The position numbers were made by a program, and so were the translations under genes. Source: a phage. From it: 64,000 nucleotides of DNA. Positions 1-64,000 of the stretch are shown here, one piece after another. The stretch's first letter is position 1. Each line of letters begins with the position of its first letter. Location: sequence record OZ346205.1, one strand, 5' to 3'. The notes beneath the pieces were generated by a model. It did not search any database. It was not told the origin of the DNA and worked only from the letters and a program-made list of their open reading frames with translations.

Positions 1-221
1 CGGGAACTACTGCCGCTGTAGCTCACAAGATGAAAAGACGTTGGATCTCCATCGAGATTGGTGATCATTGCCATACCCATATTATTCCGCGCTTGGAAAA
101 AGTGATCGATGGGGAAGATCAAGGTGGTATTTCTAAGTCTGTAAACTGGCAAGGTGGTGGTGGCTTCCGTTATTACAAACTTGCCCCGACCTTAATTGCG
201 AAAGATAAGTCTGATCAATAA
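1..221 (+). CDS. DNA methyltransferase, C-terminal fragment (5' end outside window)
   Basis: Frame open to window edge; tail KRRWISIEIGD...NWQGGGGFRYYKL resembles the segment after the FxGSGTT AdoMet motif of beta-class N6A/N4C MTases. Confidence 0.45.
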   Translation, partial: GTTAAVAHKMKRRWISIEIGDHCHTHIIPRLEKVIDGEDQGGISKSVNWQGGGGFRYYKLAPTLIAKDKSDQ

Positions 222-234
222 AGAGTACAATCAA

Positions 235-540
235 ATGATGAAACGTTATAAACCATACACTTTTGAAATCGATTTCGAACTTGACGATATGTTCACTGTA
301 GAAGCTCAGGCAGTTGTCCAGTTGCCAGACCCGGAGTGCCGTGATTCTGATGTTGACTATTACGGATTTAGACAGATCACTGATGTGCATGTTTACCACA
401 ACGGTGAAGAGGTGGACTTCCACCAACTGCCAAACGATATTCGCCACTCAATTTACAAACGTGCAGCCCGTGAACTAGAGTCCTATCTGGATGCAGCGAC
501 GACAGCAGCTGCATTTGCCGAAGAAGTGGGAGGTTTCTGA
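235..540 (+). CDS. hypothetical protein
   Basis: ORF 196..540; start moved to ATG 235 (AAGAG 9 nt upstream), clear of upstream gene. Confidence 0.5.
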   Translation: MMKRYKPYTFEIDFELDDMFTVEAQAVVQLPDPECRDSDVDYYGFRQITDVHVYHNGEEVDFHQLPNDIRHSIYKRAARELESYLDAATTAAAFAEEVGGF

Positions 541-938
541 TGATTACAGGTGTGAAGATTCTCCAATACCACTTAACCAAATTGGAAGATGCTGAAAAAG
601 AGCTTGCAGAAGTTCTGAATAGTGGATATACTTTGCTATCATGCGCCTGCTCAGACACCTACGTTGTGTGGACACTTATCCGGAAGGAAGAGCCTGCAGG
701 GATCTTGGTGCCAAACCCTAAGATTATTAGTGAGGTGGATGACTATTCCCAGGACGGCCTGCCAGAAGGCTGGGAAGTATGGGAAGGTGGTGAAAACCCT
801 GCACCAGGTAAGTGGGTAAAATATAAACTACGTAGTGGTGCACAGTACGCTGACTACTCTGATGACCTAGACTGGAGTCATTCTTCACCAGGATCGTCTG
901 CAAGTTCATATGATATCGTTGCTTTTCAGGAAGAATAA
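540..938 (+). CDS. hypothetical protein
   Basis: ATG overlaps upstream stop (TGATG); GGGAGG RBS. Confidence 0.55.
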   Translation: MITGVKILQYHLTKLEDAEKELAEVLNSGYTLLSCACSDTYVVWTLIRKEEPAGILVPNPKIISEVDDYSQDGLPEGWEVWEGGENPAPGKWVKYKLRSGAQYADYSDDLDWSHSSPGSSASSYDIVAFQEE

Positions 939-950
939 GGAGATAGTGTT

Positions 951-1433
951 ATGTCAGCTTTTATGTGGAAAGTAGGTTACGCAGCTCCTGAAATGTGTGA
1001 GGCTTGCTTTGTGAAAATAGGCCGCGAGGATATCGACAAAGTGATCCTTAAGTTTCGTGATGTGGCTGTGATCGGCAACCGAGTGCTTAAGCACTTAAAG
1101 AATTTGAAGCTCACCAAAAAGAAATTCTTCGGGCTTTTCGAAGAGAAAGTTGATGCTTGGACCCATTGCATTCAGGAAGCTAAATCTCACTACAGCGCTA
1201 TCGTTACCCCAGAACGGGTAGCCAAGATGGAAGGATTCATCAACAGCACAGAGTTTGAGTGCCTGAAAGCTGCACTTGATAGTTATCCGAAATGCCTCAA
1301 GCACTTGGACAAGTATGTAGAAAAGGATGGGGAAATGTACCTAACCCTGGACGCATATTATGAGATGCAAGAAATTTTAAATTTAGATTTGACATTGGTA
1401 TCCACCGAGTATACAATAGGTATCCGGGTTTAA
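951..1433 (+). CDS. hypothetical protein
   Basis: AAGGAGA RBS 7 nt before ATG; 160 aa ORF. Confidence 0.6.
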   Translation: MSAFMWKVGYAAPEMCEACFVKIGREDIDKVILKFRDVAVIGNRVLKHLKNLKLTKKKFFGLFEEKVDAWTHCIQEAKSHYSAIVTPERVAKMEGFINSTEFECLKAALDSYPKCLKHLDKYVEKDGEMYLTLDAYYEMQEILNLDLTLVSTEYTIGIRV

Positions 1434-1440
1434 CACTAGG

Positions 1441-1466
1441 CCCTGCCCGAAAGGGTGGGGCTTTTT
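1441..1466 (+). terminator. rho-independent terminator
   Basis: CCCTGCCC-GAAA-GGGTGGGG hairpin followed by CTTTTT; identical hairpin recurs at 11839. Confidence 0.6.
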
Positions 1467-1484
1467 GCATTAGGAGACAGCAAA

Positions 1485-2249
1485 TTGAAATTTATCTACA
1501 AAGAACACTACCACAAAGGTGTTGTGTGGAGCCTGTTTGACGGATCTGGTGGTGCAGTCATTGACTGGGCAAAAGCTGGGTATCTGTGCCTGTGCTTTAA
1601 TGCAGAAGGTGCTGATCACGGCAGTTATGCAGAGGTGATAACCGATCATCCCAACATTCACTATGTGGATTATTGGATTGACCCATGGTTCCCTCAGGAA
1701 ACTTTTTGCATGTACCCAGCTCCAGACTTTATTCTTGCATTTCCTCCGTGCACGCATTTAGCGGTATCAGGTGCTGCACATTTTAAGAAAAAGCTGGCTA
1801 AGGATCCTTTGATCCAAATTAATGCTGTAAAGGATGCTCGGGTTGCGGAAGAGTTGGGAGAGATTTACGATTGCCCGTGGCATGTAGAGAATCCTGTAGG
1901 GGTTATGTCCACACTGTGGCGAAAACCTGATTACCGTTTTCATCCTTCGGATTATGGTGGGTATTTACCGGAGGATGATGTAAACCCCTGGTTTCCTGAA
2001 TTTATAGCTCCACGTGATGCCTATCCAAAAATAACTTGCGGCTGGATAGGCAATGGATTTATAATCCCGGCCACAAAACCTGTCCCGCAAATAGTTGACG
2101 CGGTTAGCGGGTATTCCATGCAACACGCCAAGCTGGGTGGAAAGAGTGCAAGAACGAAGATGATCCGAAGCCTCACGCCACGTGGCTGGGCAAAAGCCGT
2201 ATTCTTAGCAAACGAGCCTGTAGTAAGGAGCAGAATTAATGGGAAGTAA
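1485..2249 (+). CDS. DNA (cytosine-5)-methyltransferase
   Basis: Motif I LFDGSGG, motif IV FPPC (catalytic Cys), motif VI HVENP; start placed at TTG 1485 after GGAGA because track start 1455 lies inside the terminator stem. Confidence 0.65.
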   Translation: MKFIYKEHYHKGVVWSLFDGSGGAVIDWAKAGYLCLCFNAEGADHGSYAEVITDHPNIHYVDYWIDPWFPQETFCMYPAPDFILAFPPCTHLAVSGAAHFKKKLAKDPLIQINAVKDARVAEELGEIYDCPWHVENPVGVMSTLWRKPDYRFHPSDYGGYLPEDDVNPWFPEFIAPRDAYPKITCGWIGNGFIIPATKPVPQIVDAVSGYSMQHAKLGGKSARTKMIRSLTPRGWAKAVFLANEPVVRSRINGK

Positions 2250-4317
2250 ATTTATGGCATCTGCATACAACCGTTTCGGTGAGCCAAACCCGAAAGCAAC
2301 TAAGTATAAAAGTGGGGGAAGTGTGAAACGAGACTATCGTGATGAAAAAGAGGTTGAAACTGTAGAGACTGTTTTAGAAAATACTAAAATCGTCCCTGTC
2401 CCACAACAAAATATCGGTCTGATGGCTGCACAATATTTTGGTGTGCGATCAGCATTATCCCAAGAAGATGGTGTGACAGTCACTGCAACATATTTCCCAT
2501 ATTACGACCGCTACGGAAATCTGTCCGGTTTCAAAAAGCGTGACTGGACGATTCCTAAAGAGCAAAGAGGCCATTTCTCCGTTGTTGGCATAGTAAAGGC
2601 TAACTCTCAGATGTTTGGTCAAAAGCTGTGTGCATCTTCCAACAACCGTAAGCAGATTAACGTTTGTGAGGGAGAAGGTGATGTTATTGCAGCATGGCAG
2701 GCTGCATATCAGATACAAGTAAAAGGGATTCTCACCAACGCTAAAGCCCCGGCAAAGGTGAAACAGTGGGCTAAAGAGGTCCAGGACGGGATCGATGCAG
2801 TTATCAACGGTGGCGATCTGGCAGGAAAACCATGCCTGCCTTTTGTTGGAATTAACTGTGGATGTGCAAACGCAGTAGATACTTTTGCAAACAATGAGAA
2901 GTTTATCCGTAGCTATGGAACAGTTGTGCTGGCAATGGATAACGATGCAGCTAACGAGGTAGAGAAGCAAAAACACGTCATTAAAGGTGTTGAGGCCACG
3001 CACAATATCGCAGCATTTTTGATGGCTGATAACGTTTACCACGTAGAATACCCTGGTGAAGTAAATGACCCTGACGGGGTAAAAGATATCCGTGACATGC
3101 TGAAGGCTAAAAAGCTGGAAGATATTGTCAACATGTTCCGGCACCCTGTTAAATATGTGCCTGATGCTGTGTCGGATTTAGAAGACTTCTCTATCGAGTC
3201 TTTGCGGAAAAAGACTTCCAACGGGGTAGATATCAGCGCAGAGTTCCCAAAACTGCAAAAAATGCTAAAAGGCTTGCACAAAGGGACACTCGTAATGCTT
3301 ACAGGGCCATCAGGGGGCGGTAAAACAACTGTAGCTAAAAAACTGGAACATTGTATTGCAAGATACCTAATGGACCCGACATGCCCGAAGGCTGATGACT
3401 ATGAAGAGGATGATCGTCTATGTATGATCCATCTTGAGGAGGACCCGGAGGAAGCAATTAACTCCTTGTATGCAAACCAGTTAGGGTTTGATGTTAAAGA
3501 GTTTGTTGAAGATCCTAGCCAGTTTTTAACTGATCAAGAACACGCAGAGATTCACCAATCATGGGCAAAAGCTGGAAAAATCAAAGTGTTCAAACATTTC
3601 GGATCTATTCCGGTGGACGAGTTGATTACCAAGCTTAAGCAAATGGTTTGCCTGTACCATTGCCGTTATATTGTGCTGGATCACCTGTCCATGGTAATTT
3701 CAGGGCTTAATGTTAAGGATGAGCGAAAAGAACTGGACATGGCTATGACTCAGCTGGCTGCGTTTTGTAAGCAGTTTAACGTGTTTATCTTAGTGATCGC
3801 TCACCTCAAACGTACAGAGATTGTGCCTCCTAAGGACAAGGATGGTAACCCGTTACCTTTCTGGTATCCTGTGCGAAAAGAGAATTTGCGAGGATCGGCG
3901 GGGCTTGAACAGTTGAGTTGGGTAGTCATAGGTGTCGAGGCCGAAGAAATGGTGGATCGTTCTCGTGGACGTGTCCGTCTGGTAGGTCTTAAAAACCGTC
4001 CAGCAAAAACTTTAGGTATTGCTGACACTTTGGTTATGGACCCGCACACAGGTAAGTTCCATGATGCCAGTAATTGGTACTGGGACAAAGAAATGCAAAT
4101 GTTTACAGACGGAGAAGGTGGGGAGGTTGTTTGGAGACCTCAGGCTATGTTTGAGGATCAGGAGCATGCAGTTGTAGAAACACCTATGGGCAAGGTTGTG
4201 GCTGATAAGGTTGTAACTCCTACTGTTAAGCCTGTTGACACGCAGGAAGACCTCCAGTACGATGATCCATCCTCTGACCCGGTCCCTGGTTTTGAGGATG
4301 ATGAAACGCCTTTTTAA
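2239..4317 (+). CDS. DNA primase-helicase (TOPRIM + DnaB/gp4-like helicase)
   Basis: TOPRIM-like CEGEGD and MDNDA; Walker A GPSGGGKTT; Walker B IVLDHLS; acidic tail ...EDDETPF. Confidence 0.75.
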   Translation: MGSKFMASAYNRFGEPNPKATKYKSGGSVKRDYRDEKEVETVETVLENTKIVPVPQQNIGLMAAQYFGVRSALSQEDGVTVTATYFPYYDRYGNLSGFKKRDWTIPKEQRGHFSVVGIVKANSQMFGQKLCASSNNRKQINVCEGEGDVIAAWQAAYQIQVKGILTNAKAPAKVKQWAKEVQDGIDAVINGGDLAGKPCLPFVGINCGCANAVDTFANNEKFIRSYGTVVLAMDNDAANEVEKQKHVIKGVEATHNIAAFLMADNVYHVEYPGEVNDPDGVKDIRDMLKAKKLEDIVNMFRHPVKYVPDAVSDLEDFSIESLRKKTSNGVDISAEFPKLQKMLKGLHKGTLVMLTGPSGGGKTTVAKKLEHCIARYLMDPTCPKADDYEEDDRLCMIHLEEDPEEAINSLYANQLGFDVKEFVEDPSQFLTDQEHAEIHQSWAKAGKIKVFKHFGSIPVDELITKLKQMVCLYHCRYIVLDHLSMVISGLNVKDERKELDMAMTQLAAFCKQFNVFILVIAHLKRTEIVPPKDKDGNPLPFWYPVRKENLRGSAGLEQLSWVVIGVEAEEMVDRSRGRVRLVGLKNRPAKTLGIADTLVMDPHTGKFHDASNWYWDKEMQMFTDGEGGEVVWRPQAMFEDQEHAVVETPMGKVVADKVVTPTVKPVDTQEDLQYDDPSSDPVPGFEDDETPF

Positions 4318-4375
4318 TGTTTAACAAAGAGTGGGAGGGGTAGTACAACCGCCTCCCCTTTAAGGAGAACTGTAT

Positions 4376-6799
4376 ATGAGTATGTGGTCTTTCGATTTTG
4401 AGTCATCCGGTTTGCTGGAAGACCCAGATCTTTATTATCACTGCGGTCTGTTTAAAGAGCTGAATAAGAACCGTTTTATGCTGTTCCTTCCTCTAAATGA
4501 CCGCACACACTACTCCGAGGAGGATATAGAAAAGGCTAAGAACTTCATTCTGTCAAAGAAAACTCTTTATAAAGATTTTGAAGTTCGCATAGCAGATTTT
4601 TCGGAGTTGGAAGGTTGGCTTACAGGCAATTCTGACTGGTCACCAACAGCTTTGAACTGCCATAACTGCTACAGTTATGACTTTATGCTAATGGAAAGAT
4701 TATCCGGTATTCATTTTGATATGTTCCGTGATCCTAAATGCATGGGGACTATCAACGACCACCAGGTTAACCTGTTTGATACGTTGGCTATGAGCCGAAT
4801 CTTGTGGCCTGATCGCCCTTTACCAAAAGGTTGTCCGGACGCTGTATTCAACCCGGTTACTAAGAAAATGCAACCTGTTGGTCCTCACGGCCTTATGGCA
4901 TGGGGCTACGCCCTTGGTAACCAGAAAGTTCAAATTGATGACTGGCGCGATCTTCCGTTGTGGAAGTATGTGGATCGTGTATTCGAGGACGTTATCATCC
5001 AGGAGCTGCTCTGGAAAGAGCTGGTAGCGGAATCAAAAGGTGTATTCTACGGCAAATCTGACATGCAGAACTTTATGTACGATCCAGCCAAAGAGAAGCC
5101 GAAAGGGTTCAAGAAGATCACCTGGAAGAACGCATTACGTCGAGGCATGCTGCAGCACTTCCTGATGGAGCTGCAGGCCCGTCAGGGTGTATACTTCGAC
5201 ATAGATGGAGCTATTGCTTTACGTGACCGTTGCGATGCGTGGATGAAAGAAATCGCTGATCGTGTTGAACCACAACTACCTTTAAAAGAGCTGTCAATGT
5301 CTCAGCGGCCCAAGTTCCCTGAAAAGCCGTTTAACCAAGACGGGACAATCTCTAATAATGGTTGGAAATGGTTAAAAGATAAGCTTGGCTATCCTGTAGA
5401 CATGAGTGCTTTAGAGTTCAAAGCCCCGCCTAAGCGAGCATTTACCTCTACAGGAGATGTCAGCAAGATGGGGATAAAATGGTGTGAAGAGATGGGCTGC
5501 AAAGACCCCGATAAGATGGCTGATTTCTTGAGAGGCTATATTAAGGGCACCTCCACACCACAACCCTTACCTAAAGAGCTGATGGATCAGGCAATAAGTG
5601 ATCTGCAGCAGAAGCGAATGCCTGACTGCAAGATACCTATGAAAATCAGCAATCAGGACGACATCAAGCGATACCTAATCAGTGCTGGTTGGCTCCCAAC
5701 AATGTGGAGAACTAAAGATGTAACTAAAGACAGCAAGAAGAAAGCTTTACCTGATGCAGATGTTGATGCACGAGTATATGCATATATGGACGAGCTTTTG
5801 GAGTCAGAGTATTGTGACCTAATTATCAACTTCTGGAACAAAACTGATGCTAAGTTCCAGACAACCGTGCACAAGTTCCGAAGCTTTCCTAACTCCGAAA
5901 GGATTAAAAAGGAAGTATTCGGGAAAATACGTAGAAAAGCCAGGGCACTTATTACTTCTCCGCAACTGAAAGATACGTTTGGACACCTATGCCCAAATCT
6001 TGAAAAATTGAACGGAGAGATGGCTAAAGATATCGTCTTGTGGTTATCATTGCGAAACCGCAGATCGGTCCTTGATCCAATCAAGGAGGATAAGGTTGAT
6101 ACTGGTCTTCTTAATCACCCACGTTTGAAGATTGACCATAAGCTTCCTGCTAAAAGCTCTGGATTAACAAACACTTCCAGACAGAAACACAGTATTTGTG
6201 CAAACATGCCTAAACCATCTCCTAAAGTGGTTATGGGTAAAGAGATGCGTAGTCTGTGGGGTGTTCCTCCGGGATACTTTGAGATCGGTATTGACGGGTC
6301 CAACTTAGAGCAGCTTATCGGGGCTTGGGGTGCCTTTGAGTTCGACAACGGCCTGTATTATGATGTTGTAAGTAACGGAGACGCACACCAAAACAATGCT
6401 GAGGCATATACAAAAGTGGCAGGCAGAGAGGTGTCCCGTAACGACGGTAAACCTATCACGTATGGGGTTATGTACGGGGCACAAAAAGATAAAGTTGCAG
6501 ATATGTTGGACATCTCCCCAGAGTTGGGACAAAGGGTAATCGATGCACTCTGGGATGCCAACCCAGGTCTTAAGGGGCGCAAAGAGGATCTGGAGAAATT
6601 CTGGGAAGCAACAGGTAAGAAGTTTATCTACTCTTTTGATGGTCATGCTATCTGGACCCGATCTAAACACTCTTTACTTAATGCATACCAACAAAATGGC
6701 GGTGCATCGTTGTGTGACTTAGTTGGAATACTCATGCACCACCAGATGGTGAAGCGTGGGTGGTACGATGAAGGTGTTCGTCGTATTATTTATTACCAT
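4376..6799 (+). CDS. DNA polymerase, family A (Pol I-like), exon 1
   Basis: 3'-5' exo motif FDFESSG; motif A IDGSNLEQ; motif B R..GKPITYGVMYG; frame ends ...RRIIYYH just before motif C. Confidence 0.8.
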
Positions 6800-7075
6800 A
6801 AATAACATTGTGGCTTCATAGAGTAATCTATGTCGAATAACCTCTTTAACTGCGGGAAGCCTAAACCTTATGGCAAGGTAATCCGCAACGAAGCGCTCAA
6901 AAGAGCGAACGCTCAGAGGCCATTCCGAAAGGAAGTAGACCAGCAAGTGCGGTCGAAATGGGAGGATTCCTGTGGTTGCTTATCATAGGAATATGAGATG
7001 GTCCGATCCTACGTGAAAACGTATGGCTATGCACGTAATGGTGCGGGGTAGCTTAACGACCTACCTGAACTATTG
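6800..7075 (+). mobile_element. group I intron (no ORF) splitting DNA polymerase motif C
   Basis: P-like ACTGCGGGAAGCC (6848), Q-like AATCCGCAACG (6880), S-like GAGATGGTCCG (6995); follows exonic U, ends in G; exon junction YYH|DE restores motif C. Confidence 0.65.
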
Positions 7076-7429
7076 GATGAGTACCAACTTCAAGTGCCTG
7101 ACACACCGAAGTATAAGACTGTGTACACCTTCGACACAATTGAAGAACTGGAAGCATTTAAGGCAGAGCAGGAAGCCAAACTTCATGTGTTCGACGGTCA
7201 TAAGTACAAAAAGGCACGCAAGGATGAGGACGGAAACGAAGTGGTTGACAGAGACGGAAACACGGTGTACGATCCTATCCTGAACGATGACGGAAAGCTT
7301 GAACTTATCTGGAGCCCTGTGGGTGAAATGGTGGTACATTGCTTCTGGCAAGCTTCTAAAATGATGGGAGTCCCGTTCCAGATCACAGGTGAATACTTGT
7401 GTGGTCGTAATTGGGGTGATTGTCACTAA
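7076..7429 (+). CDS. DNA polymerase, family A, exon 2 (C-terminus)
   Basis: Begins DEYQ (motif C completion); ends ...GRNWGDCH like Pol I ...GENWDQAH. Confidence 0.7.
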   Translation, partial: DEYQLQVPDTPKYKTVYTFDTIEELEAFKAEQEAKLHVFDGHKYKKARKDEDGNEVVDRDGNTVYDPILNDDGKLELIWSPVGEMVVHCFWQASKMMGVPFQITGEYLCGRNWGDCH

Positions 7430-7478
7430 TGTAAACTATCAACACATGGAAGTGTTGTTGAGCAAAGAGGAGACTTTT

Positions 7479-7763
7479 ATGGTAGTAGAACCAACAAAAA
7501 CATTTACATCCATGACTATCCCTGTTATTATGCAGGTGGAGTGTGTTCAGGTATCTCAAGTGTGGCCTGGCACCAAAATCCCAACAGGGCCTGATTTCTT
7601 TCAGGTTGGGAAAGTGTACAATGTCTGGAAGGCACCAGATTGTTACCCTTTCATTAAAGATGACCGTGGGATGCTGTGGTATCTTGGAAATGACTTGACA
7701 CTGCACCTTGGGAATGCTATTATTGCAGTATTCAGACTTAACAAGAAGGAGACCGATCAATGA
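7479..7763 (+). CDS. hypothetical protein
   Basis: ORF 7389..7763; start moved to ATG 7479 with AAAGAGGAGA RBS, clear of polymerase end. Confidence 0.5.
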   Translation: MVVEPTKTFTSMTIPVIMQVECVQVSQVWPGTKIPTGPDFFQVGKVYNVWKAPDCYPFIKDDRGMLWYLGNDLTLHLGNAIIAVFRLNKKETDQ

Positions 7764-7987
7764 CGACTTTGGTTAAAGCCACCTTTGTAGAAGAAAAGAT
7801 GACAGACATGTCATTCTTTAAAGAAGGAAAGACCTACGAGGTTTATTACGATAAAGCTCGTGCAAACAAAATGATTAAAGACGAGGAAGGGGTTGACTGG
7901 TATATCTCTCACCTGGCAAACGGTGAGTATCATATCTACGGAACCACTTTGCTTGCCAAGTTTGTAGTTGTTGAAGAGGACCTATGA
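7760..7987 (+). CDS. hypothetical protein
   Basis: ATG overlaps upstream stop; AAGAAGGAGA RBS. Confidence 0.55.
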   Translation: MTTLVKATFVEEKMTDMSFFKEGKTYEVYYDKARANKMIKDEEGVDWYISHLANGEYHIYGTTLLAKFVVVEEDL

Positions 7988-8178
7988 AAGTAAAGTATCT
8001 TGCTGAAGGTATGAATAGGTATTTTACCCTTGGTGAAGAATATTGGCCCTTTACAAACAACGGCGATGTCTACGTGAAAGATAATTTCGGCACGCCGTGG
8101 TTTCTGCACTCTAATGGGCTGGGATACTCCATTTACTGCGGTGCAGTGAACAACACAACTCTTGCAGAGTTCGTTTAG
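7984..8178 (+). CDS. hypothetical protein
   Basis: Coupled start; GAAGAGGA RBS. Confidence 0.5.
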   Translation: MKVKYLAEGMNRYFTLGEEYWPFTNNGDVYVKDNFGTPWFLHSNGLGYSIYCGAVNNTTLAEFV

Positions 8179-8188
8179 AGGAGGTAGG

Positions 8189-8560
8189 ATGTTAGTAAAA
8201 GGTACCCACACAGTCAAACAACGTATTGAAGTTGAGATTGATGATTGTGAGCTGAAGCATATTTTACGGTCATGCTCCAACGTTTTGCTCCTTAGTATTC
8301 TTCAGGAGCGAGCGGAGAACGAGTTCTTAAATGCATTGGCAGGCCGTCCCGGTGACTTCTGTGTGCGTAAGCGTGGTGACAACAAGTCGTGGTTGTGGGA
8401 GATCGATGCCGACTGGGATTACCACAAAAATGAGGGTATAGATGAGCCTATTCGTGAACTGACGGACAAAGAGATTCAGATGTACAATGAAGTTTGTCAT
8501 TGGGCAACACGCCAACAAATTTACCTAGACCCTGTGTGGCTGATTGAAAATAGTCGTTGA
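8189..8560 (+). CDS. hypothetical protein
   Basis: ATG 8189 preceded by AGAGGAGG; track start 8162 is TTG. Confidence 0.55.
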   Translation: MLVKGTHTVKQRIEVEIDDCELKHILRSCSNVLLLSILQERAENEFLNALAGRPGDFCVRKRGDNKSWLWEIDADWDYHKNEGIDEPIRELTDKEIQMYNEVCHWATRQQIYLDPVWLIENSR

Positions 8561-8585
8561 CAAGAAGTAAGGTTAGATGTAAGAT
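8557..8585 (+). promoter_or_regulatory. sigma70-like promoter
   Basis: TTGACA - 17 nt - TAAGAT. Confidence 0.45.
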
Positions 8586-8636
8586 ACTCCTCACAAACAG
8601 AGTATTGATTGTTAAATAATTAAGGAGACCTCTAAG

Positions 8637-8891
8637 ATGAAAATCATGTTGAAACCAGAATGCGTTGCAAACGACCGAGCTTTTAAAGATTGCACACTTG
8701 GCGCTACTTATGAAGCAGAGTTTTGTGAGAACCCTTTGGTAAAAGCCCTTTTGGAAGAAGGGGCCCCTCTATCACAAGAAGAGCTTGATGAGCTGGAAAA
8801 CTCAGCACAGTGCCTTACCTTTAAAGATGATGAAGGAGACTCTGTCTGGTGCACTGTTAACGAAGTAGTTTTTGTAAAAACTGAACATTAA
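8637..8891 (+). CDS. hypothetical protein (paralogue of 8955..9215)
   Basis: AAGGAGA RBS; shares AF(K/R)DCT ... GD.V.CT pattern with next gene. Confidence 0.55.
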   Translation: MKIMLKPECVANDRAFKDCTLGATYEAEFCENPLVKALLEEGAPLSQEELDELENSAQCLTFKDDEGDSVWCTVNEVVFVKTEH

Positions 8892-8894
8892 TAC

Positions 8895-8923
8895 TTGACA
8901 ACAGCGATAGGACCTAATACAAT
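8895..8923 (+). promoter_or_regulatory. sigma70-like promoter
   Basis: TTGACA - 17 nt - TACAAT. Confidence 0.5.
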
Positions 8924-8954
8924 GGTCCTATCAAAACGAAAGGGGACCACAGCA

Positions 8955-9215
8955 ATGACCAAACAATATCAACGAATTAAAGCCAAGGTTAAGCCAGACT
9001 ATCTAGAGAAGGACTCTGCTTTTCGGGACTGCACAGCTGACAAAGTTTACACAGGGGCCGTCCTGTTGAACGATAAACTTGAAGTAGATGTGCTGGGTAA
9101 AGAGGCCGTTATCGAGGATGACAACGGTGACTGTGTTTTCTGCACCACACGAGAGCTAGAAGTCTTAGAATATTTCGGTGAAATCTTCAACTCCTTAGAC
9201 GACGAGGAAGCGTGA
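8955..9215 (+). CDS. hypothetical protein (paralogue of 8637..8891)
   Basis: ORF 8895..9215; start moved to ATG 8955 downstream of the promoter -10, AAAGGGGA RBS. Confidence 0.5.
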   Translation: MTKQYQRIKAKVKPDYLEKDSAFRDCTADKVYTGAVLLNDKLEVDVLGKEAVIEDDNGDCVFCTTRELEVLEYFGEIFNSLDDEEA

Positions 9216-9604
9216 TGAAAAATATTTGGGATATCGATATCTTTGAAGCCTCTAAGCTTGACGGTGCTGATGGAGTGATTATGGTGTCTGATGGCAAGGC
9301 AACACTAACTTCCGGAGATATCATCTATGCCTTGGACGAGCTGGCGCTTCTGAAATCTACCGGTAACACTTTGGAGGAGCGTCTTCAAGGATTCGCTTTC
9401 AAAGAAGGTACAAATACAGCCATGATGTGCACCACACGGACAGTCCAGGTTGGTAACGGTGTCTATATGATTATTGCTGTGTGTCCTAAATTCAGCAACG
9501 TCAACAAAGATGATGCTGACGCGGTCAACGATGTGGTTGTTCTCTTCGTGGGTGACGCTATGGCAGATCTGATGAATGCAGGAGAAGCAGCAAATGAAGA
9601 CTGA
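9215..9604 (+). CDS. hypothetical protein
   Basis: GAGGAAG RBS; ATG 9215. Confidence 0.5.
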   Translation: MKNIWDIDIFEASKLDGADGVIMVSDGKATLTSGDIIYALDELALLKSTGNTLEERLQGFAFKEGTNTAMMCTTRTVQVGNGVYMIIAVCPKFSNVNKDDADAVNDVVVLFVGDAMADLMNAGEAANED

Positions 9605-9896
9605 AAACATCACCCCAGCAGGGTTCTTAAAAGTATACCGTGAACTGCTATATACTACAGAGGACAGTGTTCTAGAGTATCCAGAATATCTTTTGCTGTA
9701 TAAGTATCTGCAGGAGGCTGGTGAAAATCTGCCAGTTAGTGCAGAAGGTGGTCCAAACTGGATATACAGCGCATGGAGAAAGGTTGACATTCTCCCAAAC
9801 CCAGGTAAAGATATGGTAGTTTGGCAGCTTATCAACAACATCGGGATTCCAATCTTTGATGAAGCTGTTAAAATCTATTTTGAACTTGACGATTAA
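9594..9896 (+). CDS. hypothetical protein
   Basis: ORF 9576..9896; ATG 9594 with GGAGAAG RBS. Confidence 0.5.
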   Translation: MKTENITPAGFLKVYRELLYTTEDSVLEYPEYLLLYKYLQEAGENLPVSAEGGPNWIYSAWRKVDILPNPGKDMVVWQLINNIGIPIFDEAVKIYFELDD

Positions 9897-9913
9897 TATC
9901 AGGAGACCTTAAG

Positions 9914-10159
9914 ATGACTGAAGCAGTTGCTCGCGCAGGACAGAAAGTACGTTGTGTTGAAGTAGGTTTTGGTGGCAAAGGGTGTCAAAACTTGACTCAA
10001 GGCAAGGAATATGCTGTTATCTCTGGTGGTGGCGACGAAAGTATTGTGTTCGAGGGTCACATCCTGGATGCTGAAAACTTTGAAATCTTTGACGACGATG
10101 GGGATCCGATCACCTGCCTGCTGGACGGGAATTGGGGAACTTTCGAAGTGATTGGCTAA
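9914..10159 (+). CDS. hypothetical protein
   Basis: AGGAGA RBS. Confidence 0.55.
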   Translation: MTEAVARAGQKVRCVEVGFGGKGCQNLTQGKEYAVISGGGDESIVFEGHILDAENFEIFDDDGDPITCLLDGNWGTFEVIG

Positions 10160-10242
10160 CAAATACCTATTGTAATTTACAGAAGGGGATGCTAAAATAG
10201 TGTCTCCTTCTATGTTGTTCAAATAAAATCGGAGATTCCATA

Positions 10243-10611
10243 ATGGAACAAATGAACGATCAAGAGTCGGTTGCGATGAACGAGCAAGAACAACCTCAAG
10301 AATTTTTCTTAGGGTTAAGTAAAGATCAAGTGTCTCTTTTGCTAGTGCTTTCTTCTTTCATGGGAAGACTTCAGGAGCTCACACAACAACCGGAGGCTGA
10401 ACAATTATTTCAGGCTCTGCGTGAAGAAGAAAAATATCGTCGTTTGGACTATGCCTTAGGTTGGGTAGCTCAACAACGAGATATGCTGATGGCCCTCTCT
10501 GGGACCACAAGTTTTGCAATGGGCCTGTTGGCTCAAGTTCAGGACAAATTAATTCAAGCAGGGTTTGCACACACGGCAAACACTAACGAAGAACAAGGAG
10601 ACAAAGAATGA
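10243..10611 (+). CDS. hypothetical protein
   Basis: GGAGAT RBS; preceded by terminator-like hairpin at 10168-10215. Confidence 0.5.
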   Translation: MEQMNDQESVAMNEQEQPQEFFLGLSKDQVSLLLVLSSFMGRLQELTQQPEAEQLFQALREEEKYRRLDYALGWVAQQRDMLMALSGTTSFAMGLLAQVQDKLIQAGFAHTANTNEEQGDKE

Positions 10612-11822
10612 GCGTTATTCAACAATTCGCTAACCCGATGAATCCGCGTGAAACTGTTTTACTGGCTCACGGCATGATTAAACGCGTCAGCATCAAGCCT
10701 ATCAAAGGTGCTGATCCTACAACAGGTATTAAAACCACTGTGTGGCAAGGTAAGAAAATTGAATCCAGCCACACCATCTCTTTACTGATTTCTGAACTGG
10801 ATTCCTCTGATAACCTACTTCAAGGTGGTGAAGAAGTTTGGATCAGTATGGGCGATAAGCTGCTTAAACCGGGTCATCAAGACTCTGTCTCTGTTAAAAT
10901 TGATGACAAGTGGGAAACCGTAACGCCAGGATGGATCGTAAATATTCCTTTGAAGGCAAACGAGCATAACGGTAAGACCTATTACAAAGGCTCACTGGCT
11001 AAGATGGTTAAGCTGGGTGTAGGAGAGGCTCCAGCAGCGACTCAGCAGCAAAAACAGCAACAAGGTGTACAATCACAAGGCCAGAAGCAGAATGCCAATC
11101 AGGACGTTTTACGCATCTATGGCGATGTGACTCAGATTGTTGGCAACGTGGTTACTGTCAATGACCACAAGATTGGCGAAGGTGCTATGGTTGTCACCGA
11201 TGAGCAGCTTAAAGATCTGGTGGTAGGTGGTCGTGTTGCAGCCATTGTTGACAAAGACACCGGAAACATTATCAGTGGTTTCAAAGCCTACCCCCCTAAG
11301 GCAGAGAACGGCACTCAAGGCTCCGGTGGCAAGCGTAAATCCTCTTACGACCCTATCGGTGTGGAAACGGGGCATAGCATCAATGCGTTGCAGATCATCC
11401 TGGATCGCGGGTTTAAGGTAGACGACCCACTGGGCGTGGCTAAAACACTGCACGTAGTCACCATTGAGCTTAAGAAAGAGTATGCTCAGGCCACCAACCG
11501 AACTGAAGATGAAGTAGGTGCCAGTGTCGGTAATGCGGTGTTGAACGCTTGTCGCCGTATTGACAAGAAAACGAAAGTTGATGATTTTGCAGCGGCAATT
11601 ACTGCAGAAGCAAAAGATGTCTTGACTAATCTGGCTGAGCCGTTGTACGATTGGATCAAGAACGGTGCTGGGTCAACTGACCATCAAGAACCTCAGGCTA
11701 CCAAACAGGAAGCAGCTCCACAGCAAAACACTGTAGACGCTCCTCCTGTAAATGATGAGGAAGATGACCCAATGGATCAGAATCCAGCACAGTACTCCTT
11801 TGATGATGACATCCCTTTTTAA
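10608..11822 (+). CDS. SSB-like protein with canonical SSB C-terminal tail
   Basis: C-terminus ...FDDDIPF matches the E. coli SSB tail; Q-rich linker; AAGGAGA RBS; OB-fold not verifiable by eye. Confidence 0.5.
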   Translation: MSVIQQFANPMNPRETVLLAHGMIKRVSIKPIKGADPTTGIKTTVWQGKKIESSHTISLLISELDSSDNLLQGGEEVWISMGDKLLKPGHQDSVSVKIDDKWETVTPGWIVNIPLKANEHNGKTYYKGSLAKMVKLGVGEAPAATQQQKQQQGVQSQGQKQNANQDVLRIYGDVTQIVGNVVTVNDHKIGEGAMVVTDEQLKDLVVGGRVAAIVDKDTGNIISGFKAYPPKAENGTQGSGGKRKSSYDPIGVETGHSINALQIILDRGFKVDDPLGVAKTLHVVTIELKKEYAQATNRTEDEVGASVGNAVLNACRRIDKKTKVDDFAAAITAEAKDVLTNLAEPLYDWIKNGAGSTDHQEPQATKQEAAPQQNTVDAPPVNDEEDDPMDQNPAQYSFDDDIPF

Positions 11823-11838
11823 CAATTAGTTAACATAG

Positions 11839-11866
11839 CCCTGCCCGAAAGGGTGGGGCATTTTTA
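11839..11866 (+). terminator. rho-independent terminator
   Basis: CCCTGCCC-GAAA-GGGTGGGG then CATTTTT; same hairpin as at 1441. Confidence 0.6.
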
Positions 11867-11884
11867 TATAAGGAGATCTGAAAA

Positions 11885-12301
11885 ATGACATTAGAAGATA
11901 TCATTGTTAAACCTGAGAACTATGACCAATACAACCTGTCAACTCAATCTGTAGACCTTGGATGCGCCACGGTCAGTGCGTGGCCGGTTAACGGAAAAGA
12001 GCTAGATAAATGCTTAGAAGCTCACATGTCTATTAACAAGTTTCTGGATGAAAATACTCACTGGCTTGAGGGTGCAGGAGTATATGCTTCATGGTTGGAG
12101 AGTATGGGATTCGACTACCAATCTGAAGAAGGGTGGTGGAGCTATTTAGCTATCTGTCCAGAGACGCTACAATGCTTCATGAAATACTCTGAAGATTTAG
12201 AGTACCGGGCGGTGGTTGATAGTGCTATTGCCCGTTATAGCCGTAAACCTTTTTCCCACGACATTAAAACTGTGGAAGAGTTTGTTGAAGTTTTCTGTTG
12301 A
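11885..12301 (+). CDS. hypothetical protein
   Basis: AAGGAGA RBS. Confidence 0.55.
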   Translation: MTLEDIIVKPENYDQYNLSTQSVDLGCATVSAWPVNGKELDKCLEAHMSINKFLDENTHWLEGAGVYASWLESMGFDYQSEEGWWSYLAICPETLQCFMKYSEDLEYRAVVDSAIARYSRKPFSHDIKTVEEFVEVFC

Positions 12302-12397
12302 CACAGGTTGAAAGGTGTGCAATTATAACTTCATATGACTGGAGGACGTGATGAACGAAGAAAACTGGGATGTATAACTAACAGGAGGCCACTGCCC

Positions 12398-12595
12398 ATG
12401 ATTTATCGAATCCGTGTAAGAGAAGATGCACCAGGCTGTTACTTTGACTGGCGTGGGTGGTGGTTTCTCCACCCAATGGATGGACTCACAGATAGAATGC
12501 TGGATGCTGCCCTTTATACAGATACCGACATAGAGTATAATCTCTATCTGAAGGACGGTATAGATAACGGCCTGTTTGAAGCAATTCCTGTGTAA
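12398..12595 (+). CDS. hypothetical protein
   Basis: ORF 12335..12595; start moved to ATG 12398 after AGGAGG. Confidence 0.45.
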   Translation: MIYRIRVREDAPGCYFDWRGWWFLHPMDGLTDRMLDAALYTDTDIEYNLYLKDGIDNGLFEAIPV

Positions 12596-12663
12596 GAGAC
12601 TGTGATAGCTATGTTTTATGATCTTCCTGTAGCGCCACCACCTGTTGAACCCGGAGAACTAAG

Positions 12664-13089
12664 ATGATCTATGAAATGCCAAAACTGATTCGTGACGATG
12701 CCCAAAACGCTCACACCATTATTATGGGCAAACGCATGGATATTATTTGTCATAAAGATTTCTGGGAAGGAAGTTACTTCACAGAGTATTTTGGTAAACT
12801 GGATAATGGTCTGCTGATCCAGTTCTACACCGATGCGGAAAACAACATTCCCTGGGAGTTCGAAACTGAAGATATTCATAAACTTTTCACCTTCCTCGAT
12901 ATTAAGGTTAAGGCCAAGTTTGAAGAGGGTGAGTGCGACGATTGTGGATTTTATGAGGTAACAGATTTCTATCTTCCAAGTGGTAAGAACCTTTACTATG
13001 AAAGCCACTTCGGTAACTCAAATATGCCACAGTGCTGGACTGAGTTTTTTGAAATTGTGGAAGAGGAGCTGGCATATCGTGATTATTGA
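12664..13089 (+). CDS. hypothetical protein
   Basis: GGAGA RBS. Confidence 0.5.
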   Translation: MIYEMPKLIRDDAQNAHTIIMGKRMDIICHKDFWEGSYFTEYFGKLDNGLLIQFYTDAENNIPWEFETEDIHKLFTFLDIKVKAKFEEGECDDCGFYEVTDFYLPSGKNLYYESHFGNSNMPQCWTEFFEIVEEELAYRDY

Positions 13090-13537
13090 TACTGTAGAGG
13101 GAGATTTAATCTCCCTTTTTAAGAGCGGTGCTGGTCACCTGATCCACGGTTGTAACTGCTTCCACACAATGGGTAAGGGTGTAGCAAAACAGATTGCCCG
13201 TGAGTTCCCTCAAGCATTGGAAGCTGATAAAATGACTATGCACGGTTGCCTAAGTAAACTGGGCGCGTTCTCCCGCTGGGAGCACTTATCTCCGAGAGGT
13301 ATTGTCTACGGAATAAATCTGTATACTCAGTTCTACCCAGGGCCTAATGCTGAATATTTCTCAATACTGAAAGGCTTTGAGCGAGTCAATGAAGTATTTG
13401 AGGGGTCGATTTTACCATTCTACATCCCTAAGATCGGGTGCGGCATAGGTGGTTTGAAGTGGGAACATGTAGAGGACATTATTAACCTTGCCACTTTTGA
13501 TATAGATATTATCGTGGTGGAGTACAAAGAGTGTTGA
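13079..13537 (+). CDS. macro-domain protein (ADP-ribose / Appr-1''-p processing family)
   Basis: IIDTVEGDLISL...HLIHGCNCFHTMGKGVAKQI resembles macro-domain N-terminus (GDIT...NAAN..GGGV..AI); GTG start after GAGGAG. Confidence 0.5.
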   Translation: MIIDTVEGDLISLFKSGAGHLIHGCNCFHTMGKGVAKQIAREFPQALEADKMTMHGCLSKLGAFSRWEHLSPRGIVYGINLYTQFYPGPNAEYFSILKGFERVNEVFEGSILPFYIPKIGCGIGGLKWEHVEDIINLATFDIDIIVVEYKEC

Positions 13538-13591
13538 CAGCTATATTTTAAGATGGTATAGTCGCCACAACGATTAAGACAGAGGAGCACT

Positions 13592-13786
13592 ATGGAGACT
13601 AAAATCTTAATTCTAGCTGTGATAGATACAACAGAAGGAGCCATGTTTGAATCTGCAGGAGGGTATTTCTACCTGCCCTATGGAAAAAGAACTTCCGAGC
13701 CGAGTAAAGATTCAATCCTTAAAGTGTTCCCGTGTGCTTTCTGGCTGGAGATCTTGGTAGAAGATTGCAGAGGACTAGGGAGATAA
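13592..13786 (+). CDS. hypothetical protein
   Basis: GAGGAG RBS; promoter TTGACA-N17-TATAGT at 13537-13565. Confidence 0.5.
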   Translation: METKILILAVIDTTEGAMFESAGGYFYLPYGKRTSEPSKDSILKVFPCAFWLEILVEDCRGLGR

Positions 13787-13788
13787 TT

Positions 13789-13983
13789 ATGAGAAACAAG
13801 AAAGAGCTTTACTCTGGTGAGTGGATAAACGATCAACAGGTAGGAGAGGTAACCTGCTTCCGGTGCTTTACTAGGTACAATCTTAAAACTGCACCAAAAA
13901 GTGTTCCAAAGACTGACGGTTATTACATAAAAGAACCTCATTGCCCAAAATGCAAATGCCGATTATACTGGAGTAACCTGTAA
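13789..13983 (+). CDS. zinc-ribbon protein
   Basis: ATG 13789 after GGGAGA; CFRC ... CPKCKC cysteine pairs. Confidence 0.5.
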   Translation: MRNKKELYSGEWINDQQVGEVTCFRCFTRYNLKTAPKSVPKTDGYYIKEPHCPKCKCRLYWSNL

Positions 13984-13987
13984 AAGA

Positions 13988-14015
13988 TTGACATCTGAAA
14001 ACTGCGGTGTATAAT
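13988..14015 (+). promoter_or_regulatory. sigma70-like promoter
   Basis: TTGACA - 16 nt - TATAAT. Confidence 0.55.
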
Positions 14016-14046
14016 ATAAACATAAACTAGCAGAGAGTGATATATT

Positions 14047-14238
14047 ATGGTAATTTTTAATCGAGACGGTATCATAGTTAGACAGCACCCATTCCTTGAA
14101 TACTATCAAATTGAGCAATGGTGCTACGGGGATTGCAGTCACTCCTATGGGCAAAGTTGGGGATATCGCACAGTTTTTGAATCAACAGATCTTGATAAGG
14201 TAAGACAGAAAGTTTTAGAACTTATTAACAACAAGTGA
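14047..14238 (+). CDS. hypothetical protein
   Basis: ORF with GAGAGTGA upstream. Confidence 0.45.
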   Translation: MVIFNRDGIIVRQHPFLEYYQIEQWCYGDCSHSYGQSWGYRTVFESTDLDKVRQKVLELINNK

Positions 14239-14245
14239 GTATGAT

Positions 14246-14581
14246 ATGGTAACATTAGAAAGACGTAAAGCTATCGCCGCCACACTGGCAGACATCTTTT
14301 GGGAGTGCAATTTAAAAGATACCCGATATTGTGGCGCATCTGTAGATGCATTATTCCCACGGCCCACTATTGTTGCAATGGGAAACCTGTCAAACGTGGT
14401 GTATGGAGCATGGGACAAAGAAGGTGGATTTTATATCTGGCAACCTGACTACGGGACCTGGAAAGAGGTAAGGGGTGCGGATGACTTTGGGCCTGCAGTT
14501 GCCAAAACGATGGATGGCTGGAAAATCTATGTCGGTAACGACATGAAGCTGAAAGGCGAGATTGTTTACTGGTTACCTTAA
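14246..14581 (+). CDS. hypothetical protein
   Basis: ORF track; weak RBS. Confidence 0.45.
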   Translation: MVTLERRKAIAATLADIFWECNLKDTRYCGASVDALFPRPTIVAMGNLSNVVYGAWDKEGGFYIWQPDYGTWKEVRGADDFGPAVAKTMDGWKIYVGNDMKLKGEIVYWLP

Positions 14582-14602
14582 TAAAACGCAGGAGATAAAG
14601 TT

Positions 14603-14848
14603 ATGAACAAAGGGTGGACATTTGTAGACGGCGTTAAAAACATGCCTCTAGGAAAGTATATTGTAGCCATGGCAGATGAGAATGGCAAGGTGGATTTCGG
14701 AGTTTGCGAGGTTGTTCTTGCAGGATCTGGTGACTATGCTCACAAAACTGGGATAATTAACGGTCATTTCTACTTTGATTACAACCCTGTTGTGGCGTAT
14801 ATGGCTATGCCAGAGTTCGAGCTCCCAAAGGAGGGTGCGGATGTTTAA
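14603..14848 (+). CDS. hypothetical protein
   Basis: AGGAGA RBS. Confidence 0.5.
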   Translation: MNKGWTFVDGVKNMPLGKYIVAMADENGKVDFGVCEVVLAGSGDYAHKTGIINGHFYFDYNPVVAYMAMPEFELPKEGADV

Positions 14849-15038
14849 GCTTAAATCTGCATGGAACATCGCTGTGGGGGACGAGATCCGCATCCCAGGT
14901 GGAAAGACCATTATGAAGATATCTCGTATCGAGTACGAAGGTGATCGTGTATTTCATATCTTTGCAGAAGATGGTCGAGAAATTTATATACAGGCAGGCT
15001 CTCACATCTATATTCGTAAGAAAGGGGACGACAAATGA
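14841..15038 (+). CDS. hypothetical protein
   Basis: ORF 14775..15038; ATG 14841 after AAGGAGGG. Confidence 0.5.
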   Translation: MFKLKSAWNIAVGDEIRIPGGKTIMKISRIEYEGDRVFHIFAEDGREIYIQAGSHIYIRKKGDDK

Positions 15039-15364
15039 CAGAGATCATCATTTCAACTGCAGGGTATGTGTTCCTGACAATCATTGCACTGACCATTCTG
15101 GTGGTGGTATATGGAATTGTTATTCTCCCTATTCTTGAGACAATTAGTTTGTGTCGGTGTTGGAGAAAGGCTTACGGTCCACAGCCGTGGAAGGACTGGC
15201 CCCACCTGGTGCACATAGCGTTCTCTTATGCTTATGATCACGCCAGCAGTGCATGCATAACCGGGTATCACGCCCACAACTGGAGCTGGGAAGGGTTGAG
15301 GAAATGGAATGTTACAAAGACCATACCTCTGCGCATGTACAAACCTAAAAACAAAGACAGCTGA
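15035..15364 (+). CDS. membrane protein
   Basis: AAAGGGGA RBS; N-terminal hydrophobic helix. Confidence 0.55.
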   Translation: MTEIIISTAGYVFLTIIALTILVVVYGIVILPILETISLCRCWRKAYGPQPWKDWPHLVHIAFSYAYDHASSACITGYHAHNWSWEGLRKWNVTKTIPLRMYKPKNKDS

Positions 15365-15395
15365 TACTTGAAAATCCCTGGCATATCAAGTGTAA

Positions 15396-15433
15396 GGAGG
15401 ATTTCTAAAATGGATTTCCTCCTTTTGATATTT
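15396..15433 (+). terminator. rho-independent terminator
   Basis: GGAGGA ... TCCTCC stem followed by TTTTGATATTT. Confidence 0.5.
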
Positions 15434-15677
15434 CACCGGGCCAGATATTTTAAAATTCTTAGAAAATCAGAAAATGGATCGAAAACTAAAATGGATTTTT
15501 CAAGACAGGCACGATAAGATGTGCTGCTCATTCTATCGTTCGCACCGTACTTTAAGTCACTATTCCAGATTTTTCCGCACATACTCTCACCCTTCTACCA
15601 GAACTTTCCCAGCTTACCTCTGACCTTTTATAACAATAAGTCCATTATTATCAGAAAGTTTCGGCACATCTCTTTCG

Positions 15678-15872
15678 GTACTCGATCTGTTTTTCATTTC
15701 AAAGACCTGATTTTCTGAAAATTTTTCTCGATAAATTTCTTAGTACTCGATCTGTTTTTCATTTCAAAGACCTGATTTTCTGAAAATTTTTCTCGATAAA
15801 TTTCTTAGTACTCGATCTGTTTTTCGTTTTCTGAATCGGATTTTCTGGAAATCGTTCCAGCTCTCGACCTGA
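15678..15872. repeat. tandem direct repeat, 65-bp unit x3 (third copy divergent)
   Basis: GTACTCGATCTGTTTTTCATTTCAAAGACCTGATTTTCTGAAAATTTTTCTCGATAAATTTCTTA repeated at 15678, 15743, 15808. Confidence 0.8.
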
Positions 15873-16030
15873 AATTTTTGGGGACGAAATCGATTTTTCG
15901 TTTTCAGAAATGGATTTTTAAAATTTCTATATGGGAATATTTTATGGGATACTGTTTTATAGGAAATTGTTACGGAGGGTAATTAGCATGCTAATTAAAT
16001 TTATTAAATGCGAGGAGTTCTCATTTAGAA

Positions 16031-16260
16031 TTTTGAATGATAATCATTCTCGTTTGCAGAATAACGGGCAGGCCCGGTGATTGTCTCCCGGCCCCTACTG
16101 CCCCGGCTTGTTATTATAGTATCACACAGGACAAAGAAAGCAAGGATTTTTTGCATAAATTTTTAAATGATAATGATAACCGTTCTCATTTTATGCAGCG
16201 CCCATCCCCGGTGGTTGTCTCCCCCGTCACCGGTGCCTGCCGTCCTTTCGATAGGTATAT
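16031..16260. repeat. twin GC-rich hairpin elements with conserved loop
   Basis: Two copies (about 16031-16110 and 16160-16260) share AATGATAAT ... GCAG ... CCGGTG(A/G)TTGTCTCCC ... CTGCC, each a long GC stem. Confidence 0.5.
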
Positions 16261-16446
16261 CGTGCCACCTGGCGGGGCCGCTGTCAACACTTTTCAAAAA
16301 ATTTTTCTAACCTGATGCGCTAACCGCTGCAACCTGGCGGGGTCAGCCTGGCAGGACCTAACTGACCGGGTAGGAGAGAATGAAGGCTTGTAAACCTGGT
16401 GGGCCTATGCTACAGGATAGGTAACAATTGAAGAGGAGGTACAAAA

Positions 16447-16614
16447 ATGAAAGGTAATATGATCCCCCTAGAAAATGTAGCTATTAATGACGCTGAGGCT
16501 ATCGCCCTGGTTGAAAAGGCTATGGCGGGAGCGTTGGAACATAAAGAAGAGTACGAAAAATGGTGGTTAACCTGGCGGGGGCGGCAGGTGGATTCTATCA
16601 TAAAAATAATTTAA
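16447..16614 (+). CDS. small protein (55 aa)
   Basis: Below the 60-aa track cut-off; GAGGAGG 7 nt before ATG. Confidence 0.45.
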   Translation: MKGNMIPLENVAINDAEAIALVEKAMAGALEHKEEYEKWWLTWRGRQVDSIIKII

Positions 16615-16700
16615 AATAGTCGTTGACAACAAGGTTAATCATGGTATTATTACCCTACAAGGTGAACAACACCGCACTAACCAGTAAAGAGGATAAATTT

Positions 16701-16898
16701 ATGAACGCATACGGGATCAAAGTACGTCGCAACACTCGCCAGGTGGTCACCAATCAAGTGATTTGCCGGGTGGATGTAACCATCAACAACGGGCAAGGCC
16801 TTTATAAATTTCGTCGCGGTCATAGCTATACCCTGCAACAGCTTAATCGTTGCGCCCTGACAAAAGGTCAGATCAACCATTGGTTTAATAAAAAATAA
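16701..16898 (+). CDS. hypothetical protein
   Basis: ORF 16623..16898; ATG 16701 after AAAGAGGA; upstream promoter TTGACA/TATTAT. Confidence 0.5.
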   Translation: MNAYGIKVRRNTRQVVTNQVICRVDVTINNGQGLYKFRRGHSYTLQQLNRCALTKGQINHWFNKK

Positions 16899-16962
16899 GT
16901 ATTGACATACAGTCCGACACCAAATACACTAAAAGCACAAAAGACACTAAGAGGATAAAATC

Positions 16963-17361
16963 ATGAAAACCACTACCTTTAATTTTGATAATGCAGACTT
17001 TTCTTTTTCTGATGTCAAGAACTGCCGCCGTGATCGTGGATTTTACAAGGCTTATAATCTGGTGGGCCTGGACGATGACAATAATTTGCACGAAGTAGCT
17101 GAGATCCGGTATTATGCCGCCGCCAGCGGTAACACTAACTACTGCGTTTTTTGGATACACGACAACAAGAACAATAAGTACGGTTATACTGGTGGCAAGG
17201 CGAGCGGTCACGGTTACGATAAAGCTAATGCAGCACTTGAGAGCGCATTAAATGCTATGGGGATCACTGCCAACGGCTGGATCTATGAAGAAGAGTTTTT
17301 GTCGGCACTTGCTGACCACCTGGGCTATAAAAAGCACATTGTAACATGCGCCCACGAATAA
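16963..17361 (+). CDS. hypothetical protein
   Basis: AAGAGGA RBS; promoter TTGACA-N17-TACACT upstream. Confidence 0.55.
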   Translation: MKTTTFNFDNADFSFSDVKNCRRDRGFYKAYNLVGLDDDNNLHEVAEIRYYAAASGNTNYCVFWIHDNKNNKYGYTGGKASGHGYDKANAALESALNAMGITANGWIYEEEFLSALADHLGYKKHIVTCAHE

Positions 17362-17367
17362 AAATTG

Positions 17368-17395
17368 TTGACACGCTGCAAAATTCAAGTAAACT
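17368..17395 (+). promoter_or_regulatory. sigma70-like promoter
   Basis: TTGACA - 16 nt - TAAACT. Confidence 0.5.
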
Positions 17396-17405
17396 AGTCA
17401 CAAAA

Positions 17406-17424
17406 GGCGGGAATGTTTCCCGCC
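17406..17424 (+). promoter_or_regulatory. 5' leader hairpin (conserved leader architecture)
   Basis: GGCGGGAA-TGT-TTCCCGCC just after predicted TSS, then AACACAAAGGAAAAAGATC-ATG. Confidence 0.45.
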
Positions 17425-17443
17425 AACACAAAGGAAAAAGATC

Positions 17444-17848
17444 ATGAATAAGAACGTACGCCGCATCATGAACGAACTGGCAAACGATGAAAAAATTATT
17501 GACATGCATTTGATCAACATTTGCCGCCGTTGTGTAACATACAACAACCGCGCCGCAAAAGCGCGTGAGATGAACGCAAAAGGCACCTTAAAGCCATTCC
17601 AGGTGGTGGTAAAGGCCATTAAAGATGTAACTAATACGGCAAACCAGGTACAGGGGAACACCAACGAGAGTACCAATATTGATCCGGCTTACATCATGAA
17701 ACGGATCCGGACCTGCAAGAACAAAGAGCAAGTGTATAATGTCATAGACTGGTTGGATTCTATGGGCGATGTGGTGTACAATAGATTCTCGGCAGCTATT
17801 GAGATCCAGCTTGACAGGTTAGACGGTAAAGTACTTAAAACTTACTAA
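17444..17848 (+). CDS. hypothetical protein
   Basis: AAAGGA RBS. Confidence 0.55.
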   Translation: MNKNVRRIMNELANDEKIIDMHLINICRRCVTYNNRAAKAREMNAKGTLKPFQVVVKAIKDVTNTANQVQGNTNESTNIDPAYIMKRIRTCKNKEQVYNVIDWLDSMGDVVYNRFSAAIEIQLDRLDGKVLKTY

Positions 17849-17859
17849 ATTTATTTTTA

Positions 17860-17883
17860 GATGGCCTTGACTCCAGGGCCATC
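17860..17883. repeat. palindromic element GATGGCC-N10-GGCCATC (copy 1)
   Basis: Directly after stop codon; loop holds TTGACT; followed by AATAAAGTAAAT. Confidence 0.6.
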
Positions 17884-17928
17884 AATAAAGTAAATTAATC
17901 TCAGCTAAGCGAAAAAGGGGGCTTTAAG

Positions 17929-18048
17929 ATGAGCACTACACGCCAATACACAAAGGTAACTATTATCGCCTGCGTTGTCGGTTACATCCTGGCGCAAATG
18001 TTAATGAGTAGCGCTAACAGTTTTGCAAAATTTTTCTTAAATTTTTAA
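17929..18048 (+). CDS. small hydrophobic protein (39 aa)
   Basis: AAAAGGGGG RBS 7 nt before ATG; predicted single TM segment. Confidence 0.4.
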   Translation: MSTTRQYTKVTIIACVVGYILAQMLMSSANSFAKFFLNF

Positions 18049-18076
18049 TTGACAAGCTAACTTAGATTGATATACT
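18049..18076 (+). promoter_or_regulatory. sigma70-like promoter
   Basis: TTGACA - 16 nt - TATACT. Confidence 0.55.
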
Positions 18077-18127
18077 TAAACACGTAAACGGGAAAACTTC
18101 CCAGAACACACAAAAGGAGAAAACACC

Positions 18128-18469
18128 ATGACTACTATGGCCGCCGCAGAAAAAGCTATTCAGATCGCCGCACTGAAAAAACAGATCGCAGACCTTGAGA
18201 ACAAGATCGATAACTTTGAAATCGACGAGGACAAGTACGACGAAAACTATGATGAATGGTTAGACGAGATCTACGGCGAAATTATGATCGGAAACATTTC
18301 TTTTCTTCCGTCGCGTATCCTCAAGGAGCTAGATCCTATCGCTTACCGCTGCGGATTTAGCGACTACATCGACAGCCTGGATATTGAGGACGATGAAGAA
18401 TACCAGGAATTACAGACAGAGTTAGAAGAAGCAAAAGAAGAGCTTGCAGAACTGGAAGAAAACGAGTAA
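18128..18469 (+). CDS. hypothetical acidic protein
   Basis: AAAGGAGA RBS; leader hairpin GGGAA-AAC-TTCCC at 18090. Confidence 0.55.
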   Translation: MTTMAAAEKAIQIAALKKQIADLENKIDNFEIDEDKYDENYDEWLDEIYGEIMIGNISFLPSRILKELDPIAYRCGFSDYIDSLDIEDDEEYQELQTELEEAKEELAELEENE

Positions 18470-18480
18470 GATTATTTTTA

Positions 18481-18504
18481 GATGGCCTTGACTCCAGGGC
18501 CATC
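18481..18504. repeat. palindromic element GATGGCC-N10-GGCCATC (copy 2)
   Basis: Same sequence as copy 1, directly after stop of 18128..18469. Confidence 0.6.
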
Positions 18505-18558
18505 AATAAAGTAAACTTTATACTGTTAACACTGAACTAATGCATAGGAGTTAAAACC

Positions 18559-18804
18559 ATGGCAGCACTAATCACCAAATATTATGCCCCTACCAACACC
18601 AAAAGCGCCCGTATCATGGTAAAAGGCTTCGGACGTAAAAAGGTGTACACCTGGGATTATGCCTTAGACACGGAAGACAACTACACCAACGCGATGACCG
18701 ATTTTATTAATGATCTGAACACGCGGATCTTGACAAATTATAAAATTACCGATATTGCCTATATAGGGGAAGGCGGGATCTGTTTTGTCGGTATCGTCAA
18801 ATAA
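18559..18804 (+). CDS. hypothetical protein
   Basis: TAGGAG RBS. Confidence 0.5.
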   Translation: MAALITKYYAPTNTKSARIMVKGFGRKKVYTWDYALDTEDNYTNAMTDFINDLNTRILTNYKITDIAYIGEGGICFVGIVK

Positions 18805-18879
18805 GCTGTTTTTTCGGTGGTCCTGGTAGCAGGGCCATCTATAAAGATAGTTTATCAATACAATGAAAGGAGAAAGTAC

Positions 18880-19233
18880 ATGATCAGCGGGGCAAGTTTT
18901 ATTATTGGCGCTATTGCTACGGCTTTAATTGTAAACAAGATCCAATCTAAAAACGAAAAAGATAGCAACGCCCTTACAGAATACCCGTTTTGGGTATTCA
19001 ACGACAATGAAGACTATATTATCAAGTACAAGAATGAGAAGGGCGACCAGGTAACACCGCGACCGATCCCGGCTTACAAGATGCAAGAAACACTATACCG
19101 CCTAAAGGCTGGAGGCGCAAAAATCGTAGACTTTTGGGGATACGATCACACAGATCAGGAAGTTATAAAGCGCCGTATCCGGGCTATTCAGGCCAATATT
19201 GAAGTTAGCAAGGGGGGAATATATGAAGATTAA
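18880..19233 (+). CDS. membrane-anchored protein
   Basis: ORF 18817..19233; ATG 18880 after AAAGGAGAAAG; N-terminal TM helix. Confidence 0.5.
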   Translation: MISGASFIIGAIATALIVNKIQSKNEKDSNALTEYPFWVFNDNEDYIIKYKNEKGDQVTPRPIPAYKMQETLYRLKAGGAKIVDFWGYDHTDQEVIKRRIRAIQANIEVSKGGIYED

Positions 19234-19420
19234 TTTTGAGAAGATTGTAAAGCGATCTCATGCTTCCGAAGAGCTGCCGGAACGCCGCCAGCGCAACAAT
19301 AAACTGAATAAGCCAAAAAGATTTGGGAAGATCTGGCGGAATCATTATGATCGCAAATTACCGGGCCTGCTTTTGGAACGTGAACGACAGGCGGAACGAT
19401 ACCGCCACAAAGGCAAATAA
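19223..19420 (+). CDS. hypothetical basic protein
   Basis: ORF 19199..19420; ATG 19223 after AAGGGGGG. Confidence 0.45.
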   Translation: MKINFEKIVKRSHASEELPERRQRNNKLNKPKRFGKIWRNHYDRKLPGLLLERERQAERYRHKGK

Positions 19421-19428
19421 CAACCAAC

Positions 19429-19456
19429 GCCCCGCCATTGTGCGGGGCTTTTTATT
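19429..19456 (+). terminator. rho-independent terminator
   Basis: GCCCCGC-CATTGT-GCGGGGC followed by TTTTTATTT. Confidence 0.65.
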
Positions 19457-19601
19457 TCTATCCTACGAATAGCGCCCCTGGTTGGCCCTGTAAGCGCCAA
19501 AAAGGCCCCACCTATGCAATCGCCCACCTTTAACCTGAAAACATCGCTTAGGGCCGTTTTATGGCGTTAAAAATATCATTGACAGTGATTTTATTTAAAG
19601 C

Positions 19602-19629
19602 TTGACATCTTAAACAGGTTAGCTATACT
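19602..19629 (+). promoter_or_regulatory. sigma70-like promoter
   Basis: TTGACA - 16 nt - TATACT. Confidence 0.5.
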
Positions 19630-19663
19630 AACCACATCAAAGAGAGAGAAAGGAGTAAACGCC

Positions 19664-19924
19664 ATGCGTAAATTAAAAAATTTTGATAAAGTTGATGTTG
19701 TCCTGAATAATTTTTACTACTGCAACAACAAGGCCATTTGGTGGCGTGATAGTTCCACCGATAAAGTCAAGGCGCGCTTTCTCCAGGGGCACTGGCAAGG
19801 CCGCCCAGTGATTAAAATCATGGGGCAATTGGTAGCGTTTAAAAATTGCCGCCGTGTTGATGACGTTGAAGAGATCTTGAATATTTTACGCCACAATAAT
19901 TTAAAAAATAGTGTTGACAAGTAA
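19664..19924 (+). CDS. hypothetical protein
   Basis: AAAGGAG RBS. Confidence 0.55.
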   Translation: MRKLKNFDKVDVVLNNFYYCNNKAIWWRDSSTDKVKARFLQGHWQGRPVIKIMGQLVAFKNCRRVDDVEEILNILRHNNLKNSVDK

Positions 19925-19941
19925 ATCTCAATAAGTATACT
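19914..19941 (+). promoter_or_regulatory. sigma70-like promoter
   Basis: TTGACA - 16 nt - TATACT, overlapping 3' end of upstream gene. Confidence 0.5.
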
Positions 19942-19951
19942 TAAGCACACA

Positions 19952-19970
19952 GGCGGGAAGTTTTCCCGCC
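19952..19970 (+). promoter_or_regulatory. 5' leader hairpin
   Basis: GGCGGGAA-GTT-TTCCCGCC (same arms as 17406) then ACTAACAAAGAAAATAGGAG. Confidence 0.45.
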
Positions 19971-19998
19971 ACTAACAAAGAAAATAGGAGAAAATATC

Positions 19999-20622
19999 AT
20001 GACCACCGTTAACATTACCACAGGTTGCAATTTATCTTTCGACGTGCTGACCGACGAACAAAAAGAAAAAGCTGTTGAAATGGTCCGCGAAAGAGAAGAA
20101 CACAGCGGGGATAACTTTTTTGCAGAAAGTGTAATTGAATACTATAAAGAATATGTTTTTCCAGAGTACGGGCTTGAAGATACCAAGGTACAGTGGTCCG
20201 GCTTTTGGTGTCAAGGCGACGGCGCATCAATTAGCGCTGAAAATGTAAACTTAGAAAAATTCTTGCGTAAGGTTAAAGCGCTTACAAAATTTCGCTCAAT
20301 TAGACACTTGTTCGGCACAATGCACGATGGCGAACTATCAGCCAGCGTTGAACGTATCCCGTTTAGCCATTATCATCACGAAAACACAATAGGCGGGTGC
20401 ATCGATACCAACTGGCTAGACCTGACCACCAAGCAAGAGGATAAAATTGAAGAGCTGGAAGAGCTGATCACCGAGACGGTACGGGAGCTATCCCGCAAGG
20501 TTTACGTAGACCTGGAGCAGGCCTATCTTGAACAATTCACTACCGAAAACCTGATCGGCCTTATCGAGGCCAATGATTGGCGGTTTGATGTGGATGAGTA
20601 TGGCGAGATGACTTTTTCATAA
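19999..20622 (+). CDS. hypothetical acidic protein
   Basis: TAGGAGA RBS; 207 aa. Confidence 0.55.
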   Translation: MTTVNITTGCNLSFDVLTDEQKEKAVEMVREREEHSGDNFFAESVIEYYKEYVFPEYGLEDTKVQWSGFWCQGDGASISAENVNLEKFLRKVKALTKFRSIRHLFGTMHDGELSASVERIPFSHYHHENTIGGCIDTNWLDLTTKQEDKIEELEELITETVRELSRKVYVDLEQAYLEQFTTENLIGLIEANDWRFDVDEYGEMTFS

Positions 20623-20630
20623 ATAAAGTG

Positions 20631-20658
20631 TTGCAATAACCTAAAAACCTGCTATATT
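20631..20658 (+). promoter_or_regulatory. sigma70-like promoter
   Basis: TTGCAA - 16 nt - TATATT; leader hairpin GGGGCAA...TTGCCCC at 20668. Confidence 0.45.
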
Positions 20659-20711
20659 AAAACTCAAGGGGCAAGACGTTTGCCCCCACACAAAACAAAG
20701 AGGAAAACATC

Positions 20712-21092
20712 ATGAAAAACACTACTAAAGCTATTGACACCGTTATGTTTAACCTGGTTACCTTTCGCGAGGATATGAAAGATCTTCCACGTGAAACAGT
20801 GTGCGATCACATTGAAAACTATCGCAAACTAATCAAAGAGTTGCCTTTAAAACGTGACCAGTATGCGGCTAACGCCATGCTTAATGCCATGATCAAAAAG
20901 ATGATTCAGTGTGATTTAACTCTGGCCTATGACTATGCGGGTGGTCGTTTTGCAGTATACAATCAGCCCGTGCCCGGTATGGGCACCACCGAAGAATTGC
21001 ACGCGCTCAATCTAAAACAAGACGTATGGGATAACATGCCCCGCGTGGTGGTGTGGGCAGAAAGCGGAAAGATTTACGGCGATAATTTTTAA
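20712..21092 (+). CDS. hypothetical protein
   Basis: AAAGAGGA RBS. Confidence 0.55.
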   Translation: MKNTTKAIDTVMFNLVTFREDMKDLPRETVCDHIENYRKLIKELPLKRDQYAANAMLNAMIKKMIQCDLTLAYDYAGGRFAVYNQPVPGMGTTEELHALNLKQDVWDNMPRVVVWAESGKIYGDNF

Positions 21093-21156
21093 TCAGGTAA
21101 CAGGCGGCATATTTGCCGCCTTATTGTTAAACAGAGTTGCAAAAGAGGTACATAGA

Positions 21157-21528
21157 ATGGAATTTATTATTTTGGCTGTAGTAGTTGCCTTGTTCAACGC
21201 CTGGATCGCTGGCAAGATGGGTAGATCCGCCTTTTTATGGTTTATTATATCTATTTTCCTGGGGGTGGTTGCAACTATTGTACTTGTTATCCTTGCAATT
21301 GTTGACAAGGGGAATAATAGAAAGGGTAAAGTATTTTCAGACCTGTACGACGCTCAAACGTTTGTCAACGCCTATTATAGTGATCTTCCAGTCTCCCTAC
21401 GCTGCAGCCTGGCACAACAAGTTTTCGATGAGGCTAAAACCAGAGATCAAGCCCATGAGATATGTTTAACTGAGGCGGATCGCCTATTTGAGAGGAATAG
21501 AAAATATGTGGGCCAACCGTTTAAATAA
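21157..21528 (+). CDS. membrane protein (2 predicted TM helices)
   Basis: ORF 21124..21528; ATG 21157 after AAAGAGG. Confidence 0.5.
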   Translation: MEFIILAVVVALFNAWIAGKMGRSAFLWFIISIFLGVVATIVLVILAIVDKGNNRKGKVFSDLYDAQTFVNAYYSDLPVSLRCSLAQQVFDEAKTRDQAHEICLTEADRLFERNRKYVGQPFK

Positions 21529-21751
21529 TGCCACGTTAATTAATCCCTTTAGTGAAGATTTGAAGCCAGCCGCCTGGCGTGATGGATTCAATAACGAACG
21601 CTTTATTTTCAAGCCTGATCTTGAGGAATTTTATAACAATGGATCGAACAACAGCGGAGATAATTTTTCTTGGGATGTGCGTGGTGATGGTACTCCTGGG
21701 GGCCATTGTAAACCACGTCACTACTACCAGGAGGAAAGAGGGAGACGATGA
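21506..21751 (+). CDS. hypothetical protein
   Basis: ORF 21488..21751; ATG 21506 after GAGAGGAA. Confidence 0.45.
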   Translation: MWANRLNNATLINPFSEDLKPAAWRDGFNNERFIFKPDLEEFYNNGSNNSGDNFSWDVRGDGTPGGHCKPRHYYQEERGRR

Positions 21752-21867
21752 CAACCAAGGATAAGCCCCGTACCGATAAGGCGCGCCGGGTTATGGTATG
21801 GCTTGAGATCATCGCCCTTGAAATATTGCTAGGCGTAGGGATGTACTTTATCGCTGTAAGTAACTAA
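21748..21867 (+). CDS. small membrane protein (39 aa)
   Basis: AGGAGGAAAGAGGGAG RBS; ATGA overlap with upstream stop; hydrophobic C-terminal half. Confidence 0.45.
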   Translation: MTTKDKPRTDKARRVMVWLEIIALEILLGVGMYFIAVSN

Positions 21868-21871
21868 GAGC

Positions 21872-21902
21872 GGCCCCCGATCATGGGGGCCTATCTTTTA
21901 AA
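21872..21902 (+). terminator. rho-independent terminator
   Basis: GGCCCCC-GATCAT-GGGGGCC then TATCTTTTAAAAAATTTTT. Confidence 0.6.
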
Positions 21903-22005
21903 AAATTTTTCTTCCGGGGTGTTGCAATCCGGTCCGGAATGTGGATAATAACAATCAACGGGGAGCTAATCCCCACCACCACAAAAACCAGAAAGGAGAA
22001 ACAAA

Positions 22006-22206
22006 ATGAGCAACAATATCCGCGTTATTAACTTCAAAAAAGAAGAAAAAATTGCCGTGCTGATTGACGGTCAAGAAATCTTCAAGGGCGACTATGAAGA
22101 TCATCAAACGGCGATTAGTATCACTCGCGTGATTGGTTATCATAATTTCTACCCCCAAGGCGCTGAGGCAGCAGTTAAACGAATCAAAGAGATTGTAGGC
22201 CTGTAA
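22006..22206 (+). CDS. hypothetical protein
   Basis: AAAGGAGA RBS; leader hairpin GGGGA-GCTAA-TCCCC at 21960. Confidence 0.55.
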   Translation: MSNNIRVINFKKEEKIAVLIDGQEIFKGDYEDHQTAISITRVIGYHNFYPQGAEAAVKRIKEIVGL

Positions 22207-22218
22207 AATTTATTTTTA

Positions 22219-22242
22219 GATGGCCTTGACTTCAGGGCCATC
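22219..22242. repeat. palindromic element GATGGCC-N10-GGCCATC (copy 3)
   Basis: After stop of 22006..22206; loop TTGACTTCAG. Confidence 0.6.
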
Positions 22243-22299
22243 GATAAAGTAAATTTAAACCCTGTTAAAATACCACGCAGTTAACAAGGAGTGATAGAC

Positions 22300-22599
22300 A
22301 TGTTTATCCAGGCTAATAATCTTTATTTCTTTGATGGTCAGATCGTAGATGGTGTGGAAGTGGAGATCACCGGGTGCCCTGGCGGTCAGGCTATGACTTT
22401 TCGGAATAATGCCTTTGATGATTCTCATATCGTTATGAGAATGGAAGTTACGAAGCTGGACGACAAGAAAACACTTATTGACTATTCTGTGAAAGATCAT
22501 CCAGACTACCGCATGATCCATGGTGATTTGTGCATTGTTGACCGTGACAAGGTGGGCGGCATTGTGATCGCTATTGTGAACGATGTTTTCTCAAACTAA
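22300..22599 (+). CDS. hypothetical protein
   Basis: ATG 22300 after AAGGAG. Confidence 0.5.
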   Translation: MFIQANNLYFFDGQIVDGVEVEITGCPGGQAMTFRNNAFDDSHIVMRMEVTKLDDKKTLIDYSVKDHPDYRMIHGDLCIVDRDKVGGIVIAIVNDVFSN

Positions 22600-22616
22600 T
22601 TTCAGCAGGCGATTTT

Positions 22617-22967
22617 ATGAAAGTCAAACTATATTACCTTAATGAGCTTAACCCCCTTGCCCAGGTCCGCGCCCTAGCTAATACCTTGATTTGTGAGAAA
22701 TCTGTATATTGTGTTGAGCTTAACGCCATGCGTGAACGTCTCAAAGGTGGTTACTTTGACATCCATGCTGCAATCAACGGCCTGAATATGGAATTTATAC
22801 GCTTACGTAACAGCCGCCGGAATCTGGCAAGAATGGAACAAGATCCGGCCCACCTTCGTAAGCTGGTTATTGAAAATCATCTGATGTTTAATGCCGAGGG
22901 TGATTATTACCATTTTCACCGCAAACGCTGGTACCGTGGCGGCAATACAGGCAAGAATGCAAAATAA
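22617..22967 (+). CDS. hypothetical protein
   Basis: ORF track; coupled to upstream gene. Confidence 0.5.
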   Translation: MKVKLYYLNELNPLAQVRALANTLICEKSVYCVELNAMRERLKGGYFDIHAAINGLNMEFIRLRNSRRNLARMEQDPAHLRKLVIENHLMFNAEGDYYHFHRKRWYRGGNTGKNAK

Positions 22968-23005
22968 GGCCCCTAGCAGGGCCTGCAGCAATATAATCAC
23001 ATAAA

Positions 23006-23036
23006 GGCCATGCGGTTGCATGGCCTTTATTATTTT
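23006..23036 (+). terminator. rho-independent terminator
   Basis: GGCCATGC-GGTT-GCATGGCC followed by TTTATTATTTT. Confidence 0.65.
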
Positions 23037-23169
23037 GGCGTTACAACGGCATACGGGGCGCTTAAAAAATTTTTAAAGAAGTACTTGCATCATTCCCGAC
23101 AATATGGATAATAAGAGTTGTCGAGGGGGAGGCCCCCAATCGTTGACCAGATAGATAGGAGTTAAAATC

Positions 23170-23454
23170 ATGGCTATTGTTACCGCTGGCGATGTAGTAG
23201 AAATGGAAGCAAAATACTTAAAAGCGGGTATGCACATCCTACGGAATGATCAAGAGCTATTATTAACGATGGTTGACTATAATCACGGCCAGGATTATCC
23301 AAGCATCGACTACTTTTTTGAGTATGTTGATGAAGAGTTGAAAGAGGATGAGGCCTATTGCGGTGAGTTCTGCAACTTCTTTTGTCCTGATGAGGTTGTA
23401 AAGGTTATTTATCAACCTGGCGTAGCTTTCCCGCTGCACGCTATCAATAAATAA
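23170..23454 (+). CDS. hypothetical protein
   Basis: TAGGAG RBS; upstream TTGCAT/TAATAA promoter-like pair. Confidence 0.5.
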   Translation: MAIVTAGDVVEMEAKYLKAGMHILRNDQELLLTMVDYNHGQDYPSIDYFFEYVDEELKEDEAYCGEFCNFFCPDEVVKVIYQPGVAFPLHAINK

Positions 23455-23509
23455 ACCTGGCGGGGCCGAAAAGGCCCCCAATTATGAAAATAAAGAGAGG
23501 CAAATCATC

Positions 23510-23743
23510 ATGATGGAACAAATTAAACGCGCCGAGGCTATTAATGGCAACGTGATCTATTTTGTCAGCAAAAACGAAAAAGGCGTACCATATGCGGCAG
23601 TAATAGTACAACCTGACGGCGATTATTGGTTTACTGTGTACGGCGCTTATTCTTTTGGGCGTCCAGTGCATGATAAAATTTTGAAAGTAGCGAACCCTAC
23701 CGGGAAGAATATCACAGCAGAAAAATTTTTTGAAAATAGTTGA
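23510..23743 (+). CDS. hypothetical protein
   Basis: AAGAGAGG RBS. Confidence 0.5.
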   Translation: MMEQIKRAEAINGNVIYFVSKNEKGVPYAAVIVQPDGDYWFTVYGAYSFGRPVHDKILKVANPTGKNITAEKFFENS

Positions 23744-23767
23744 CATGACCATATAAGACTGTAATAT
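23740..23767 (+). promoter_or_regulatory. sigma70-like promoter
   Basis: TTGACA - 16 nt - TAATAT; leader hairpin at 23778-23793. Confidence 0.5.
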
Positions 23768-23818
23768 ATAAATCAAAGGGGGCAACGAACCCCACCAACT
23801 ACAAAGAGGATAAAAATC

Positions 23819-23998
23819 ATGGCTATTATTGCAAAGACTGAGATCATAGGCTTAGATTCTATTCTCCTCGCATATGAGGAAGCTATAGAAATGTATGTGG
23901 TTTCCTATGGTGAGTATATCCGTGAATATAAATCTATTGATCTGGCTTTTGAATGTTATATCCGCCAGGTTAATAAAGCGTACGATGATTATCGTTAA
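23819..23998 (+). CDS. small protein (59 aa)
   Basis: Below track cut-off; AAAGAGGA RBS; own promoter and leader hairpin. Confidence 0.5.
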   Translation: MAIIAKTEIIGLDSILLAYEEAIEMYVVSYGEYIREYKSIDLAFECYIRQVNKAYDDYR

Positions 23999-24004
23999 AA
24001 TAGT

Positions 24005-24033
24005 TTGACAACAGCCATCTTACAAAGCATAAT
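24005..24033 (+). promoter_or_regulatory. sigma70-like promoter
   Basis: TTGACA - 17 nt - CATAAT; leader hairpin GGCGG...CCGCC at 24040-24058. Confidence 0.45.
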
Positions 24034-24085
24034 ACATAAGGCGGTGGAATGGTCCGCCACCTGGAACAAAGAAGAGGTAAACACC

Positions 24086-24331
24086 ATGAAAAGCAATAAA
24101 GGTTATAACGGTTACAAAAACAAAACTCATTGGAATGTAAGCCTTTGGATTAATAACGATGAGTCATTGTACCGGTTGGCCCAAGGCTTTATTAACGCCA
24201 ATGCTAATCGTAATGATGCGGCGCGGGATATGATGCTTTTTCTGGAGCTAACCGGACAAGATAAGACCCTGGACGGCTTCAAGTACAGCACTACGGCGAT
24301 CCGTGCCGCGATGGTTGGAATGAAACACTAA
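24086..24331 (+). CDS. hypothetical protein
   Basis: ORF 24005..24331; ATG 24086 after AAGAAGAGG. Confidence 0.5.
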   Translation: MKSNKGYNGYKNKTHWNVSLWINNDESLYRLAQGFINANANRNDAARDMMLFLELTGQDKTLDGFKYSTTAIRAAMVGMKH

Positions 24332-24386
24332 AAGCACATAGCTGCCTTACCCTGGGGCTGTGGTAGCGGCCCCATGAATAAGGTTA

Positions 24387-24869
24387 CTAACAGAAGAGAA
24401 TAAACACCATGAAACAGAAATTAATCGATGCAGTGATCTTGGTTATTGCCCTGGGTATTGGCCTGATTGCAACCATGTCTAATATGATCTTGTCTTCCAA
24501 CGGTATCGGGTGAGGTTGGCAAATGATCACTAACAAAACAGGCAAAACGGAATTTTTACGCAACTTACAGATCGGCAAGCCTGAGATCTGGTACTGCACT
24601 AAAACACCGCGTGACGAAATGGCTTCAAAAGGGGTCATGAACGAATAAACGGCATCATCATCTGCTTCAGGGAATGCTCCCAAAGACTTCATGTCTGAGC
24701 CCTTGACAAATACAAGGTTTTGATCAAAAGCTTCTTGGGGATCAATCCGATACATATTTCGTAGAATATCGCTTACCTCCTCATCAAGAGGTGAGTATGC
24801 TGTGCACGTTTTTCCGATCAAGCTTTGAGAATCAGGGTATCCACCTGAAGTTTTAAAATAAACAATCAT
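24387..24869 (-). CDS. hypothetical protein (extent uncertain)
   Basis: 160-aa ORF with GAGGTGA RBS; N-terminal 70 aa look protein-like, C-terminal part overlaps candidate + strand small ORFs. Confidence 0.35.
   Translation of the reverse strand: MIVYFKTSGGYPDSQSLIGKTCTAYSPLDEEVSDILRNMYRIDPQEAFDQNLVFVKGSDMKSLGAFPEADDDAVYSFMTPFEAISSRGVLVQYQISGLPICKLRKNSVLPVLLVIICQPHPIPLEDKIILDMVAIRPIPRAITKITASINFCFMVFILFC
24409..24513 (+). CDS. small hydrophobic peptide (34 aa), candidate
   Basis: Leader-type hairpin at 24354-24373 and AACACC-ATG context; conflicts with antisense ORF 24387..24869. Confidence 0.3.
   Translation: MKQKLIDAVILVIALGIGLIATMSNMILSSNGIG
24523..24648 (+). CDS. small protein (41 aa), candidate
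   Basis: GGGTGAGG 7 nt before ATG; conflicts with antisense ORF 24387..24869. Confidence 0.25.
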   Translation: MITNKTGKTEFLRNLQIGKPEIWYCTKTPRDEMASKGVMNE

Positions 24870-24904
24870 ATAGTATCACCTCTGGTAAGAGATGGGATTC
24901 CTTT

Positions 24905-24940
24905 CCCACAAATAATTACAAACCTTCCTTATCGAGGAAG
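24905..24940 (-). terminator. rho-independent terminator ending the minus-strand block
   Basis: On - strand: CTTCCT-CGATA-AGGAAGG followed by TTTGTAATTATTTG. Confidence 0.5.
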
Positions 24941-24959
24941 TATGCTAATCCAAGCAGGA

Positions 24960-25229
24960 TTATTCCTCTACAATCTCATACACATCAGGAGTTACAATCA
25001 ACTCTTCTCCGTTACCCGGTGCAATAAACACCACCAAACCTTCAGGTGTGTGCTTTTTAGCCATCTCGATAACATCTTCCCGCAGGGCTGGCTCCATCAG
25101 ATCAAAACCTTCACCCAGGGCATCACGAACCACCTTCATATAGTCCACTGGTTGTGCTTCAACAATCATGCCTTCAACCAGACCACAATTTTTGTCTGCC
25201 AGCTCAGTTTTGAATAATTTAATTTTCAT
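24960..25229 (-). CDS. hypothetical protein (MKxK..L paralogue family, divergent member)
   Basis: GAGGAGA RBS; N-term MKIKLFK, C-term IVEE as in paralogues at 26486, 26730, 30387. Confidence 0.5.
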   Translation of the reverse strand: MKIKLFKTELADKNCGLVEGMIVEAQPVDYMKVVRDALGEGFDLMEPALREDVIEMAKKHTPEGLVVFIAPGNGEELIVTPDVYEIVEE

Positions 25230-25255
25230 TTAGAGGTCTCCTCAATTATTTGATA

Positions 25256-25357
25256 TTAATAGCCGTAACCTAACACATTAACTACAACTGCGATTGCAAA
25301 CATAATTTCAAAGCATGCAATCTCTACATTTGGGACTAATTTCTTGATCACACCCAT
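25256..25357 (-). CDS. small hydrophobic peptide (33 aa), candidate
   Basis: GAGGTG RBS; fills gap between HPF and next gene. Confidence 0.3.
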   Translation of the reverse strand: MGVIKKLVPNVEIACFEIMFAIAVVVNVLGYGY

Positions 25358-25366
25358 TGTAGCACC

Positions 25367-25684
25367 TCATTCTCTAAAGTCAATCTTTACTTTGCCTTTC
25401 CCCTTACCTTTCTTTCCACCGCATTTAGCCAGTTGACGTGCTGCAACATCTACCATACGGTCAGTTGCCTCGTAAGCATCACTGCCTTTAGCTTTGGCAA
25501 TAACTTCTTTTCCAGAATTGTCAAAAATGAACGCCATAACTTCCTGGTGATCATTTTCAACTTTTACACTCACACGTGCATAGTTGGCAGAGGGATGCAA
25601 ACGCTCCAGCTTAGACATTTTGTGGGAAATGAAAGACACCATACCTTCAGGGATTTCTACGTTGCCAGTGATTTCAATTTGCAT
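25367..25684 (-). CDS. hpf: ribosome hibernation promoting factor / RaiA (YfiA) family protein
   Basis: MQIEITGNVEIPEG...KLERL...VSVKVEND...AKAKGSDAYEATD...ARQLAK aligns along its length with bacterial HPF/YfiA. Confidence 0.75.
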   Translation of the reverse strand: MQIEITGNVEIPEGMVSFISHKMSKLERLHPSANYARVSVKVENDHQEVMAFIFDNSGKEVIAKAKGSDAYEATDRMVDVAARQLAKCGGKKGKGKGKVKIDFRE

Positions 25685-25703
25685 AACGTGTTCCTTTTAA
25701 AGA

Positions 25704-25722
25704 AGAGGGAACCAAACCCTCT
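25704..25722 (-). promoter_or_regulatory. leader hairpin / bidirectional terminator-like stem
   Basis: AGAGGG-AACCAAA-CCCTCT between promoter and HPF RBS. Confidence 0.4.
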
Positions 25723-25731
25723 TTGAAAACA

Positions 25732-25760
25732 ATGATACTAAATCTGAAGCGTTGTGTCAA
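25732..25760 (-). promoter_or_regulatory. sigma70-like promoter for hpf
   Basis: - strand TTGACA - 17 nt - TATCAT. Confidence 0.55.
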
Positions 25761-25766
25761 CAGTTT

Positions 25767-26057
25767 TTACAGATTGTTGTCGATAGTTTTTAAAATATCC
25801 ACAGCAAGATCTGCCATTTTTCGAACATACTCTGCAAACTCAACAGGATCCTTGATCAAAGAATTCACAGGGTCGTACCCTAGAGCGTTCAAAATGGCTG
25901 CAGCATCTACAACCTTCTCATCATTTGCGAAGATCTCTCCATCAAACTTGTAGGTCCATTTTGAGTCAATCTTGGCAGGGAATGATTGGTCAACGCTTGT
26001 TACACCATCCTTTTTAAACGCTCCGGTGTTATCAGTGTCTAGAACTAAATCCATCAT
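25767..26057 (-). CDS. hypothetical protein
   Basis: ORF track; RBS GGTGAGG. Confidence 0.5.
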   Translation of the reverse strand: MMDLVLDTDNTGAFKKDGVTSVDQSFPAKIDSKWTYKFDGEIFANDEKVVDAAAILNALGYDPVNSLIKDPVEFAEYVRKMADLAVDILKTIDNNL

Positions 26058-26074
26058 GTTAGTACCTCACCGTT

Positions 26075-26473
26075 TCAGTTTAGCTTTTCTTCAACAACCC
26101 CATAGCTCGGGACAGAGTCAAGAGCTTTCTGGTTTAAAAGTGGTGTAGCAGAATCTGCAAACGGTGTCCAAGTTTTTGTTCTGGCGTTCCAGTAATGCTT
26201 CACTCTGGAATCTGGATGCACTATAACAAAAACTTTTTCACTTGTCAACACATTAATTTCTTCCACACCCCTGCTGATAATTTCTCCGTCATATCCCCCG
26301 GTCTGGTATCCTTCGTACCAGGTTCTTGCATAGGCATAGCCAGCCTGCCAGCATGCAGCCTCCTCCGAGGTGGAGACTACGTAGAAGTCTTTCTCAAATT
26401 CTGGGATACGCCCTTGCTTTACGCTCCAAGCTCCGCGAATTTTCATTGTAACTTTGAATAGTTTATTTTTCAC
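26075..26473 (-). CDS. hypothetical protein
   Basis: ORF track, 132 aa. Confidence 0.5.
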   Translation of the reverse strand: MKNKLFKVTMKIRGAWSVKQGRIPEFEKDFYVVSTSEEAACWQAGYAYARTWYEGYQTGGYDGEIISRGVEEINVLTSEKVFVIVHPDSRVKHYWNARTKTWTPFADSATPLLNQKALDSVPSYGVVEEKLN

Positions 26474-26485
26474 AACGGTTACCCA

Positions 26486-26740
26486 TCACAGTTCTACAAT
26501 ATCTGCATCTGACCCTGCCCCAAAGGCATAATAGGACTCTTCCCCGAAATAATATTCCGGTGCACCAGCAGCGATCAGGTCTGATCCCAAAATGAATACC
26601 ACGTTGTGGCCTACATAGCTGTGATTTTGCCGCACAGGATCATCCCACGGCAACCCTTCGAAGTATACCGCAGGGACGACCTTTCCTTTCAGGAAGGATT
26701 GCCCCAAGTAGACGTTAGAATCAAGAATTTTAACCTTCAT
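26486..26740 (-). CDS. hypothetical protein (MKVK..L paralogue)
   Basis: MKVKILDS...DLIAAGA...IVEL. Confidence 0.5.
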   Translation of the reverse strand: MKVKILDSNVYLGQSFLKGKVVPAVYFEGLPWDDPVRQNHSYVGHNVVFILGSDLIAAGAPEYYFGEESYYAFGAGSDADIVEL

Positions 26741-26957
26741 GATCGTCCTCCACTATCTCTACATCCTCACCTAGGGCAAAGTTGTAGGTCCACTGACTGT
26801 CAAAGCATTCCTGAGATGCACCAGCGGCAATAAGATCTGCCCCTTTTATTTTTAAAAGGTCAGGGTAATCTTCGTTAGGGACAGCAGTAAACACTTTCCC
26901 TACTAAAGGCTCCTGACCAATATAGAAGCTTGAATCTAAAACTTTAACTTTCATCAA
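26730..26957 (-). CDS. hypothetical protein (MKVK..L paralogue)
   Basis: MMKVKVLDS...DLIAAGA...IVEDD. Confidence 0.5.
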   Translation of the reverse strand: MMKVKVLDSSFYIGQEPLVGKVFTAVPNEDYPDLLKIKGADLIAAGASQECFDSQWTYNFALGEDVEIVEDDHEG

Positions 26958-27241
26958 CGGTCTCCATCAGGTGGTTGTGGGACGTAAACACTGTTACGAA
27001 TATCGTCCGCAGTATAGTAATAAGTGTCTCCAACCCTATCTCTGGCTGCAATGTACTCTGCTATACCAATAAGTGCCATTGATTTGGTGGCGTATCTTCC
27101 CCACTCGTTAGCTCCCCAGTAGAATTTAGACCAGTAGGGAATAATACCGAACAAATATACCTTTTGACGAACTTCCCAGTAAGTGCCTTTTCCGACAAGT
27201 TTAAACTCTACTTCACTACTGTTAATCTTTTTCATTATCAA
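26954..27241 (-). CDS. hypothetical protein
   Basis: ORF track; coupled stop/start. Confidence 0.5.
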   Translation of the reverse strand: MIMKKINSSEVEFKLVGKGTYWEVRQKVYLFGIIPYWSKFYWGANEWGRYATKSMALIGIAEYIAARDRVGDTYYYTADDIRNSVYVPQPPDGDR

Positions 27242-27534
27242 TCTCCCTCTACCGTGGTCGGATTGTCAGTAAGAAATTGAGCATTGGCTGGAGGCACGCC
27301 TGACATTTTCCACACAACCATAAGTTTGTAACCAGGAACTCTATTAAGTGCAGATCGAGTAGAGTTTGTGCACGTATACTTTCGCTTTCCAAACCCGTTC
27401 TCCATCATAATCCAGTACCCAGTATCTTTGTCACCAGGTATCGGTAGACCACCTTCATCAACCCACTGAATGGACCACGGCACGATGGCTACAGCTTTAT
27501 ATTTAAACTTTTTAAACCACTCAAAAAGTTTCAT
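27238..27534 (-). CDS. hypothetical protein
   Basis: ORF track; GAGGCTGA RBS. Confidence 0.5.
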   Translation of the reverse strand: MKLFEWFKKFKYKAVAIVPWSIQWVDEGGLPIPGDKDTGYWIMMENGFGKRKYTCTNSTRSALNRVPGYKLMVVWKMSGVPPANAQFLTDNPTTVEGD

Positions 27535-27537
27535 AAT

Positions 27538-27627
27538 TCAGCCTCGCATAGACATAATCACTATAAACAGGCAAACAATGAATCCGAATGCCACGCCACC
27601 CATAAACGTTAATATTGATGCAATCAT
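27538..27627 (-). CDS. small hydrophobic peptide (29 aa), candidate
   Basis: GAGGCTGA RBS identical to the neighbour's; fills inter-ORF gap. Confidence 0.3.
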   Translation of the reverse strand: MIASILTFMGGVAFGFIVCLFIVIMSMRG

Positions 27628-27629
27628 AG

Positions 27630-27827
27630 TCAATCAGCCTCGCTTGGCAACTCTTCTACCTTAACATGCCGAAAAGTGTTACCGTAATGGTTGATCCATG
27701 ACATCAGCTCGCTTTCTTGCTCTTCCTCTGGGATGAACTCTCGAATGCTGACAAGTTTTAAGAAAACCCAATCACAATCTGCACCCATTCTACCAGACAG
27801 GCAATAGTGCTTCATAAAACCCCCCAC
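27630..27827 (-). CDS. hypothetical protein
   Basis: ORF track. Confidence 0.45.
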   Translation of the reverse strand: MGGFMKHYCLSGRMGADCDWVFLKLVSIREFIPEEEQESELMSWINHYGNTFRHVKVEELPSEAD

Positions 27828-27832
27828 CTGGT

Positions 27833-28027
27833 TTAGAATATTGCTTCTTCCATTGCACCTGAGAGCAACAAAGAGGTGATCTGGCTAACATTCATCTCAG
27901 ACTCTACTTCCTCCCCTTTGAAAGGTTCGCGGCAGAATAGGACTGTTTCAGGACTTTTACTTCGAACAATATAATACAAATCATTCAATGTGTTGTAGTA
28001 ATAAGTGTTAAAACGTAAGTTTTTCAT
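27833..28027 (-). CDS. hypothetical protein
   Basis: ORF track. Confidence 0.45.
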   Translation of the reverse strand: MKNLRFNTYYYNTLNDLYYIVRSKSPETVLFCREPFKGEEVESEMNVSQITSLLLSGAMEEAIF

Positions 28028-28311
28028 TTTCTAGTCCCCTTCTTAGATTTTTGTGTAGAAACGCTTTCTGCAATACGAGACAAACGTTCTTCTGAAGCCT
28101 TGCCTATTCCAGGTTTTTTGAGTGGGTTATCTTTATGACCACAATCCAATTGGATATTGGATACCTCTCCAACCTTGTAAGTCAATTCTAGCAAAAGGTT
28201 GTCGTCCTTGTCAAATGTTCTTACGATAAATTTTTTATCGTTCTCCTGAACTTCGTATCGGGTACCCGCAGTATACAGCATGGTGCCATCCGCATAGGAT
28301 ATCCAGATCAT
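28024..28311 (-). CDS. hypothetical protein
   Basis: ORF track; coupled to upstream gene. Confidence 0.5.
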   Translation of the reverse strand: MIWISYADGTMLYTAGTRYEVQENDKKFIVRTFDKDDNLLLELTYKVGEVSNIQLDCGHKDNPLKKPGIGKASEERLSRIAESVSTQKSKKGTRK

Positions 28312-28655
28312 TGAACCTCCTTCTGCTGCAACAGCATTAACTCTTTGTTGGAGATTTTTACTGCTGTTTTTATTGTTCCATCTTCACGAAACCACGACCA
28401 GAACTCTACAGTGTCACCACTATCAAGTAAAGCATGCCCATGGTAAAAATCTTTGTCCTTAGACAGTTTCTCATCTATATCTGCATCAACACATTCGTGA
28501 TCCATAGCATTTTGCCTGAACGCATCGGTTATGCCAATGCACGCCTTGCTCTCAAGACTGGTATATCCGATATCTTTTAATTCAGTTTCCCAAGTCCAGT
28601 ACCCTATAAAAGCTAAAACAGCTACCCACAGTAATAACGTTTTAATCTTTGGCAT
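28308..28655 (-). CDS. secreted or membrane-anchored protein
   Basis: N-terminal hydrophobic segment LLLWVAVLAFIGYWTW. Confidence 0.5.
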   Translation of the reverse strand: MPKIKTLLLWVAVLAFIGYWTWETELKDIGYTSLESKACIGITDAFRQNAMDHECVDADIDEKLSKDKDFYHGHALLDSGDTVEFWSWFREDGTIKTAVKISNKELMLLQQKEVQ

Positions 28656-28717
28656 TCTCTCTACCTCTTTCTTAGTTTATTTCACTATGGCACATCCTTT
28701 GTGCCATATCTCAACTA

Positions 28718-29188
28718 CTACTTAAATAGTAGTTCAAAATAGTGCAAAATTAACAGAAGTTGAACTACACCTAGTGCAACGGCGAGTATGTTAATCTTAG
28801 AATCGAAAAACTTCTTAACTTTTACTCTAAAAGGTTCCTTAATGTCCTTTACGATCCTATCTATAGATGACCTCATATCTCTGATTACCATCCTGAACAT
28901 TAAAGACGGATGCTCCCCCATCTCTGTAACGGAATCAAAAACATACTCTCTTCGGTCATAAGGGCCGCCAGCTCTGCGTATTAACCTCTCCACAGAGACT
29001 TCGAACGTCACACCTGTAACGTAATCATCTATAACAAGTCGTGACGGGTCTTTACCTTTACTATCAAGAGGTATCAAAGTTATCTTTCCAGATTTTGTTA
29101 AAATTTCCCCTTTTTCAAGCAAGGTGTACCAATGCTCTCTGCCAAGACTGTTGAGGCACGTTTTTACATATTTAACAAACATCGTCAC
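28718..29188 (-). CDS. hypothetical protein with C-terminal TM segment
   Basis: ORF track; hydrophobic C-terminus; two perfect palindromes in the downstream gap 28660-28715. Confidence 0.5.
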   Translation of the reverse strand: MTMFVKYVKTCLNSLGREHWYTLLEKGEILTKSGKITLIPLDSKGKDPSRLVIDDYVTGVTFEVSVERLIRRAGGPYDRREYVFDSVTEMGEHPSLMFRMVIRDMRSSIDRIVKDIKEPFRVKVKKFFDSKINILAVALGVVQLLLILHYFELLFK

Positions 29189-29370
29189 CCCTCATCGCAC
29201 GTCTGATATAACCACTCTATAAAATCTTGATACCATTCGCCCTCTGAGCGCTCCGTAGGCCAATAATCTTCACCCTCTCGTGCATTAAAATCTGAGTATT
29301 CAACTTTCCACTCCTTTACCAGCTCGTGGAGAAGGTTTTCAGCCTGCTCTAAAGATTTATTTTTTACCAT
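29185..29370 (-). CDS. hypothetical protein
   Basis: ORF 29185..29388; start moved to second ATG after AAAAAGGAGA. Confidence 0.45.
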   Translation of the reverse strand: MVKNKSLEQAENLLHELVKEWKVEYSDFNAREGEDYWPTERSEGEWYQDFIEWLYQTCDEG

Positions 29371-29589
29371 TGCTGTCTCCTTTTTCAAGATAGTTATACA
29401 TCAGAACTGCACCACCTAAGATGGCTACCAGTAACAATACCCCAGATAGCATCTCAATAAACATGGCTTGAAACACTGGAAGGCCTCCCTAAATTAACGC
29501 ACCATTTTAAATACATGCTCTTTTCCCATAAAGGTGCCTGGCTAAGATCTGCGTAGAACGCAATCTCTTTAAGAACAGTATAAACAGTT

Positions 29590-29826
29590 TTAGGTGCGGT
29601 CTCCATCCCTACCCTCCTTTTTCTCCTTCCTGATATTCTTGTAGTAATCAACTAGGCACATTATTACGATGAAGATAACAACAGGCCAAAAAGGTGCAGC
29701 AGTGATGATGGTGATAAAATCATCAAACTTCACCCTTCGTCTGGACACGATGCATACACCTGTCAAGAATACCGCTGTTATAACGGACATTACCAGGTAA
29801 CCTATTAGCACAACATTTATACTCAT
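29590..29826 (-). CDS. small membrane protein (2 TM, charged C-terminus; holin-like topology)
   Basis: Two hydrophobic helices then KNIRKEKKEGRDGDRT. Confidence 0.45.
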   Translation of the reverse strand: MSINVVLIGYLVMSVITAVFLTGVCIVSRRRVKFDDFITIITAAPFWPVVIFIVIMCLVDYYKNIRKEKKEGRDGDRT

Positions 29827-29856
29827 TGGTCCTCCCTTTGTAGGTTAAATTGTATA

Positions 29857-30390
29857 CTACAAATGGTCGCTGAGGGTGTCAAGAAAATTATCCCGTTCTT
29901 TCTCAGAGTTTTCATGTGTGTAGCTGAAAAACATATCGAGAATAACCTTATTGATATATTCCAGCTCCTCTGTGTTCAGATGCTTAGCAGGATCTACAAT
30001 GACATCCCAAATATCATACAGACCACACTCATGATACCCATAACGCCACTCAATTGTCAAGCTGAGCGGCAAATCTTTACCTTCACAAACAACCTTCCAT
30101 CTACATATGTTGGTATCTGGTCGTACCTGTGCACGGTACACCTGCACAAAATCCAATTTGAATTTGAGGTACTCGTCATACAATTTAAGCACAAAGCTCT
30201 CGATTTGTGGAGACACTTTTGCAGCAAACTGTGCGTATTTGTACTTGCACTGGATGATCTTTCTGCGTTTTGCAGTTAAATTTTTTGCCGCCAGTTGTTC
30301 TTCAGTGTATCTCCACCTACGATCAACAAACGCAACAGGGTCTTTGTCCCCATAGAGGTCTTCCCAGTTAATCAGAAGCATACCTGTCAC
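29857..30390 (-). CDS. hypothetical protein
   Basis: ORF track, 177 aa. Confidence 0.5.
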   Translation of the reverse strand: MTGMLLINWEDLYGDKDPVAFVDRRWRYTEEQLAAKNLTAKRRKIIQCKYKYAQFAAKVSPQIESFVLKLYDEYLKFKLDFVQVYRAQVRPDTNICRWKVVCEGKDLPLSLTIEWRYGYHECGLYDIWDVIVDPAKHLNTEELEYINKVILDMFFSYTHENSEKERDNFLDTLSDHL

Positions 30391-30620
30391 TCCTCCACAA
30401 CTTCAAGGCCTTTACCGCCTCGCTCTGGCAGATTACTTAAAGATAGGTAATACATATAATCAGGAGAGATCCTGCCAGACTCTGCACCTGCAGCTAGTAA
30501 ATCCTTCCCTTTAACCAGGACAACATTCTCGTTTGCAGATAGCCGTTTTGCTTCCACAATTTTACCAACACAGTCAACCAAGGAAGGGTACCCTAAATCT
30601 GTAAGAAATTTAACTTTCAT
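30387..30620 (-). CDS. hypothetical protein (MKVK..L paralogue)
   Basis: MKVKFLTD...DLLAAGA...VVEE. Confidence 0.5.
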   Translation of the reverse strand: MKVKFLTDLGYPSLVDCVGKIVEAKRLSANENVVLVKGKDLLAAGAESGRISPDYMYYLSLSNLPERGGKGLEVVEE

Positions 30621-30657
30621 GCTACCTCCTACCTACCGTCCCTGGTAAGATAAATTA

Positions 30658-31056
30658 TTACTGAACAGAGCGCGGTGCTGGGAAGGATAACTCTTCTAAA
30701 GAGAAGATTTCATTTCCTACCACCCAAGTTGCTGGGTCATCTGGATCAACAGGTTGGATAATCATTACCTCATCCGCCTCGCACACACGTTTCCCACCCA
30801 TAGTAGCGTCAGCCACTAACATACGCGGCTCTTCAGAAATGCACAGGTAGCCACCTCGGCCCACTGTTCCTTCCACGGGATCCTGCCCTTTGACCACAAT
30901 GAATACCTTCTCTCCTGTGGAGATATTACTTTTCACACTAACAGTTTGACCAACTTTAGATGTACCGATCTTGGTGGCTTCAAACATTAAATCCCGAATT
31001 ACTGTTGCATAGTTGCCGGACACTTTCTTACCTTCTTTAGTAATCTCAATCTTCAT
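30658..31056 (-). CDS. hypothetical protein
   Basis: ORF track. Confidence 0.5.
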   Translation of the reverse strand: MKIEITKEGKKVSGNYATVIRDLMFEATKIGTSKVGQTVSVKSNISTGEKVFIVVKGQDPVEGTVGRGGYLCISEEPRMLVADATMGGKRVCEADEVMIIQPVDPDDPATWVVGNEIFSLEELSFPAPRSVQ

Positions 31057-31328
31057 AATCTAGGCTCCTTAAATGAATCTATGTAATCAATTAAATCCCA
31101 AGCATCGCGATGGGCTGTCAGAGGGTATACTTCTCCGAGAGGGATCATAGCAATAAGTCTATCAAAAACCCAGTCTGGACGCAACATTTTATGGTGATAT
31201 TCCCACTCACCTTCCACAGATTTTTTCTGAGTGATCAGGATCTCTGTGTAGTGTTTCGCCTGTCTTGAGTAGATTGAAAATGACTTGTACATAAATGACC
31301 CCCTCTTGTTGAAAACAACAATACACAA
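31053..31328 (-). CDS. hypothetical protein
   Basis: ORF track. Confidence 0.5.
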   Translation of the reverse strand: MCIVVFNKRGSFMYKSFSIYSRQAKHYTEILITQKKSVEGEWEYHHKMLRPDWVFDRLIAMIPLGEVYPLTAHRDAWDLIDYIDSFKEPRL

Positions 31329-31613
31329 CTACCAGGTTACTGTCAAGTAGGCAACCGTATTATTTTTCTCTGGGGAGATGCCAACAACATCTACCTGCAG
31401 ACCTCCTGCCCTTAAATCTCCAACAATGTGCGGGAAGTAATCTGAGAGATGCGAGGGTAGATTTATCGAAAATCCGCACCCCAGAAAGCCTGCTAACGCT
31501 TTATTTTGTATCTCCCCTACAATCGCATCATAAATGGAGTTAAGCTCGTCAGGGAGTGTTACAGGGCGTTTTAGCGCTAGCTGGTGTAATTTGTCCTTAG
31601 CACTCATTTTCAT
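31329..31613 (-). CDS. hypothetical protein
   Basis: ORF 31329..31643; start moved to ATG 31613 (ATGA overlap with upstream stop, GAGGT RBS). Confidence 0.45.
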   Translation of the reverse strand: MKMSAKDKLHQLALKRPVTLPDELNSIYDAIVGEIQNKALAGFLGCGFSINLPSHLSDYFPHIVGDLRAGGLQVDVVGISPEKNNTVAYLTVTW

Positions 31614-32143
31614 TTCAGGTCTACCTCTGGGGGTGCCAACCACATAAACGGCGGCAAGTCTAAACGGTTTTTCTTATCCCACACAAAATATGCATATGCT
31701 TGCCCGTCAGTTCTGCCGTTTGATTGAAATGATGGACGCTTAGATATTGTGATCACAGTAGTAGGTGCATTATCAAGCCACCATTCAAATCTGGCTTTGC
31801 TTTCCAGAAAATTAAGACGCAAAAGCATAATAACTACGTCAGCATCTTTCAACGCCTTGTCTACAAACTCACGAGCCAGGCTGTATGGTGGGTTGGTGAT
31901 AATACAGTCAACATGGTTGTATTCTGTATTCAGATAGTCAACACCTTCTTGTATTTCTCCCCATGCAGATCCTAACGGCATACGGGAGTAGAACACACCT
32001 GAGGCACTATTCCTGCAAGGCTCTAAGTAGGTCCAGTCTTCTGGGAACGGAATAAGGTCATACAGCCCTTCTGCACACCACTCCGGTGTCACATACTCAT
32101 CGTAGGCGTTACGTTGTTCATCAGGTTTTCTAGCACAAGTCAT
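31610..32143 (-). CDS. DNA methyltransferase, small phage Dam-like (NPPY)
   Basis: DCIITNPPY catalytic motif in a 177-aa protein. Confidence 0.5.
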   Translation of the reverse strand: MTCARKPDEQRNAYDEYVTPEWCAEGLYDLIPFPEDWTYLEPCRNSASGVFYSRMPLGSAWGEIQEGVDYLNTEYNHVDCIITNPPYSLAREFVDKALKDADVVIMLLRLNFLESKARFEWWLDNAPTTVITISKRPSFQSNGRTDGQAYAYFVWDKKNRLDLPPFMWLAPPEVDLK

Positions 32144-32194
32144 GCAAATCTCCAGATCATAAAAGCCCTCCGAAGAGGGCTTTAGAATTAATGT

Positions 32195-33244
32195 TTAAGC
32201 TTCTTCGACAATTCCTGCACCCAGGATTTTTTCATTGAGCTCTTTTGCTGTTTTAATAATATTGTCCACCAGACGCTTGCGAGTCTTATCTTTCACCTTA
32301 ACCTCTTCACCGCCGTTCAGAGTAGTCTTCAATTGAGACAGAATATCCTGAAGTTCAACGACAGAGAATCTCTGCAGATCTTCTGAAGTAATCTCACTCA
32401 GGGCAATTCTGACGGTCTCGCCACTTTCCATCTGCAGATTCAGGAACACAGTGTGAACATCACCTTTCGAACCACCCGCTTTTGCAGATTCAACAGCATG
32501 AACTAACTCATCTAAAGATGTGCACTGGTGAATCTCCGGAAGACCTGCTTCACCTAACACGCCTTCTTCATCACCTTTTGCCAGAAGCTTTTTCGGTTTT
32601 TGTCCGTTCTGGATGCGTTGTATGTTGCCTTCATCCAGAATAATAGCTCCAGTGCGTGCTGCCAGCTCTTCTCCGTCCAACCACACTTCGCCACCAGCTG
32701 TGATGGATGCGATCTCATCTTCTGTCAGCACCCCACCGTAGTATTTTTCGATCAGGCGTTCAAAACGTTTTTTCCAGTAGCTGACCTGAGTATTCATGTT
32801 CACACCGTTACCATAAGTGCCACCTTGATAGTAGTGGAACATAAACTCTGTGTCCGGAGCCACAGTACGTTCTTTACAACCAAGCCATAAGATTGTTCCA
32901 GCAGAGCAGCACATCCCTTCAGCATGTGCAACAACGCTTGCCTGAGACTCTCGGAATGCCTGCAGATAAGCCATTGCAATGTGCACGCAACCCCCAGGGC
33001 TATTGATGATCACCCGAATGCTTTCTTCCGGCTGAGCCATACGGATCGTCTGCAGACGAGACATATGATCTTGTAAGTCTTCCAAATCGTCGATATAAAG
33101 AACGTGGTCAACAACAGGTGTTGGGTAGCTGTATGTTTCCATGATACCGCCCGGCATACCAAACATTTTATTACTCATAGGTTCGAAACCGTTCTGTTTT
33201 TCTTTCATGCCGTGCACCATGGTTCTGCGAGGTGTTAAATTCAT
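32195..33244 (-). CDS. ClpP-like serine peptidase (S14 family) with C-terminal extension
   Basis: INSPGG and GMCCSAG (Ser) motifs, FHYYQGG His region. Confidence 0.6.
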   Translation of the reverse strand: MNLTPRRTMVHGMKEKQNGFEPMSNKMFGMPGGIMETYSYPTPVVDHVLYIDDLEDLQDHMSRLQTIRMAQPEESIRVIINSPGGCVHIAMAYLQAFRESQASVVAHAEGMCCSAGTILWLGCKERTVAPDTEFMFHYYQGGTYGNGVNMNTQVSYWKKRFERLIEKYYGGVLTEDEIASITAGGEVWLDGEELAARTGAIILDEGNIQRIQNGQKPKKLLAKGDEEGVLGEAGLPEIHQCTSLDELVHAVESAKAGGSKGDVHTVFLNLQMESGETVRIALSEITSEDLQRFSVVELQDILSQLKTTLNGGEEVKVKDKTRKRLVDNIIKTAKELNEKILGAGIVEEA

Positions 33245-33304
33245 GAGAAATCCTTAATATTGGAAGTTGAAAGCTATTTATTTAAACCTGATTCACATTT
33301 ACCT

Positions 33305-33616
33305 TTATTTAGCAATCACTATGGAATACTTACGATTGTCAGAAGCATCACAACTCAATGATTGCCAGTCTACCACATACCACGTATCATTGTCAACAAT
33401 TACTTTATCGCCTGTTCTGTAGCAAGTGCTGCTTTCAATAATTCGAGACTCGATAAAGAATCTGTGTCGGCGCTCACGTAGCAACGCTAAGTTAATTATA
33501 TTACCACCGCTGTCCTTGGTCCACACATTCTTGGATCCCTTATTTGCCAAAATTGTCTCGCCGTTATAGACAAACAGGCAGTATATTTTATTCAGTTTCT
33601 CTTGTATTGTAGCCAT
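33305..33616 (-). CDS. hypothetical protein
   Basis: ORF track. Confidence 0.5.
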   Translation of the reverse strand: MATIQEKLNKIYCLFVYNGETILANKGSKNVWTKDSGGNIINLALLRERRHRFFIESRIIESSTCYRTGDKVIVDNDTWYVVDWQSLSCDASDNRKYSIVIAK

Positions 33617-33717
33617 ACTGTCCTTCTCTCTGTTTTGTCCGATAATAATATCTAAAGCTTACCTATTTGTCAACAACTGTTTTAGATATTTAAGGGTGGA
33701 ATAACCACCCTTCTGTA

Positions 33718-34506
33718 TTACTCGGAAACAGGGGTCCAAATATGATTTGCACGATCCTCAATAAGATTGAGTGCGATCTGACGACCCAACCCAGAACGAA
33801 CGACATCGTCTGGACTATCAAAGCTGATCATTCCAACCTCAGGATCTGGATGACGAGTAAAGAAATCCGTCACCCATGCAAGGCCAGATTTACCAGGGAT
33901 GTCACGTTGGCTATTATCACCCATAATTACAAGGGTGGCTTGATCAGAGATCCTTGTGATAATTGACAACATTTCTTCAGGGTTAGTTTGCTGTGCCTCG
34001 TCAATCAGGACAAAGCATCGCTCATCGAAACTACGACCACGAATGCTTTCAACTTCACAAATCTCGATACGGCTGTTCTGACCGTCTCCCAGCATTGCGG
34101 CAAAAGCACCTTTGCCAACACGACGACAAATCGTGTCCATCATGCTTCGAAGATAGGGCCACAGTTTCTGCATTGCATTTCCAGGTTTAAATCCTGAAGT
34201 CTTTCCTGTCTGAACGTAAGGACGTGCAACAATAATCTTATCAATCTCGTTCTTACGCAGAAGATCACCTGCATATGCAGATGCCATGAATGTCTTACCG
34301 GATCCAAACACACCGTTTACAATAATAATCTTACGTGACCCTAGATAATCAAGATACTTTTGCTGCTTCTTATTCATTGGTCGGAGAGCTGGAGCGGTGT
34401 GCTCTCTTTCGTCAGCAAATTTCTCAGCAGCCTTACGCAGGCGATCAGATTTGCGAGCCTCTCTAGCTTCATCACGCATGCGTTTTGTTTCTTTAGCTCG
34501 ACCCAT
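33718..34506 (-). CDS. phoH: PhoH-like ATPase
   Basis: Walker A GVFGSGKT; Walker B FVLIDEAQ; PhoH-type architecture. Confidence 0.75.
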   Translation of the reverse strand: MGRAKETKRMRDEAREARKSDRLRKAAEKFADEREHTAPALRPMNKKQQKYLDYLGSRKIIIVNGVFGSGKTFMASAYAGDLLRKNEIDKIIVARPYVQTGKTSGFKPGNAMQKLWPYLRSMMDTICRRVGKGAFAAMLGDGQNSRIEICEVESIRGRSFDERCFVLIDEAQQTNPEEMLSIITRISDQATLVIMGDNSQRDIPGKSGLAWVTDFFTRHPDPEVGMISFDSPDDVVRSGLGRQIALNLIEDRANHIWTPVSE

Positions 34507-34544
34507 GTTGGGACTCCTTTCAGATTGAGATGTGCCAAGTACTT

Positions 34545-34895
34545 TTACTGCAACAGTTTTTCAATAGCCGCTTCCATGCTGCTTGCAACAGCCTGAACTC
34601 GGATATTCATCTCTTCTTGGTGGATCAGCTCCTTAAGCTCTTTAATGGTAAATTCTTTAGAGAAACCTTCCACCATAATCTTGTGCAAGGCTTCTTGCGT
34701 GTCTACTTGCAAGAACTTTTCCAGTTTGTTGGCAGAGGCTTCTAAATCAGCCCGAATACGAGGGTCATCTGTGCGATTCAGCATTAGGCGTAAGCCATCA
34801 AGATTAGTAGAAATAGCATCTGCATGTTGAGTAACTAACCGTGGCAAAATGAGATCTACAAACTTATTAGCCAAATCGATACGTTCTTGTGTCAC
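34545..34895 (-). CDS. hypothetical protein
   Basis: GTG start overlapping upstream small ORF stop. Confidence 0.5.
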   Translation of the reverse strand: MTQERIDLANKFVDLILPRLVTQHADAISTNLDGLRLMLNRTDDPRIRADLEASANKLEKFLQVDTQEALHKIMVEGFSKEFTIKELKELIHQEEMNIRVQAVASSMEAAIEKLLQ

Positions 34896-35005
34896 TGTTG
34901 CACCCCCTCTTCATCTTCATGATGTTTCTTTTCACGCTTGTGTTTTTTCTTAAGCTCAAGCGCAATCTCTTTCTTGTACGCCTTCTTCAAGGCTTTTTTA
35001 GCCAT
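34892..35005 (-). CDS. small lysine-rich protein (37 aa), candidate
   Basis: GAGGAGGTG RBS; own promoter; GTGA overlap with next gene. Confidence 0.4.
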   Translation of the reverse strand: MAKKALKKAYKKEIALELKKKHKREKKHHEDEEGVQQ

Positions 35006-35034
35006 TTGGCACCTCCTCTGCTTTCATTACGGCA

Positions 35035-35064
35035 ATTATAACCAACTCAACAAAGCTTTGTCAA
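35035..35064 (-). promoter_or_regulatory. sigma70-like promoter
   Basis: - strand TTGACA - 18 nt - TATAAT. Confidence 0.5.
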
Positions 35065-35067
35065 CAA

Positions 35068-35541
35068 CTAGTCTACCTGAACCCAACCGCCTGATACTTT
35101 TTTAAACATTCTTTGGTTATCACTGCCTCGGAACGGTTTCTTGGTTGGTAAATCTTTTACATACTTACCGTCAATGATGATATCAGCCAGTTTAAGAACA
35201 TCACTAGAGATATGGTCAAATGTGAACCCAGTATATACAAGAATAGTTTTCTTGTCACCAAATTTTTCCTTAATTTTCTCCATCAGGCTAATAATATCTG
35301 GCTCATTATAGTATGCTAAGGGTTCTCCACCCAGTAGAGAGATACCGCACACAGACGGGTTATCTAAATCTGACAAGATTTTTTGCAAGTCTTCTTCAGT
35401 GAACTTCCTCCCCTTATCTTTTGACCAAAATGCCTGATTAAAGCAACCAGGGCAATCGTGTGGGCACCCAGATACCCACAAGGCAGTTCTAATACCTGGT
35501 CCTTCGGTGTAAGATATTTCTGTGTATCCAGCAATGTTCAT
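35068..35541 (-). CDS. nrdG: anaerobic ribonucleotide reductase activating protein (radical SAM)
   Basis: CPHDCPGC radical-SAM cluster motif; adjacent to nrdD. Confidence 0.8.
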   Translation of the reverse strand: MNIAGYTEISYTEGPGIRTALWVSGCPHDCPGCFNQAFWSKDKGRKFTEEDLQKILSDLDNPSVCGISLLGGEPLAYYNEPDIISLMEKIKEKFGDKKTILVYTGFTFDHISSDVLKLADIIIDGKYVKDLPTKKPFRGSDNQRMFKKVSGGWVQVD

Positions 35542-35654
35542 AGATACTCCGCATCACATTTAGGGCAATGCCAAATAAAATCGTCTAGTGCCTTGCACCA
35601 ACGAAGATTACAACTACAGCCGCACTTGCAAATTTTATAAATACCTGATGACAT
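35538..35654 (-). CDS. small cysteine-rich protein (38 aa, 8 Cys), candidate
   Basis: AGGAGGTG RBS; ATGA overlap with nrdG start; CKCGCSC ... CPKC. Confidence 0.45.
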   Translation of the reverse strand: MSSGIYKICKCGCSCNLRWCKALDDFIWHCPKCDAEYL

Positions 35655-35717
35655 ACTGCACCTCCTAGCTCACTGTGTGTCAATAATATGCCACATCCTT
35701 GTGGCTTTTGTCAAGAA

Positions 35718-37841
35718 TCAGCAACCACAACTTCCGTAGTGCTTAACTCGCTCGATAACTTCCGCTTGCTTACCTTTATTGTAAGGACGGGAGTTAGGAC
35801 TGGAAAGGTATCCAGACACACGTCGAATTACACTGATCGTTCCCTCTTCATGGTTTCCACACTCTGGGCATACAAAGCCTTTAGCTGTTGCACTGAACTC
35901 ACCAGAGAAACCACACTTGAGACATTTATCCACAGGTTGGTTAATACCAAAATACATAATGTGTTTATACCCGAAGTCAACAAGAGCCTCTAAAGCATCC
36001 AGGTTGTTTTTCAGGTTAGGTGTTTCTACGTATCCGATGTTGCCACCAGAGGAGATCATAGCAAAACCTTCCTCATACTCCCACTTATCAAAAGGAGAGC
36101 TATTTATCCATACTGGCTGATGGAAACTGTTGGTGAGATATTCATGCTCGTGCTTCAACACTTCCGGATATTCACGATCCAGACAGGTTGCAGCTTTATA
36201 GCATAGACTCTCAGAAGGAGTGCCGTACAAGCTAAATGCTAGTCTACTTTCCTTCTTGTATCGCTCACAAGCATCTCTCATGTGCTGAAGGATTCCAAGA
36301 GCTAAAGCCTTGTCACCCTCTCTGCCCAAAATCTGACAGGTTTCATACACACCGATATACCCAATACTGATGGAAGCGTACCCGTCATAGAAGAGTTTAT
36401 CAATACTCTCTTCAGGATCCAGGCGAGCAAGAGCGCCTTCACACCACATGATGGGGTTCTGCCCTGCCTTTGTTCCTTTTAGACGATTAACCCTTACAAG
36501 GTGAGCCTCGTATGCAAGATCCAAGTATTCGTCAAGAACTGCAAAGAAATCAACACCTTCCGTCTTAGCTTTTGCCGCAATCATTGGCAGGTTAAGGCTA
36601 ACAACGCCTAAGTTAAATCTGCCAAGGTATTTCTCCTCGCCTGTTTCCAAGTCATTGTATTTGCTAAGAAAACTCCTGCAACCCATGCTAGTTACTTTGC
36701 CATCTGTCGAGCCTGTCACTTTTCTATTTAGTGGTACAGATACGAAGTCAGGATAGATACGTTCTGCACAGCATTCCAGAGCTAATCGTTTCAAATCATA
36801 GTTAGGATCCCCAGGGTTCATGTTGACACCCTCTTCCAGGAAGAACAGCACTTTAGGGAACACAGGTGTGATACGTTCTTCACCAAGACCCATTTTGTGG
36901 ACTTTCAGGTAGTTTTTGGTAATCATTCTACCAAAGACCGAGGTATCCAGTCCTAAACTCAATGTGATGAATGGAGTTTGCCCGTTGACAGAAGTTAACG
37001 TGTTGATTTGATAGAGCAAAGTCTGCATGCTGTCAAATACGTCTTTATCTGTCATTTGCATTGCAACAGTTTCAGCATCCGGCAACCAATGTTCCTGGCA
37101 AAATTTAAGGTTCTTCTCATAGGTTGCTTCAGCATACTGTGCCAGATAATGATCAATATGGCTCATAGTCTGACCACCATATTGAGCACTAGCTACCGCA
37201 CTAGAGATTTGGCTAAGGATTGTTGTTGCAACCCCTATTGACTTCGGCTTACTGACATGGGCGTTACCAATGTTGAATCCGTTTTCCAACATATCTGGAT
37301 AATTTACCAAACAACAGTTTGTTAACGGACTGATCAAGTAGTCAAGATCATGCACATGGATGAATCCTTTATTGTGCTCTTCGGAGACACGGTCTGGCAG
37401 GATCTGTGTTGATGCAAGGTGTTTGCTAAGAATACCTGCAAGCAGGTCGCGATGAGTGTGTACATGATTAGTAGGCTTATTTGCGTTTTCTTTTGTAAAT
37501 TCATCACAAGTTCGATCCAAGAAGCCACTAATATCTGCAAGCAGTTTTCCACCTGCCTCTCTGTTATTATCTCTTGTCTGTCTATACTGGATGTATTCTC
37601 TGGCTGCACATTTTAAACCCATATCCATAAGAGCATCTTCAACAAGGATATGGATATTTTTTACAGAGATCGTGCACTGGTCGGTTGGTAGATTGTTAGC
37701 AACAACTTCATTAACCGCGCAGGCGATCCGGTAAGCTTCTTCTTCAGTATGTCCAGACTCAAGTAAGGCGGACTCTGCCGCCTTGATCACCTTAATTCCG
37801 TTATAGAACTCTTCTCTACCGTCCCGTTTTACAACTTTCAC
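35718..37841 (-). CDS. nrdD: anaerobic ribonucleoside-triphosphate reductase (class III)
   Basis: C-terminal Zn site CLKCGF...CPECG and glycyl-radical motif RRVSGY; 707 aa. Confidence 0.9.
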   Translation of the reverse strand: MKVVKRDGREEFYNGIKVIKAAESALLESGHTEEEAYRIACAVNEVVANNLPTDQCTISVKNIHILVEDALMDMGLKCAAREYIQYRQTRDNNREAGGKLLADISGFLDRTCDEFTKENANKPTNHVHTHRDLLAGILSKHLASTQILPDRVSEEHNKGFIHVHDLDYLISPLTNCCLVNYPDMLENGFNIGNAHVSKPKSIGVATTILSQISSAVASAQYGGQTMSHIDHYLAQYAEATYEKNLKFCQEHWLPDAETVAMQMTDKDVFDSMQTLLYQINTLTSVNGQTPFITLSLGLDTSVFGRMITKNYLKVHKMGLGEERITPVFPKVLFFLEEGVNMNPGDPNYDLKRLALECCAERIYPDFVSVPLNRKVTGSTDGKVTSMGCRSFLSKYNDLETGEEKYLGRFNLGVVSLNLPMIAAKAKTEGVDFFAVLDEYLDLAYEAHLVRVNRLKGTKAGQNPIMWCEGALARLDPEESIDKLFYDGYASISIGYIGVYETCQILGREGDKALALGILQHMRDACERYKKESRLAFSLYGTPSESLCYKAATCLDREYPEVLKHEHEYLTNSFHQPVWINSSPFDKWEYEEGFAMISSGGNIGYVETPNLKNNLDALEALVDFGYKHIMYFGINQPVDKCLKCGFSGEFSATAKGFVCPECGNHEEGTISVIRRVSGYLSSPNSRPYNKGKQAEVIERVKHYGSCGC

Positions 37842-38116
37842 TTTTTCTCTCCAAAACCATTCTTAACAAAAGAGATGAAATCGTCGGCACCGCCTATATG
37901 GACACTGTCAAGATCGCTTTCTAAGAAGATCTGTGGCAACGTTCTGGGGACAATTGGACTGCACTTCTCAATAAGCTCTTCTTTTGTGTAGCCCTCGCCA
38001 AGTGTCTTATATACAAAAGGCAGACCTTTGCTGATTGCAAATTCTTTTGCTCTGACACAATGTGGGCAGTTATCCTTACCGTAAATGATGATGAAAAAAG
38101 ATTTTTCGCAGCTCAT
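37838..38116 (-). CDS. glutaredoxin / NrdH-like redoxin
   Basis: CPHC active site in a 92-aa thioredoxin-fold-sized protein between nrdD and nrdB. Confidence 0.7.
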   Translation of the reverse strand: MSCEKSFFIIIYGKDNCPHCVRAKEFAISKGLPFVYKTLGEGYTKEELIEKCSPIVPRTLPQIFLESDLDSVHIGGADDFISFVKNGFGEKK

Positions 38117-38119
38117 ATA

Positions 38120-39208
38120 TTAAAACTCCCAAATTTCTTCTTCAGCGTCGTTAACAGTTGTGTTGACGCGGTAGTCAGTGTTCGACATTTCTTGGTTCGC
38201 CGTCTGTTGTAATGAAGGTTTCATCCACACCTGCATAAACGGTAGCGGGTCCTTTGTTGGCGGCACAAAGTCTTTGTCGATGTCGTAGTAATCATAAATC
38301 GGTGAGCAGTTATAGTCAACCCACTCTTTAAGCAACGGTGAGTTAAGACCTATAATCGCTCTTCCTTCGCTGAAAATATAGTCACTCCAACCGTACTCTT
38401 TGGTTCGTACTTCATCAAGAATCTCTTTTAACTCCCCCTTTATCTCAAGGAAGCTTTTCTCCCATGCGGGATCATTAAGCAAGATATCAATGATGGCAAA
38501 ATCACCTTTCGAATGTAGCATTTCGTCAAGCATGATTTTTTGAACAAGCTGCGCCACCTGAACAAAGATACCCTGTTCAGCTACTGCGAAAGTGCATGCA
38601 AAACTTGCAATAAACTCAATACTTTCCAGAGCTAAAAGCGCAAAAAGCGCTCTAAGAATGCATTTCCGCACAATATCTTCTTCAACACTAGAAGGATCCA
38701 GGCGGTATTTTGCACCAATAACCTCAAGCTCTTGCATGTATTTGACAATAACGCCGGATCTGCTCAGAACGTTTTGGTTTTCCTGAATCTCTTCTATAAT
38801 CTCACGGGCATTGGGGAGGCATTGTCTAACAATCTCTGAGTAAGTTAGTGCGTGAAGAACTTCAATCTCTGACTGTTTCATCAATAGAGTGAAAAGCTCA
38901 CTATTAGTGATGAATGGTGAAAAGAGGCAGATGATCGATCTTGCCGCAACGCTATCAGCCTCCCATTGCCACATCAAGGTCTGCACCATCACGTCATAAG
39001 TTGACTTTGAGCATGTTACAAAATCTGAAATAGATTGCGACAAATCCACTTCATCCTCTGCCCAATCTTGCTCTTTTTGTTTTTTGTATAGTTCAAACAG
39101 TTGTGGATATTTTTTGTTGATAGAGTCGTACATACCCATTTGCTGTCCCAGAAACAGCGGATAGTCACCAGTTTTATGAGCGGTGTTCTCAGCATTAAAT
39201 ACAGCCAT
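38120..39208 (-). CDS. nrdB: ribonucleotide reductase class Ia small subunit
   Basis: Di-iron/tyrosyl radical protein length and C-terminal ...EEEIWEF tail; start moved to ATG 39208 after AGAGGTAG. Confidence 0.85.
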   Translation of the reverse strand: MAVFNAENTAHKTGDYPLFLGQQMGMYDSINKKYPQLFELYKKQKEQDWAEDEVDLSQSISDFVTCSKSTYDVMVQTLMWQWEADSVAARSIICLFSPFITNSELFTLLMKQSEIEVLHALTYSEIVRQCLPNAREIIEEIQENQNVLSRSGVIVKYMQELEVIGAKYRLDPSSVEEDIVRKCILRALFALLALESIEFIASFACTFAVAEQGIFVQVAQLVQKIMLDEMLHSKGDFAIIDILLNDPAWEKSFLEIKGELKEILDEVRTKEYGWSDYIFSEGRAIIGLNSPLLKEWVDYNCSPIYDYYDIDKDFVPPTKDPLPFMQVWMKPSLQQTANQEMSNTDYRVNTTVNDAEEEIWEF

Positions 39209-39246
39209 TATTCTACCTCTAAAATGGGGCCGAAGCCCCTTTAAAA

Positions 39247-41562
39247 TTATAGTGCACAGCTTTCGCAATACGGATCTTCAACTGAACTATCTGCAATCAA
39301 AGGATAGTTCTTTCTGGTTTCATCTTCAGCCTGTTTCTTGGCATGAAGTTCCTCTGCCAAGGAGTCACCAGCACCAACCCTAGAGTTTAAATAATACCAT
39401 GTCTTCATCCCGAATTTAGTGGCACGGATAAGGTACCCTAACTGCTCCTTCATTGAAATTTTACCATCTTTCAACTTGGTGTAGTCTATGTATAAATCCG
39501 CGCTGATTGCCTGACCTGTGAATTTTTGAATCACGGCATACATATCGATCATGTCGTTAGTATCAACGTCCCAAGCCGAGGTGTAATACTCTTTCAACTC
39601 ATCATAGTCAGGAACGATAAACAGCACCTGCCCTTGTGGCGACTTTTTAAAGATAATGTGCTCACGGACAGGATAAACCCCGTTAGTGGTGTTTGTTGCC
39701 AGCGAAGAGCTTTCATTAGGCATATATGCTTCAAGAACGCTATTACGTAGCCCACCATTCTCAATGATTTCTTTACGTAACCCTTCCCAATCCTGTTTAA
39801 GAGAAGGATCTTTCACCACGCTATCGACCTCTTTGTTATAGGTGTCGATTGGTAACCAACCTTCTGGATATTTTGTTTTATGCATCCACTCGCAGACACC
39901 ACGCTCTTTTGCCAACCGTAAACTTGCCTTATGCAAGCTGTAGCTGTGAAGTTCTGCAAGATCGTGAACGAGCTGTTTACTTTCAGGAGACCCGTAAGTA
40001 ACCTTGTGGCTGGCAATAAAATGTGCAACATTGGTAAGGCCAACCCCGATGGATCTGCGTTTTTTAACTGTGCTTTCCATATTTTCATACGGATATGTCA
40101 TGATTTCCATAACATTGTCAATCATAAGCACCGTATAGTATGCAACATCCTCATACTCCTCTGGAGTAACCCTCCCAGCTACAAGAGATGACAGGAAGCA
40201 CAATGCAACCTCTCCATCATCAGCATCGTACTTGAAGATATTACGCATATCTGAATAGCCTTTTGTCGGGAGGGCTATTTCTGCACACAGGTTGCTTGAA
40301 TAGATCACATCTTTAAAAGGTGTATGTCTATTCATCTCATCTGTCCAGTATACGTACAGCCTTCCCACCTCAGTGCGCTGCGTGATCAGTTCAACAGCAA
40401 GATCTCTAGCTCGGATCCATGTTTTAGGAATACTGTCATCTTTAGCAATACGATCAACCTCTGCATCAAACTCCTCCATAGACATGGTGAAGATACCCTC
40501 ATGCAGTTGAGGCGCGTGCTTATAAGAAACAAGCATCCAATCTAAATTCTTAGCCACACGGTTGATAAACGACCTATTAATACCGATGGAGTAGTCCATG
40601 GTGTTGATTCTTTTTGAAGCAACAGTCATAGGGTTTCTCAAACGGATTAGCTCATCAATCTGCGGGTCCAGTGCAAGGAATGATACTGTTGCAGAACCAC
40701 CACGTGATTGTTGTCTGTTCTCCTTAACCCCAGCATCAATACCTCGATAATATGGAATCTTACCCATATGTTTAATAGTGTTACCACGAACACCATCGCC
40801 TGCAGATCTTGAGGATAAGTAGTAGCCGATACCTGCTTGGTTAACCGTCATTGTGTACGCAACTTCACGTGCCACACCAATAGATTTTGCTGTATCGTCA
40901 GCTTTTATTACACAACAAGATGCATACCCTGTCTTACCTGTGCGCAGCCCGTTTAAGTACGGTGTTGGGGCATTGATCTTTAAGTCGGACAGATAAGTGT
41001 ATAATTTTACAACATCGTTGATACGACGTTCTTTCGGCATATTCTTCATGACAGCCATTGCTATCCCCATAAACATCATCTGGGGAGATTCAAACAAGGT
41101 GTCTTTAAGAGTATCCTTGATCCCGTATTTGTCGCGAAACTGTTTAAGGACTGCATAGCCATAACCGAGATCTTTACTGTGGTCAATAACAGCGTCTAAA
41201 GTGTTTAGCTCGGTAAAGCTATAACCCATATCCTCCCAATAACCTTTCTCAACCATGTCATTGTAAAATGATGGTAAGGAAGGGATCTTTGTAAACCCTC
41301 CAAAAGCCTCTTTATAGATCTGACCAATAAGAACACGACCAGCCATACGGGAATGTGCTTCGTCTTTACGGCTAACACAAGAGTCTATAATAGCTTGGTT
41401 AACTTCTTTGGTTGTACATCCATCATACAACCGCTTGTAGGCATCCAGTGCAATATGTGACCAATTGCCGTTACCATCGTCACCGAAAATAGCTGCCTTA
41501 TTTAAACGTTCTGGATCGAATGCCACTTCACATCCGTTGCTTTTAATTACCTTGGTGATCAA
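39247..41562 (-). CDS. nrdA: ribonucleotide reductase class Ia large subunit
   Basis: N-terminal ATP-cone (VIKSNGCEVAFDPERL); 771 aa. Confidence 0.9.
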   Translation of the reverse strand: MITKVIKSNGCEVAFDPERLNKAAIFGDDGNGNWSHIALDAYKRLYDGCTTKEVNQAIIDSCVSRKDEAHSRMAGRVLIGQIYKEAFGGFTKIPSLPSFYNDMVEKGYWEDMGYSFTELNTLDAVIDHSKDLGYGYAVLKQFRDKYGIKDTLKDTLFESPQMMFMGIAMAVMKNMPKERRINDVVKLYTYLSDLKINAPTPYLNGLRTGKTGYASCCVIKADDTAKSIGVAREVAYTMTVNQAGIGYYLSSRSAGDGVRGNTIKHMGKIPYYRGIDAGVKENRQQSRGGSATVSFLALDPQIDELIRLRNPMTVASKRINTMDYSIGINRSFINRVAKNLDWMLVSYKHAPQLHEGIFTMSMEEFDAEVDRIAKDDSIPKTWIRARDLAVELITQRTEVGRLYVYWTDEMNRHTPFKDVIYSSNLCAEIALPTKGYSDMRNIFKYDADDGEVALCFLSSLVAGRVTPEEYEDVAYYTVLMIDNVMEIMTYPYENMESTVKKRRSIGVGLTNVAHFIASHKVTYGSPESKQLVHDLAELHSYSLHKASLRLAKERGVCEWMHKTKYPEGWLPIDTYNKEVDSVVKDPSLKQDWEGLRKEIIENGGLRNSVLEAYMPNESSSLATNTTNGVYPVREHIIFKKSPQGQVLFIVPDYDELKEYYTSAWDVDTNDMIDMYAVIQKFTGQAISADLYIDYTKLKDGKISMKEQLGYLIRATKFGMKTWYYLNSRVGAGDSLAEELHAKKQAEDETRKNYPLIADSSVEDPYCESCAL

Positions 41563-41789
41563 TTTGCTTCCTCCACTTCACTAACGTATTTATCAAGGCA
41601 GGTATCAGTATCTTGCTGGATAAAAGTATCCTCTTCTACAGAGATATTTATAATTTTACCTGTATACTCGTCATAATAGACATCATCATACATTTTAATA
41701 TCGTTTGTCAGGCCATTGAACCAAAGCCAACCAACATACTCTGCCCGACTTGCAAAACCAAGATCCTTCCACTTGGAGTTATGACTCAT
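41559..41789 (-). CDS. hypothetical protein
   Basis: ORF 41559..41867; start moved to ATG 41789 after AAGGTGGTG. Confidence 0.45.
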   Translation of the reverse strand: MSHNSKWKDLGFASRAEYVGWLWFNGLTNDIKMYDDVYYDEYTGKIINISVEEDTFIQQDTDTCLDKYVSEVEEAN

Positions 41790-41799
41790 CTTCACCACC

Positions 41800-42300
41800 T
41801 TAGCTTTCAATACCGAATAATTTTTCCAGGCGATGCAGATCTTCAAAATTGAAAGGTTCATCAACAATATGAATATCTTCAGCCTTTTCAGATTGTTTTG
41901 TATACTTTCTTACATTAACACGATCCTCTACGGGGATATCATACGGGAGATCTTGAACAAGCATTGCCTCACCAGGTGCTTTATCTACATCTAAAATATC
42001 TACACCGTTATACATTTGTGGGTATCTAAAGTCTGCACGCATGACACCAGCAAATACATCTGCCTTTCGATAATGTGTTGGCTTATTTTTGCATCGAACG
42101 TTTTTTCCACGAAGAACATCAATACTTTTTAAATCAAACCCTACGGCAAAGAGTGCAGCTCGGAGACCGTTTCGTGTGCGAACGTTAAACCCGGGGACGG
42201 TAGATAGAAAATCTAAAGTAACTGAAATAAATGTCTTTTTAGGAATCATAACATTACTCATATCTGTCTCCATTTCTGGCTCACCAACAAAGTGAGCCAT
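41800..42300 (-). CDS. hypothetical protein
   Basis: ORF track, 166 aa. Confidence 0.5.
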   Translation of the reverse strand: MAHFVGEPEMETDMSNVMIPKKTFISVTLDFLSTVPGFNVRTRNGLRAALFAVGFDLKSIDVLRGKNVRCKNKPTHYRKADVFAGVMRADFRYPQMYNGVDILDVDKAPGEAMLVQDLPYDIPVEDRVNVRKYTKQSEKAEDIHIVDEPFNFEDLHRLEKLFGIES

Positions 42301-42359
42301 TATTATAGATTATCTAATACTATTAGTCAACACAAAAGTTACCTATCGCTGTGATAGGA

Positions 42360-43343
42360 TTAACCTTTCACGAAGTGGTTATTAAGCAGTTGTCTGTGCT
42401 GAACCCACCCACAAAAGTTGGCAGACCAGAATTTACCATCACGGTCTTGATGGGTTACACCTTCCTGCCAAGTACTGATGTCTTGTGTGATTTCACATGA
42501 AGACAGGTAGTAGTTTAAACGTTCCATTGCGTTATCGTGATCCATAGGTGTTGCCTGGTGCTCGTAAGGGCTTGCATGAATACGATCCCCACCAATCAAT
42601 TTTTTAGCCACACTATCTGCCTTTTCAAACGTGCTGTCAATATTTCGATAAGATACTTGTGCACAGCAACTAGCACTGATAGACAGAGCTTCTTTAGTAT
42701 CGAGAATGCAGAGCTTTCCTTCTGTGTCACGTACAGCGTAGTTAAACTCTCCGTCCAAATAAACGTGCTCTACATATGGGGTGTGCCATTGACCCGGTTT
42801 AAGGATTTCAGGAGTGCTATTCTCAAGAGCCTCCCACATACAATTAGCTAACATCTGAATCGTAGGATCCGCATCGTGCCAGCAACGGAGGTGGAAAAAA
42901 TTATTCCACTCGGTGCTTGTTACAACTGTTTTCATGCGCTGGAACGGCTCCACTAAGCGGTTACATACTTGCTTATGGTAACCAGCAAGGGCGAACTTCT
43001 CTGCATGCCAAGCGGCGTTTTTTGCAGCTTCTTTCCAAAACTCTTCAGGAGTTAGCTCCATGTCAGTGTACTCTACACGGATCTTTTGATCGTGTTCCCC
43101 ACCATCTTCCATTCCTCGCTTATTTACACCGAAGCGAACTGGCATTGCCGGATTCTCCACAATCTGTTGCAGCATCTTGCCGACAGGTACTGCACGGGAA
43201 GACATGGCGTTTCGGCTGAACACTCGGTGCGTCATAAGCTCTGAGTGAATAATTCGAGGATACTCTAGTTCAAAAGTGGTGATACGCTTACCTTTCTCGG
43301 AAATGCTGTCAGCAATAATCTTTGCAGTGCACAGTTTTAGCAT
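42360..43343 (-). CDS. thyX: flavin-dependent thymidylate synthase
   Basis: ThyX motif ELMTHRVFSRNAMSSRAV. Confidence 0.8.
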   Translation of the reverse strand: MLKLCTAKIIADSISEKGKRITTFELEYPRIIHSELMTHRVFSRNAMSSRAVPVGKMLQQIVENPAMPVRFGVNKRGMEDGGEHDQKIRVEYTDMELTPEEFWKEAAKNAAWHAEKFALAGYHKQVCNRLVEPFQRMKTVVTSTEWNNFFHLRCWHDADPTIQMLANCMWEALENSTPEILKPGQWHTPYVEHVYLDGEFNYAVRDTEGKLCILDTKEALSISASCCAQVSYRNIDSTFEKADSVAKKLIGGDRIHASPYEHQATPMDHDNAMERLNYYLSSCEITQDISTWQEGVTHQDRDGKFWSANFCGWVQHRQLLNNHFVKG

Positions 43344-43543
43344 TATTTAGCTCTCCTTGTTTTAATTTTGGAAATTTCGTCTGGGTTTATGTTGGCCTTA
43401 AATGCAAGGTATCTGTTGAACATGTCAGAGCACATATCTTGGGTGATCCTAGAGGCATACACTAGCTTACCTCCTAGATCATACACCTCTAGCCAGTCAC
43501 CGTATCTGACTACAGGATCGCCACCTTTAGAACATCTGCCCAT
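43343..43543 (-). CDS. hypothetical protein
   Basis: ORF track. Confidence 0.45.
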   Translation of the reverse strand: MGRCSKGGDPVVRYGDWLEVYDLGGKLVYASRITQDMCSDMFNRYLAFKANINPDEISKIKTRRAK

Positions 43544-43544
43544 T

Positions 43545-44138
43545 TCAAATACCTTCTAAAAATTTTCCTATTTTATACCAGCTATTAGCGGTATAGTCAA
43601 CACTGACCTTTAACTCCTCGAATTGCTCATAAGGCGTATCTTTTAGGATTTTAATAACTTCAGGTCGTGAAGCGAATTGGTTCAGGTATTCATGCCTGTC
43701 GTCAATTATAACATCTACAGCCACATTCCCTTTGAAATGTGTGGCGTAGAAGCCGTGGCCCTGGGTGTGATCGTCCAGATCCATAAAATCACTGGTCCAA
43801 CGCTTTAAGAACCTTGATTTAGATGCAAGGTGACCTTTCTTGCATACCGAGATAAATGCAAGCTTGTGACCACGAGCCACCAAATCTTTCATAACCTCAA
43901 TAGCCCCCTCTTCAGGCTTAAGGAAGTCGTAGAGGAACGGATCACTCCAGAAATCAAAAGGTCCTATGATGTTTTCTTTGGGACGATCAGGCCAATACTT
44001 TGACAGATCGTAATACATTAGCCCATTAGAAGGTTTAGCTACTGTCTTACTGGCTGGACCATACAAACGCTCCAACCACTCCCACCATGCTGTTCCTGAA
44101 TCTACCAGTGTCAAATCTACATCAATTCCGATTAACAT
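43545..44138 (-). CDS. HAD-family phosphatase (possible 5'-deoxyribonucleotidase)
   Basis: N-terminal IGIDVDLTL (DxDxT) motif. Confidence 0.5.
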   Translation of the reverse strand: MLIGIDVDLTLVDSGTAWWEWLERLYGPASKTVAKPSNGLMYYDLSKYWPDRPKENIIGPFDFWSDPFLYDFLKPEEGAIEVMKDLVARGHKLAFISVCKKGHLASKSRFLKRWTSDFMDLDDHTQGHGFYATHFKGNVAVDVIIDDRHEYLNQFASRPEVIKILKDTPYEQFEELKVSVDYTANSWYKIGKFLEGI

Positions 44139-44749
44139 TCTTCTTGGGCCTCTTTAGCATCAATATACTTGAACACAATCTCCGATGCACACTCCCAAGG
44201 TGCACCTTCAGGGTTTACAACATCAAACTCAACCCCTTTTATTCCGTTCTTTTCCAGACTTAGATAGGTTCTGGAATCATTTCCCCAGTCATATCCTACA
44301 CGGTGAATACGGAACAACAACAGATCTCCACCTGTGCTGTATGCGTACTCGCTAAGGCATGCCAGCTCCTCTTTGAATCCACCATCGGAGTAAACAACAG
44401 CCCCTTTACCTTCAGGGAAATCTTTCTTCAAAGATGCGACTGCGGCTTTACCGAAAGCATCTTCACCAAAGATAGGTTTAATCAGATTTTCACTACAATG
44501 GATCATCCATTCTCGCGGAGAAACATGCTTGCCGTCTATCATTAAGAAAGGGCAAGGCTCTTCTTTGTAGTGGCGGTCATAAAGTGCATTCCAGAGTTGA
44601 GGAGTTACACCAGCTGCCTTAATTGCCACACTGAAGAGCATCTCCTTAACCTCACGGTGGTGTGAGTTAGGAATAGCTTCCAACAAGAGATCTGCAATGT
44701 GATCCTTACCACTGCTAGGTGGGGCGTTAAGAACAATAATATCCATCAA
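44132..44749 (-). CDS. P-loop nucleotide kinase (possible dNMP kinase)
   Basis: N-terminal LNAPPSSGKD P-loop like T4 gp1 ...SGKD. Confidence 0.45.
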   Translation of the reverse strand: MMDIIVLNAPPSSGKDHIADLLLEAIPNSHHREVKEMLFSVAIKAAGVTPQLWNALYDRHYKEEPCPFLMIDGKHVSPREWMIHCSENLIKPIFGEDAFGKAAVASLKKDFPEGKGAVVYSDGGFKEELACLSEYAYSTGGDLLLFRIHRVGYDWGNDSRTYLSLEKNGIKGVEFDVVNPEGAPWECASEIVFKYIDAKEAQEEC

Positions 44750-44949
44750 AAACCTCCGTGGTATTCTTCAACTGCATCAATAATACTTTTACACTTATCT
44801 ACCAGCTCGTTAGCCACTACAGCATCGTCTTCCCAAACAGCTTCCTCAATCTGATCAAGCAATGATCGCATCTTACCCATCATTTCTGGGATAAAGTTTT
44901 CTGAAAAGCTGTCTGGAATTGTTAACTTTAGTGTCATTGTGGTCTCCAA
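44746..44949 (-). CDS. hypothetical protein
   Basis: ORF track. Confidence 0.45.
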   Translation of the reverse strand: METTMTLKLTIPDSFSENFIPEMMGKMRSLLDQIEEAVWEDDAVVANELVDKCKSIIDAVEEYHGGF

Positions 44950-44964
44950 TCATACTATGCGTTA

Positions 44965-45423
44965 TTAGAAGTTTGTTTTTACACGTCCCTTCTCATCAAC
45001 CTCGTTGTTAGCTAAAAGCGTTACAAAGTCTGTGAAACGAACATGAAGAACCCTTTTCTTATCAAGGTATCCTAAAGCCACCCCTGAGAAATTTAGCATC
45101 AAAGGGGCTAAAGAAGCTCTGGCACTGAAATGCTGTTGTTCTACCCTTCCAACACCCTTAGTGTAGGATGGGTTAAGATTGTAAGTTCTGAATCCCAGTT
45201 TTGTTGGAGCTTTAGAATTAAAAACGACTTTATAGCGTTTCTTACTCAACTTATGCTCCAGGATAAGCATTCCCTTATCACCTTTGATAAGTTGAAAATC
45301 TGTAAAGTGCTCTTTTAAGACGAAAGGTAGTGCCAGTCCCATCGCCTGTCCTCTTTGTACCGCTGTCTCACCAAAAGCTTTTGCATCAGTAAGTTCTTTG
45401 GTCAAGTCTATGCTTTTGATCAT
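44965..45423 (-). CDS. hypothetical protein
   Basis: ORF track. Confidence 0.5.
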   Translation of the reverse strand: MIKSIDLTKELTDAKAFGETAVQRGQAMGLALPFVLKEHFTDFQLIKGDKGMLILEHKLSKKRYKVVFNSKAPTKLGFRTYNLNPSYTKGVGRVEQQHFSARASLAPLMLNFSGVALGYLDKKRVLHVRFTDFVTLLANNEVDEKGRVKTNF

Positions 45424-46234
45424 ACCTGGTCTCCAAAATGTATTGTAGTTCTTTCTTACCTATACTCTTCATTCCAGCAGTCTTACCTGCTTCTTCTTGA
45501 AAAGAAGAATAGCATTCAGCAAACACTCTGTCAACACCGTTAACTAAAGATTTTATGAAATATGTTGATTCTTCAGATTTTGGGTCATCATCCCCCAATA
45601 CTTTTCCAGCATTATACCCAACACGTCTTACACAGAAGTCGTAGTCATCTGGTGTGCTAAAAGAAAATAACTTATTCTCTCCAATCTCTACAGGATCCCT
45701 ATTGCACGCCTTTTTCTCCCAAATTTGGAAAACACATGGCACGTCATAAGGTTTGCCATTAAGTAAAAACGAATTCTTAGGGCACCTTTCGCTGTAGACA
45801 AGGTGCATCGACATGTCCAGTTTGTTTGCAAAAAATATTTTTTCAAATGTCCGTGGCAAGATGAAGGCTATAGCCCCTCCAAGCTCTAGCAATGATGCAC
45901 AATGGTTAAAGAATTTGCAAGCTAAGGATGAATTCTTGCCAAATGGTGGGTTACCTATGAAGACATCTGCCTTGGGATGCACCTCCAAGAAGTTTGCCTG
46001 AATGCACGGTGTTGGTCCTTCAAATTCAGGATCTGGTACTAAATCGTACGACAGTATCTCTGAAAATAGTTTTGAAAAAGAACCCCTTCCAGCAGAAGGC
46101 TCAACGTATGCACAATTCCCATACTTATCTTTTACTTTACCAACAAGATATTCTGCATACTCAGGGTTTGTGTAGTATTTGTCGTTGGACTCTTTCTTGC
46201 TCAAAGTGCCTCCAAAAGGAAAAGGGAGGCGCAA
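45386..46234 (-). CDS. DNA N6-adenine methyltransferase
   Basis: Motif I VEPSAGRGSF, motif IV FIGNPPFG. Confidence 0.6.
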   Translation of the reverse strand: MRLPFPFGGTLSKKESNDKYYTNPEYAEYLVGKVKDKYGNCAYVEPSAGRGSFSKLFSEILSYDLVPDPEFEGPTPCIQANFLEVHPKADVFIGNPPFGKNSSLACKFFNHCASLLELGGAIAFILPRTFEKIFFANKLDMSMHLVYSERCPKNSFLLNGKPYDVPCVFQIWEKKACNRDPVEIGENKLFSFSTPDDYDFCVRRVGYNAGKVLGDDDPKSEESTYFIKSLVNGVDRVFAECYSSFQEEAGKTAGMKSIGKKELQYILETRYDQKHRLDQRTY

Positions 46235-46249
46235 GCCTCCCTATAATTG

Positions 46250-47233
46250 TTAGATTATCTGAATCAGGGTATTTTTCATTTCTTCTCTGGTGCGGATGTT
46301 GTTACGGTCACGAACAACAGATCCACAACCTTCGCAGCGGTATGTTTTAAATGCACTCAGTTGAGTATACGCCAAAGCTTCTTCCTCGTGAAGGTGTTCT
46401 CCACCACAGCGTGGGCAACGAACTTTTGGCTCCTCATCCTGGTAGTACAATGACATGTTGGGGTGCTGCTTAGCAAACGGGCGAGCCAGCAAATACAGGC
46501 CTTCCAGAGATAGGATATCGCCAACATTGTACTCCCGCATCTGTTTAAACGCCTCAAGATCACCGTGAACACACTTGATCCACATTTCAAATGTGTGGTC
46601 AATCAGTTTCTGTCGGGCAAGTTGGAAGTATTTGCATGCATACTCCAAAGTGTTTGCATTCAAACGGAATGCCTTCTTGATCATTTTAAGGGTGTCAACC
46701 TCTTTGTAGGGGCTTGTTGGAGGCAATCCGTGAAATGCAAATCGTTGGTTGGCCCACCCACAGTCAAAACCTGAATTGTGGGCTACTGCGACATCACATT
46801 TATCCAGATAATACCACAAATCCTGAATCAATTCGAGATCATTGTGAATATCCTCATCCCACATTTTGTAATCAGGAAGAGCGCAGTCAACCACACTAGG
46901 ACTGTCTAACCACTTACCTGCGAAAGTTAGCATGTAGGGCATAATTTCAATACCGCAGGTTTGAATGTTGGTCTTATAGTGCCCAAAGAACCAGCCGTTT
47001 GTTGGAGATGTCTCTGTATCATACACCCAAACTTTAGCACCTTTGTGCTCTTCAAGGAAGCGCTCCGTTGCTTCTCCTACAATCTCTGACATATTCTCTT
47101 GTGCACGTTTAAGCTGTAGTCGGATCCAGCTCTCACGTGACTCACGGCCTAAAAATTCACGAGCAATTTGTCTATTAGTGTATCCCTGTTGCTTTAGTGT
47201 TAAAATTTGCTCAAGAGTTAACTTTGTCATCAT
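46250..47233 (-). CDS. DEDD-family 3'-5' exonuclease with N-terminal HTH and C-terminal Zn ribbon
   Basis: Exo I VYDTETSP, Exo II AHNSGFD, Exo III H....D; CPRCGG...CEGCG. Confidence 0.6.
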   Translation of the reverse strand: MMTKLTLEQILTLKQQGYTNRQIAREFLGRESRESWIRLQLKRAQENMSEIVGEATERFLEEHKGAKVWVYDTETSPTNGWFFGHYKTNIQTCGIEIMPYMLTFAGKWLDSPSVVDCALPDYKMWDEDIHNDLELIQDLWYYLDKCDVAVAHNSGFDCGWANQRFAFHGLPPTSPYKEVDTLKMIKKAFRLNANTLEYACKYFQLARQKLIDHTFEMWIKCVHGDLEAFKQMREYNVGDILSLEGLYLLARPFAKQHPNMSLYYQDEEPKVRCPRCGGEHLHEEEALAYTQLSAFKTYRCEGCGSVVRDRNNIRTREEMKNTLIQII

Positions 47234-47245
47234 CGTTAAGATTCC

Positions 47246-47467
47246 TTAGTAAAACTGAAGAATGTCTTTTAAAGCGAAGTCACGATATTCGCCCTTGTCT
47301 ACATCGAAGGCACGCATCAACCACTGCTCTTCTTTATGATACTCTGTAGAGCCAAACCATAAATTAGGCTCAGTAACGCAGCGATCTGCAACAACACCTT
47401 TCCAGTTACGGTATTTCATCCTGATCAGAACTGAATCGCAAGGATTGAATACCTTTTTCATCCCCAT
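47246..47467 (-). CDS. hypothetical protein
   Basis: ORF track. Confidence 0.45.
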   Translation of the reverse strand: MGMKKVFNPCDSVLIRMKYRNWKGVVADRCVTEPNLWFGSTEYHKEEQWLMRAFDVDKGEYRDFALKDILQFY

Positions 47468-48011
47468 AGAAATCTCTCTCCTCAGTTTTCTTTATAAACT
47501 CCTGCATGTAGAACTCAATAGCCTCATGCTTGGTGCACTCCGGATTAATGACAAGATTGAGATCTGATTCTGCTCGTGCAATGATCGTAGCTTTAGAGCA
47601 TCTCCTCAAGAACTTTGTCATATCATCTCTGTAGTTTTTGTGGAGCGGGAAGTCGCTGTAGTCTTTCTCCAAATAGTCAGCCATCCGGCGCAACGCCTCT
47701 GATAAACTGCAATCTGTATACTCGTTACAGTATTTCATCCAGTATTTAAGCACATACCCCTCAAAGGTATTAGTGCATTGGGACAAAACACCCCTGCAAC
47801 GACCAGTCAGATGGTCATGATCCAAACAAGGCTTACGAAGTGGCTCGCACAAGATAGGATCAAGACCATCCTGCTCCTCTGACAATTCTTTTCGAAAGTT
47901 GGCTATGTCCTTAGAATCTTTTAACCACCCGTTATGAACGGGGGCTTTGACAGCTTTCTTTCTTATTTTACGCTTTGCGATAATCCCTCCAGATGCGCCC
48001 TGCCTATCCAA
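47406..48011 (-). CDS. endonuclease VII-family (HNH-like) nuclease
   Basis: C..C...DHDHLTGRCRGVL..C motif as in T4 endo VII; true start may lie downstream of 48011. Confidence 0.55.
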   Translation of the reverse strand: MDRQGASGGIIAKRKIRKKAVKAPVHNGWLKDSKDIANFRKELSEEQDGLDPILCEPLRKPCLDHDHLTGRCRGVLSQCTNTFEGYVLKYWMKYCNEYTDCSLSEALRRMADYLEKDYSDFPLHKNYRDDMTKFLRRCSKATIIARAESDLNLVINPECTKHEAIEFYMQEFIKKTEERDFYGDEKGIQSLRFSSDQDEIP

Positions 48012-48592
48012 TAAGCATCTGCGAGATCGGCCTTACCTTGTACCAAATTGATCCCATCTAGGAACCCAGGTTCAGATACTTCGCAGGCCTTAACCATCAA
48101 CTTTTTATCCATCGTAACAGGTTTCTTCACAGTATGCTCTTTACCTGTCTTTTTGTCAAGCTTTTTCTTCTCCTCGAAAGCAAGTTCCTCAGGAAGATGA
48201 CCACGAGCAAACTTTTTGGCAGTTGTTGGTGTCACTGTGTGGACCTTAAACAGGCCGTCATTTTCACAATCCGCTAAGGCATCCCAAAGCATAACTTCAA
48301 GACCGTAAAACAACCCAGCCAGTTCACGTGTGGCATCCCCGCGTGATCCAAAGGAAAGCCCTTCCATAACTACAGTGTCAACGCCGTGCGTGTGGATATA
48401 ATATCTGACCTGTTTGCAGATCCAGTCAATACGCTCAGCAGCTGTTGCAAAAGAAACCGTCCCTGGTTTCTTCTCTTTTGCAGATGAGCTTTGAGTTCGT
48501 AACACAACCTTATGAACAGGCTTTCCATCGTCCCATACAACGCAAGCTGTGTGTGTCAACGACTGGTCTATGGATAATAGACGCTCTCTCAT
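47963..48592 (-). CDS. RuvC-like Holliday junction resolvase
   Basis: N-terminal LLSIDQSLTHTACVV, MEGLSFG, ADAYWIG resemble RuvC catalytic segments. Confidence 0.5.
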   Translation of the reverse strand: MRERLLSIDQSLTHTACVVWDDGKPVHKVVLRTQSSSAKEKKPGTVSFATAAERIDWICKQVRYYIHTHGVDTVVMEGLSFGSRGDATRELAGLFYGLEVMLWDALADCENDGLFKVHTVTPTTAKKFARGHLPEELAFEEKKKLDKKTGKEHTVKKPVTMDKKLMVKACEVSEPGFLDGINLVQGKADLADAYWIGRAHLEGLSQSVK

Positions 48593-48924
48593 GCTTCCTC
48601 ATCCTCCTCTCCTTCATCAGGAGCATAAGCCTTATCTTTGAACAATACGAGAGAGCAAAGCTTAACATCTGTTTCCACACTGGTGAACATGCATAACCGC
48701 TCGCCCTCAATCAGCTCACAATCCTCTTTTAAAACAGCAGACCATACACGGTCATCTGCGTAATCATCCGTGTACAGGATGTATGAAATGGTGTCATCTT
48801 CATACAACCGCCACATACCTGTGGCAACAACGAATGTATTTTTTGTTTTAAGTGTCCCTGTTGTGTGATCATCCTCAAAAACAGCTTCCATAATTGCGTT
48901 ATCTACAGAATTTTTAGTCATCAA
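48589..48924 (-). CDS. hypothetical protein
   Basis: ORF track; acidic C-terminus. Confidence 0.45.
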   Translation of the reverse strand: MMTKNSVDNAIMEAVFEDDHTTGTLKTKNTFVVATGMWRLYEDDTISYILYTDDYADDRVWSAVLKEDCELIEGERLCMFTSVETDVKLCSLVLFKDKAYAPDEGEEDEEA

Positions 48925-50060
48925 ATTGCTCCAACATTTCTAAGAACGTTAACAAGTTTTGTTTGATCATTGAATGTTCGCTTCATATACAAACAGTCAA
49001 AAATTATACTCATCCATTGACCTACGGAGATTCTACGATCAATACCATTGAAGTCAGTATACTTAACAACACCTTTCGGGAACCACTTCTTGTACTGATC
49101 AATAATAGCCACCCACATCTCCTTTGGAGTGCTGCACTGAGACAGTAGGTAGAATGCTGAGGCATCTCCGAACTTACCCTTACCGATAAGTCCTTGATAC
49201 GGCTTGATGTTGTCAGCAGAGTCACCACACAGCATTTGGTATCCGAAGAACAGCATTCCGTAACCACCAACCTCTCCATTAGGCTTCATGAAGATGTTCC
49301 CCATACCGTTATCGATCAGCATAGGGGTTTCCCTTACAAAATCTCCCTTATCGTTTCGCATGGGATCGAACACAAGCCCCGGTAGTGTTCTTTGGTCCTT
49401 ATCAATAGAGATAATAAACTTGTTGAACTTACCTGTTTTTTGGTAGTGGTTCCAACCTTCAAATTGCTGGATAGCTAACCAGTCATCAGCCTCGATACCG
49501 TTGATCACTTGAGCATTATACTGCTTTTGGAGATACTGTCTTGCATCTCCAAGCAGCAGTGGTCGAAGAGTATTGTTACGGTTGGCTTTGTATCTTTCCG
49601 GCATTGGAAGATCTAGTCTGAAGTTACCTGTGCCTCCCAACACCCCGACACATCGCTCTTCCGGAATACCAAGATAGTTAAGAACTGCATTTGCCTTACA
49701 TTTTATTGTGTGCAAGCAGTTCTCTACAGGGTCAGGTGTTTGGATATCCAAGACATCAAAATCTTCACGTGTCCACGGAATAAACTCCTTACCAGACTTT
49801 TTACATGCGGCTTCACGGTTGGTATTCTCAGCTTTTAGCCAACCACCAACGGTGTTCTTCTGCCGCCCCCAGAACTCTGTTCGTGTTTTAAACATCTTCT
49901 TACGTCCGGAGGCTTTGTGTGTTACCTCAATTGTCCTTTTTTCACAACTTGCTGCAGCTTGATATGCAACCTGATCGAAGTCATAATAAACTATAGCGTC
50001 AGGTTCAAGAAGATCAGCCAGACAATCTATGGACTCAATAAGTGGATATTCTCTACTCAA
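48921..50060 (-). CDS. 5'-3' exonuclease / flap endonuclease (FEN, RNase H-like)
   Basis: GIEADDWLA and ISIDKDQ motifs typical of T5 D15 / T4 RNase H family. Confidence 0.55.
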   Translation of the reverse strand: MSREYPLIESIDCLADLLEPDAIVYYDFDQVAYQAAASCEKRTIEVTHKASGRKKMFKTRTEFWGRQKNTVGGWLKAENTNREAACKKSGKEFIPWTREDFDVLDIQTPDPVENCLHTIKCKANAVLNYLGIPEERCVGVLGGTGNFRLDLPMPERYKANRNNTLRPLLLGDARQYLQKQYNAQVINGIEADDWLAIQQFEGWNHYQKTGKFNKFIISIDKDQRTLPGLVFDPMRNDKGDFVRETPMLIDNGMGNIFMKPNGEVGGYGMLFFGYQMLCGDSADNIKPYQGLIGKGKFGDASAFYLLSQCSTPKEMWVAIIDQYKKWFPKGVVKYTDFNGIDRRISVGQWMSIIFDCLYMKRTFNDQTKLVNVLRNVGAI

Positions 50061-50361
50061 AGACCCTCCTGTTAGTTATTCTGCAAGATGGTTGGATGCT
50101 GTAATGGAATGCATCATCACTCTCTGCAATAAGTGACTCAACATCCCAATACTTTTCAAAAAGGAACGGATTAGACCCCCAGTGGTGGGTTATTTTCATC
50201 AAGGAGTCTGGTATCATATAACCACAGATCTTAATTACATCGCCAGGTTGAATTGTGTTTTCATGAAGGTTGCTTGCCTTCTTCAGAATCATACCTTTAT
50301 GATTCTCGTTTGCATACAACTGGACAATATCTTTATCTTCAACAATAAAAATTTTAAGCAT
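50053..50361 (-). CDS. hypothetical protein
   Basis: AGGAG RBS; own promoter. Confidence 0.5.
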   Translation of the reverse strand: MLKIFIVEDKDIVQLYANENHKGMILKKASNLHENTIQPGDVIKICGYMIPDSLMKITHHWGSNPFLFEKYWDVESLIAESDDAFHYSIQPSCRITNRRVFE

Positions 50362-50394
50362 ACCTAGTTCTCCTAGTTTATAGATATCTGACCG

Positions 50395-50424
50395 ATAATA
50401 TCAGATTAATAACACTTTTGTCAA
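50395..50424 (-). promoter_or_regulatory. sigma70-like promoter
   Basis: - strand TTGACA - 18 nt - TATTAT. Confidence 0.5.
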
Positions 50425-50714
50425 GACTTTTTAGTCTTTCTTGGAGAGCTTTTTGTTGATCTTTTCCTTTTGTGGTAGATTCCAAGTGCAGCGTTTTCTT
50501 GGGCGCACGTTTTAACAGTTCTCAGACAAGAGCTTTCAGCTTTAGGCAGGTTTAACTCCCACCAACCAAGCCAGTAAAGTTCTGATTCAGACAACTGCTC
50601 AGATTCAGCCTTCCGATACAAGGCTTGCATACCCCTGATGATATCGTCCAGAGGTGTATCGAATACAAAAGCTGTCTTATCGAATTTCTCTTTTACAGAT
50701 CTCTTAGCCATCAA
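50421..50714 (-). CDS. hypothetical basic protein
   Basis: ORF track. Confidence 0.45.
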   Translation of the reverse strand: MMAKRSVKEKFDKTAFVFDTPLDDIIRGMQALYRKAESEQLSESELYWLGWWELNLPKAESSCLRTVKTCAQENAALGIYHKRKRSTKSSPRKTKKS

Positions 50715-51168
50715 GGTAACCCTCTATCCACGAAAAGTCAGTCTTCCATTCTGGAACTTTACTAAGCTCGCGCCACTCTGCAAAGCAGTCTCGGTAATAC
50801 GCCTCTGCCATACCTCTGGTGATCTTATTCACCTTAGCCAACTGATTAACTGCCTGAGCATACTTTCCACGGATATTTGCTAATCCAGGATGTACCGATG
50901 TGTGACAATCTGGGCACAACGCTATCAGTCCGACAAGCCGGATCACTCCCTCTTCGAAAGTGTAAAGTTCATGACACTCCACTGGATGTTTGCTGCCTTT
51001 ACCGCCGCACACCTCGCAAGTGTAGTTTGCCTCTCTGTAGCACTTCTTACGGATCTTATCCCACTCACTCTTCTTCACAGCGTTTCGGAGGTTATTATAC
51101 CAAGCTGTTTCTGGGATCAGTTGCACAATAAGCCTGCGTTCAGACCTCATTAAACGTCCGTCTTCCAC
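50704..51168 (-). CDS. HNH-type endonuclease (putative free-standing homing endonuclease)
   Basis: CEVCGG...HPVECHE...CPDCH Zn-knuckle/His pattern. Confidence 0.4.
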   Translation of the reverse strand: MEDGRLMRSERRLIVQLIPETAWYNNLRNAVKKSEWDKIRKKCYREANYTCEVCGGKGSKHPVECHELYTFEEGVIRLVGLIALCPDCHTSVHPGLANIRGKYAQAVNQLAKVNKITRGMAEAYYRDCFAEWRELSKVPEWKTDFSWIEGYLDG

Positions 51169-51177
51169 GTATCCCCC

Positions 51178-51384
51178 TTATTCAAAGAAATGGGTGCGAG
51201 GGCAGGAACCTGCCTCGCCTTGTTTCACAAGCTCGTAGAGCTCACCTTGGCTTGTCTCATAAAGGCAAATACGTTTACCATTGTCCCGATACACATCGAC
51301 AAGATACGCTGTTTCACCTGCAAACACGACACCACAGGCCAGACATGCTGCCATGAACAAAATTGCCAACAGAAAATCTTTCAT
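51178..51384 (-). CDS. small lipoprotein-like secreted protein
   Basis: ORF 51178..51399; start at MKDF; signal peptide with Cys near cleavage region (AACLAC). Confidence 0.45.
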   Translation of the reverse strand: MKDFLLAILFMAACLACGVVFAGETAYLVDVYRDNGKRICLYETSQGELYELVKQGEAGSCPRTHFFE

Positions 51385-51447
51385 GGTTAAACACTCCATA
51401 ACATTTTATGAGGTAACAATACCACGTCCGTGTGGTTATGTCAATGA

Positions 51448-51918
51448 TCAATCCAGGACAATGCCGCCTGCCTTTTTAAACACCTCGATCAACTTCTCGA
51501 TCTTCTGTTCATGCTGACCATATCCAGCGCCGGGTAACGAAGCCCAGCGGGAACGGCATTTGCGGATAGCTTCGTGGATACGCCCTTCGTCAATGTCGGC
51601 GAGAGCCTTGCACTCACGGATCAGTTGCAACGCAATCTTGTCCTGACTGGCAGGGCCAAAATCTGGTAATCCTAGCTGTTTCATGTAGTGTTTAGCAAAC
51701 TTCTCCAAAACCTGGTAACGACCAGCAGCGGAGGAGGTAAGTTTAGCATTTAGCTTAACGTAAACACCTGGATGCTTGCTGTAATCGCTGAACAGCTTGC
51801 CGCCGACTATGACATCGTACCCCCGATCCTTGGTAGGTTGTCTACCATTATCTGTTCCTTCCGAATATGCGATCATATCCAAGAAAGCTTTTCGTTGAAC
51901 ATTTTTATCAAGTTTCAT
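51448..51918 (-). CDS. endolysin, lambda R-type lysozyme (lytic transglycosylase)
   Basis: QRKAFLDM..SEGTDNGRQ...GYDVIVGG...AGRYQ...WASLPGAGYGQ matches phage lambda R along its length; start moved to ATG 51918 (GGAGAG RBS). Confidence 0.85.
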   Translation of the reverse strand: MKLDKNVQRKAFLDMIAYSEGTDNGRQPTKDRGYDVIVGGKLFSDYSKHPGVYVKLNAKLTSSAAGRYQVLEKFAKHYMKQLGLPDFGPASQDKIALQLIRECKALADIDEGRIHEAIRKCRSRWASLPGAGYGQHEQKIEKLIEVFKKAGGIVLD

Positions 51919-52041
51919 TTTCATACTCTCCAGTTTGCTCATAACTAACCCGATCAACAACACTGCATAGTGTGGTTATGTAGGTGCCAATTGAAAAACC
52001 ATCATTCAATTGGCTACCGTTACCTACTAAACCATCCTACA

Positions 52042-53325
52042 TCATTCCAGAACCTCCCAAGTATCTGGGTTAACATTTCGGACGCAGATACCGACAGGGA
52101 ATTGGTAGTTGTTGTCTTCTGTCCTTGCTTGATATTTGAAGGTGACAAACTTGCCGATCATTTCCTGCATCCTGTCATAGCTACGCTCCTCGTGCGTGCC
52201 TTTCATCTTCATTTTAACAACAACACCTTCCTTGTCAACACAGATAAGAACACCTTCATCATTCTTATCTTTCTCAACGTCAATAACTTTCACCTCTGCG
52301 TCGTTGAACTTTTTCCATTTCAATGCTTCAGATGTTCGCTGACCATACTCATATTTACCACAGAAGTTACGCATAATGGTACCTTCATATCCTTCAGACA
52401 TAAATATACCAACAGACTCTTCGCACCGATCAACCGTATATGCAAGCTCTGCATCAACAACCTTAATATGATCAAGCATCAAAGAAGTAATAGCACCGTT
52501 TGCCTCCATAAGATCCTTACAGCGACCAGACTCTGTTTCAGGATCCCACCACACCTTATCGCTAGGAATATCGAAAATATGATACTCTAAGTCGTAGCTG
52601 CAGTACCCTTCGTAACGCAAATCATCACGAACAGGCTCAACATCAACAGGAATGTCCACCTTGTTGAAGTTTTTGTATGTTGCTAAACCTGCTTTAATCG
52701 CAGCCTGACGGCGTTTTTTATCTGCCTTGTAGTCTTTATCGATCTCGGCCTGAATTTCTTCCTGTGTGCGCCACCGTTTAGCAAGAGACACTATTTTCTG
52801 CAGAGGTAGACCATGAATATAGAGCTCTCCGTCGAGCTGTTTAATCCCGGTGGTTAGGTGGAAAGAGCGAAGTTGCTCCAGAAGCTTTCCTTGAATAGGG
52901 TAGGACTTATTACCACGGGAAATAAATTTAGGCTCACCATTCTGGAAAACAACAAGTAGACGAAGGCCATCTAACTTACGCAAGATCCAGCAAGGTAATT
53001 TAAGTGCCTTGCCACGCTTCAGGTAGTCATGCACCAACATGGGTAAAAGATCAACACCTTGCTCACAATCTTCCATACTCTCCACGTACCCGAGTCGGAC
53101 CTGTTTTTCCCACTTACTGATCGCTTCCAGCTCGGCCTGTTGCTCAGCTGTAGTTTCATTGGCGCGACCCACGTTCTTAGGTGTGCAGATCGTCTCTTTG
53201 TATTGCAGTTTACCATCAAGCTTGCCAAACTCTACGATAACCTTATCACCATCCGTGAATACTTTCCACTGTTGGTAGCTGCCATCTTTGTTCAGTGCGT
53301 ACAGTGTTGTTTTGATTTGATGCAT
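52042..53325 (-). CDS. ATP-dependent DNA ligase
   Basis: Motif I KLDGLR, motif IV SEGYEGTIMR, motif V ALKWKK. Confidence 0.7.
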   Translation of the reverse strand: MHQIKTTLYALNKDGSYQQWKVFTDGDKVIVEFGKLDGKLQYKETICTPKNVGRANETTAEQQAELEAISKWEKQVRLGYVESMEDCEQGVDLLPMLVHDYLKRGKALKLPCWILRKLDGLRLLVVFQNGEPKFISRGNKSYPIQGKLLEQLRSFHLTTGIKQLDGELYIHGLPLQKIVSLAKRWRTQEEIQAEIDKDYKADKKRRQAAIKAGLATYKNFNKVDIPVDVEPVRDDLRYEGYCSYDLEYHIFDIPSDKVWWDPETESGRCKDLMEANGAITSLMLDHIKVVDAELAYTVDRCEESVGIFMSEGYEGTIMRNFCGKYEYGQRTSEALKWKKFNDAEVKVIDVEKDKNDEGVLICVDKEGVVVKMKMKGTHEERSYDRMQEMIGKFVTFKYQARTEDNNYQFPVGICVRNVNPDTWEVLE

Positions 53326-53594
53326 TACTCGGCCTCTTCCTTAAAAATTTTAAACATCTCTTCTTTACTCATTACCAACCAGTCCCCCATAAAATCAACA
53401 AGCCAATCACCCTGGTACAAGACTAGGTTACCAAACGGCTCTACAAGCTCACACATGCGACGAAGATCTCTGGTCCGAACAGGTGACGATGTAAACACAC
53501 CTGTATCAATCCACCGTTGCAGATCAGATACTGATGAAGAGCTTCCGTCAAACTGGTGTGCTTCTACAGGTTTAGCAAGATTAAATAACGGCAT
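53325..53594 (-). CDS. hypothetical protein
   Basis: AAGGAGG RBS. Confidence 0.5.
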   Translation of the reverse strand: MPLFNLAKPVEAHQFDGSSSSVSDLQRWIDTGVFTSSPVRTRDLRRMCELVEPFGNLVLYQGDWLVDFMGDWLVMSKEEMFKIFKEEAE

Positions 53595-53889
53595 TGCAGT
53601 CCTCCTTATCTAATAGATCTTTTATTGGGTAAACAAGCAGGTGTGGATCGTAATAATTTATAGTTTTATTCTGCCACACTATGAACTTAATTACAACTAA
53701 ATTTACCACATCTTTATCTCCATGTAGTCCAACACACAGATTTGTCCATATTTTGTGGTTGAATACTTTGCTGTCGATGTAGATCTTAGTGTCAAACTTA
53801 TCCTCTATCCTGCCTATAAGTTTAACCAACTCTTTCATCTGATCCCCAAACACAGCATCGTTTTCAAGATCTCTAGAGTGCTTGTACAT
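53581..53889 (-). CDS. hypothetical protein
   Basis: ORF 53581..53919 (GTG); ATG 53889 after GTGAGG preferred. Confidence 0.45.
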   Translation of the reverse strand: MYKHSRDLENDAVFGDQMKELVKLIGRIEDKFDTKIYIDSKVFNHKIWTNLCVGLHGDKDVVNLVVIKFIVWQNKTINYYDPHLLVYPIKDLLDKEDCNAVI

Positions 53890-53952
53890 AACTATCTGCC
53901 TCACTTGCATACTTTCCACAACAAGTAAAGCCGGGTAATCCCGGCCATGTTG

Positions 53953-54666
53953 TTAAATATACTCTGCTACATCCTTGAAGCTCGAAGGCTTCATGATCTT
54001 ACCTTTACTGTCAAGGAATATGATAACTTTATTACCGTTGTAGAATTCTTCCTTAGCAACAAAACCTTCATATCGACCATCAAAGCGTCGCTCAAGATCT
54101 TTAATCTCCAACTCTATGAGTTGTTCAGCAGGCATATCTGCACTGGCACCGTGTGAATACCGTAGATGGTTGACCCGTGCAAACTTGCTGTCATTCGATT
54201 TGAGAACCTTACGCATCATCCCGCACACATCGCCGCGAAGCTGGAACAGCAAAGCTGTTGACAACTCCGCTAAACGGTAAGCTGACGCTCTTTGCTTGGA
54301 TGTGTTTTTCGCAGCGATCAGTGTGTCATAGAACTCACCGATCTTGAACTTAAGACCTCGTGGATTATCAAACAGGTTTGACCACTTTTCGTGATTGTCA
54401 TTAACAAGATAAGCTGCATAACTTGTGACAACGTGAAGATCGCAGGCCTCCTTTAGCAGGTGATCTCCACCATCACCTTTCTCCAGCTCTTCCAAAACTT
54501 CATTGAACTCTTCCTCAATGAAGCTAAGCTGTAATTCGAATGGTGTGTATGATTTTTTCACTTTAGCTGCCACACGGTTCCAGTTTTCCACCCAGTTGGC
54601 AGACCAAAGGTAGTTTTCAGGTTGGGATAGTTTTTCCAGGTTGTCAATTAATTTAGTATTCAGCAT
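53953..54666 (-). CDS. MazG-like NTP pyrophosphohydrolase domain protein
   Basis: EEEFNEVLEELEKGDGGDHLLKEACDL resembles the MazG E..E..E...E.GD...E metal-binding helix. Confidence 0.4.
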   Translation of the reverse strand: MLNTKLIDNLEKLSQPENYLWSANWVENWNRVAAKVKKSYTPFELQLSFIEEEFNEVLEELEKGDGGDHLLKEACDLHVVTSYAAYLVNDNHEKWSNLFDNPRGLKFKIGEFYDTLIAAKNTSKQRASAYRLAELSTALLFQLRGDVCGMMRKVLKSNDSKFARVNHLRYSHGASADMPAEQLIELEIKDLERRFDGRYEGFVAKEEFYNGNKVIIFLDSKGKIMKPSSFKDVAEYI

Positions 54667-54679
54667 TAAAGGTCTCCTT

Positions 54680-55441
54680 TTAAAGTTCCATAAAGTTTTC
54701 TACAGTCTCAATGAATGTTTTATCAGAGAAGGCATCAACCGCACCGTTAAACCAAACTGGGATGCCACGATCCTCATACTGGTAAATATCACTACGTGAA
54801 ATGCCATTCTCCTCTAGATGCTGTGAGTCGTATTTATTAACGATCAGTAGTTTGGTTCCCTTATTGCAGGCAGGGAATAGCTCCCAGTTAAAATTGATAA
54901 CTGTGTTGGAGCACCCTACAAGGATAACCATATCATTGCTCGTAAGAGAAGTCAACAGGTCATACATGTCTGTATACTTCGGAGCTACTTCTCCGAAGAA
55001 CACCACATTAGGCTTAACCCAGGTATACTTTCCTGCGTCTACCTCAGAGTATCCAATGTCCTTAATGACGTCACTTCCTTCATCGTCCTCATAGACTATT
55101 TCTGGCAAATACCCGTGGACATGTAAAATATCTTCATGTTTTACACCAGCACGCTCCAGCAAATCATCTACATTGGTGGTAAGGTTGATCACACGACCAG
55201 ACCAGCGGGAATACCACTCAGCGATCCGAAGATGTGCAAGGTTAGGCTCAACACTGCCTAAAGCTACACGACGTGCATTGTAAAAGTCATGCACCTTATA
55301 GTAGTTCTTGGCAAAGGTGTGGATGTTGCACACCTCATCGATGCTGAAATTCTCCCACATTGCAGTGCTACCAGATCGGAAAGTGGGAATACCAGATTCA
55401 GCGCTCAAACCAGCACCGGAGATAATAATCAGTCGTCGCAT
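54680..55441 (-). CDS. Sir2-family NAD-dependent protein (sirtuin-like)
   Basis: GAGLSAESGIPTFR, TTNVDDL, catalytic HG (LHVHGY), FFGE; no Zn-ribbon cysteines. Confidence 0.7.
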   Translation of the reverse strand: MRRLIIISGAGLSAESGIPTFRSGSTAMWENFSIDEVCNIHTFAKNYYKVHDFYNARRVALGSVEPNLAHLRIAEWYSRWSGRVINLTTNVDDLLERAGVKHEDILHVHGYLPEIVYEDDEGSDVIKDIGYSEVDAGKYTWVKPNVVFFGEVAPKYTDMYDLLTSLTSNDMVILVGCSNTVINFNWELFPACNKGTKLLIVNKYDSQHLEENGISRSDIYQYEDRGIPVWFNGAVDAFSDKTFIETVENFMEL

Positions 55442-55449
55442 AAGTGTCC

Positions 55450-55800
55450 TCAGTAGATGTTTTGTTTAATCTCTATTCCAAACTTTTTAAACGAGTCAGC
55501 TGCAAGCATGAATTTACGAGCCGCTGATGGGTTAGAAGTATGCACGAAAATCTTCACGTTGTCAACTACAGGAGGCTTACCAAATACAAATTTTTCCTCC
55601 AACATAGATAGGCAATCGTACCCTTCGAATACCTCTCCAAGGTCGTTGTCCATATGCCACTCAGAAACGCGTCTGTAGAGCTTTCTATTATCGTTAATAA
55701 AATCTATAAACTCGGAGGAATTCTTTAGCCAAACAGCGTCTTGGAGCCCGTACTTTGACGGATCTCTCAAGTCATCTAGCCACACAATCAACTTCTTCAT
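55450..55800 (-). CDS. hypothetical protein
   Basis: ORF track, 116 aa; coupled to flanking genes, no recognisable motif. Confidence 0.5.
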   Translation of the reverse strand: MKKLIVWLDDLRDPSKYGLQDAVWLKNSSEFIDFINDNRKLYRRVSEWHMDNDLGEVFEGYDCLSMLEEKFVFGKPPVVDNVKIFVHTSNPSAARKFMLAADSFKKFGIEIKQNIY

Positions 55801-56732
55801 TGCATATAGTTCTCGTTGTGGAAATAGTAATCGAGTATCTCACGGCGTTCCTGCTCCAGGAGGCAGTTCCATACATCCTCTGTGTAGTTGTTACGAATGA
55901 AGTTTACCATGCCGTAAAACTCTTCGTCAACACGTTTAAAGATATCATCATCCCAAATCTTCCAAGCTTTACCCCTCATTACGGCCTTCCGTGCCAGATA
56001 GTATGGAGACTTAATCTTCAGCTGCAGATCATAAGGGTAGTAAGGCTTACGAATCATATACCCTTCACCTCTTGTTTCTGCAGCTAATTCTTTTGCATAA
56101 CTGAACGGAATTTCACGCACAGTGTGAGGACGTTTTGCACCAAGGTATTTGGCAATCCCATCTAAAGCTGCTTCTGGTAGCATTATTCCAGAATCATTAT
56201 ATCTGCAACCTATCAAATATGCGCCACGATCTTCCTGAACAATATGCGGATCTGAGGGGTGACAAATTTCAAACATGAATGTCATATTTTCATTGCCCAT
56301 AACCTTCTTGATAAGATCTAAATTACCACATTGCTCCTGGATGGTTTCCTTTGCAAGGTTACAATATGGAGAATCAAGAGACCCGGTTGTTGAGAACAAT
56401 AGTTCACCTTTATGAGATGACACCACACCAAGGAATCCGTTCTTTTTCTCTACCGCCGTCACAAGCTTATTGTCAGGCAGGTTGGTGGAGTTTTCTCCCA
56501 AGTTAAACACTTTTGTAAAGGGCCATGCCACAACATTTCCTTCATTACCGACAACAATGCCTCGGCACTCCAGTAATCGAGGAGACAAATGCCATAAGTT
56601 GTTGTAGAATACTTTTCTGGCATATTTATAGATCTTTAACCCAAGGTCTGGGTGATATCTGCTGGTTACAAGACCTTTGTCAACTAGGTCGTCTGCATTA
56701 AAATACTTCATCATACGTTCCTCATTTGTCAT
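55797..56732 (-). CDS. RNA ligase (nucleotidyltransferase; Rnl-like)
   Basis: Motif I EKKNG, motif IV GEGYMIRK, motif V LQLKIK; a separate DNA ligase exists; flanked by kinase/phosphatase genes. Confidence 0.55.
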   Translation of the reverse strand: MTNEERMMKYFNADDLVDKGLVTSRYHPDLGLKIYKYARKVFYNNLWHLSPRLLECRGIVVGNEGNVVAWPFTKVFNLGENSTNLPDNKLVTAVEKKNGFLGVVSSHKGELLFSTTGSLDSPYCNLAKETIQEQCGNLDLIKKVMGNENMTFMFEICHPSDPHIVQEDRGAYLIGCRYNDSGIMLPEAALDGIAKYLGAKRPHTVREIPFSYAKELAAETRGEGYMIRKPYYPYDLQLKIKSPYYLARKAVMRGKAWKIWDDDIFKRVDEEFYGMVNFIRNNYTEDVWNCLLEQERREILDYYFHNENYMQ

Positions 56733-56775
56733 TTTGTCAGTCTATCCTGCCACACAAATAACCTAGTGTCAACAC

Positions 56776-56804
56776 TTGAAATTAACAAAACAGTTAGGTA
56801 TACT
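56776..56804 (+). promoter_or_regulatory. sigma70-like promoter in divergent region
   Basis: TTGAAA - 17 nt - TATACT. Confidence 0.5.
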
Positions 56805-56832
56805 ATCGTTGAAATTAAAACGGAGGATTACT

Positions 56833-57243
56833 ATGTCTAAAATGCTATATATCGTGCGTGGTCTACCAGGGTCTGGCAAATCAACACTGGCAAGTGCGCT
56901 ATCTTTAGAAGGTCTGTATCCACATTTTGAGAACGACATGTTCTGGTACGACGATGATGGAAATTACAACTGGGATGCAAGTAAAGTAACACTTGCAGCA
57001 AAATGGTGCAAAGATAACGTAGAAGATATGATGCGTATGGGATACGACCGTATCGTGGTAAGTAATACATTTACAAAAGAAAAATATGTGCAAGAATATA
57101 TTGACATGGCGATCAGTCATGGGTATAGTTATACCGTAATCGTGGTTGAAAACCGCCATGGTAGTAAAAGCATTCATGATGTTCCAGACAGGGTTGTGGA
57201 TCGTATGGAACGCCAGCTTAAAAACTGCATTAAACTTAAATGA
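56833..57243 (+). CDS. polynucleotide 5'-kinase (P-loop, Pnk-like)
   Basis: ORF 56776..57243; ATG 56833 after ACGGAGG; P-loop GLPGSGKST. Confidence 0.6.
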   Translation: MSKMLYIVRGLPGSGKSTLASALSLEGLYPHFENDMFWYDDDGNYNWDASKVTLAAKWCKDNVEDMMRMGYDRIVVSNTFTKEKYVQEYIDMAISHGYSYTVIVVENRHGSKSIHDVPDRVVDRMERQLKNCIKLK

Positions 57244-57250
57244 GGAATGT

Positions 57251-57805
57251 ATGAAATACTTTGTAACAAGCGACACACACTTTCTCCACCAGCGGGTCAT
57301 GGAGTTTGACTCATGTCAAAAACACAGATCTCAGTATGATCACAATCTTGACAGTATGAATGCGGGGATCATCACCAAGTGGAACTCTGTTGTGTCACCT
57401 GCAGACACTGTGTTTCACTTAGGAGATATTGCGTGCACTAATGATAAGAATATTAACAAATTGCTCCCAGATGTTCTAAATATGTTGAACGGACATATTA
57501 TTCTTGTTCGTGGTAACCATGACACAAGGACGACTGTCAGAATTATGAAAGAGTTCGGTCATGAGGTTGTAGATTATTACGAGCTTCGCCACAACAAGAA
57601 TTTGATCTGTATGAGCCATTACCAGTTTGCAAAGTGGAACAGAAAGCCTCACGGATCGGTCCAACTGTTCGGTCATGCTCACGGAACCACACAGCAGTTG
57701 TTTGGCAGGCAGTTTGATGTCGGTTGGGATGTGTGGGGGAGACTCTTACCATTAGAAGAGGCATACCGTATTGCAATGAGTCTTGCTATTGACAGCGTGG
57801 AGTAA
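57251..57805 (+). CDS. calcineurin-like metallophosphoesterase
   Basis: ORF 57146..57805; ATG 57251 after GAGGAA; motifs DTHF, GDIA, GNHD, GHAH. Confidence 0.65.
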   Translation: MKYFVTSDTHFLHQRVMEFDSCQKHRSQYDHNLDSMNAGIITKWNSVVSPADTVFHLGDIACTNDKNINKLLPDVLNMLNGHIILVRGNHDTRTTVRIMKEFGHEVVDYYELRHNKNLICMSHYQFAKWNRKPHGSVQLFGHAHGTTQQLFGRQFDVGWDVWGRLLPLEEAYRIAMSLAIDSVE

Positions 57806-57852
57806 TCCCTGCTATTTTAAAGAAAATTGCCACACAAGGAGAATCAGGAGAT

Positions 57853-58203
57853 ATGAAAGATGGGGATAAGCTGCTATATCTTAAAGTCCCCCTTGAAATA
57901 CTGTCTATGTCAAAAGTTTTGAATGACACAACTGGTGAGGTTGTTGTTCTTGACTTATATGACAAGATCGTATACTGCTACCTGCACAACTGGTATAAGC
58001 TTGGAGGAAATTCACGCTTCACGCCCAGCACAAGGAAAATTGCAGCAGATATTGGGATAAAGAAAACAAAAGCAGCAGCGTGCGTTAAAACTTTAGAATG
58101 TGCAGGAGTGGTTGAAATATCCACGCAAGGGAGAGGTAAAAGATGCACATTTTCCAAAGTTTTGCCACCAGAAGAAGTTATTCGAATGTCAACAACTGGT
58201 TAG
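57853..58203 (+). CDS. putative winged-helix DNA-binding protein
   Basis: HTH-like STRKIAADIGIKKTKAAACVKTLE; immediately upstream of a palindromic iteron array. Confidence 0.4.
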   Translation: MKDGDKLLYLKVPLEILSMSKVLNDTTGEVVVLDLYDKIVYCYLHNWYKLGGNSRFTPSTRKIAADIGIKKTKAAACVKTLECAGVVEISTQGRGKRCTFSKVLPPEEVIRMSTTG

Positions 58204-58277
58204 ACCAGTAAAAACTTAAATATCTGTACTATAAGGATTCGTATGTTTTATGTTCACTCTGGAACAGAGGTTAGTAA

Positions 58278-58360
58278 CTGTCCGTGATACGGACACTACT
58301 GTCCGTCACGCGGACACATCTGTCCGTAATACGGACACTAACTGTCCGTGATACGGACAC
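58278..58360. repeat. iteron array: 4 tandem palindromes TGTCCGT-N5-ACGGACA
   Basis: Copies start at 58278, 58299, 58320, 58342 (21-22 bp period); followed by an A/T-rich stretch and further inverted repeats to about 58470. Confidence 0.8.
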
Positions 58361-58499
58361 ATAAAGAATATAACTAAAATAACTAAATAATAAAAAAAAT
58401 AAAAGATCTAGTACTTATGGTACTAAGTACATATACTTAACTTATGTAGAATATACTAGATCCTAAGTACCATGTTTTAAATTTATTACTTACTATAGG

Positions 58500-58790
58500 T
58501 AGTGTCGGCCCTTCATTGGCACTCGCCTACGAGGGGGCGAGATGCCGGGCCTCCTTGGTGCACACAATAACAGAAGTGCATACATGAAGGTCTGTTAACA
58601 TGTGTGGGAGCGAAGCGATAGCGCAGGCCAAAGGCCGAGCACTGATGTGGACCACCGACGAAAGCTTGCCAGCGCCGTAAGGAGTCGGTTGAGAGTCTCC
58701 CGCGCGAGCTTGGATGAAGTTTATGTGTGGAAACGGACAAGAAGGCCCCTAAATCGCTCCACAGCTATATAAACTATACCAGGTAAGGCA
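58500..58790 (+). other. GC-rich structured non-coding island (candidate ncRNA or leader)
   Basis: No credible ORF; nested inverted repeats, e.g. CCTTCAT/ATGAAGG, GGCACTCGCC/GGCGAGATGCC, GGGAGCGA/TCGCTCC. Confidence 0.3.
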
Positions 58791-58866
58791 ATCGCACCAG
58801 TTTGATAGAAAAGCTCGTTACAAAGCGATACAGTGAGTTTTTCTATAACTTGAAGAGGAGGCAGCT

Positions 58867-59445
58867 ATGAGTCCACGCAAAGATGACCGTGAAAAGATTG
58901 CAAAACGTTATCAGAATGAAGAACAGATGGAGAAAACTTTCAAGTGGAAGCCAGGTTTCCAGCGTAATCATTCTAACGCTCGTGATCGTAAGCATCCGGA
59001 TAAGTGGTTAACACCGCCAAATGATGGCATGCAGGTTGGGGATGAGAAGGAGCTGTCACCTGGAAAAGATGGCAACTACATTCGCACTAAGGAAGCAGGT
59101 CCAAAGGATGACAGCTATCTTGTAGATAAGGTTCTTGACGGTGTTGATGTAGGTGTTGACACTGTACGAAACCTTTTTCTTGGTTGGTATCGCACAGGGT
59201 TTTTCGACATCAAGGCTATTCGTCGTGTTTGTGATATTAAAAAGTCTGCCTACGATGATGATTCCCTACATCGCACTCTGAGACAATACTCAGAGAGGTA
59301 CGGTCATCCAGTTATCACTCTTGACGATATTAACGAAGTTATGTATCATGTAGAGGTTGTTGCAGGTAGGTTCGGTGATGCATATCTCGGTATTCTTTCT
59401 GCAAAGGATGAGGTAATGTTAAATAAGATTTACTATGAACGCTGA
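58867..59445 (+). CDS. hypothetical protein
   Basis: GAGGAGG RBS; 192 aa. Confidence 0.55.
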   Translation: MSPRKDDREKIAKRYQNEEQMEKTFKWKPGFQRNHSNARDRKHPDKWLTPPNDGMQVGDEKELSPGKDGNYIRTKEAGPKDDSYLVDKVLDGVDVGVDTVRNLFLGWYRTGFFDIKAIRRVCDIKKSAYDDDSLHRTLRQYSERYGHPVITLDDINEVMYHVEVVAGRFGDAYLGILSAKDEVMLNKIYYER

Positions 59446-59455
59446 GGGGCGATTA

Positions 59456-59644
59456 ATGAACAATCCGGTAGCAAAGAACTGTAATAAATTCAACAAGTCT
59501 GCGATTCACACTGACAGGAAAAAGAGTTGGTTTCCTGACATTGACGAGGAGCTTGAGAGTTACTTTGAAGATTTAGTCACCAATGCAGATGAGGTTGCGA
59601 TTAAAGAATACGCAGACAGGAGGGATAAGGCCGGAATCTGTTGA
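59456..59644 (+). CDS. hypothetical protein
   Basis: ORF 59435..59644; ATG 59456 after GAGGGG. Confidence 0.45.
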   Translation: MNNPVAKNCNKFNKSAIHTDRKKSWFPDIDEELESYFEDLVTNADEVAIKEYADRRDKAGIC

Positions 59645-59720
59645 CAAAAATAATGTTACCTGATAAGATCTGCAATATGATGTGATACAATTTTAACTTA
59701 CGAGGTCTACAGGTAATGCT

Positions 59721-59963
59721 ATGTTTAAGGTTAAGCTCGTTTTTCGTTCCATGAATGAGGATTATTTAGAAGATGAAGGTGAATTTCGTGCACTGGATGA
59801 TGCAATAGATTTTGCCAACGACTTAGCTTGTATGAATACGGGTTATGGGCTATGCTGTTGGGATGGTGGTGTTCAGATCGGTGATAGCAAGATCTTCTAC
59901 TTCTACCCTGAGCCTGATAACAAACAAATTAAGTATGTTTTATTTATTTGTGCTTTACAATGA
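59721..59963 (+). CDS. hypothetical protein
   Basis: ORF track; promoter-like TTGACA/TGATAA pair upstream. Confidence 0.5.
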   Translation: MFKVKLVFRSMNEDYLEDEGEFRALDDAIDFANDLACMNTGYGLCCWDGGVQIGDSKIFYFYPEPDNKQIKYVLFICALQ

Positions 59964-59989
59964 GGTTGTTTTCGTGTATCATGATGAAT

Positions 59990-60250
59990 ATCCAATTTAA
60001 AGATGAATTTGATGGCTTTATCTCCGGATGCTTTGAAACAGGGTTCGGAGAAGGCTGAGTTCCCCTTAGAGGGCTTGATAGTGCACCACACTTAAAATGG
60101 TAGGGGCAGCCAGCACATGACGATGTGACCCCAGCCAACCTGTAATAAGGTCGAGCCAAAGTGCGGTAATGGGCTCTGGTAACCCACTTGTTGGGTCTTG
60201 CTGGTCCAGGACGCTGGACAAGTCGCAGGGAATACCACCCTGCGGCGAAC
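59990..60250 (+). other. GC-rich non-coding island (candidate ncRNA or leader)
   Basis: About 340 nt without credible ORF between two genes; GC-rich relative to surroundings. Confidence 0.25.
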
Positions 60251-60279
60251 TTGACAATCAGTATTTGCTATGATAAAAT
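60251..60279 (+). promoter_or_regulatory. sigma70-like promoter
   Basis: TTGACA - 17 nt - TAAAAT. Confidence 0.55.
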
Positions 60280-60307
60280 CCACCTATCACGTGATAATGG
60301 AGGAAAC

Positions 60308-60646
60308 ATGGCGGATACAACTAAAAAGCGTCGCCGTAGAGGCAGACCTCTGAAAGAGGAGTCCAACGCCATTCAGCTAGAGAAGAACATCCTTGATATG
60401 AAGGAATCTTTTATAGCGATGGTTCCAGAAGCTCACAAAGTTTTAAGAGAGCTGATGTTGGACCCGAAAACCAAACAAAATATTCGTCAAAGCATTGCAG
60501 AGTATGTTCTTGATAAGGCAGACCGAATGCAGGAAGAATATGATGAGATGTTTGGTGAAGAGGAAGAGGTGGTAGTGGAAGAGGCTGAAAAACCAGCACC
60601 TTTTATGCCATTTACTACAGAAATACAGCCTGTTAGCAATAGCTAA
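60308..60646 (+). CDS. hypothetical protein with basic N-terminus (possible DNA-binding; terminase small subunit candidate)
   Basis: ORF 60188..60646; ATG 60308 after GGAGGAA; KKRRRRGRP N-terminus; position upstream of terminase large subunit. Confidence 0.45.
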   Translation: MADTTKKRRRRGRPLKEESNAIQLEKNILDMKESFIAMVPEAHKVLRELMLDPKTKQNIRQSIAEYVLDKADRMQEEYDEMFGEEEEVVVEEAEKPAPFMPFTTEIQPVSNS

Positions 60647-60655
60647 AATATTTTC

Positions 60656-60684
60656 TTGACAAACTTTGCTTAACAGTGTAATAT
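60656..60684 (+). promoter_or_regulatory. sigma70-like promoter for tRNA cluster
   Basis: TTGACA - 17 nt - TAATAT. Confidence 0.55.
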
Positions 60685-60742
60685 TGTAAACATGGTCTCC
60701 CACCTTTTCTGGCGGCTAAGGTGTAAAAGAAAGCCACCCAGT

Positions 60743-60817
60743 GCCCTGTTAGCTTAGTGGATAAAGCAGCGGCCTTCTAAGCCGTTGACACTGGTTCGAG
60801 TCCAGTACGGGGTGCCA
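60743..60817 (+). tRNA. tRNA-Arg (anticodon UCU)
   Basis: Cloverleaf by eye: acceptor GCCCTGT/ACGGGGT, anticodon loop CTTCTAA, T-loop TTCGAGT, encoded CCA. Confidence 0.8.
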
Positions 60818-60821
60818 AATT

Positions 60822-60908
60822 GGGGAGTTATCCCGTAGAGGTAGCGGTGTAGACTGTAAATCTATTGTCATTGCGACTCGGGTGGTTCGACTCCACCACT
60901 CCCCACCA
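60822..60908 (+). tRNA. tRNA-Tyr (anticodon GUA)
   Basis: Acceptor GGGGAGT/ACTCCCC, anticodon loop CTGTAAA, long variable arm, T-loop TTCGACT, CCA. Confidence 0.75.
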
Positions 60909-61022
60909 AATTTATATTTTTAGATGCATAAATAATACAGATAATGGCATTGATATTTATCGTCGTTTATACTAGTCACTAACTGCTCGAAAATCAGTGT
61001 CATTATCAGTATAATTTATAAA

Positions 61023-61113
61023 GGAGGGTAGGGAGCAATGGTGCTCAAGCGGTATTGAAAACCGTCCCGTTGAGGATGACTCGATGATGGTTCGATTCCA
61101 TTACTCTCCGCCA
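61023..61113 (+). tRNA. tRNA-Ser (anticodon UGA)
   Basis: Acceptor GGAGGGT/ACTCTCC, anticodon loop ATTGAAA, long variable arm, T-loop TTCGATT, CCA. Confidence 0.65.
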
Positions 61114-61211
61114 CATTGTTGACCTTGTAATTAAGCGAAAGCCGGAAGCAGAACCGGATTATCAAATGTTACAGTCGTCATCGCCGACTAGCAACATGGT
61201 CAACATACTGA

Positions 61212-61310
61212 GCTAGGTAAGCCCTTTGGCAAGGGCGAGGATTTTTAATCCTGAAAATAGACGAGGTAGTCGTTGAATACATAGGTGGTTCGATTCCATC
61301 ACCTAGCACC
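61212..61310 (+). tRNA. atypical tRNA-like gene (99 nt; anticodon loop TTTTTAA, UUU?)
   Basis: Acceptor GCTAGGT/ACCTAGC, D-arm GCCC...GGGC, T-arm GGTGG-TTCGATT-CCATC, but 30-nt extra region and imperfect anticodon stem. Confidence 0.4.
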
Positions 61311-61315
61311 TTTTT

Positions 61316-61391
61316 GCTGATGTAGCACAATCGGTAGTGCAATTGATTTGTAATCAATAGGTTGTAGGTTCAAGTCCTGCCATCAGCACCA
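61316..61391 (+). tRNA. tRNA-Thr (anticodon UGU)
   Basis: Acceptor GCTGATG/CATCAGC, anticodon arm ATTGA-TTTGTAA-TCAAT, CCA. Confidence 0.8.
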
Positions 61392-61392
61392 A

Positions 61393-61467
61393 GGCCCTGT
61401 AGCTGGAAGGTTCAAGCAAGCGACTCATAATCGCCAGACGGTGGTTCAATTCCACCCAGGGCCACCA
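61393..61467 (+). tRNA. tRNA-Met (anticodon CAU; could be Ile-lysidine type)
   Basis: Acceptor GGCCCTG/CAGGGCC, anticodon loop CTCATAA, T-loop TTCAATT, CCA. Confidence 0.75.
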
Positions 61468-61478
61468 AATAGTAAATA

Positions 61479-61555
61479 CTCCGCGTAGCTCAGCTTGGTA
61501 GAGCGCCTGATTTGGGATCAGGAGGTCGAGTGTTCGAATCACTCCGTGGAGACCA
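61479..61555 (+). tRNA. tRNA-Pro (anticodon UGG)
   Basis: Acceptor CTCCGCG/CGTGGAG, D-arm GCTC...GAGC, anticodon arm CCTGA-TTTGGGA-TCAGG, T-loop TTCGAAT, CCA. Confidence 0.8.
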
Positions 61556-61601
61556 CTTTCAGTTATACTTTAAACATATATAAACAAAAGGAACCTTTAA
61601 A

Positions 61602-61871
61602 ATGTATACACTTAAAATTGTAGAGCGTGTAAATCCAACTCATACCGTAGATTTTCGTGACGATTTCAATCCTCTGGCTGTAAATCTTCGAGAGTCATAT
61701 CATGAACTCAGCTGCGATGCAGTGGTGGTCTTTTTTGAAGACAACTCTGAAGGGGCGGTAGCTTGTGTTGTTGATAGTGAGCAGAAGTTTTATATTTACA
61801 GAGATGTAGATGCATACTTGATGAATGAAAATGCAGTTACTGTTAGAATCATCCACCGAGTGCCTCGATAA
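61602..61871 (+). CDS. hypothetical protein
   Basis: AAAGGAAC RBS; 89 aa. Confidence 0.5.
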   Translation: MYTLKIVERVNPTHTVDFRDDFNPLAVNLRESYHELSCDAVVVFFEDNSEGAVACVVDSEQKFYIYRDVDAYLMNENAVTVRIIHRVPR

Positions 61872-61923
61872 GTATTAGTCTCCTTTTAGTTAGTTTCGAT
61901 CTATTTAGGTTACTCAATTTTAA

Positions 61924-61958
61924 CCCGCCCCGTTAGCTGTATAGCTGCGGGGTTTTTT
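61924..61958 (+). terminator. rho-independent terminator
   Basis: CCCGCCCCG ... CGGGG stem followed by TTTTTTCG. Confidence 0.65.
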
Positions 61959-61976
61959 CGTTTCTGGAGCCTTAAA

Positions 61977-62375
61977 ATGATTTCAGTTTTAACATGGCTG
62001 AGCAGGTATAAAGGGATCATAAAAGGTTTAGTTTTTGCAGCTGCGATAGGTACAGCTTATCTTGGGGCCGTGTATTGGTTTAACTCTAAGCTTAATGATG
62101 CCTACCAAGAAGGTGTGTCAGCAACAGAGTTAAAGTGGGAACGGATCCTTGATCAGCAACAAAAGCAGGCCGACAAAATTAAAATGGGCCACGCAGAGGA
62201 GGTTAAAAACCTTGAAAAATCCCTTTCTGATCTGCAGGATAAATTAAATATAGCTGAGAAGGCAGGTAAAGAAAAGCAGATTATCTACCTCCAGTCACCT
62301 GAAGGCAAGAAGTCAACACTTCCTGATCAGCTTATAGATATTTATAATGAGAGTATCAATCAGGAGGATCAATGA
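61977..62375 (+). CDS. i-spanin-like protein (Rz-like)
   Basis: N-terminal TM helix then coiled-coil-rich periplasmic region; directly followed by lipoprotein gene. Confidence 0.5.
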   Translation: MISVLTWLSRYKGIIKGLVFAAAIGTAYLGAVYWFNSKLNDAYQEGVSATELKWERILDQQQKQADKIKMGHAEEVKNLEKSLSDLQDKLNIAEKAGKEKQIIYLQSPEGKKSTLPDQLIDIYNESINQEDQ

Positions 62376-62659
62376 GAGTTGCTACACTGTTTATTGTGTG
62401 CTTGTTATTATGTGGGTGTGCAACCAGCGTTGAGAGAGAATACAAGATTGACCCTCCTGATGTAGGAAGGTTGATTGTTAAACCCCCGGAAGGTGCCATG
62501 AAACCACCTGCTAAAGCTATGCCTTTGAAGAAAGGTGCGCCAGATGCAGTGAATTCTGGCATTATGAGGGATAATAATCTGTCTTGTAGCAATGATAGAG
62601 CTAAATTGATCATTTTGCAAGACTATATTAGAACACTTTTTCCAAAGGAGAGAGGTTAA
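62372..62659 (+). CDS. o-spanin-like outer-membrane lipoprotein (Rz1-like)
   Basis: Signal peptide with lipobox LLCGC, Pro-rich mature part; AGGAGG RBS. Confidence 0.55.
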   Translation: MRVATLFIVCLLLCGCATSVEREYKIDPPDVGRLIVKPPEGAMKPPAKAMPLKKGAPDAVNSGIMRDNNLSCSNDRAKLIILQDYIRTLFPKERG

Positions 62660-63084
62660 TGTCTAAGATTTACGGACCGTGTTCTGAAAAGCAGAAGATG
62701 ATCCTAGAAAACGATGCAGATATTTTGGTAATCGGCGGTGCCGCAGGGTCTGGCAAGTCGTTCCTCTTGCAATTGATGCCACTTAAAATTATTGATGACC
62801 CCCACAGCTCTGTGGTTATGTTCCGAAGAACAACCCCACAGTTGGAAGGTGAGGGTGGATTATGGCCTAAAGCAGTAGCTATTTATAGTGATCTGCCTGA
62901 AAACATTAAGCCAAAGTTTAGAGAGAAGGATCATAAGTTCATTTTTCCACGGTTTGATCCGAACACTGGCAAGTGGGATAGAAGCAAAAAGGGAGCTGTT
63001 GTAAAATACTGCCACATGGAGTATGTACAAGATAAGCTTAACCATCAGGGGCTTGAGTACACCATGGTTTGCTTCGATGAGGGT
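62659..63084 (+). CDS. terminase large subunit, exon 1 (ATPase N-terminus)
   Basis: Walker A VIGGAAGSGKSF; Walker B-like MVCFDEG at the exon end; frame interrupted by intron. Confidence 0.5.
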
Positions 63085-64000
63085 TAATTTGTAGCTCTCG
63101 TAAAACCTCCCTAATTGCGGGGAAATCTTTATTATTGACACCACCAACCTGTCATGGTAACATGACAGAGGCTTCGAAGAGAGATCGAAGGTATGGTAAC
63201 AGTGTGTTAATTTAGATAATCCGCAGCGAAGCATCCGAGAGGATGAACGTTCAACGACTAGTCGAAAGACGTAGAATCAAGCGATTCGAAACGGGAGGGT
63301 GAATGTGTAATACTAAGAAATGTATGGATTGCCAAAGAGTTCTACCTATTGATGATTTCTTTTTATCATCTAAGAGCAAGGATGGATACTCAGGTACATG
63401 CAAGGAATGCTATATGTACTACAGGAAGGGTGGATCTCGTAAAAACAAAAATATGGTTAAGAGAGATGATGCAGCATTGTTTATTCAAGACTTGCTGAAG
63501 AAAGGTGAACTTTTTGAATGCAAATCTTGTCATGAAAGTATGCTCGCTGATAGTTTTTACACAAAACGTGACTATGGTAAAGTATATCTGGTTACGAACA
63601 GGTGTAAGATGTGTGAAAAGTTTTATCAGATTGAGAAGAAATTTCACATAACAAAAGATGAATACTATCGTCTACTCTCAGATCAAGATCATAAGTGTGC
63701 CATTTGTAGAATATCCCTTGATGAGTATAGGACGCAAGGGTATAGAGATTTCTTTTGTGTTGATCATGACCATAAAACTGGTGCTGTAAGAGGGTTGCTT
63801 TGTGATAAATGCAACAGAGCTTTAGGTTTCTTCCAAGAGGATGAGGAAACTATTCTTAGAGCGGCAGAGTATTTACACATTCATAAGATATAGTCTGGTC
63901 TGCATGGAGACATGCAGCTGCCTGAAAATGGCGGGGCAAGACTAGCGACCTTGCCCGAACATAAACGACACAATTCGAATGGGAGCAGATAGACTACCTG
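63085..64000 (+). mobile_element. group I intron with homing-endonuclease ORF in terminase gene (3' end beyond window)
   Basis: P AATTGCGGGGAAATC (63113), Q AATCCGCAGCG (63228), R GTTCAACGACTAGTCG (63249), S AAGATATAGTCTGG (63884); ORF 63303..63893 lies between R and S. Confidence 0.65.
63303..63893 (+). CDS. intron-encoded endonuclease VII / HNH-family homing endonuclease
   Basis: CAIC...DHDHKTGAVRGLLCDKCN motif; N-terminal CxxC zinc-ribbon repeats; GGGAGGG RBS. Confidence 0.6.
   Translation: MCNTKKCMDCQRVLPIDDFFLSSKSKDGYSGTCKECYMYYRKGGSRKNKNMVKRDDAALFIQDLLKKGELFECKSCHESMLADSFYTKRDYGKVYLVTNRCKMCEKFYQIEKKFHITKDEYYRLLSDQDHKCAICRISLDEYRTQGYRDFFCVDHDHKTGAVRGLLCDKCNRALGFFQEDEETILRAAEYLHIHKI

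Follow-up and report, generated by a model that had tools for sequence, protein, structure and literature searches.

The window analysed here (64,000 nucleotides of DNA from an rV5-like coliphage [Vequintavirus], ~98% identical to the BASEL phage Bas53) carries four genes, designated B, C, D, and E (Table 1), that by sequence comparison encode members of one family of small paralogous proteins. An initial annotation had also proposed four members, with ORF A in place of E, so its count of four was right by coincidence. As an overall explanation, we propose a phage-restricted family of predicted SH3-like barrels that was duplicated in Vequintavirus, is held under purifying selection, and would serve as protein-binding modules, and we assign this reading a probability of roughly 45%.

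Table 1. Positions in the window of the family members, ORF A, and the deletion junction, with PHROG matches, rV5 orthologues, and dN/dS.
Feature	Coordinates	Strand	Matches and remarks
Member E, 160-aa read-through ORF	24387..24869	-	phrog_13920 (1e-58); phrog_5009 (6.5e-4); rV5 gp142/ORF147 orthologue
Deletion junction	24619..24621		megablast matches break here; three-way alignment
ORF A, 89 aa	24960..25229	-	phrog_11868; rV5 gp141/ORF146 orthologue; dN/dS 0.04; membership not supported
Member B, 84 aa	26486..26740	-	phrog_5009 (4.7e-32); rV5 gp136/ORF141 orthologue; dN/dS 0.09
Member C, 74 aa from the ATG at 26954	26730..26954	-	phrog_5009 (1e-38); rV5 gp135/ORF140 orthologue; dN/dS 0.13
Member D, 77 aa	30387..30620	-	phrog_5009 (8.3e-36); rV5 gp122/ORF127 orthologue; dN/dS 0.13

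All four ORFs named at the outset as duplicated small genes (A, B, C, and D) are present on the minus strand, and each is preceded by a Shine-Dalgarno-like sequence. Three of them (B, C, and D) are true paralogues, whereas A is not supported as one. Smith-Waterman comparisons against 1,000 shuffles gave z-scores of 23.9 (B-C), 12.4 (C-D), and 8.0 (B-D), with no shuffle in 1,000 reaching the observed score, and BLASTP aligned B with C at 1e-16 and C with D at 2e-8. Pairwise alignment statistics, suggested earlier as the means of overturning the relationship, thus put the similarity of these three proteins far above chance. All three also match phrog_5009 end to end (1e-32 to 1e-38). B is the tandem partner of C, and the 3' end of C and the start of B have 11 nt in common. 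Between its strands 2 and 3, B has an insertion of 14 residues (LPWDDPVRQNHSYVGH region). An alternative TTG start for C at 26957 appears in the ORF list; the ATG start is the one used in a relative's annotation. D represents a D-type subfamily marked by a C-terminal insertion (NLPERGGKG) that is common to gp40 of phage mEp021.

Member E was absent from the list of the initial annotation. Its family domain comprises residues 1-84 (24618-24869), while the other 76 codons (24387-24617) are read-through made by the deletion junction; the orthologue in relatives is 87 aa long. E aligned with B, C, and D at shuffle z-scores of ~5-5.7 and matched D by BLASTP at 3e-5. When the 901 window ORFs were searched with a profile that excluded E, it was recovered at E = 1.4e-5. 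Compared with all database Vequintaviruses, the deletion covers ~9.8 kb, replaces the last three codons of E, and takes out a further gene, F (rV5 gp143/ORF148), along with ~25 other small genes. A database search found no phage record spanning the junction. F is likewise a family member (hhalign probability 92%, E = 6.6e-7, with an HMM match as well), and a family HMM scan of 2,262 six-frame ORFs from a complete relative genome recovered exactly five members; HMM scans found no further family copies elsewhere in the window or in that genome. On sequence evidence, the family has expanded by duplication in Vequintavirus to five detectable copies (gp122, gp135, gp136, gp142, and gp143 in rV5 numbering), four of which are kept in the window (D, C, B, and a tail-altered E). 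Since at least one family copy and ~25 neighbouring genes are absent from the genome, these may be dispensable. Provided that the phage bearing this deletion is viable, one or more of the copies would seem to be dispensable, as may be the end of the small-gene run holding the family.

ORF A has only the terminal motifs in common with the family, and it fails every statistical test. The motifs attributed to it occur at the N terminus (MKIKLF) and C terminus (IVEE), but EGMIVEA stands at the place of the family's GK(V/I)V and GFDLMEPAL at that of its G-x-DLIAAGA. Among 343 ORFs, the N-terminal motif occurs in 4 and the C-terminal motif in 7. Shuffle z-scores of A against B, C, D, and E ranged from -0.9 to 1.7. 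Family HMMs gave no match to A in a search of the window ORFs even at E ≤10 with filters off, and none to its orthologue in a relative genome at E ≤1. Profile comparison (hhalign) returned probabilities of 9.7%-19.8% against the family, over the N-terminal 28 residues only, and 1.3% against the E/F/B subgroup, and the PHROG of A is other than the family's phrog_5009. With shuffle, HMM, and hhalign statistics all at chance level, A was rejected as a member. Its AlphaFold2 model (pLDDT 90) has the order b1-b2-three helices-b3-b4-b5, and A forms a conserved family of its own, in which the termini are similar and three helices are predicted to be inserted. At best, it is possibly a very diverged relative, given that both terminal motifs co-occur in it, that it adjoins E and F, and that its five-strand model has a helical insertion where B and E carry insertions and overlaps weakly with the C model in BFVD targets (Foldseek).

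B, C, D, E, and A belong to an extended series of small hypothetical genes. The family genes are situated in the non-structural arm, among nucleotide-metabolism genes. Sigma-70-like sites are in excess in the region (23, versus an expectation of 14.2 ± 3.9), and the strong sites lie on the same strand as the genes. Sigma-70 promoters are annotated in the same arm by rV5's own record (PMC3606486). The accessory-block setting proposed earlier is borne out by the run of small genes, by the deletion here of a stretch containing one member, and by moron-like or accessory positions in other phages, but not by the gene set, which is fixed among relatives. Synteny is conserved in seven relatives, and a check of presence, absence, and copy number showed gene set and order to be conserved in all relatives examined, the only variation being the window deletion and a C/B hybrid gene that replaces the C/B pair in L015 and L016. 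The diversifying selection that had been suggested was contradicted by pooled Nei-Gojobori dN/dS values of 0.09-0.13 for B, C, D, and E across six Vequintavirus genomes, which fall inside the range of neighbouring genes (0.01-0.21). Each paralogue is under purifying selection. Low dN/dS and fixed synteny would suit a housekeeping phage function equally well as a host-targeting one.

The AlphaFold2 model of C (pLDDT 93.2) is a single domain, and structure comparison recognised the predicted fold as an SH3-like, five-stranded, strongly bent antiparallel beta-barrel. One short helix is predicted to carry the conserved, glycine-rich signature G-x-(D/E)-L-I-x-A-G-A. The domain is ~70 residues in size, most members are acidic, and the family is restricted to phages. 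Among viral proteins, its closest structural matches are without exception small, uncharacterised proteins of phages; one of them, an 87-aa protein of Vequintavirus CM1 (TM 0.80), has the length of the E orthologue. Most of the conserved residues (Y11, G38, L41, G45, and F59) seem to sit in the core or in turns, and so do not point to a conserved interaction surface. Searches of Pfam and NCBIfam, including known anti-defence models (e.g., Sequestin, PF21825), gave no match, and the Pfam column precomputed for homologues was empty for all of them. Weak Pfam hits such as DUF7210 (1 of 34 members, E = 0.07 or worse) were discarded as noise, as were NCBIfam matches, which were sub-threshold chance ones only.

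Outside Vequintavirus, family members occur at moron-like or accessory positions, and some of them lie in small islands of short genes. Two unrelated 42-kb phages have two copies each. Natural fusions were also found, consisting either of two or three tandem domain copies (P0017, P0013) or of the domain followed by an unrelated C-terminal part (P0029, P0033, P0027, P0049); these added parts match only PHROGs of unknown function. Distant homologues match several PHROGs of the phrog_5009 group at once. D-type proteins in mEp021, mEp013, and mEp554 are 41%-49% identical to D (tblastn), such that among E. coli phages this type occurs in virulent myoviruses as well as in mEp021-like siphoviruses, which are temperate. 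It is also found in E. coli prophages (35 of 5,426 complete E. coli genomes).

The most likely role of the family is that of a dispensable, early-expressed protein-binding module. The barrel would act stoichiometrically, probably as a homo- or hetero-oligomer (e.g., C with B, or E with F). In the course of infection, each paralogue would have its own target among host or phage proteins, to which it would bind and whose activity it would modulate. Specificity would be supplied by the variable strand 2-3 insertion, the C-terminal insertion, and the loop that follows the signature helix. A modular binder or oligomer is suggested by both kinds of fusion, the C/B overlap, the adjacency of the E and F genes (in relatives having F), and the paired copies in the 42-kb phages; the suggestion of oligomerisation is drawn only from the fusions and gene adjacency. 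An accessory, host-linked role is consistent with the presence of the D-type in virulent and temperate E. coli phages and in prophages, with the location of members in small islands of short genes, and with the loss of F and the altered C terminus of E in the window. No functional link came from Pfam, NCBIfam, named PHROGs, or structural neighbours, and our literature search found nothing on phrog_5009, on mEp021 gp40, or on the rV5 genes as paralogues or anti-defence factors. A more far-reaching version, which we consider speculative and unlikely, is that the family's barrel (MKVKLL...G-x-DLI-x-AGA...EVIEE) is an undescribed phage-specific interaction domain representing a new anti-defence or host-takeover class. 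Its paralogues would form hetero-oligomers (C with B, E with F) that either neutralise different proteins of host defence or stress response or trap molecules used in immune signalling, and the D-type would have been exchanged between virulent and temperate coliphages because of an E. coli-specific target.

Other functions can be envisaged for such a barrel. As KOW- or Sm-like proteins that bind nucleic acids, ribosomes, or RNA polymerase, the barrels would regulate gene expression and would not be host-protein inhibitors. Such a role would accord with the conserved basic residues K2, K4, and K20, with a phage ribosome hibernation factor gene (25367-25684) near the family genes, and with the mEp021 homologue located directly after the start of the Q antiterminator operon. 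However, most members are strongly negative (median pI 4.5 among 32 homologues, range 4.05 to 9.14), B, C, D, and E have no match to KOW or any other Pfam family at E ≤1, KOW (PF00467; NusG/Spt5/L24) matched none of 34 family members, and the gene neighbourhood is not conserved outside Vequintavirus, making this role unlikely. The proteins could also be acidic DNA mimics, a special case of the binder model in which the protein fills the DNA-binding site of a host protein such as a restriction enzyme, nucleoid protein, or repressor. B, C, and E have net charges of -6 to -10 over 74-84 residues and acidic (I/V)VE(E/D)-type C-termini, accessory positions are seen in several phages, and the Myxococcus antirepressor CarS is reportedly an SH3-like DNA mimic. 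Nonetheless, acidity is not universal, since D is nearly neutral (net charge -1.5) and pI values reach 9.1 among the homologues, a few of which are neutral or basic, and we regard mimicry as improbable.

We consider it highly improbable that the proteins are oligomeric sponges that, like Tad, Acb, or Sequestin-type proteins, sequester a small molecule of immune signalling. Oligomers are suggested by the small size of the proteins, their presence in several copies, and the tandem-repeat fusions; the signature is conserved and glycine-rich; and one phage with a family member also has a Sequestin gene elsewhere in its genome. Sequence searches, however, matched none of the sponge families in Pfam, no sponge structure was among the fold matches, and the conserved residues look structural. 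Finally, next to no weight is given to chance similarity, or to the ORFs not being genes. It fits A alone, which aligns with the family no better than expected by chance. For B, C, D, and E, it is refuted by z-scores of 5-24, independent profile and PHROG matches, homologues in unrelated phages, dN/dS of ~0.1, upstream Shine-Dalgarno sites, and a confident fold prediction.

If the protein-binding model is true, the known host-modulating proteins of phages would gain a scaffold that is compact, modelled with confidence, and easy to express, with five natural specificity variants within a well-studied group, the BASEL Vequintaviruses, and a horizontally shared variant in temperate coliphages. 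For the present, the family joins the many uncharacterised families of small proteins in large phages. The present analysis corrects its membership (A out; E and F in), joins three PHROGs into one superfamily, and assigns a fold.

The nearest known counterparts are rV5 gp122, gp135, gp136, gp142, and gp143 (ORF127, 140, 141, 147, and 148) and their Bas53 and Bas57 orthologues, which are 93%-100% identical and have the same order and orientation. In contrast to rV5, the window lacks gp143, and its gp142 has lost three codons at the end and continues to a length of 160 aa. No wording on paralogy or duplication was found in the main text of the rV5 genome paper (PMC3606486). In PHROGs, phrog_5009 and its satellites phrog_13920 (E), phrog_13661 (F), and phrog_13367, 8603, and 7345 (other phages) are all labelled as "unknown function"; E and F are split into families of their own there, without function, fold, or name, and the link is made here by profile comparison. 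The D-type counterparts, mEp021 gp40 (AXN54159.1) and its homologues in mEp013, mEp554, mEp515, and E. coli prophages, have the same length as D and share with it the C-terminal insertion G-x-K/R-G-R/K-G-L-E/Q-V-V-E. The mEp021-like phages, however, are temperate siphoviruses with a single copy, which is flanked by the gene for the late regulator Q and by that for the holin, whereas D of Vequintavirus is in the replication and nucleotide-metabolism arm; the mEp paper makes no mention of gp40. The DLI-x-AGA-(D/x)-P segment of the family resembles the LL-x-AGAD motif of ankyrin repeats, and the family profile matches designed ankyrin-repeat proteins at E = 0.004-0.4. An ankyrin-like identity was rejected because only this short motif is involved (the match spans 13-23 residues, with no single stretch significant) and the predicted fold is a beta-barrel rather than helix-turn-helix repeats. 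Further counterparts are other SH3-like small beta-barrels: Spt5/NusG KOW domains, PsaE, eukaryotic SH3 domains, and the C-terminal domain of retroviral integrase.

The initial annotation described four ORFs (A, B, C, and D) as a family of paralogues, and all four are present on the minus strand at the positions listed below, each preceded by a Shine-Dalgarno-like sequence. Smith-Waterman comparisons showed significant similarity for B, C, and D and chance-level similarity for A; the family does have four members in the window, the fourth being E rather than A. Judged from their sequences, B, C, and D are clearly related (Smith-Waterman z = 23.9, 12.4, and 8.0, with none of 1000 shuffles as high; BLASTP E-values of 1e-16 for B-C and 2e-8 for C-D), and one PHROGs family, phrog_5009, matches all three end to end. 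E, just downstream of A and overlooked in that annotation, is by similar comparisons a true distant member: it scored z of ~5–5.7 against B, C, and D in Smith-Waterman shuffles, was found at E = 1.4e-5 by a profile built without it, and matched phrog_5009 (6.5e-4) and D (BLASTP, 3e-5).

Family genes (B–F), ORF A, and neighboring features, with counterparts in related phages
Feature	Position in window	Strand	Counterpart or match
D	30387-30620	-	rV5 gp122 (ORF127)
C	26730-26954	-	rV5 gp135 (ORF140)
B	26486-26740	-	rV5 gp136 (ORF141)
Ribosome hibernation factor homologue	25367-25684	-	Pfam Ribosomal_S30AE, E = 9e-12
A	24960-25229	-	rV5 gp141 (ORF146)
E	24387-24869	-	rV5 gp142 (ORF147)
F	absent from window		rV5 gp143 (ORF148); Bas53_0147
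Small gene, 41 aa	24523-24648	+	71-aa bas57_0123, truncated by deletion
Small gene, 34-aa hydrophobic peptide MKQKLIDAVILVIALGIGLIATMSNMILSSNGIG	24409-24513	+	orthologue of bas57_0122

Chance similarity is refuted as an explanation, except for A, which scored z of -0.9 to 1.7 against B, C, D, and E in the shuffles, was not reported by the family HMMs at E ≤10 with filters off, and aligned with the family over its first 28 residues only in profile-profile comparison (probability 9.7–19.8%). Of the motifs attributed to it, A has the MKIKLF start and the terminal IVEE, but reads EGMIVEA for GK(V/I)V and GFDLMEPAL for G-x-DLIAAGA. The N-terminal motif occurs in 4 and the C-terminal motif in 7 of 343 ORFs, and A has both (a post hoc test). 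In its structural model (pLDDT 90.3), three helices are inserted between the second and third of five strands, the same position as the insertions of B, E, and F; the signature helix is missing, and the family's neighbors in BFVD were retrieved at non-significant E-values only. That A is a very diverged tandem relative is unproven, with roughly even odds. It is assigned to phrog_11868, a well-conserved family in its own right (dN/dS 0.04), and a terminator-like hairpin (24940-24924) lies between A and E.

The window region 24300-31100 was matched by megablast to 155 phage records, the best being ~98% identical and belonging to the genus Vequintavirus; these are rV5-like Escherichia coli myoviruses (e.g., BASEL Bas53 JohannBauhin and Bas57 MaxTheCat). 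The family genes lie in the minus-strand arm together with nrdD/G, PhoH, a ClpP-like protease, an adenine methyltransferase, and the hibernation factor, whose gene is very strongly constrained by purifying selection (dN/dS 0.03). Elsewhere, a tRNA cluster (60743-61555) holds a 99-nt tRNA (61212-61310, plus strand) to which ARAGORN gave a four-base anticodon, atcc, and no identity; its MaxTheCat counterpart is 97 nt long and annotated as tRNA-Lys, and the odd length suggests an intron or atypical structure.

In relatives, E is followed by a fifth member, F (110 aa), which begins MKVRFI, ends ...GSDVEVIEE, and belongs to the family according to hhalign (92% probability, E = 6.6e-7) and HMM search (~1e-5). 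Scanning the 2262 six-frame ORFs of a complete relative genome recovered these five members and nothing further. The window lacks F: similarity to all database relatives stops at 24619-24621 and restarts ~9.8 kb on (MaxTheCat 87535 to 97324). The absent stretch (positions 1237-11024 of the related locus L005) is found in every database Vequintavirus, sits where two convergent transcription arms meet, and contains ~25 hypothetical genes, all small, as well as a 2.5-kb region devoid of genes. The junction, at which microhomology amounts to a few bases only, recurs in none of 50,697 phage records. Either a true deletion, arisen in nature or in the laboratory, or a faulty assembly could account for the loss. 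At the junction, E exchanges its final three codons (...TPFEA-MVVG* to ...TPFEA-ISSRGV...), and its frame continues to 160 aa, antisense to the two small plus-strand genes. Should the genome be that of a viable phage, neither F nor the original C-terminus of E is essential.

Diversifying selection, as proposed in the initial annotation, was contradicted by pooled Nei-Gojobori estimates across six genomes (the window and five other Vequintaviruses). The dN/dS ratios were low (D 0.13, C 0.13, B 0.09, E 0.09, and A 0.04; 0.01–0.21 in neighboring genes), indicating that selection on B, C, D, and E is purifying. Gene order was identical in seven relatives (Bas53, Bas57, rV5, FV3, bov10K2, 10C2, and S127), and copy number was found to change twice, through the deletion in the window and through a hybrid gene. 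The latter, in two metagenomic Vequintavirus contigs (L015 and L016, both at 3001-3213), is a single 70-aa gene in place of the C-B pair, composed of C residues 1–46 and the C-terminal part of B. It is evidence of unequal recombination across the GADLIAAGA segment common to C and B, of which it is the expected product.

When 1.84 billion cluster representatives were searched exhaustively with a profile, only 43 scored E ≤0.001, and a word-indexed search of 5.8 billion clusters gave 26 matches, none with a name or Pfam domain; nor did Pfam or NCBIfam models match the family (consensus MKVKLLxxGGYxGxxxxVGKVVxA...IxGx(D/E)LIxAGAxxxxFxxxxxYxFxxGxExEVIEE). The context was that of a phage wherever surroundings were readable. 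The whole D...C-B...A-E-F layout is preserved on a more distantly related 125-kb Vequintavirinae-like contig. D-type proteins occur in the temperate siphoviruses mEp021 (gp40), mEp013, and mEp554 (41–49% identity); in mEp021-like phages their gene sits between Q, the late regulator, and the gene for holin. Among 5426 complete E. coli genomes, 35 have a D-type gene in a prophage, in each case with the annotation "hypothetical". Other members, in phages of 42–46 kb, lie in replication/early modules or in small clusters of short genes; two of these phages carry two copies each. One metagenomic phage with two members (42.9 kb; L018) also has a Sequestin-family gene (PF21825; 11730-11930) next to terminase and not adjacent to its family members. 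Tandem domain copies occur within one chain, three in P0013 (L004 703-1497) and two in P0017; the C-terminal region of P0013 matches two PHROGs with no assigned function (phrog_2652 and phrog_11651), and in other homologues the domain is fused to unrelated C-terminal regions whose only matches are to PHROGs of that kind. Members in 18 "Campylobacter phage" records (MG0656xx; e.g., C14, C7, A12a, and A142) share 96–100% identity with their counterparts in rV5-like phages of E. coli, and these host labels look doubtful.

An AlphaFold2 model of C, based on a 34-sequence alignment, was of high confidence (mean pLDDT 93.2, pTM 0.81), with strands at residues 2–5, 21–27, 30–37, 56–61, and 65–69 and the DLIAAG signature on a helix (38–43). 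Foldseek against BFVD retrieved uncharacterised small proteins only, from phages of enterobacteria and other hosts, including an 87-aa Vequintavirus CM1 protein (TM 0.80) with the length of an E orthologue. A profile match to designed ankyrin repeats was dismissed as a short-motif coincidence. Median pI was 4.5, with net charges of -6 to -10 for B, C, and E and -1.5 for D.

Sigma-70-like sites were more numerous in 24300-31400 than in shuffles (23 versus 14.2 ± 3.9), and the eight with 10 or 11 matches out of 12 all fall on the strand of the genes. One 11/12 site (25760-25732) lies where the rV5 record annotates promoter P144, upstream of the hibernation-factor gene. The rV5 genome study assigned genes 82–163 to one non-late transcription unit, and the virion proteins named in its main text include no family member (PMC3606486). 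Overlaps of 1 nt between C and the gene upstream and of 11 nt between C and B point to coupled translation.

The family is a small, stable-looking, mostly acidic barrel domain that is phage-restricted, multi-copy, modular, and conserved, and we hold this description with high confidence. The barrel could serve as a stoichiometric binding module in which variable regions would let each paralogue recognise a different partner; these are putatively the stretch inserted behind strand 2, the loop following the helix, and, in D-type proteins, the extra C-terminal segment. Homo- or hetero-oligomers are suggested by the tandem-repeat fusions and by gene pairs that lie side by side and overlap. A non-essential, host-linked role is favored by the presence of D-type proteins in both virulent and temperate coliphages unrelated to each other, by the accessory positions of members elsewhere, and by the absence of F from the window. 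We place the probability of this binder and host-modulator mechanism at roughly 0.3–0.4. A KOW/Sm-like regulator binding nucleic acid, the ribosome, or RNAP would fit poorly with the acidic charge and the lack of a KOW match, and we regard it as unlikely. That the barrel is a DNA mimic appears quite improbable, and a sponge for a small-molecule signal very improbable.

GenBank already lists the products of these genes as hypothetical proteins, and phrog_5009 already unites B, C, and D; what is new is the corrected membership, the tying of phrog_13920 (E) and phrog_13661 (F) to phrog_5009, the fold assignment, and the recombinant and deleted variants. The family has none of the defining features of functionally characterised families and is best classed with the small SH3-like accessory proteins of phages.

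What the first reader, a model, noticed from the sequence alone, without database searches (positions are those of the whole stretch)
25367..25760. Phage-encoded ribosome hibernation factor (HPF/RaiA) homologue with its own promoter
The 105-aa protein aligns along its whole length with bacterial HPF/YfiA and is preceded by a TTGACA-N17-TATCAT promoter and leader hairpin. A phage copy of a ribosome-silencing factor implies direct manipulation of host ribosome activity, for example shutting down host translation or preserving ribosomes.
Basis: partly seen in the sequence, partly recalled or inferred. Interest (0 to 1): 0.6.

Follow-up and report, generated by a model that had tools for sequence, protein, structure and literature searches.

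The report
Known rV5 phage ribosome-hibernation-factor gene
This E. coli phage carries its own diverged copy of a bacterial protein that parks idle ribosomes; the gene and its promoter are real and strongly conserved, but both were already annotated and published, and what the protein does during infection is still unknown.

Summary
Window 25367..25684 (minus strand) encodes a 105-aa protein that passes the curated thresholds of Pfam Ribosomal_S30AE and TIGR00741. [quoted passage not shown] A TTGACA-N17-TATCAT promoter lies directly upstream and is conserved in every relative examined. The "leader hairpin" exists but folds no better than shuffled sequence and is not conserved.

The finding is not new. 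The window is an rV5-like Vequintavirus. The rV5 GenBank record annotates both the gene (ORF 144) and the promoter (P144). Mizuno et al. 2019 (Nat Commun) described the phage HPF and tested it: expressed in E. coli, it was not recovered in high-salt-washed ribosomes and did not change 100S levels.

What I add:
- Strong purifying selection on the core (pN/pS 0.08).
- A syntenic orthologue at 64% identity in a sister phage lineage, so the gene is old.
- A remodelled ribosome-contact surface and a variable basic tail.
- The published negative test is uninformative, because host HPF and RMF were also absent from those ribosome preparations.
- Host YfiA was missing only from ribosomes of cells expressing the viral protein, a weak hint of competition for the same site.

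Verdict: already known; function still open.

The parts
25367..25684 (-). hpf-like CDS, 105 aa plus stop (orthologue of rV5 ORF 144 / gp139)
   Evidence: ORF list. Pfam, TIGR and PDB matches. 98% identical to the rV5 protein. pN/pS 0.083 over the core in 12 copies.
25421..25684 (-). Core S30AE domain, residues 1-88 (beta1-alpha1-beta2-beta3-beta4-alpha2)
   Evidence: AlphaFold2 model with core pLDDT about 90. Foldseek top 35 PDB hits are all HPF/YfiA/pY, best rmsd 1.0-1.4 A. Family-invariant K22, D69, Y71, D75 and D79 are retained.
25370..25420 (-). C-terminal Lys/Gly-rich tail, residues 89-105 (GGKKGKGKGKVKIDFRE), net charge +5
   Evidence: Predicted disordered, pLDDT below 50. Length and frame vary among relatives but the tail stays basic. 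The sister lineage has an unrelated basic tail.
25732..25760 (-). Sigma-70-type promoter TTGACA-N17-TATCAT (equivalent to rV5 'P144')
   Evidence: 11/12 match. Annotated in NC_011041 as 'Sigma70-type promoter; P144'. Conserved in 12 copies and in the sister lineage. One of 21 such sites against 1.7 expected.
25703..25723 (-). Stem-loop near the 5' end of the predicted leader (7-bp stem, 7-nt loop); weak, probably incidental
   Evidence: dG -9.9, z = -0.52 against shuffles. Degraded in some relatives. Absent from the sister lineage. Not picked up as a terminator.
25692..25696 (-). Shine-Dalgarno-like AAGGA, 7 nt upstream of the ATG
   Evidence: Read directly from the sequence. Conserved in the aligned leaders.
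25256..25357 (-). 33-aa hydrophobic small ORF immediately downstream, probably co-transcribed (rV5 gp140)
   Evidence: Annotated in rV5 and relatives. No significant Pfam hit. Absent from the sister lineage.
24960..25229 (-). 89-aa ORF downstream, probably the last gene of the unit; mislabelled 'sigma 54 modulation factor' in some records
   Evidence: No Pfam hit and no similarity to the HPF-like protein. A terminator-like hairpin follows at 24940..24924 on the minus strand.

Best explanation
The gene encodes a diverged short-HPF-type protein that is a fixed, old resident of rV5-like phages.

Host RNA polymerase transcribes it from a near-consensus sigma-70 promoter, so it is made early in infection. 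This is inferred from the promoter type and from its position in the block of small early genes.

The protein most likely binds reversibly, in a salt-labile way, in the decoding channel of the 30S subunit (A/P-site region) of ribosomes that carry no mRNA or tRNA. This is the site used by the host's HPF and YfiA/RaiA. Binding is inferred from fold, retained key residues and selection; it has not been shown.

By occupying that site it would compete with the host factors, above all with tightly bound YfiA. Idle ribosomes would then be held in a protected state that can be reactivated quickly, which suits a phage infecting slow-growing or stationary gut E. coli. The extended basic, disordered tail would add non-specific affinity for rRNA near the mRNA channel; this is speculative.

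It is not a general translation poison.
For: Family membership:
- Pfam and TIGRFAM scores above curated cutoffs.
- E. coli HPF is the best solved relative.
- The modelled fold superposes on V. cholerae and E. coli HPF at 1.0-1.4 A, and all 35 significant PDB hits are HPF/YfiA/pY.
- Family-invariant residues are kept.
- Ribosome-contact residues K23, K26, D75, R83, K87 and K91 (E. coli numbering) are kept.

The gene is functional:
- pN/pS is 0.083 with pS up to 0.5.
- It is present in 118 phage records, as widely as both flanking genes, and is better conserved than the upstream neighbour.
- A syntenic orthologue at 64% identity exists in a sister lineage.

Expression: the conserved consensus-like promoter.

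Competition hint: in the supplementary mass-spectrometry tables of PMC6375957, host YfiA is present in high-salt ribosomes from cells expressing viral bS21 or bL12. It is absent from the 71 proteins found in ribosomes from cells expressing the rV5 HPF, although it is abundant in that culture's crude extract. YfiA and HPF share one binding site and compete (PMC13152769).

Not toxic: cells grew under continuous induction.
Against: The only direct test found no viral HPF peptides in 70S/100S fractions and no change in 100S abundance.

About half of the named HPF-ribosome contact positions are replaced in both phage lineages: Y30L, H55F, K80V/T, K89G/S, K93G, T53F/R. These include the T53/H62 motif that contacts m2G966 and the H55 contact with uS9.

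The protein scores far below the NCBIfam equivalog cutoff for E. coli-type HPF (52 against 125).

The YfiA observation rests on one sample per condition of presence/absence shotgun mass spectrometry, and the authors did not comment on it.

No infection-stage expression data or deletion phenotype exist in the searchable literature.
Confidence: 0.45

Rival explanations
1. Ribosome preservation. The protein binds idle host ribosomes as a classical hibernation factor. Its value to the phage is to shield 16S rRNA (decoding centre and 3' end) from host ribonucleases or ribosome-targeting defence toxins once host mRNA has collapsed. The ribosome pool then stays intact for late phage protein synthesis. 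It does not act by displacing YfiA.
For: The family, fold and selection evidence is the same as for the best explanation. Hibernation factors are reported to protect ribosomes from RNase R and other nucleases (abstract of PMC8406268; PMC13152769). The phage also invests in translation capacity, with seven tRNA genes in the window.
Against: There is no direct evidence. This model does not explain why host YfiA is missing from ribosomes of expressing cells. The host already has HPF, YfiA and RMF, so the added value of a diverged copy with a remodelled contact surface is unclear.
Confidence: 0.2
2. Neofunctionalised. The protein keeps the S30AE fold but no longer binds ribosomes. It serves another early-infection role, for example binding another RNA or a host protein, or counteracting a defence system.
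For: No peptides were found in ribosome fractions and there was no effect on 100S. Contact residues are replaced consistently in two lineages while the gene is under strong purifying selection. The protein is below the HPF and RaiA equivalog cutoffs. Its own PHROG family is listed as 'unknown function'. Weak fold resemblance to dsRNA-binding domains and to a phage anti-CBASS protein appears far down the Foldseek list (ranks 39-50).
Against: The negative ribosome test cannot discriminate, because host HPF and RMF were stripped too. The residues that are invariant across the family, and R83/K87/K91 of the rRNA-binding helix, are retained. No other family or defence-related profile matches. The selective loss of YfiA fits binding at the ribosome site.
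Confidence: 0.2
3. Host shut-off. The protein blocks the decoding centre of host ribosomes to shut down host translation early in infection.
For: HPF/YfiA-type proteins occupy the A/P-site region and inhibit translation in vitro (established knowledge). The gene is expressed from an early-type promoter.
Against: Binding at this site cannot tell host from phage mRNA and is limited to vacant ribosomes. E. coli grew overnight and to OD 1 under continuous arabinose induction of the viral protein, with normal 70S profiles.
Confidence: 0.08

Closest known systems
E. coli short HPF (YhbH; PDB 2RQL, 6H4N, 4V8H) and V. cholerae HPF (4HEI)
   Same: Same family and fold, and about the same core length. 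Best sequence match (39-44% identity) and best structural match (rmsd 1.0-1.4 A). Retains K23, K26, D75, R83, K87 and K91. Lacks the C-terminal dimerisation domain of long HPFs.
   Different: Scores 52 bits against the 125-bit equivalog cutoff. Contact residues Y30, T53, H55, K80, K89 and K93 are replaced. Carries a 16-17-residue Lys/Gly-rich disordered tail instead of KDKLKQH. It is phage-encoded and driven by an early sigma-70 promoter, not by stationary-phase control. No effect on 100S was seen when it was expressed.
E. coli YfiA / RaiA (protein Y)
   Same: Same fold and the same binding site as HPF. Like YfiA, the phage protein has a flexible C-terminal extension beyond helix alpha2. In YfiA that extension runs toward the RMF site and prevents 100S formation.
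   Different: The sequence is clearly HPF-like and not RaiA-like: NF007654 scores 14 bits against a cutoff of 158, and YfiA structures rank lower. The tail is unrelated in sequence, strongly basic, and not conserved in length or frame among phages.
rV5 gp139 / ORF 144 and the 'viral HPF' of Mizuno et al. 2019
   Same: The same gene: 98% amino-acid identity, the same position and the same promoter.
   Different: The window copy has two private substitutions, T12P and G104R.
Other phage S30AE genes (Cronobacter phage GAP32, Xanthomonas jumbo phage XaC1; phrog_8990)
   Same: Phage-encoded HPF/YfiA homologues in large myoviruses.
   Different: These are separate, much more distant acquisitions. 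tblastn with the window protein does not detect them at E below 1e-5. Only 130 of 50,697 phage records hold any HPF-like gene, and 118 of those are Vequintavirus.

Membership tests
Ribosomal_S30AE / HPF-YfiA family (PF02482, TIGR00741) | Profile match above the curated threshold over the whole domain | tested here: met
   PF02482 scores 46.0 bits (cutoff 23.7), residues 3-88 against profile positions 1-83 of 88. TIGR00741 scores 44.3 (cutoff 40.9).
Ribosomal_S30AE / HPF-YfiA family (PF02482, TIGR00741) | [quoted passage not shown] | tested here: met
   AlphaFold2 model with mean pLDDT 83.5: E2-7, H13-29, E33-42, E47-55, E60-67, H70-89. The top 35 Foldseek PDB hits are all HPF/YfiA/pY, with target-normalised TM scores up to 0.93. 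This is a predicted structure, not a solved one.
Ribosomal_S30AE / HPF-YfiA family (PF02482, TIGR00741) | Family-invariant residues (Lys in helix 1; D-x-Y...D...D...RQL in helix 2) | tested here: met
   K22 and D79 are invariant, and D69, Y71 and D75 are at least 90% conserved, in a 13-sequence alignment. All are present in the phage protein, and R83-Q84-L85 is kept.
Ribosomal_S30AE / HPF-YfiA family (PF02482, TIGR00741) | Binds the 30S decoding channel of 70S/30S ribosomes | not testable with these tools
   The published test on the rV5 protein was negative in ribosomes washed with 500 mM NH4Cl. Host HPF and RMF were also absent from those preparations, so the test does not discriminate.
Gammaproteobacterial short HPF (NCBIfam NF007780 equivalog; works with RMF to make 100S) | Score above the equivalog cutoff | tested here: not met
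   52.3 bits against a cutoff of 125. 39-44% identity to E. coli HPF.
Gammaproteobacterial short HPF (NCBIfam NF007780 equivalog; works with RMF to make 100S) | Conserved ribosome-contact residues (basic ladder 80/83/87/89/91/93; T53/H62 with m2G966; H55/E60 with uS9; Y30 stacking) | tested here: inconclusive
   Kept: K23, K26, Q29R, E44, D75, R83, K87, K91. Replaced in both phage lineages: Y30L, T53F/R, H55F, K80V/T, K89G/S, K93G (contacts taken from bioRxiv 10.1101/2025.10.07.680626).
Gammaproteobacterial short HPF (NCBIfam NF007780 equivalog; works with RMF to make 100S) | Promotes conversion of 90S to 100S dimers | not testable with these tools
   [quoted passage not shown] These conditions are unsuitable for seeing 100S.
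YfiA / RaiA (NCBIfam NF007654) | Score above the equivalog cutoff; YfiA-type C-terminal tail that occludes the RMF site | tested here: not met
   14.4 bits against a cutoff of 158. The tail is unrelated in sequence and variable among phage copies. Whether it reaches the RMF site cannot be tested here.
Long HPF (N-terminal S30AE domain plus C-terminal dimerisation domain) | C-terminal dimerisation domain | tested here: not met
   The protein is 105 aa, with no second Pfam domain. Residues 91-105 are predicted disordered.
Sigma-70 (housekeeping) promoter | -35 and -10 hexamers with a 17 +/- 1 nt spacer, upstream of the gene, conserved in relatives | tested here: met
   TTGACA-17-TATCAT, 11/12. 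Invariant -35 and spacing in 12 copies. Retained in the sister lineage. Sites are enriched 12-fold over chance in the window. The transcription start has not been mapped, here or in the literature found.

The most novel reading that the evidence does not exclude
The phage HPF is an anti-hibernation factor and not a hibernation factor. It would be a low-affinity, fast-exchanging mimic that evicts tightly bound host YfiA (and perhaps HPF/RMF) from the decoding channel of dormant ribosomes. This would let the phage wake the translation machinery of slow-growing or stationary E. coli. The remodelled contact surface and floppy basic tail would be adaptations for rapid on/off binding. The selective absence of YfiA from ribosomes of cells expressing the viral protein, in the published supplementary data, would be the first trace of this activity.
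Probability: 0.3. Interest if true: 0.6.

Novelty: already known. Interest (0 to 1): 0.25.

Why it matters
Phages rarely encode proteins of the ribosome-hibernation system: 130 of 50,697 phage records hold one, and 118 of those are this one genus. rV5-like phages are common virulent coliphages of the gut and are candidates for phage therapy.

If the protein really re-programmes dormant ribosomes, it would help explain how these phages replicate in slow-growing hosts. It would also be a natural tool for probing the exchange of hibernation factors.

As a discovery, though, the gene, its family and its promoter have been public since the rV5 genome record and its 2013 description, and were highlighted and tested in 2019. 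The only open question is function. This analysis adds three things:
- a reason to discount the published negative result;
- evidence that the gene is old and under selection;
- a specific, cheap hypothesis to test, namely displacement of YfiA.

Tried and rejected
1. Leader hairpin as a regulatory element. Rejected: its energy is no better than shuffled sequence, it is degraded in some relatives and absent from the sister lineage, and it is not terminator-like.

2. A second S30AE gene two ORFs downstream, labelled 'sigma 54 modulation factor' in several records. Rejected: no Pfam hit and no similarity to the HPF-like protein. This is propagated mis-annotation.

3. Recent capture from the host, as suggested in PMC6375957. 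Not supported:
- only 39-44% identity to enterobacterial HPF;
- a syntenic orthologue at 64% identity in a sister lineage;
- GC content equal to the phage background.

4. The word-indexed protein search found only the protein's own cluster. The IMG/VR scan for the sister protein found nothing. P0006, a 1160-aa repeat protein in the exhaustive search, is a spurious repeat-driven hit.

6. Polikanov et al. 2012 could not be fetched. Contact residues were taken from a 2025 bioRxiv cryo-EM study instead.

7. Searches for functional, transcriptomic or deletion data on Vequintavirus hpf found nothing beyond the 2019 and 2020 papers.

8. The overlapping plus-strand ORF at 25433..25726 was dismissed. 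The minus-strand frame carries the family match and the synonymous-biased variation.

Full report
WHAT IS THERE

Window 25367..25684 on the minus strand is an ATG-initiated ORF of 105 codons.
- It scores 46 bits against Pfam Ribosomal_S30AE (gathering cutoff 23.7) over residues 3-88.
- It scores 44.3 bits against TIGR00741, 'HPF/YfiA family' (cutoff 40.9).
- Its best solved relatives are E. coli HPF entries 2RQL, 4V8H and 6H4N, at E of about 1e-10 to 1e-11 over residues 1-89.
- It does not reach the equivalog cutoffs for E. coli-type HPF (52 against 125 bits) or RaiA (14 against 158).
- In PHROGs it belongs to its own family, phrog_12469, listed as 'unknown function'. Its match to the general S30AE phrog is only weak.

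An AlphaFold2 model built on a 14-sequence alignment has core pLDDT of about 90. It shows the canonical beta1-alpha1-beta2-beta3-beta4-alpha2 topology, and residues 91-105 are disordered. Foldseek against the PDB returns 35 significant hits. All are HPF/YfiA/pY proteins, led by V. cholerae HPF (rmsd 1.0 A) and E. coli HPF (1.2-1.4 A).

PROMOTER AND LEADER

On the minus strand, TTGACA (25760..25755), a 17-nt spacer and TATCAT (25737..25732) lie between the stop codon of the upstream gene (25767) and the ORF.

The window holds 21 sites with at least 11 of 12 consensus matches, against 1.7 +/- 1.3 in first-order Markov simulations. This phage is therefore studded with near-consensus host-type promoters, and this is one of them.

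The -35 hexamer and the spacing are identical in 12 related copies, and the -10 is TATCAT or TATTAT. A sister lineage keeps AAACTGTTGACAC followed by N17-AATTAT with a TG extension.

The stem-loop at 25723..25703 is real (7 bp, -9.9 kcal/mol). However:
- it folds no better than shuffled sequence (z = -0.52);
- it is weakened to between -5 and -7 kcal/mol in several relatives;
- it is missing from the sister lineage.

I do not regard it as a supported feature. An AAGGA Shine-Dalgarno sequence lies 7 nt upstream of the ATG.

The likely transcription unit runs through a 33-aa hydrophobic ORF (25357..25256) and an 89-aa ORF (25229..24960) to a terminator-like hairpin at 24940..24924.

WHERE IT COMES FROM, AND PRIOR ART

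The window is an rV5-like Vequintavirus; the best match is phage WalterGehring at 99.3%. The protein is 92-99% identical in 118 phage records.

The rV5 reference record annotates the gene as ORF 144, 'similar to Klebsiella oxytoca probable sigma(54) modulation protein'. It also annotates the promoter as 'Sigma70-type promoter; P144'. The 2013 genome paper describes the promoter survey.

Mizuno et al. 2019 (PMC6375957) list the rV5-group HPFs among virus-encoded ribosomal proteins. They also tested the rV5 protein. When it was expressed from pBAD24 in E. coli NM522, its peptides were found in the crude extract but not in purified 70S/100S ribosomes, and 100S abundance did not change. The authors named growth phase, true loss of binding, or the salt wash as possible reasons.

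Mathieu et al. 2020 note the gene in five more rV5-like phages 'as already described'. I found no later functional, transcriptomic or genetic work. The finding is therefore already known in both of its parts.

WHAT THIS ANALYSIS ADDS

(a) The gene is under strong purifying selection. Over the 88-codon core of 12 copies, pN/pS is 0.083, and pS reaches 0.5 between the most distant pair.

(b) It is fixed in the genus.
- hpf is found in 118 phage records, the downstream neighbour in 118 and the upstream neighbour in 117, with the same organism breakdown.
- hpf is better conserved (at least 92% amino-acid identity) than the upstream neighbour (62-100%).

(c) It is old.
- An exhaustive HMMER search of 1.84 billion cluster representatives finds one close relative, P0005 (64% identity), and then only ordinary HPFs at 30-44%.
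- P0005 sits on contigs of 124-137 kb that share the rV5 gene order: PhoH, ClpP, the run of small ORFs, hpf, and the 89-aa gene. Its neighbours are 27-83% identical to those in the window.
- This lineage is absent from the isolate-phage collection.
- GC content matches the phage background (42.1% against 43.0%).

This argues against the 'relatively recent' transfer proposed in 2019.

(d) The ribosome-contact surface is remodelled, not simply conserved. I mapped the contacts reported for Gram-negative short HPFs (bioRxiv 10.1101/2025.10.07.680626) onto the alignment.
- Kept: K23, K26, Q29R, E44, D75, R83, K87, K91.
- Replaced in both phage lineages: Y30 to L, H55 to F, K80 to V/T, K89 to G/S, K93 to G, and T53 to F/R.

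(e) The C-terminal tail (GGKKGKGKGKVKIDFRE, net charge +5) is predicted disordered. It varies by slippage or frameshift: Murica is truncated, APCEc02 is frameshifted, and one copy has GKGKGKGK. It is basic in every variant. The sister lineage has an unrelated basic tail.

RE-READING THE PUBLISHED TEST

Cells were harvested at OD600 = 1, after overnight pre-culture and growth under 1 mM arabinose. Ribosomes were pelleted through 500 mM NH4Cl and 1.1 M sucrose. Two points follow.

First, the cells grew under continuous expression. The protein is therefore not a strong general inhibitor of translation.

Second, host HPF and RMF are both present in the crude extract (Supplementary Data 5) but appear in none of the three ribosome preparations. 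The protocol strips the host's own short HPF, so the absence of the viral protein says nothing about binding in vivo. High salt also dissociates RMF-dependent 100S, by established knowledge of these complexes.

There is also an unremarked difference. Host YfiA is listed in ribosomes from cells expressing viral bS21 (score 22.6, in a shallow dataset) and viral bL12 (score 137, 6 spectra). It is absent from the 71 proteins in ribosomes from cells expressing viral HPF. That dataset has a depth similar to the bL12 one, for example S4 at 538 against 483 and L4 at 499 against 508. YfiA scores 188 in that same culture's crude extract.

YfiA and HPF share one binding site and compete for it. Displacement of YfiA by a salt-labile viral HPF would give exactly this pattern. 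This is one sample per condition of presence/absence data, so it is a lead and not a result.

MECHANISM

My best-supported reading (confidence about 0.45) has four steps:
- The gene is transcribed early by host RNA polymerase.
- The protein binds reversibly at the HPF/YfiA site of vacant ribosomes.
- It competes with host factors, especially YfiA.
- The outcome is an idle-ribosome pool that is protected but can be mobilised quickly.

What is shown: family, fold, selection, promoter conservation and lack of toxicity. What is inferred: early timing, binding, competition and the benefit to the phage.

Rivals:
- A purely protective role against nucleases or toxins (0.2).
- Loss of ribosome binding with a new function (0.2).
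- Host shut-off (0.08), which is disfavoured by the growth data and by the inability of this site to discriminate between mRNAs.

COMPARISON WITH KNOWN FAMILIES

The protein is a member of the S30AE superfamily: the sequence threshold, the fold and the invariant residues are all met. It is closest to gammaproteobacterial short HPF but fails that equivalog cutoff, and it has a partly different contact surface. It is not RaiA-like in sequence, although it shares with RaiA a flexible C-terminal extension. It lacks the dimerisation domain of long HPFs. Ribosome binding and 100S promotion could not be tested here.

VERDICT

Novelty: already known. Interest is low to moderate, because the biological role is still open and a specific, testable lead now exists.

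Noticed in passing
window 6790-7025 (+), with ORF 4376-6805 (+): Rfam group I catalytic intron (RF00028, 64.7 bits against a cutoff of 50, full-length model) begins at the 3' end of an 809-aa ORF that has a family-A DNA polymerase match. This looks like an intron-interrupted DNA polymerase gene.
   Followed up: partly
window 60743-61555 (+): Cluster of seven tRNA genes: Arg-TCT, Tyr-GTA, Ser-TGA, Thr-TGT, Met-CAT, Pro-TGG, and an odd 99-nt tRNA-like gene at 61212-61310. ARAGORN reads the odd one with a four-base anticodon 'atcc', and Rfam scores it only 35.5 bits as tRNA.
   Followed up: no
window 24960-25229 (-): This 89-aa ORF is labelled 'sigma 54 modulation factor' in several GenBank records (nimi, nom, inoa, APCEc02, A6-1). 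It has no S30AE signal and no similarity to the HPF-like protein, so the label is a propagated annotation error. Other records label hpf itself 'ATP-dependent protease La type I'.
   Followed up: yes
supplementary tables of PMC6375957 (not a window coordinate; concerns the product of window 25367-25684): Host YfiA is detected in high-salt ribosomes of cells expressing viral bS21 or bL12, but not of cells expressing the rV5 HPF, although it is abundant in that culture's crude extract. Host HPF and RMF are absent from all three ribosome preparations.
   Followed up: partly
L012-L015 (gene at 8001-8312 of each locus): A sister lineage of rV5-like phages, on contigs of 124-137 kb including two in NCBI assemblies GCA_012894635.1 and GCA_034560175.1. 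It carries a 103-aa HPF orthologue (64% identity) in the same slot, with a different basic tail and no leader hairpin. It is not represented in the isolate-phage collection.
   Followed up: partly
window 17846-17894, 18467-18515, 18802-18850 (+): Three copies of a 49-nt element that contains the hairpin GATGGCCTTGACTCCAGGGCCATC. Each lies just after an ORF, so these look like repeated terminator-like modules. Nearby are three look-alike promoters (TTGACA-16-TATACT) at 18049, 19602 and 19914.
   Followed up: no
whole window: Near-consensus sigma-70 promoters (at least 11/12 matches) number 21 against about 1.7 expected, and they switch strand at about 24-25 kb. All but two plus-strand sites (57101, 60251) lie at 1-24 kb, and the minus-strand sites lie at 25-52 kb. 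This marks divergent early transcription units.
   Followed up: partly
phage records MG0656xx (for example L009 = MG065662.1): Eighteen 'UNVERIFIED Campylobacter phage' GenBank records are more than 95% identical to rV5-like coliphages across this region. Their host labels are probably wrong.
   Followed up: no
L004 (phage inoa) 1501-1800; L006, L007: Natural variants of the gene. Phage inoa lacks six N-terminal residues (a deletion between EIT repeats). Murica and APCEc02 have frameshifted or truncated tails. Phage typing phage 4 uses a GTG start. These could serve as natural structure-function mutants.
   Followed up: partly

Follow-up and report, generated by a model that had tools for sequence, protein, structure and literature searches.

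Anticodon nucleases and RNase toxins leave 2',3'-cyclic phosphate and 5'-OH ends on their targets, and tRNA repair by T4 Pnkp and Rnl1 counters one of these enzymes, the anticodon nuclease PrrC. Once a cyclic phosphate has been opened, CthPnkp- and lambda-phosphatase-type metallophosphoesterases can remove the phosphate that remains. Sirtuin chemistry parallels that of Tpt1, in that a nucleophile attacks C1'' and a His-activated ribose hydroxyl attacks next. For Tpt1, PMC6573784 and PMC11417386 describe an attack of the phosphate on C1'' of NAD+ followed by an attack of O2'' on the phosphate, and also a terminal 2'/3'-phosphomonoesterase activity. The opening of 2',3'-cyclic phosphates by CthPnkp/lambda-phosphatase-type metallophosphoesterases is described in PMC2190708. 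A purely computational study (Iyer et al. 2022, PMC9503650) described a phage gene neighbourhood with a sirtuin, proposed to remove RNA 2'-phosphates in the manner of KptA/Tpt1, and named 'Escherichia phage V5' as a prototype. Section 3.7.3 of that study contains the exact neighbourhood considered here, which overturns the original prediction that it had not been described as a unit. The cluster is thus already known as a prediction, whose NAD-linked step is inferred in the literature as we infer it here; our literature search found no experimental paper on the phage sirtuin or on cREC. To the published account we add residue-level checks, structure models, gene-order variation and counter-examples. 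These results cut both ways, supporting the KptA-like proposal in part and weakening it in part.

Composition and layout of the locus

The window, a stretch of 64,000 nucleotides (sequence record OZ346205.1), comes from an rV5-like Vequintavirus with 99.7% identity to rV5_ev147 and slur16. A minus-strand operon of four genes, encoding an Rnl1-type RNA ligase, cREC, a sirtuin and a MazG-like protein, lies divergent to a plus-strand pair encoding a Pnk-like kinase and a calcineurin-like phosphoesterase. The operon is tight: the cREC and ligase genes overlap by 4 nt, the remaining gaps are 8 and 13 nt, and ribosome-binding sites are present. Catalytic motifs are intact in all proteins of the cluster. 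The five ORFs of the original prediction and their coordinates were confirmed, and Pfam bore out the Sir2, ligase, kinase and phosphatase families; the MazG-like gene, part of the published neighbourhood, had been overlooked. Starts of the ligase, kinase and phosphoesterase were revised on the basis of the sequence and of GenBank annotation.

The ligase (55797..56714, minus strand, 305 aa) is an ATP-dependent, T4 RnlA-like member of the Rnl1 family, matching PF09511 RNA_lig_T4_1 with E 4e-15 in Pfam. Its start is probably ATG 56714, where there is a GAGGA ribosome-binding site; the upstream ATG 56732 would give 311 aa. Motifs I (K96-x-N-G), IV (E223-G-Y) and V (K239-I-K241), in long-ORF numbering, show no variation. 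T4 Rnl1 is the only PDB match of the family profile (2c5u, 9do4; E 1e-8), and the ligase resembles it rather than the fungal 2'-phosphate-requiring ligases. It is not a DNA-ligase paralogue. The 116-aa protein, previously regarded as unexplained, falls into the named Pfam family cREC (cyclic-phosphate-processing receiver domain; 55450..55800, minus strand; PF20274 cREC_REC, E 4.5e-15), and has a receiver fold with a conserved acidic pocket.

The sirtuin (54680..55441, minus strand, 253 aa) matches PF02146 with E 3e-27 and PHROG 2162 with E 9e-110, and represents a clade of the Sir2 family that appears to be restricted to phages. Its residues 9-22 read GAGLSAESGIPTFR, and HG occupies residues 109-110. 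The NAD-binding and catalytic residues are retained, being invariant across 18 homologues: G9-A-G11, S16-G17, F21-R22, Y54/R57, N90/D92, H109-G110 and N202. F148, F149 and E151 of the FFGE motif are likewise invariant, with variation at G150. The class III Y-x-x-R pair and the peptide-binding FGE loop are retained; there is no CxxC pair, and none of the four cysteines that bind zinc in canonical deacylases is present. With a pI of 4.8 and a net charge of -15, the protein is strongly acidic; the median pI of the family is 5.2. In an AF2 model (pLDDT 80), the nearest fold is E. coli CobB, followed by SIRT5.

The MazG-like gene (53953..54666, 237 aa), the last of the minus-strand set, matches PHROG 671 'nucleotide pyrophosphohydrolase' with E 5e-22 and has no match in Pfam. 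A weak match of its family profile to HisE (1yvw, E 0.035) spans the invariant E52-E53-x-x-E56...D76, and the product is predicted to be an all-alpha NTP pyrophosphohydrolase-like protein. Directly 3' of the gene, a consensus scan found a GC-rich, terminator-like hairpin (53929..53946, minus strand; 7-bp stem, 6 GC pairs, weak T-run), a pattern match that probably marks the end of a transcriptional sub-unit.

The ligase and kinase operons are separated by 118 nt (56715..56832), where GC skew flips sign and where the consensus scan predicts a sigma-70-like site, TTGAAA-17-TATACT, at 56776-56804 on the plus strand, upstream of the kinase. The kinase (56833..57243, plus strand, 136 aa) is a small P-loop protein of the polynucleotide 5'-kinase type, matching AAA_33 with E 2e-10 in Pfam and most likely starting at ATG 56833 rather than TTG 56776. 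In the PDB, its profile best matches three RNA-repair polynucleotide kinases: Capnocytophaga Pnkp1, CthPnkp (kinase domain) and T4 Pnk. No variation is seen in the P-loop G10-x-x-G-x-G-K16-S17 or at D35. The latter falls opposite the first D of the Pnkp1 (4xrp) RDD motif in the alignment, a position that we take to be that of the general-base Asp35 of T4 Pnk. The phosphoesterase (57251..57805, plus strand, 184 aa; PF00149/PF12850) matches Metallophos with E 1e-5 in Pfam and PHROG 547 with E 2e-50; its start is most likely ATG 57251 rather than 57146. The nearest solved structure is aq_1665 (1xm7, E 1e-10), and all five motifs are present (D8-x-H10, G58-D59, G88-N-H-D, H123, G141-H-x-H144). Seven phage tRNAs, among them tRNA-Lys(UUU) and tRNA-Tyr(GUA), are encoded 3 kb downstream of the cluster.

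Conservation and distribution of the cluster

In 122 phage records the 4.4-kb stretch of the cluster is matched at 90% identity or more. Eleven divergent viral contigs carry the gene families in another arrangement, all on a single strand, MPE-Rnl1-(cREC)-Kin-Sir2-...-MazG (MPE, metallophosphoesterase), with proteins about 45-60% identical and the MazG-like protein about 30%. Since these contigs hold the families clustered in another order, the linkage outlasts rearrangement, and the arrangement is not due to chance. Every one of the 12 related viral loci that bear the repair genes also has the MazG-like gene in its cluster; cREC is absent within 8 kb in three of the 11 full clusters.

The sirtuin clade also extends beyond the cluster: it occurs in 982 phage records, cREC in 345. 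T5-like phages account for 29 of the 54 viral sirtuin loci, and in none of these 29 was an Rnl1-type ligase found within 8 kb; organism counts suggest that T5-like genomes are without the ligase altogether. In 28 T5-like loci, T5 included, the sirtuin has a HAD-type RNA-repair phosphatase, HAD_SAK_2 ('Swiss Army Knife RNA repair'), about 1 kb away at most, and in a 607-kb jumbo phage Rnl1 is two genes away from a 42%-identical sirtuin. One Stephanstirmvirinae phage has its sirtuin 30 kb away from a cREC-MPE-DNA ligase-MazG cluster, within 5 kb of which no RNA ligase or kinase was found. Pakpunavirus (Pseudomonas) and Vibrio phages carry the Rnl1-kinase-phosphoesterase trio without sirtuin or cREC.

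A candidate tRNA-repair module and its rivals

The Rnl1 profile match, the RNA-repair enzymes matched by the kinase and the complete phosphoesterase motifs uphold the suggestion of a T4-like healing-and-sealing set, and the trio quite likely forms such a set. The whole neighbourhood is best explained as a sirtuin-linked, tRNA-repairing counter-defence module of rV5-like phages, a reading to which we give an even chance. What the analysis establishes is each protein's fold and family, the intact motifs, the close gene spacing and the conserved linkage; every substrate, the order of steps and, above all, the role of the sirtuin we infer. The module would most likely repair tRNAs cleaved by host anticodon nucleases or RNase toxins, both those of the host and the seven of the phage. 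The kinase would phosphorylate the 5'-OH, and the metallophosphoesterase, cREC or both would open the 2',3'-cyclic phosphate. The leftover 2'- or 3'-phosphate might then be removed hydrolytically by the metallophosphoesterase, or else by the sirtuin. For by-product disposal, cREC would open a cyclic phosphate and the MazG-like enzyme would cleave a pyrophosphate, and the Rnl1-type ligase would finally seal 3'-OH and 5'-phosphate ends. The sirtuin is not strictly needed in this scheme, because metallophosphoesterases of this type can open 2',3'-cyclic phosphates themselves. Any participation of the sirtuin in RNA-end processing falls somewhat short of an even chance, and its acting specifically by Tpt1-like phosphate transfer is rather doubtful.

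The links of the sirtuin clade to HAD_SAK_2 and to the jumbo-phage Rnl1 are independent and count for the module, as do the operon layout, the conserved clustering, the parallel with Tpt1 chemistry, the nearby tRNA genes and the T4 precedent against PrrC. Counted against it are a sirtuin clade found in far more phage records than cREC, the separate sirtuin of the Stephanstirmvirinae phage, trios without sirtuin, clusters without nearby cREC and a ligase that is Rnl1-like rather than 2'-phosphate-requiring. The sirtuin may instead be an ordinary CobB/SIRT5-like lysine deacylase (deacetylase or desuccinylase) acting on host or phage proteins during takeover, its adjacency to RNA repair being synteny inherited within an early/auxiliary-gene region. 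Several further points against the module favour this alternative: the nearest relatives by sequence and fold are the deacylases CobB (27% identity) and SIRT5, the only NCBIfam matches are deacylase models, the catalytic His, FGE loop and acidic-acyl-binding Y-x-x-R pair are kept, an acidic enzyme suits basic protein substrates, and the ligase linkage is lost in T5-like and Stephanstirmvirinae phages. However, the scores fall far below every CobB equivalog cut-off (103 against 320 bits, for example), the zinc-binding cysteines are missing, the sirtuin has neither an acyltransferase nor an evident protein target linked to it, and its apparently phage-restricted clade recurs near RNA-end enzymes of unrelated folds (Rnl1/cREC, HAD_SAK, jumbo-phage Rnl1). 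We consider a deacylase unlikely.

The sirtuin, cREC and MazG-like protein, perhaps with the phosphoesterase, could also form an NAD+/ADP-ribose counter-defence unit acting on small molecules rather than RNA ends, with the repair trio as an anti-defence unit in its own right on one shared island. Envisaged substrates are cyclic ADPR signals, ADPR-1''-phosphate and NAD+ breakdown products of Thoeris, SIR2, TIR or RES defences. In PaP1, Thalassa and JSF12 the trio directly adjoins Prs-like, Nampt-like and 'phosphatase' genes, which correspond to NARP1 with its Adpp phosphatase (characterised in bioRxiv 10.64898/2026.01.28.702374), and an NAD module beside the trio is therefore a recurrent pattern. 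The Stephanstirmvirinae cREC-MPE-MazG genes also adjoin a Prs-like gene, one cellular cREC adjoins a WYL regulator, and the study that defined the often Nudix-fused cREC family proposed that it processes cADPR or cyclic nucleotides (PMC7824862). Yet adjacency may merely mirror the clustering of anti-defence genes, a sirtuin, which uses up NAD+, would be of no help against immunity that depletes NAD+ and would even work against the phage, the annotation of a complete rV5-like genome includes no Adps or Namat homologue, and the cREC/ligase overlap suggests co-translation with RNA repair. Such a unit seems improbable.

It is quite improbable that the sirtuin is an ADP-ribosyltransferase leaving a stable mark, whether capping RNA 5'- or 3'-phosphate ends against nucleases, as Tpt1 and some PARPs can, or modifying a host protein such as a nuclease or translation factor. 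Such activity is known from other sirtuins (among them the macro-linked class that PMC9503650 cites), and the intact NAD-binding residues and the linkage to RNA-end enzymes agree with it; an eraser of the macro, ARG or NADAR type is neither linked to the sirtuin nor annotated in the genome, and the invariant His for the second, ribose-hydroxyl step fits turnover better than a dead-end adduct. An NADase for host shut-off or a toxin like defence-type SIR2 effectors would agree with the fold and intact NAD pocket but is very improbable, given no significant match to PADLOC defence SIR2 models, fold neighbours that are deacylases rather than ThsA- or DSR-type enzymes, a small single-domain protein without a sensor domain and no annotated NAD+ salvage pathway in the rV5-like genome to protect the phage.

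Comparison with known systems

The preferred repair module resembles T4 Pnkp and Rnl1 in its Rnl1-family nucleotidyl-transferase motifs, in the 5'-kinase P-loop with a general-base Asp at its presumed position and, presumably, in healing 2',3'-cyclic phosphate and 5'-OH ends before sealing them. It differs in that the 3'-healing enzyme is a separate metallophosphoesterase, whereas that of T4 is a kinase-fused HAD domain; the ligase has 305 rather than 374 aa and scores 38 bits against the T4 RnlA equivalog cut-off of 242, and the T4 genes are not linked to a sirtuin, cREC or MazG-like gene. With Clostridium thermocellum Pnkp, whose kinase domain is matched by the kinase profile, the cluster shares a Pnk-type kinase and a binuclear metallophosphoesterase as 3'-healing enzyme; it has three separate proteins instead of one polypeptide, a ligase of the Rnl1 rather than the CthPnkp family, and no Hen1 methyltransferase. 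The Trl1-Tpt1-Cpd1-Poa1p pathway of fungal and plant tRNA splicing shows no sequence or fold kinship: the Tpt1 fold stands against the Rossmann-type Sir2 fold and the 2H fold against the receiver fold of cREC, and the ligase profile detects no similarity to Trl1-type ligases.

NARP1 and NARP1-AP (Adps, Namat, Adpp) are likewise centred on NAD/ADPR and, in the three phages above, adjoin the trio; Adpp is a homologue of a tRNA-splicing by-product phosphatase (bioRxiv 10.64898/2026.01.28.702374). NARP1 rebuilds NAD+, whereas the sirtuin consumes it, and the window, like a complete rV5-like genome, carries no annotated Adps or Namat homologue. The closest counterpart is configuration 2 of PMC9503650 (Iyer, Burroughs, Anantharaman & Aravind 2022, Viruses 14:1977), which comprises a viral-clade sirtuin, T4-like tRNA ligase, cREC, nucleotide kinase, MazG-superfamily pyrophosphatase and calcineurin-like phosphoesterase: this gene set is identical to that of the cluster described here, with no substantive difference between the two.

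Gene layout and its variants

All six genes of the published type-2 neighbourhood, as assigned by Pfam and PHROG, sit within 53953-57805. Four are encoded on the minus strand: an RNA ligase with a longest open reading frame of 55797-56732 (PF09511, E 4e-15), the 116-aa cREC protein, a cyclic-phosphate-processing receiver domain, at 55450-55800 (PF20274 cREC_REC, E 4.5e-15), the sirtuin at 54680-55441 (PF02146, E 3e-27), and a MazG-like protein of 237 aa at 53953-54666 (PHROG 671, 'nucleotide pyrophosphohydrolase'). The plus strand carries a P-loop kinase, from an ATG at 56833 to 57243 (AAA_33, E 2e-10), and a calcineurin-like phosphoesterase, from an ATG at 57251 to 57805, also recognised by Pfam. 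The five open reading frames named in the original prediction are all present and belong to the Pfam families assigned to them, with small corrections to their coordinates; the gene set was one short, as the MazG-like gene had been overlooked. The minus-strand genes are tightly spaced, with a 4-nt overlap between ligase and cREC and gaps of 8 and 13 nt at the remaining junctions, and a terminator-like hairpin at 53929-53946 closes the set. The ligase, sirtuin and MazG-like genes each have a ribosome-binding site; cREC has none, and its start overlaps the stop of the ligase gene. For the ligase, ATG 56714 is the most likely start, preceded by a GAGGA site. The divergent intergenic region measures 118 nt and coincides with a switch in GC skew. 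It separates a leftward module of replication and nucleotide metabolism from rightward genes leading to the seven-tRNA cluster and the structural module.

The window comes from an rV5-like Vequintavirus. Its stretch 53900-58300 shares 99.7% identity with Escherichia phages rV5_ev147 and slur16, and 122 phage records match it at 90% identity or more. Approximately 18-25 GenBank records (MG0656xx) labelled as Campylobacter jejuni phages (C11, C2, A13b, D1, A142 and others) also match it, and are 93-100% identical to E. coli rV5-like phages across this stretch; host mislabelling or contamination seems likely. Four tandem repeats of 21-22 bp, each with the palindrome TGTCCGT-N4-ACGGACA, occupy 58275-58360, about 70 bp downstream of an HTH gene at 57853-58203 (PHROG 'replication initiation protein', Pfam HTH_36/DUF6945), and look like a putative operator or iteron array for its product. 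The intervals 50704-51168 and 51178-51963 correspond to an HNH-type endonuclease ORF near the endolysin gene. In the related phage RudolfGeigy, whose rV5-like genome is complete, the 50704-51963 spot has a second homing-endonuclease gene that is missing from the window, which is ordinary mobile-endonuclease variation.

Scanning IMG/VR with an alignment of the sirtuin yielded 54 loci, which fall into four groups. Twelve of them hold repair genes and come from phages of 135-150 kb, including Mydovirus-like and Erwinia Hena1-like phages. In one of the twelve, the truncated contig L026, only the kinase, sirtuin, DNA ligase and MazG-like genes are present; another (L002) is a near-identical rV5-like phage with the divergent arrangement of the window. 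The ten complete loci that remain, all more divergent, have the genes on a single strand, in the order phosphoesterase-ligase-(cREC)-kinase-sirtuin-DNA ligase-...-MazG. The occurrence of the same families in a different order indicates that their linkage survives rearrangement, and the neighbourhood singled out in the original prediction is thus kept, reordered, in divergent loci. In three of the complete repair-gene loci cREC is absent within 8 kb. The largest group, 29 loci, is T5-like and lacks a ligase, kinase or cREC in the vicinity; 28 of its members have, no more than about 1 kb from the sirtuin, a gene for a HAD_SAK_2 'Swiss Army Knife RNA repair' phosphatase, the pair being represented in T5 by genes T5.102 and T5.105. 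Eleven loci, from phi92-like and other phages, show no recognisable partner beside the sirtuin, and the sirtuin neighbours in phi92-like and other 140-150-kb phages are mostly without a Pfam match. The last two loci belong to jumbo phages, and the 607-kb one has an Rnl1 gene two genes away from a 42%-identical sirtuin. Of 50,697 phage records, 982 have the sirtuin clade, 781 the ligase clade and 345 cREC.

In one Stephanstirmvirinae genome, Klebsiella phage phi1_175008 (L061), a cluster at 4998-9597, next to a PRPP-synthetase-like gene, comprises cREC, phosphoesterase, ATP-dependent DNA ligase and MazG-like genes; neither an RNA ligase nor a kinase occurs within 5 kb of it, and the sirtuin is at a distance of 30 kb. 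A DNA ligase also adjoins the cluster in the window, at 52042-53325, and its presence in both genomes suggests that the 'module' may owe some of its linkage to synteny inherited around this gene.

The kinase-phosphoesterase-ligase trio

The ligase scores 56.6 bits against PF09511 (cut-off 28.3), and its motifs I (K96-K-N-G), IV (E223-G-Y) and V (K239-I-K) are aligned and invariant, K96 belonging to the adenylylated-lysine motif. A profile is needed to place it structurally, as a single-sequence search of the PDB gives no match. The profile of the seven-member ligase family matches T4 Rnl1 alone (E 1e-8) and none of the fungal Trl1-type ligases in the PDB, even up to E 10, and thus lends no support to a ligase leaving a 2'-phosphate junction. 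The ligase differs from T4 RnlA in scoring 38 bits against the equivalog TIGR02308 (cut-off 242) and in its length of 305-311 aa against 374 aa, the alignment stopping at T4 residue 296; by score, length and alignment end, it does not reach equivalog-level identity with T4 RnlA, C-terminal tRNA-specificity domain included. The kinase likewise calls for a profile, its single-sequence search of the PDB giving a marginal P-loop match (1zp6, E 0.086). The top PDB matches of the kinase profile are polynucleotide kinases of RNA repair, Pnkp1 (4xrp), the CthPnkp kinase (4gp6) and T4 Pnk (1ly1), with modest E values of 2e-6 to 1e-5. The kinase residues checked, the P-loop G10-L-P-G-S-G-K16-S17 and D35, are invariant, and D35 aligns with the first D of the Pnkp1 RDD motif, which we take to be the general-base position of T4 Pnk. 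On these similarities the kinase is predicted to be of the polynucleotide 5'-kinase type (T4 Pnk/CthPnk clade); the 2022 description of the neighbourhood (PMC9503650) terms it just 'a nucleotide kinase'. The phosphoesterase scores 26 bits against PF00149 (cut-off 21.5) and carries all five binuclear-metal motifs: D8-T-H10, G58-D59, G88-N-H-D91, H123 and G141-H-A-H144.

The trio is the conserved functional core of the cluster. Judging by family membership and homology to T4 Pnkp/Rnl1 and CthPnkp, it probably heals and seals RNAs that metal-independent nucleases have cut, and the same homology supports the initial reading of the three genes as a healing-and-sealing set. The trio lies 3 kb from phage tRNA genes, including tRNA-Lys(UUU) and tRNA-Tyr(GUA), and this proximity agrees with a tRNA-centred counter-defence role. 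Only tRNAs are found by Rfam in 58.2-61.7 kb. One of the seven phage tRNAs, tRNA-Lys(UUU) at 61212-61308 (+), is enlarged to 97-99 nt by about 26 extra nucleotides in its variable region. ARAGORN wrongly gives it a four-base anticodon, and its alignment to the Rfam tRNA model scores 35.5 bits and shows the anticodon loop UUUUUAA. The idea that this odd tRNA (99 nt) contains an intron requiring the ligase was rejected, because the extra 26 nt fall within the variable region and outside the anticodon loop. The anticodon nuclease PrrC classically targets tRNA-Lys(UUU), and this atypical copy beside a tRNA-repair module may therefore be a nuclease-resistant replacement.

The sirtuin and the accessory layer

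The sirtuin, cREC and MazG-like genes are a lineage-specific accessory layer. The sirtuin scores 96.2 bits against PF02146 (cut-off 24) and retains all its NAD-binding and catalytic residues: G9-A-G-L-S13 (GAGxS), F21-R22, N90/D92 and H109 are invariant in 18 homologues, and the FFGE motif and N202 are kept too, with G150 of FFGE varying in two of the 18. H109 aligns with the histidine of the SIRT5 'EIHG' motif, presumably His158. Y54 and R57 (Y-x-x-R), also invariant, align with Y and R in SIRT5 'FYHYRR', which we take to be Tyr102 and Arg105, the pair that binds acidic acyl groups. The four-cysteine zinc ribbon is missing: C38, C177 and C192 are the sole cysteines and form no CxxC pair, and the 38-residue H109-F148 segment holds no cysteine in the sirtuin or in any homologue compared. 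The small-domain module is a low-confidence hairpin in the predicted model (pLDDT 80), whose nearest fold is E. coli CobB (27% identity), followed by SIRT5; its best 50 Foldseek matches are all sirtuin deacylases, namely CobB, SIRT5 and archaeal or Thermotoga Sir2 homologues. The protein is strongly acidic. It falls far under the CobB equivalog cut-off (NF040867, 103.5 bits against 320), and its best NCBIfam match, the subfamily-type deacylase model NF001753, reaches 122.7 bits against a cut-off of 243.

The cREC protein matches PF20274 over threshold and has a receiver fold in which acidic residues are conserved at the active-site positions of receivers; a five-sequence cREC profile yielded nothing useful in the PDB. 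The domain was defined in a 2021 jumbo-phage paper (PMC7824862) by the authors of PMC9503650, and hydrolysis of 2',3'- or 1'',2''-cyclic phosphates is predicted for it in both. Cellular cREC, as found by scanning genome contigs with the five-sequence alignment, is limited to two loci, both in Christiangramia; the gene is linked to a WYL regulator, and neither locus has a linked ligase. On the Christiangramia sediminis chromosome (L063, 3863-4351) cREC is flanked by genes for an AAA ATPase and a WYL-WCX transcription factor, and a DUF2779 protein is encoded upstream. The MazG-like protein has no Pfam MazG match. It matches the C-terminal part of the PHROG 671 profile (E 5e-22), and a profile of its own family weakly matches HisE (E 0.035) across the invariant E52-E53-x-x-E56...D76.

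Sirtuins react in two steps, the attack of a nucleophile on C1'' being followed by that of a ribose hydroxyl activated by His. In Tpt1 (PMC6573784 and PMC11417386) an RNA phosphate attacks C1'' of NAD+, and O2'' of the ADP-ribose then attacks the phosphate. The parallel between the two chemistries makes attractive the KptA-like model of PMC9503650, in which the sirtuin removes 2'-phosphates coming from 2',3'-cyclic ends and its partner enzymes would have one of two tasks, opening the cyclic phosphate or dealing with the ADP-ribose cyclic phosphate that results. Pfam shows no Tpt1/KptA (ART-superfamily) domain in any of the cluster's proteins, and any resemblance to Tpt1/KptA would be one of function only. 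Some Tpt1 enzymes strip terminal 2'- and 3'-phosphates with NAD+ (PMC6573784), and such removal would suit a T4-like ligase, which requires clean 2'-OH/3'-OH ends. The Y-x-x-R pair could bind phosphate as readily as carboxylate, and the MazG-like protein here and a Nudix protein in the jumbo-phage variant could both cleave the ADP-ribose by-product; both points fit the model and neither proves it. Against it stand the protein deacylases as closest relatives of the sirtuin, the retained peptide-binding FGE loop, the acidity of the protein, its frequent separation from phage RNA ligases, and the ability the phosphoesterase could have to finish 3'-end healing alone. Phosphoesterases of the CthPnkp and lambda-phosphatase type can remove the phosphate after opening a cyclic phosphate. 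Their cyclic phosphodiesterase activity is described in PMC2190708.

Weighing these points, we hold an involvement of the sirtuin in RNA-end processing to be a serious though tentative possibility, and the specific Tpt1-like reaction to be doubtful. The deacylase relatives and the FGE loop fit a plain protein deacylase, and the deacylase equivalog and subfamily cut-offs are missed by a wide margin; this reading is somewhat less probable again. A place for the sirtuin within an NAD/ADPR small-molecule counter-defence unit would find parallels in other phages, and no NAD+ salvage, Tpt1, macro or 2H genes are annotated elsewhere in the complete rV5-like genome; we consider it improbable. Chemistry ending in a stable ADP-ribosyl mark is more improbable still. 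An NADase is highly implausible: none of the defence-type SIR2 models of PADLOC (ThsA, DSR, SIR2-HerA and others) matches the sirtuin, its sole PADLOC match being to an unrelated model (13.6 bits, E 0.0076). A sirtuin working in reverse, making NAD+ from ADPR-1''-phosphate and nicotinamide, was rejected on thermodynamic reasoning, NAD+ phosphorolysis being the favourable direction.

Known status and relation to NAD+ modules

The proposal that these genes had not been described as a unit does not hold, since both the gene set and the hypothesis were printed in 2022: PMC9503650 names phage V5 as a prototype of the sirtuin-ligase-cREC-kinase-MazG neighbourhood, with or without the calcineurin-like phosphoesterase. 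Full-text literature searches found no experimental work on the sirtuin clade, cREC or rV5 RNA repair. Because the cluster resides in easily handled E. coli phages (BASEL Vequintavirinae), the published hypothesis is directly testable. If true, it would make this sirtuin the first with a demonstrated action on nucleic-acid ends and a fold-independent analogue of Tpt1, and cREC a new class of cyclic phosphodiesterase built on the receiver fold. Phages would then be spending NAD+ to mend tRNAs that host immunity has damaged, and tRNA cleavage and NAD+ depletion, the two main battlegrounds of phage defence, would be connected.

Pseudomonas Pakpunavirus and Vibrio phages likewise carry a ligase-kinase-phosphoesterase trio of these families, there unaccompanied by sirtuin or cREC. 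In Pseudomonas phage PaP1 (L065) and Vibrio phages Thalassa (L066) and JSF12 (L069) it directly adjoins PRPP-synthetase-like, Nampt-like and 'phosphatase' genes; these three loci derive from two unrelated phage families. The adjoining genes correspond to the NAD+ reconstitution pathway NARP1 with the Adpp phosphatase (NARP1-AP), characterised in bioRxiv 10.64898/2026.01.28.702374; a text search of this aRES/NARP1-AP preprint for 'RNA ligase' found no mention of the adjacency. Vibrio phage K408 has the trio and no NARP1-type genes, and neither Adps (PRPP-synthetase-like) nor Namat (Nampt-like) is annotated in RudolfGeigy. The rV5-like Sir2-cREC-MazG set might conceivably be a stand-in for NARP1-AP, that is, a new NAD+/ADP-ribose-centred counter-defence pathway whose substrates would be ADPR-phosphate or cyclic-ADPR species, whether or not it is tied to RNA repair, and not a mere remover of 2'-phosphates; we give this little credence. 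The recurrent pairing of the trio with NAD+-centred modules, Sir2/cREC/MazG in one case and NARP1-AP in the other, may deserve a systematic look.
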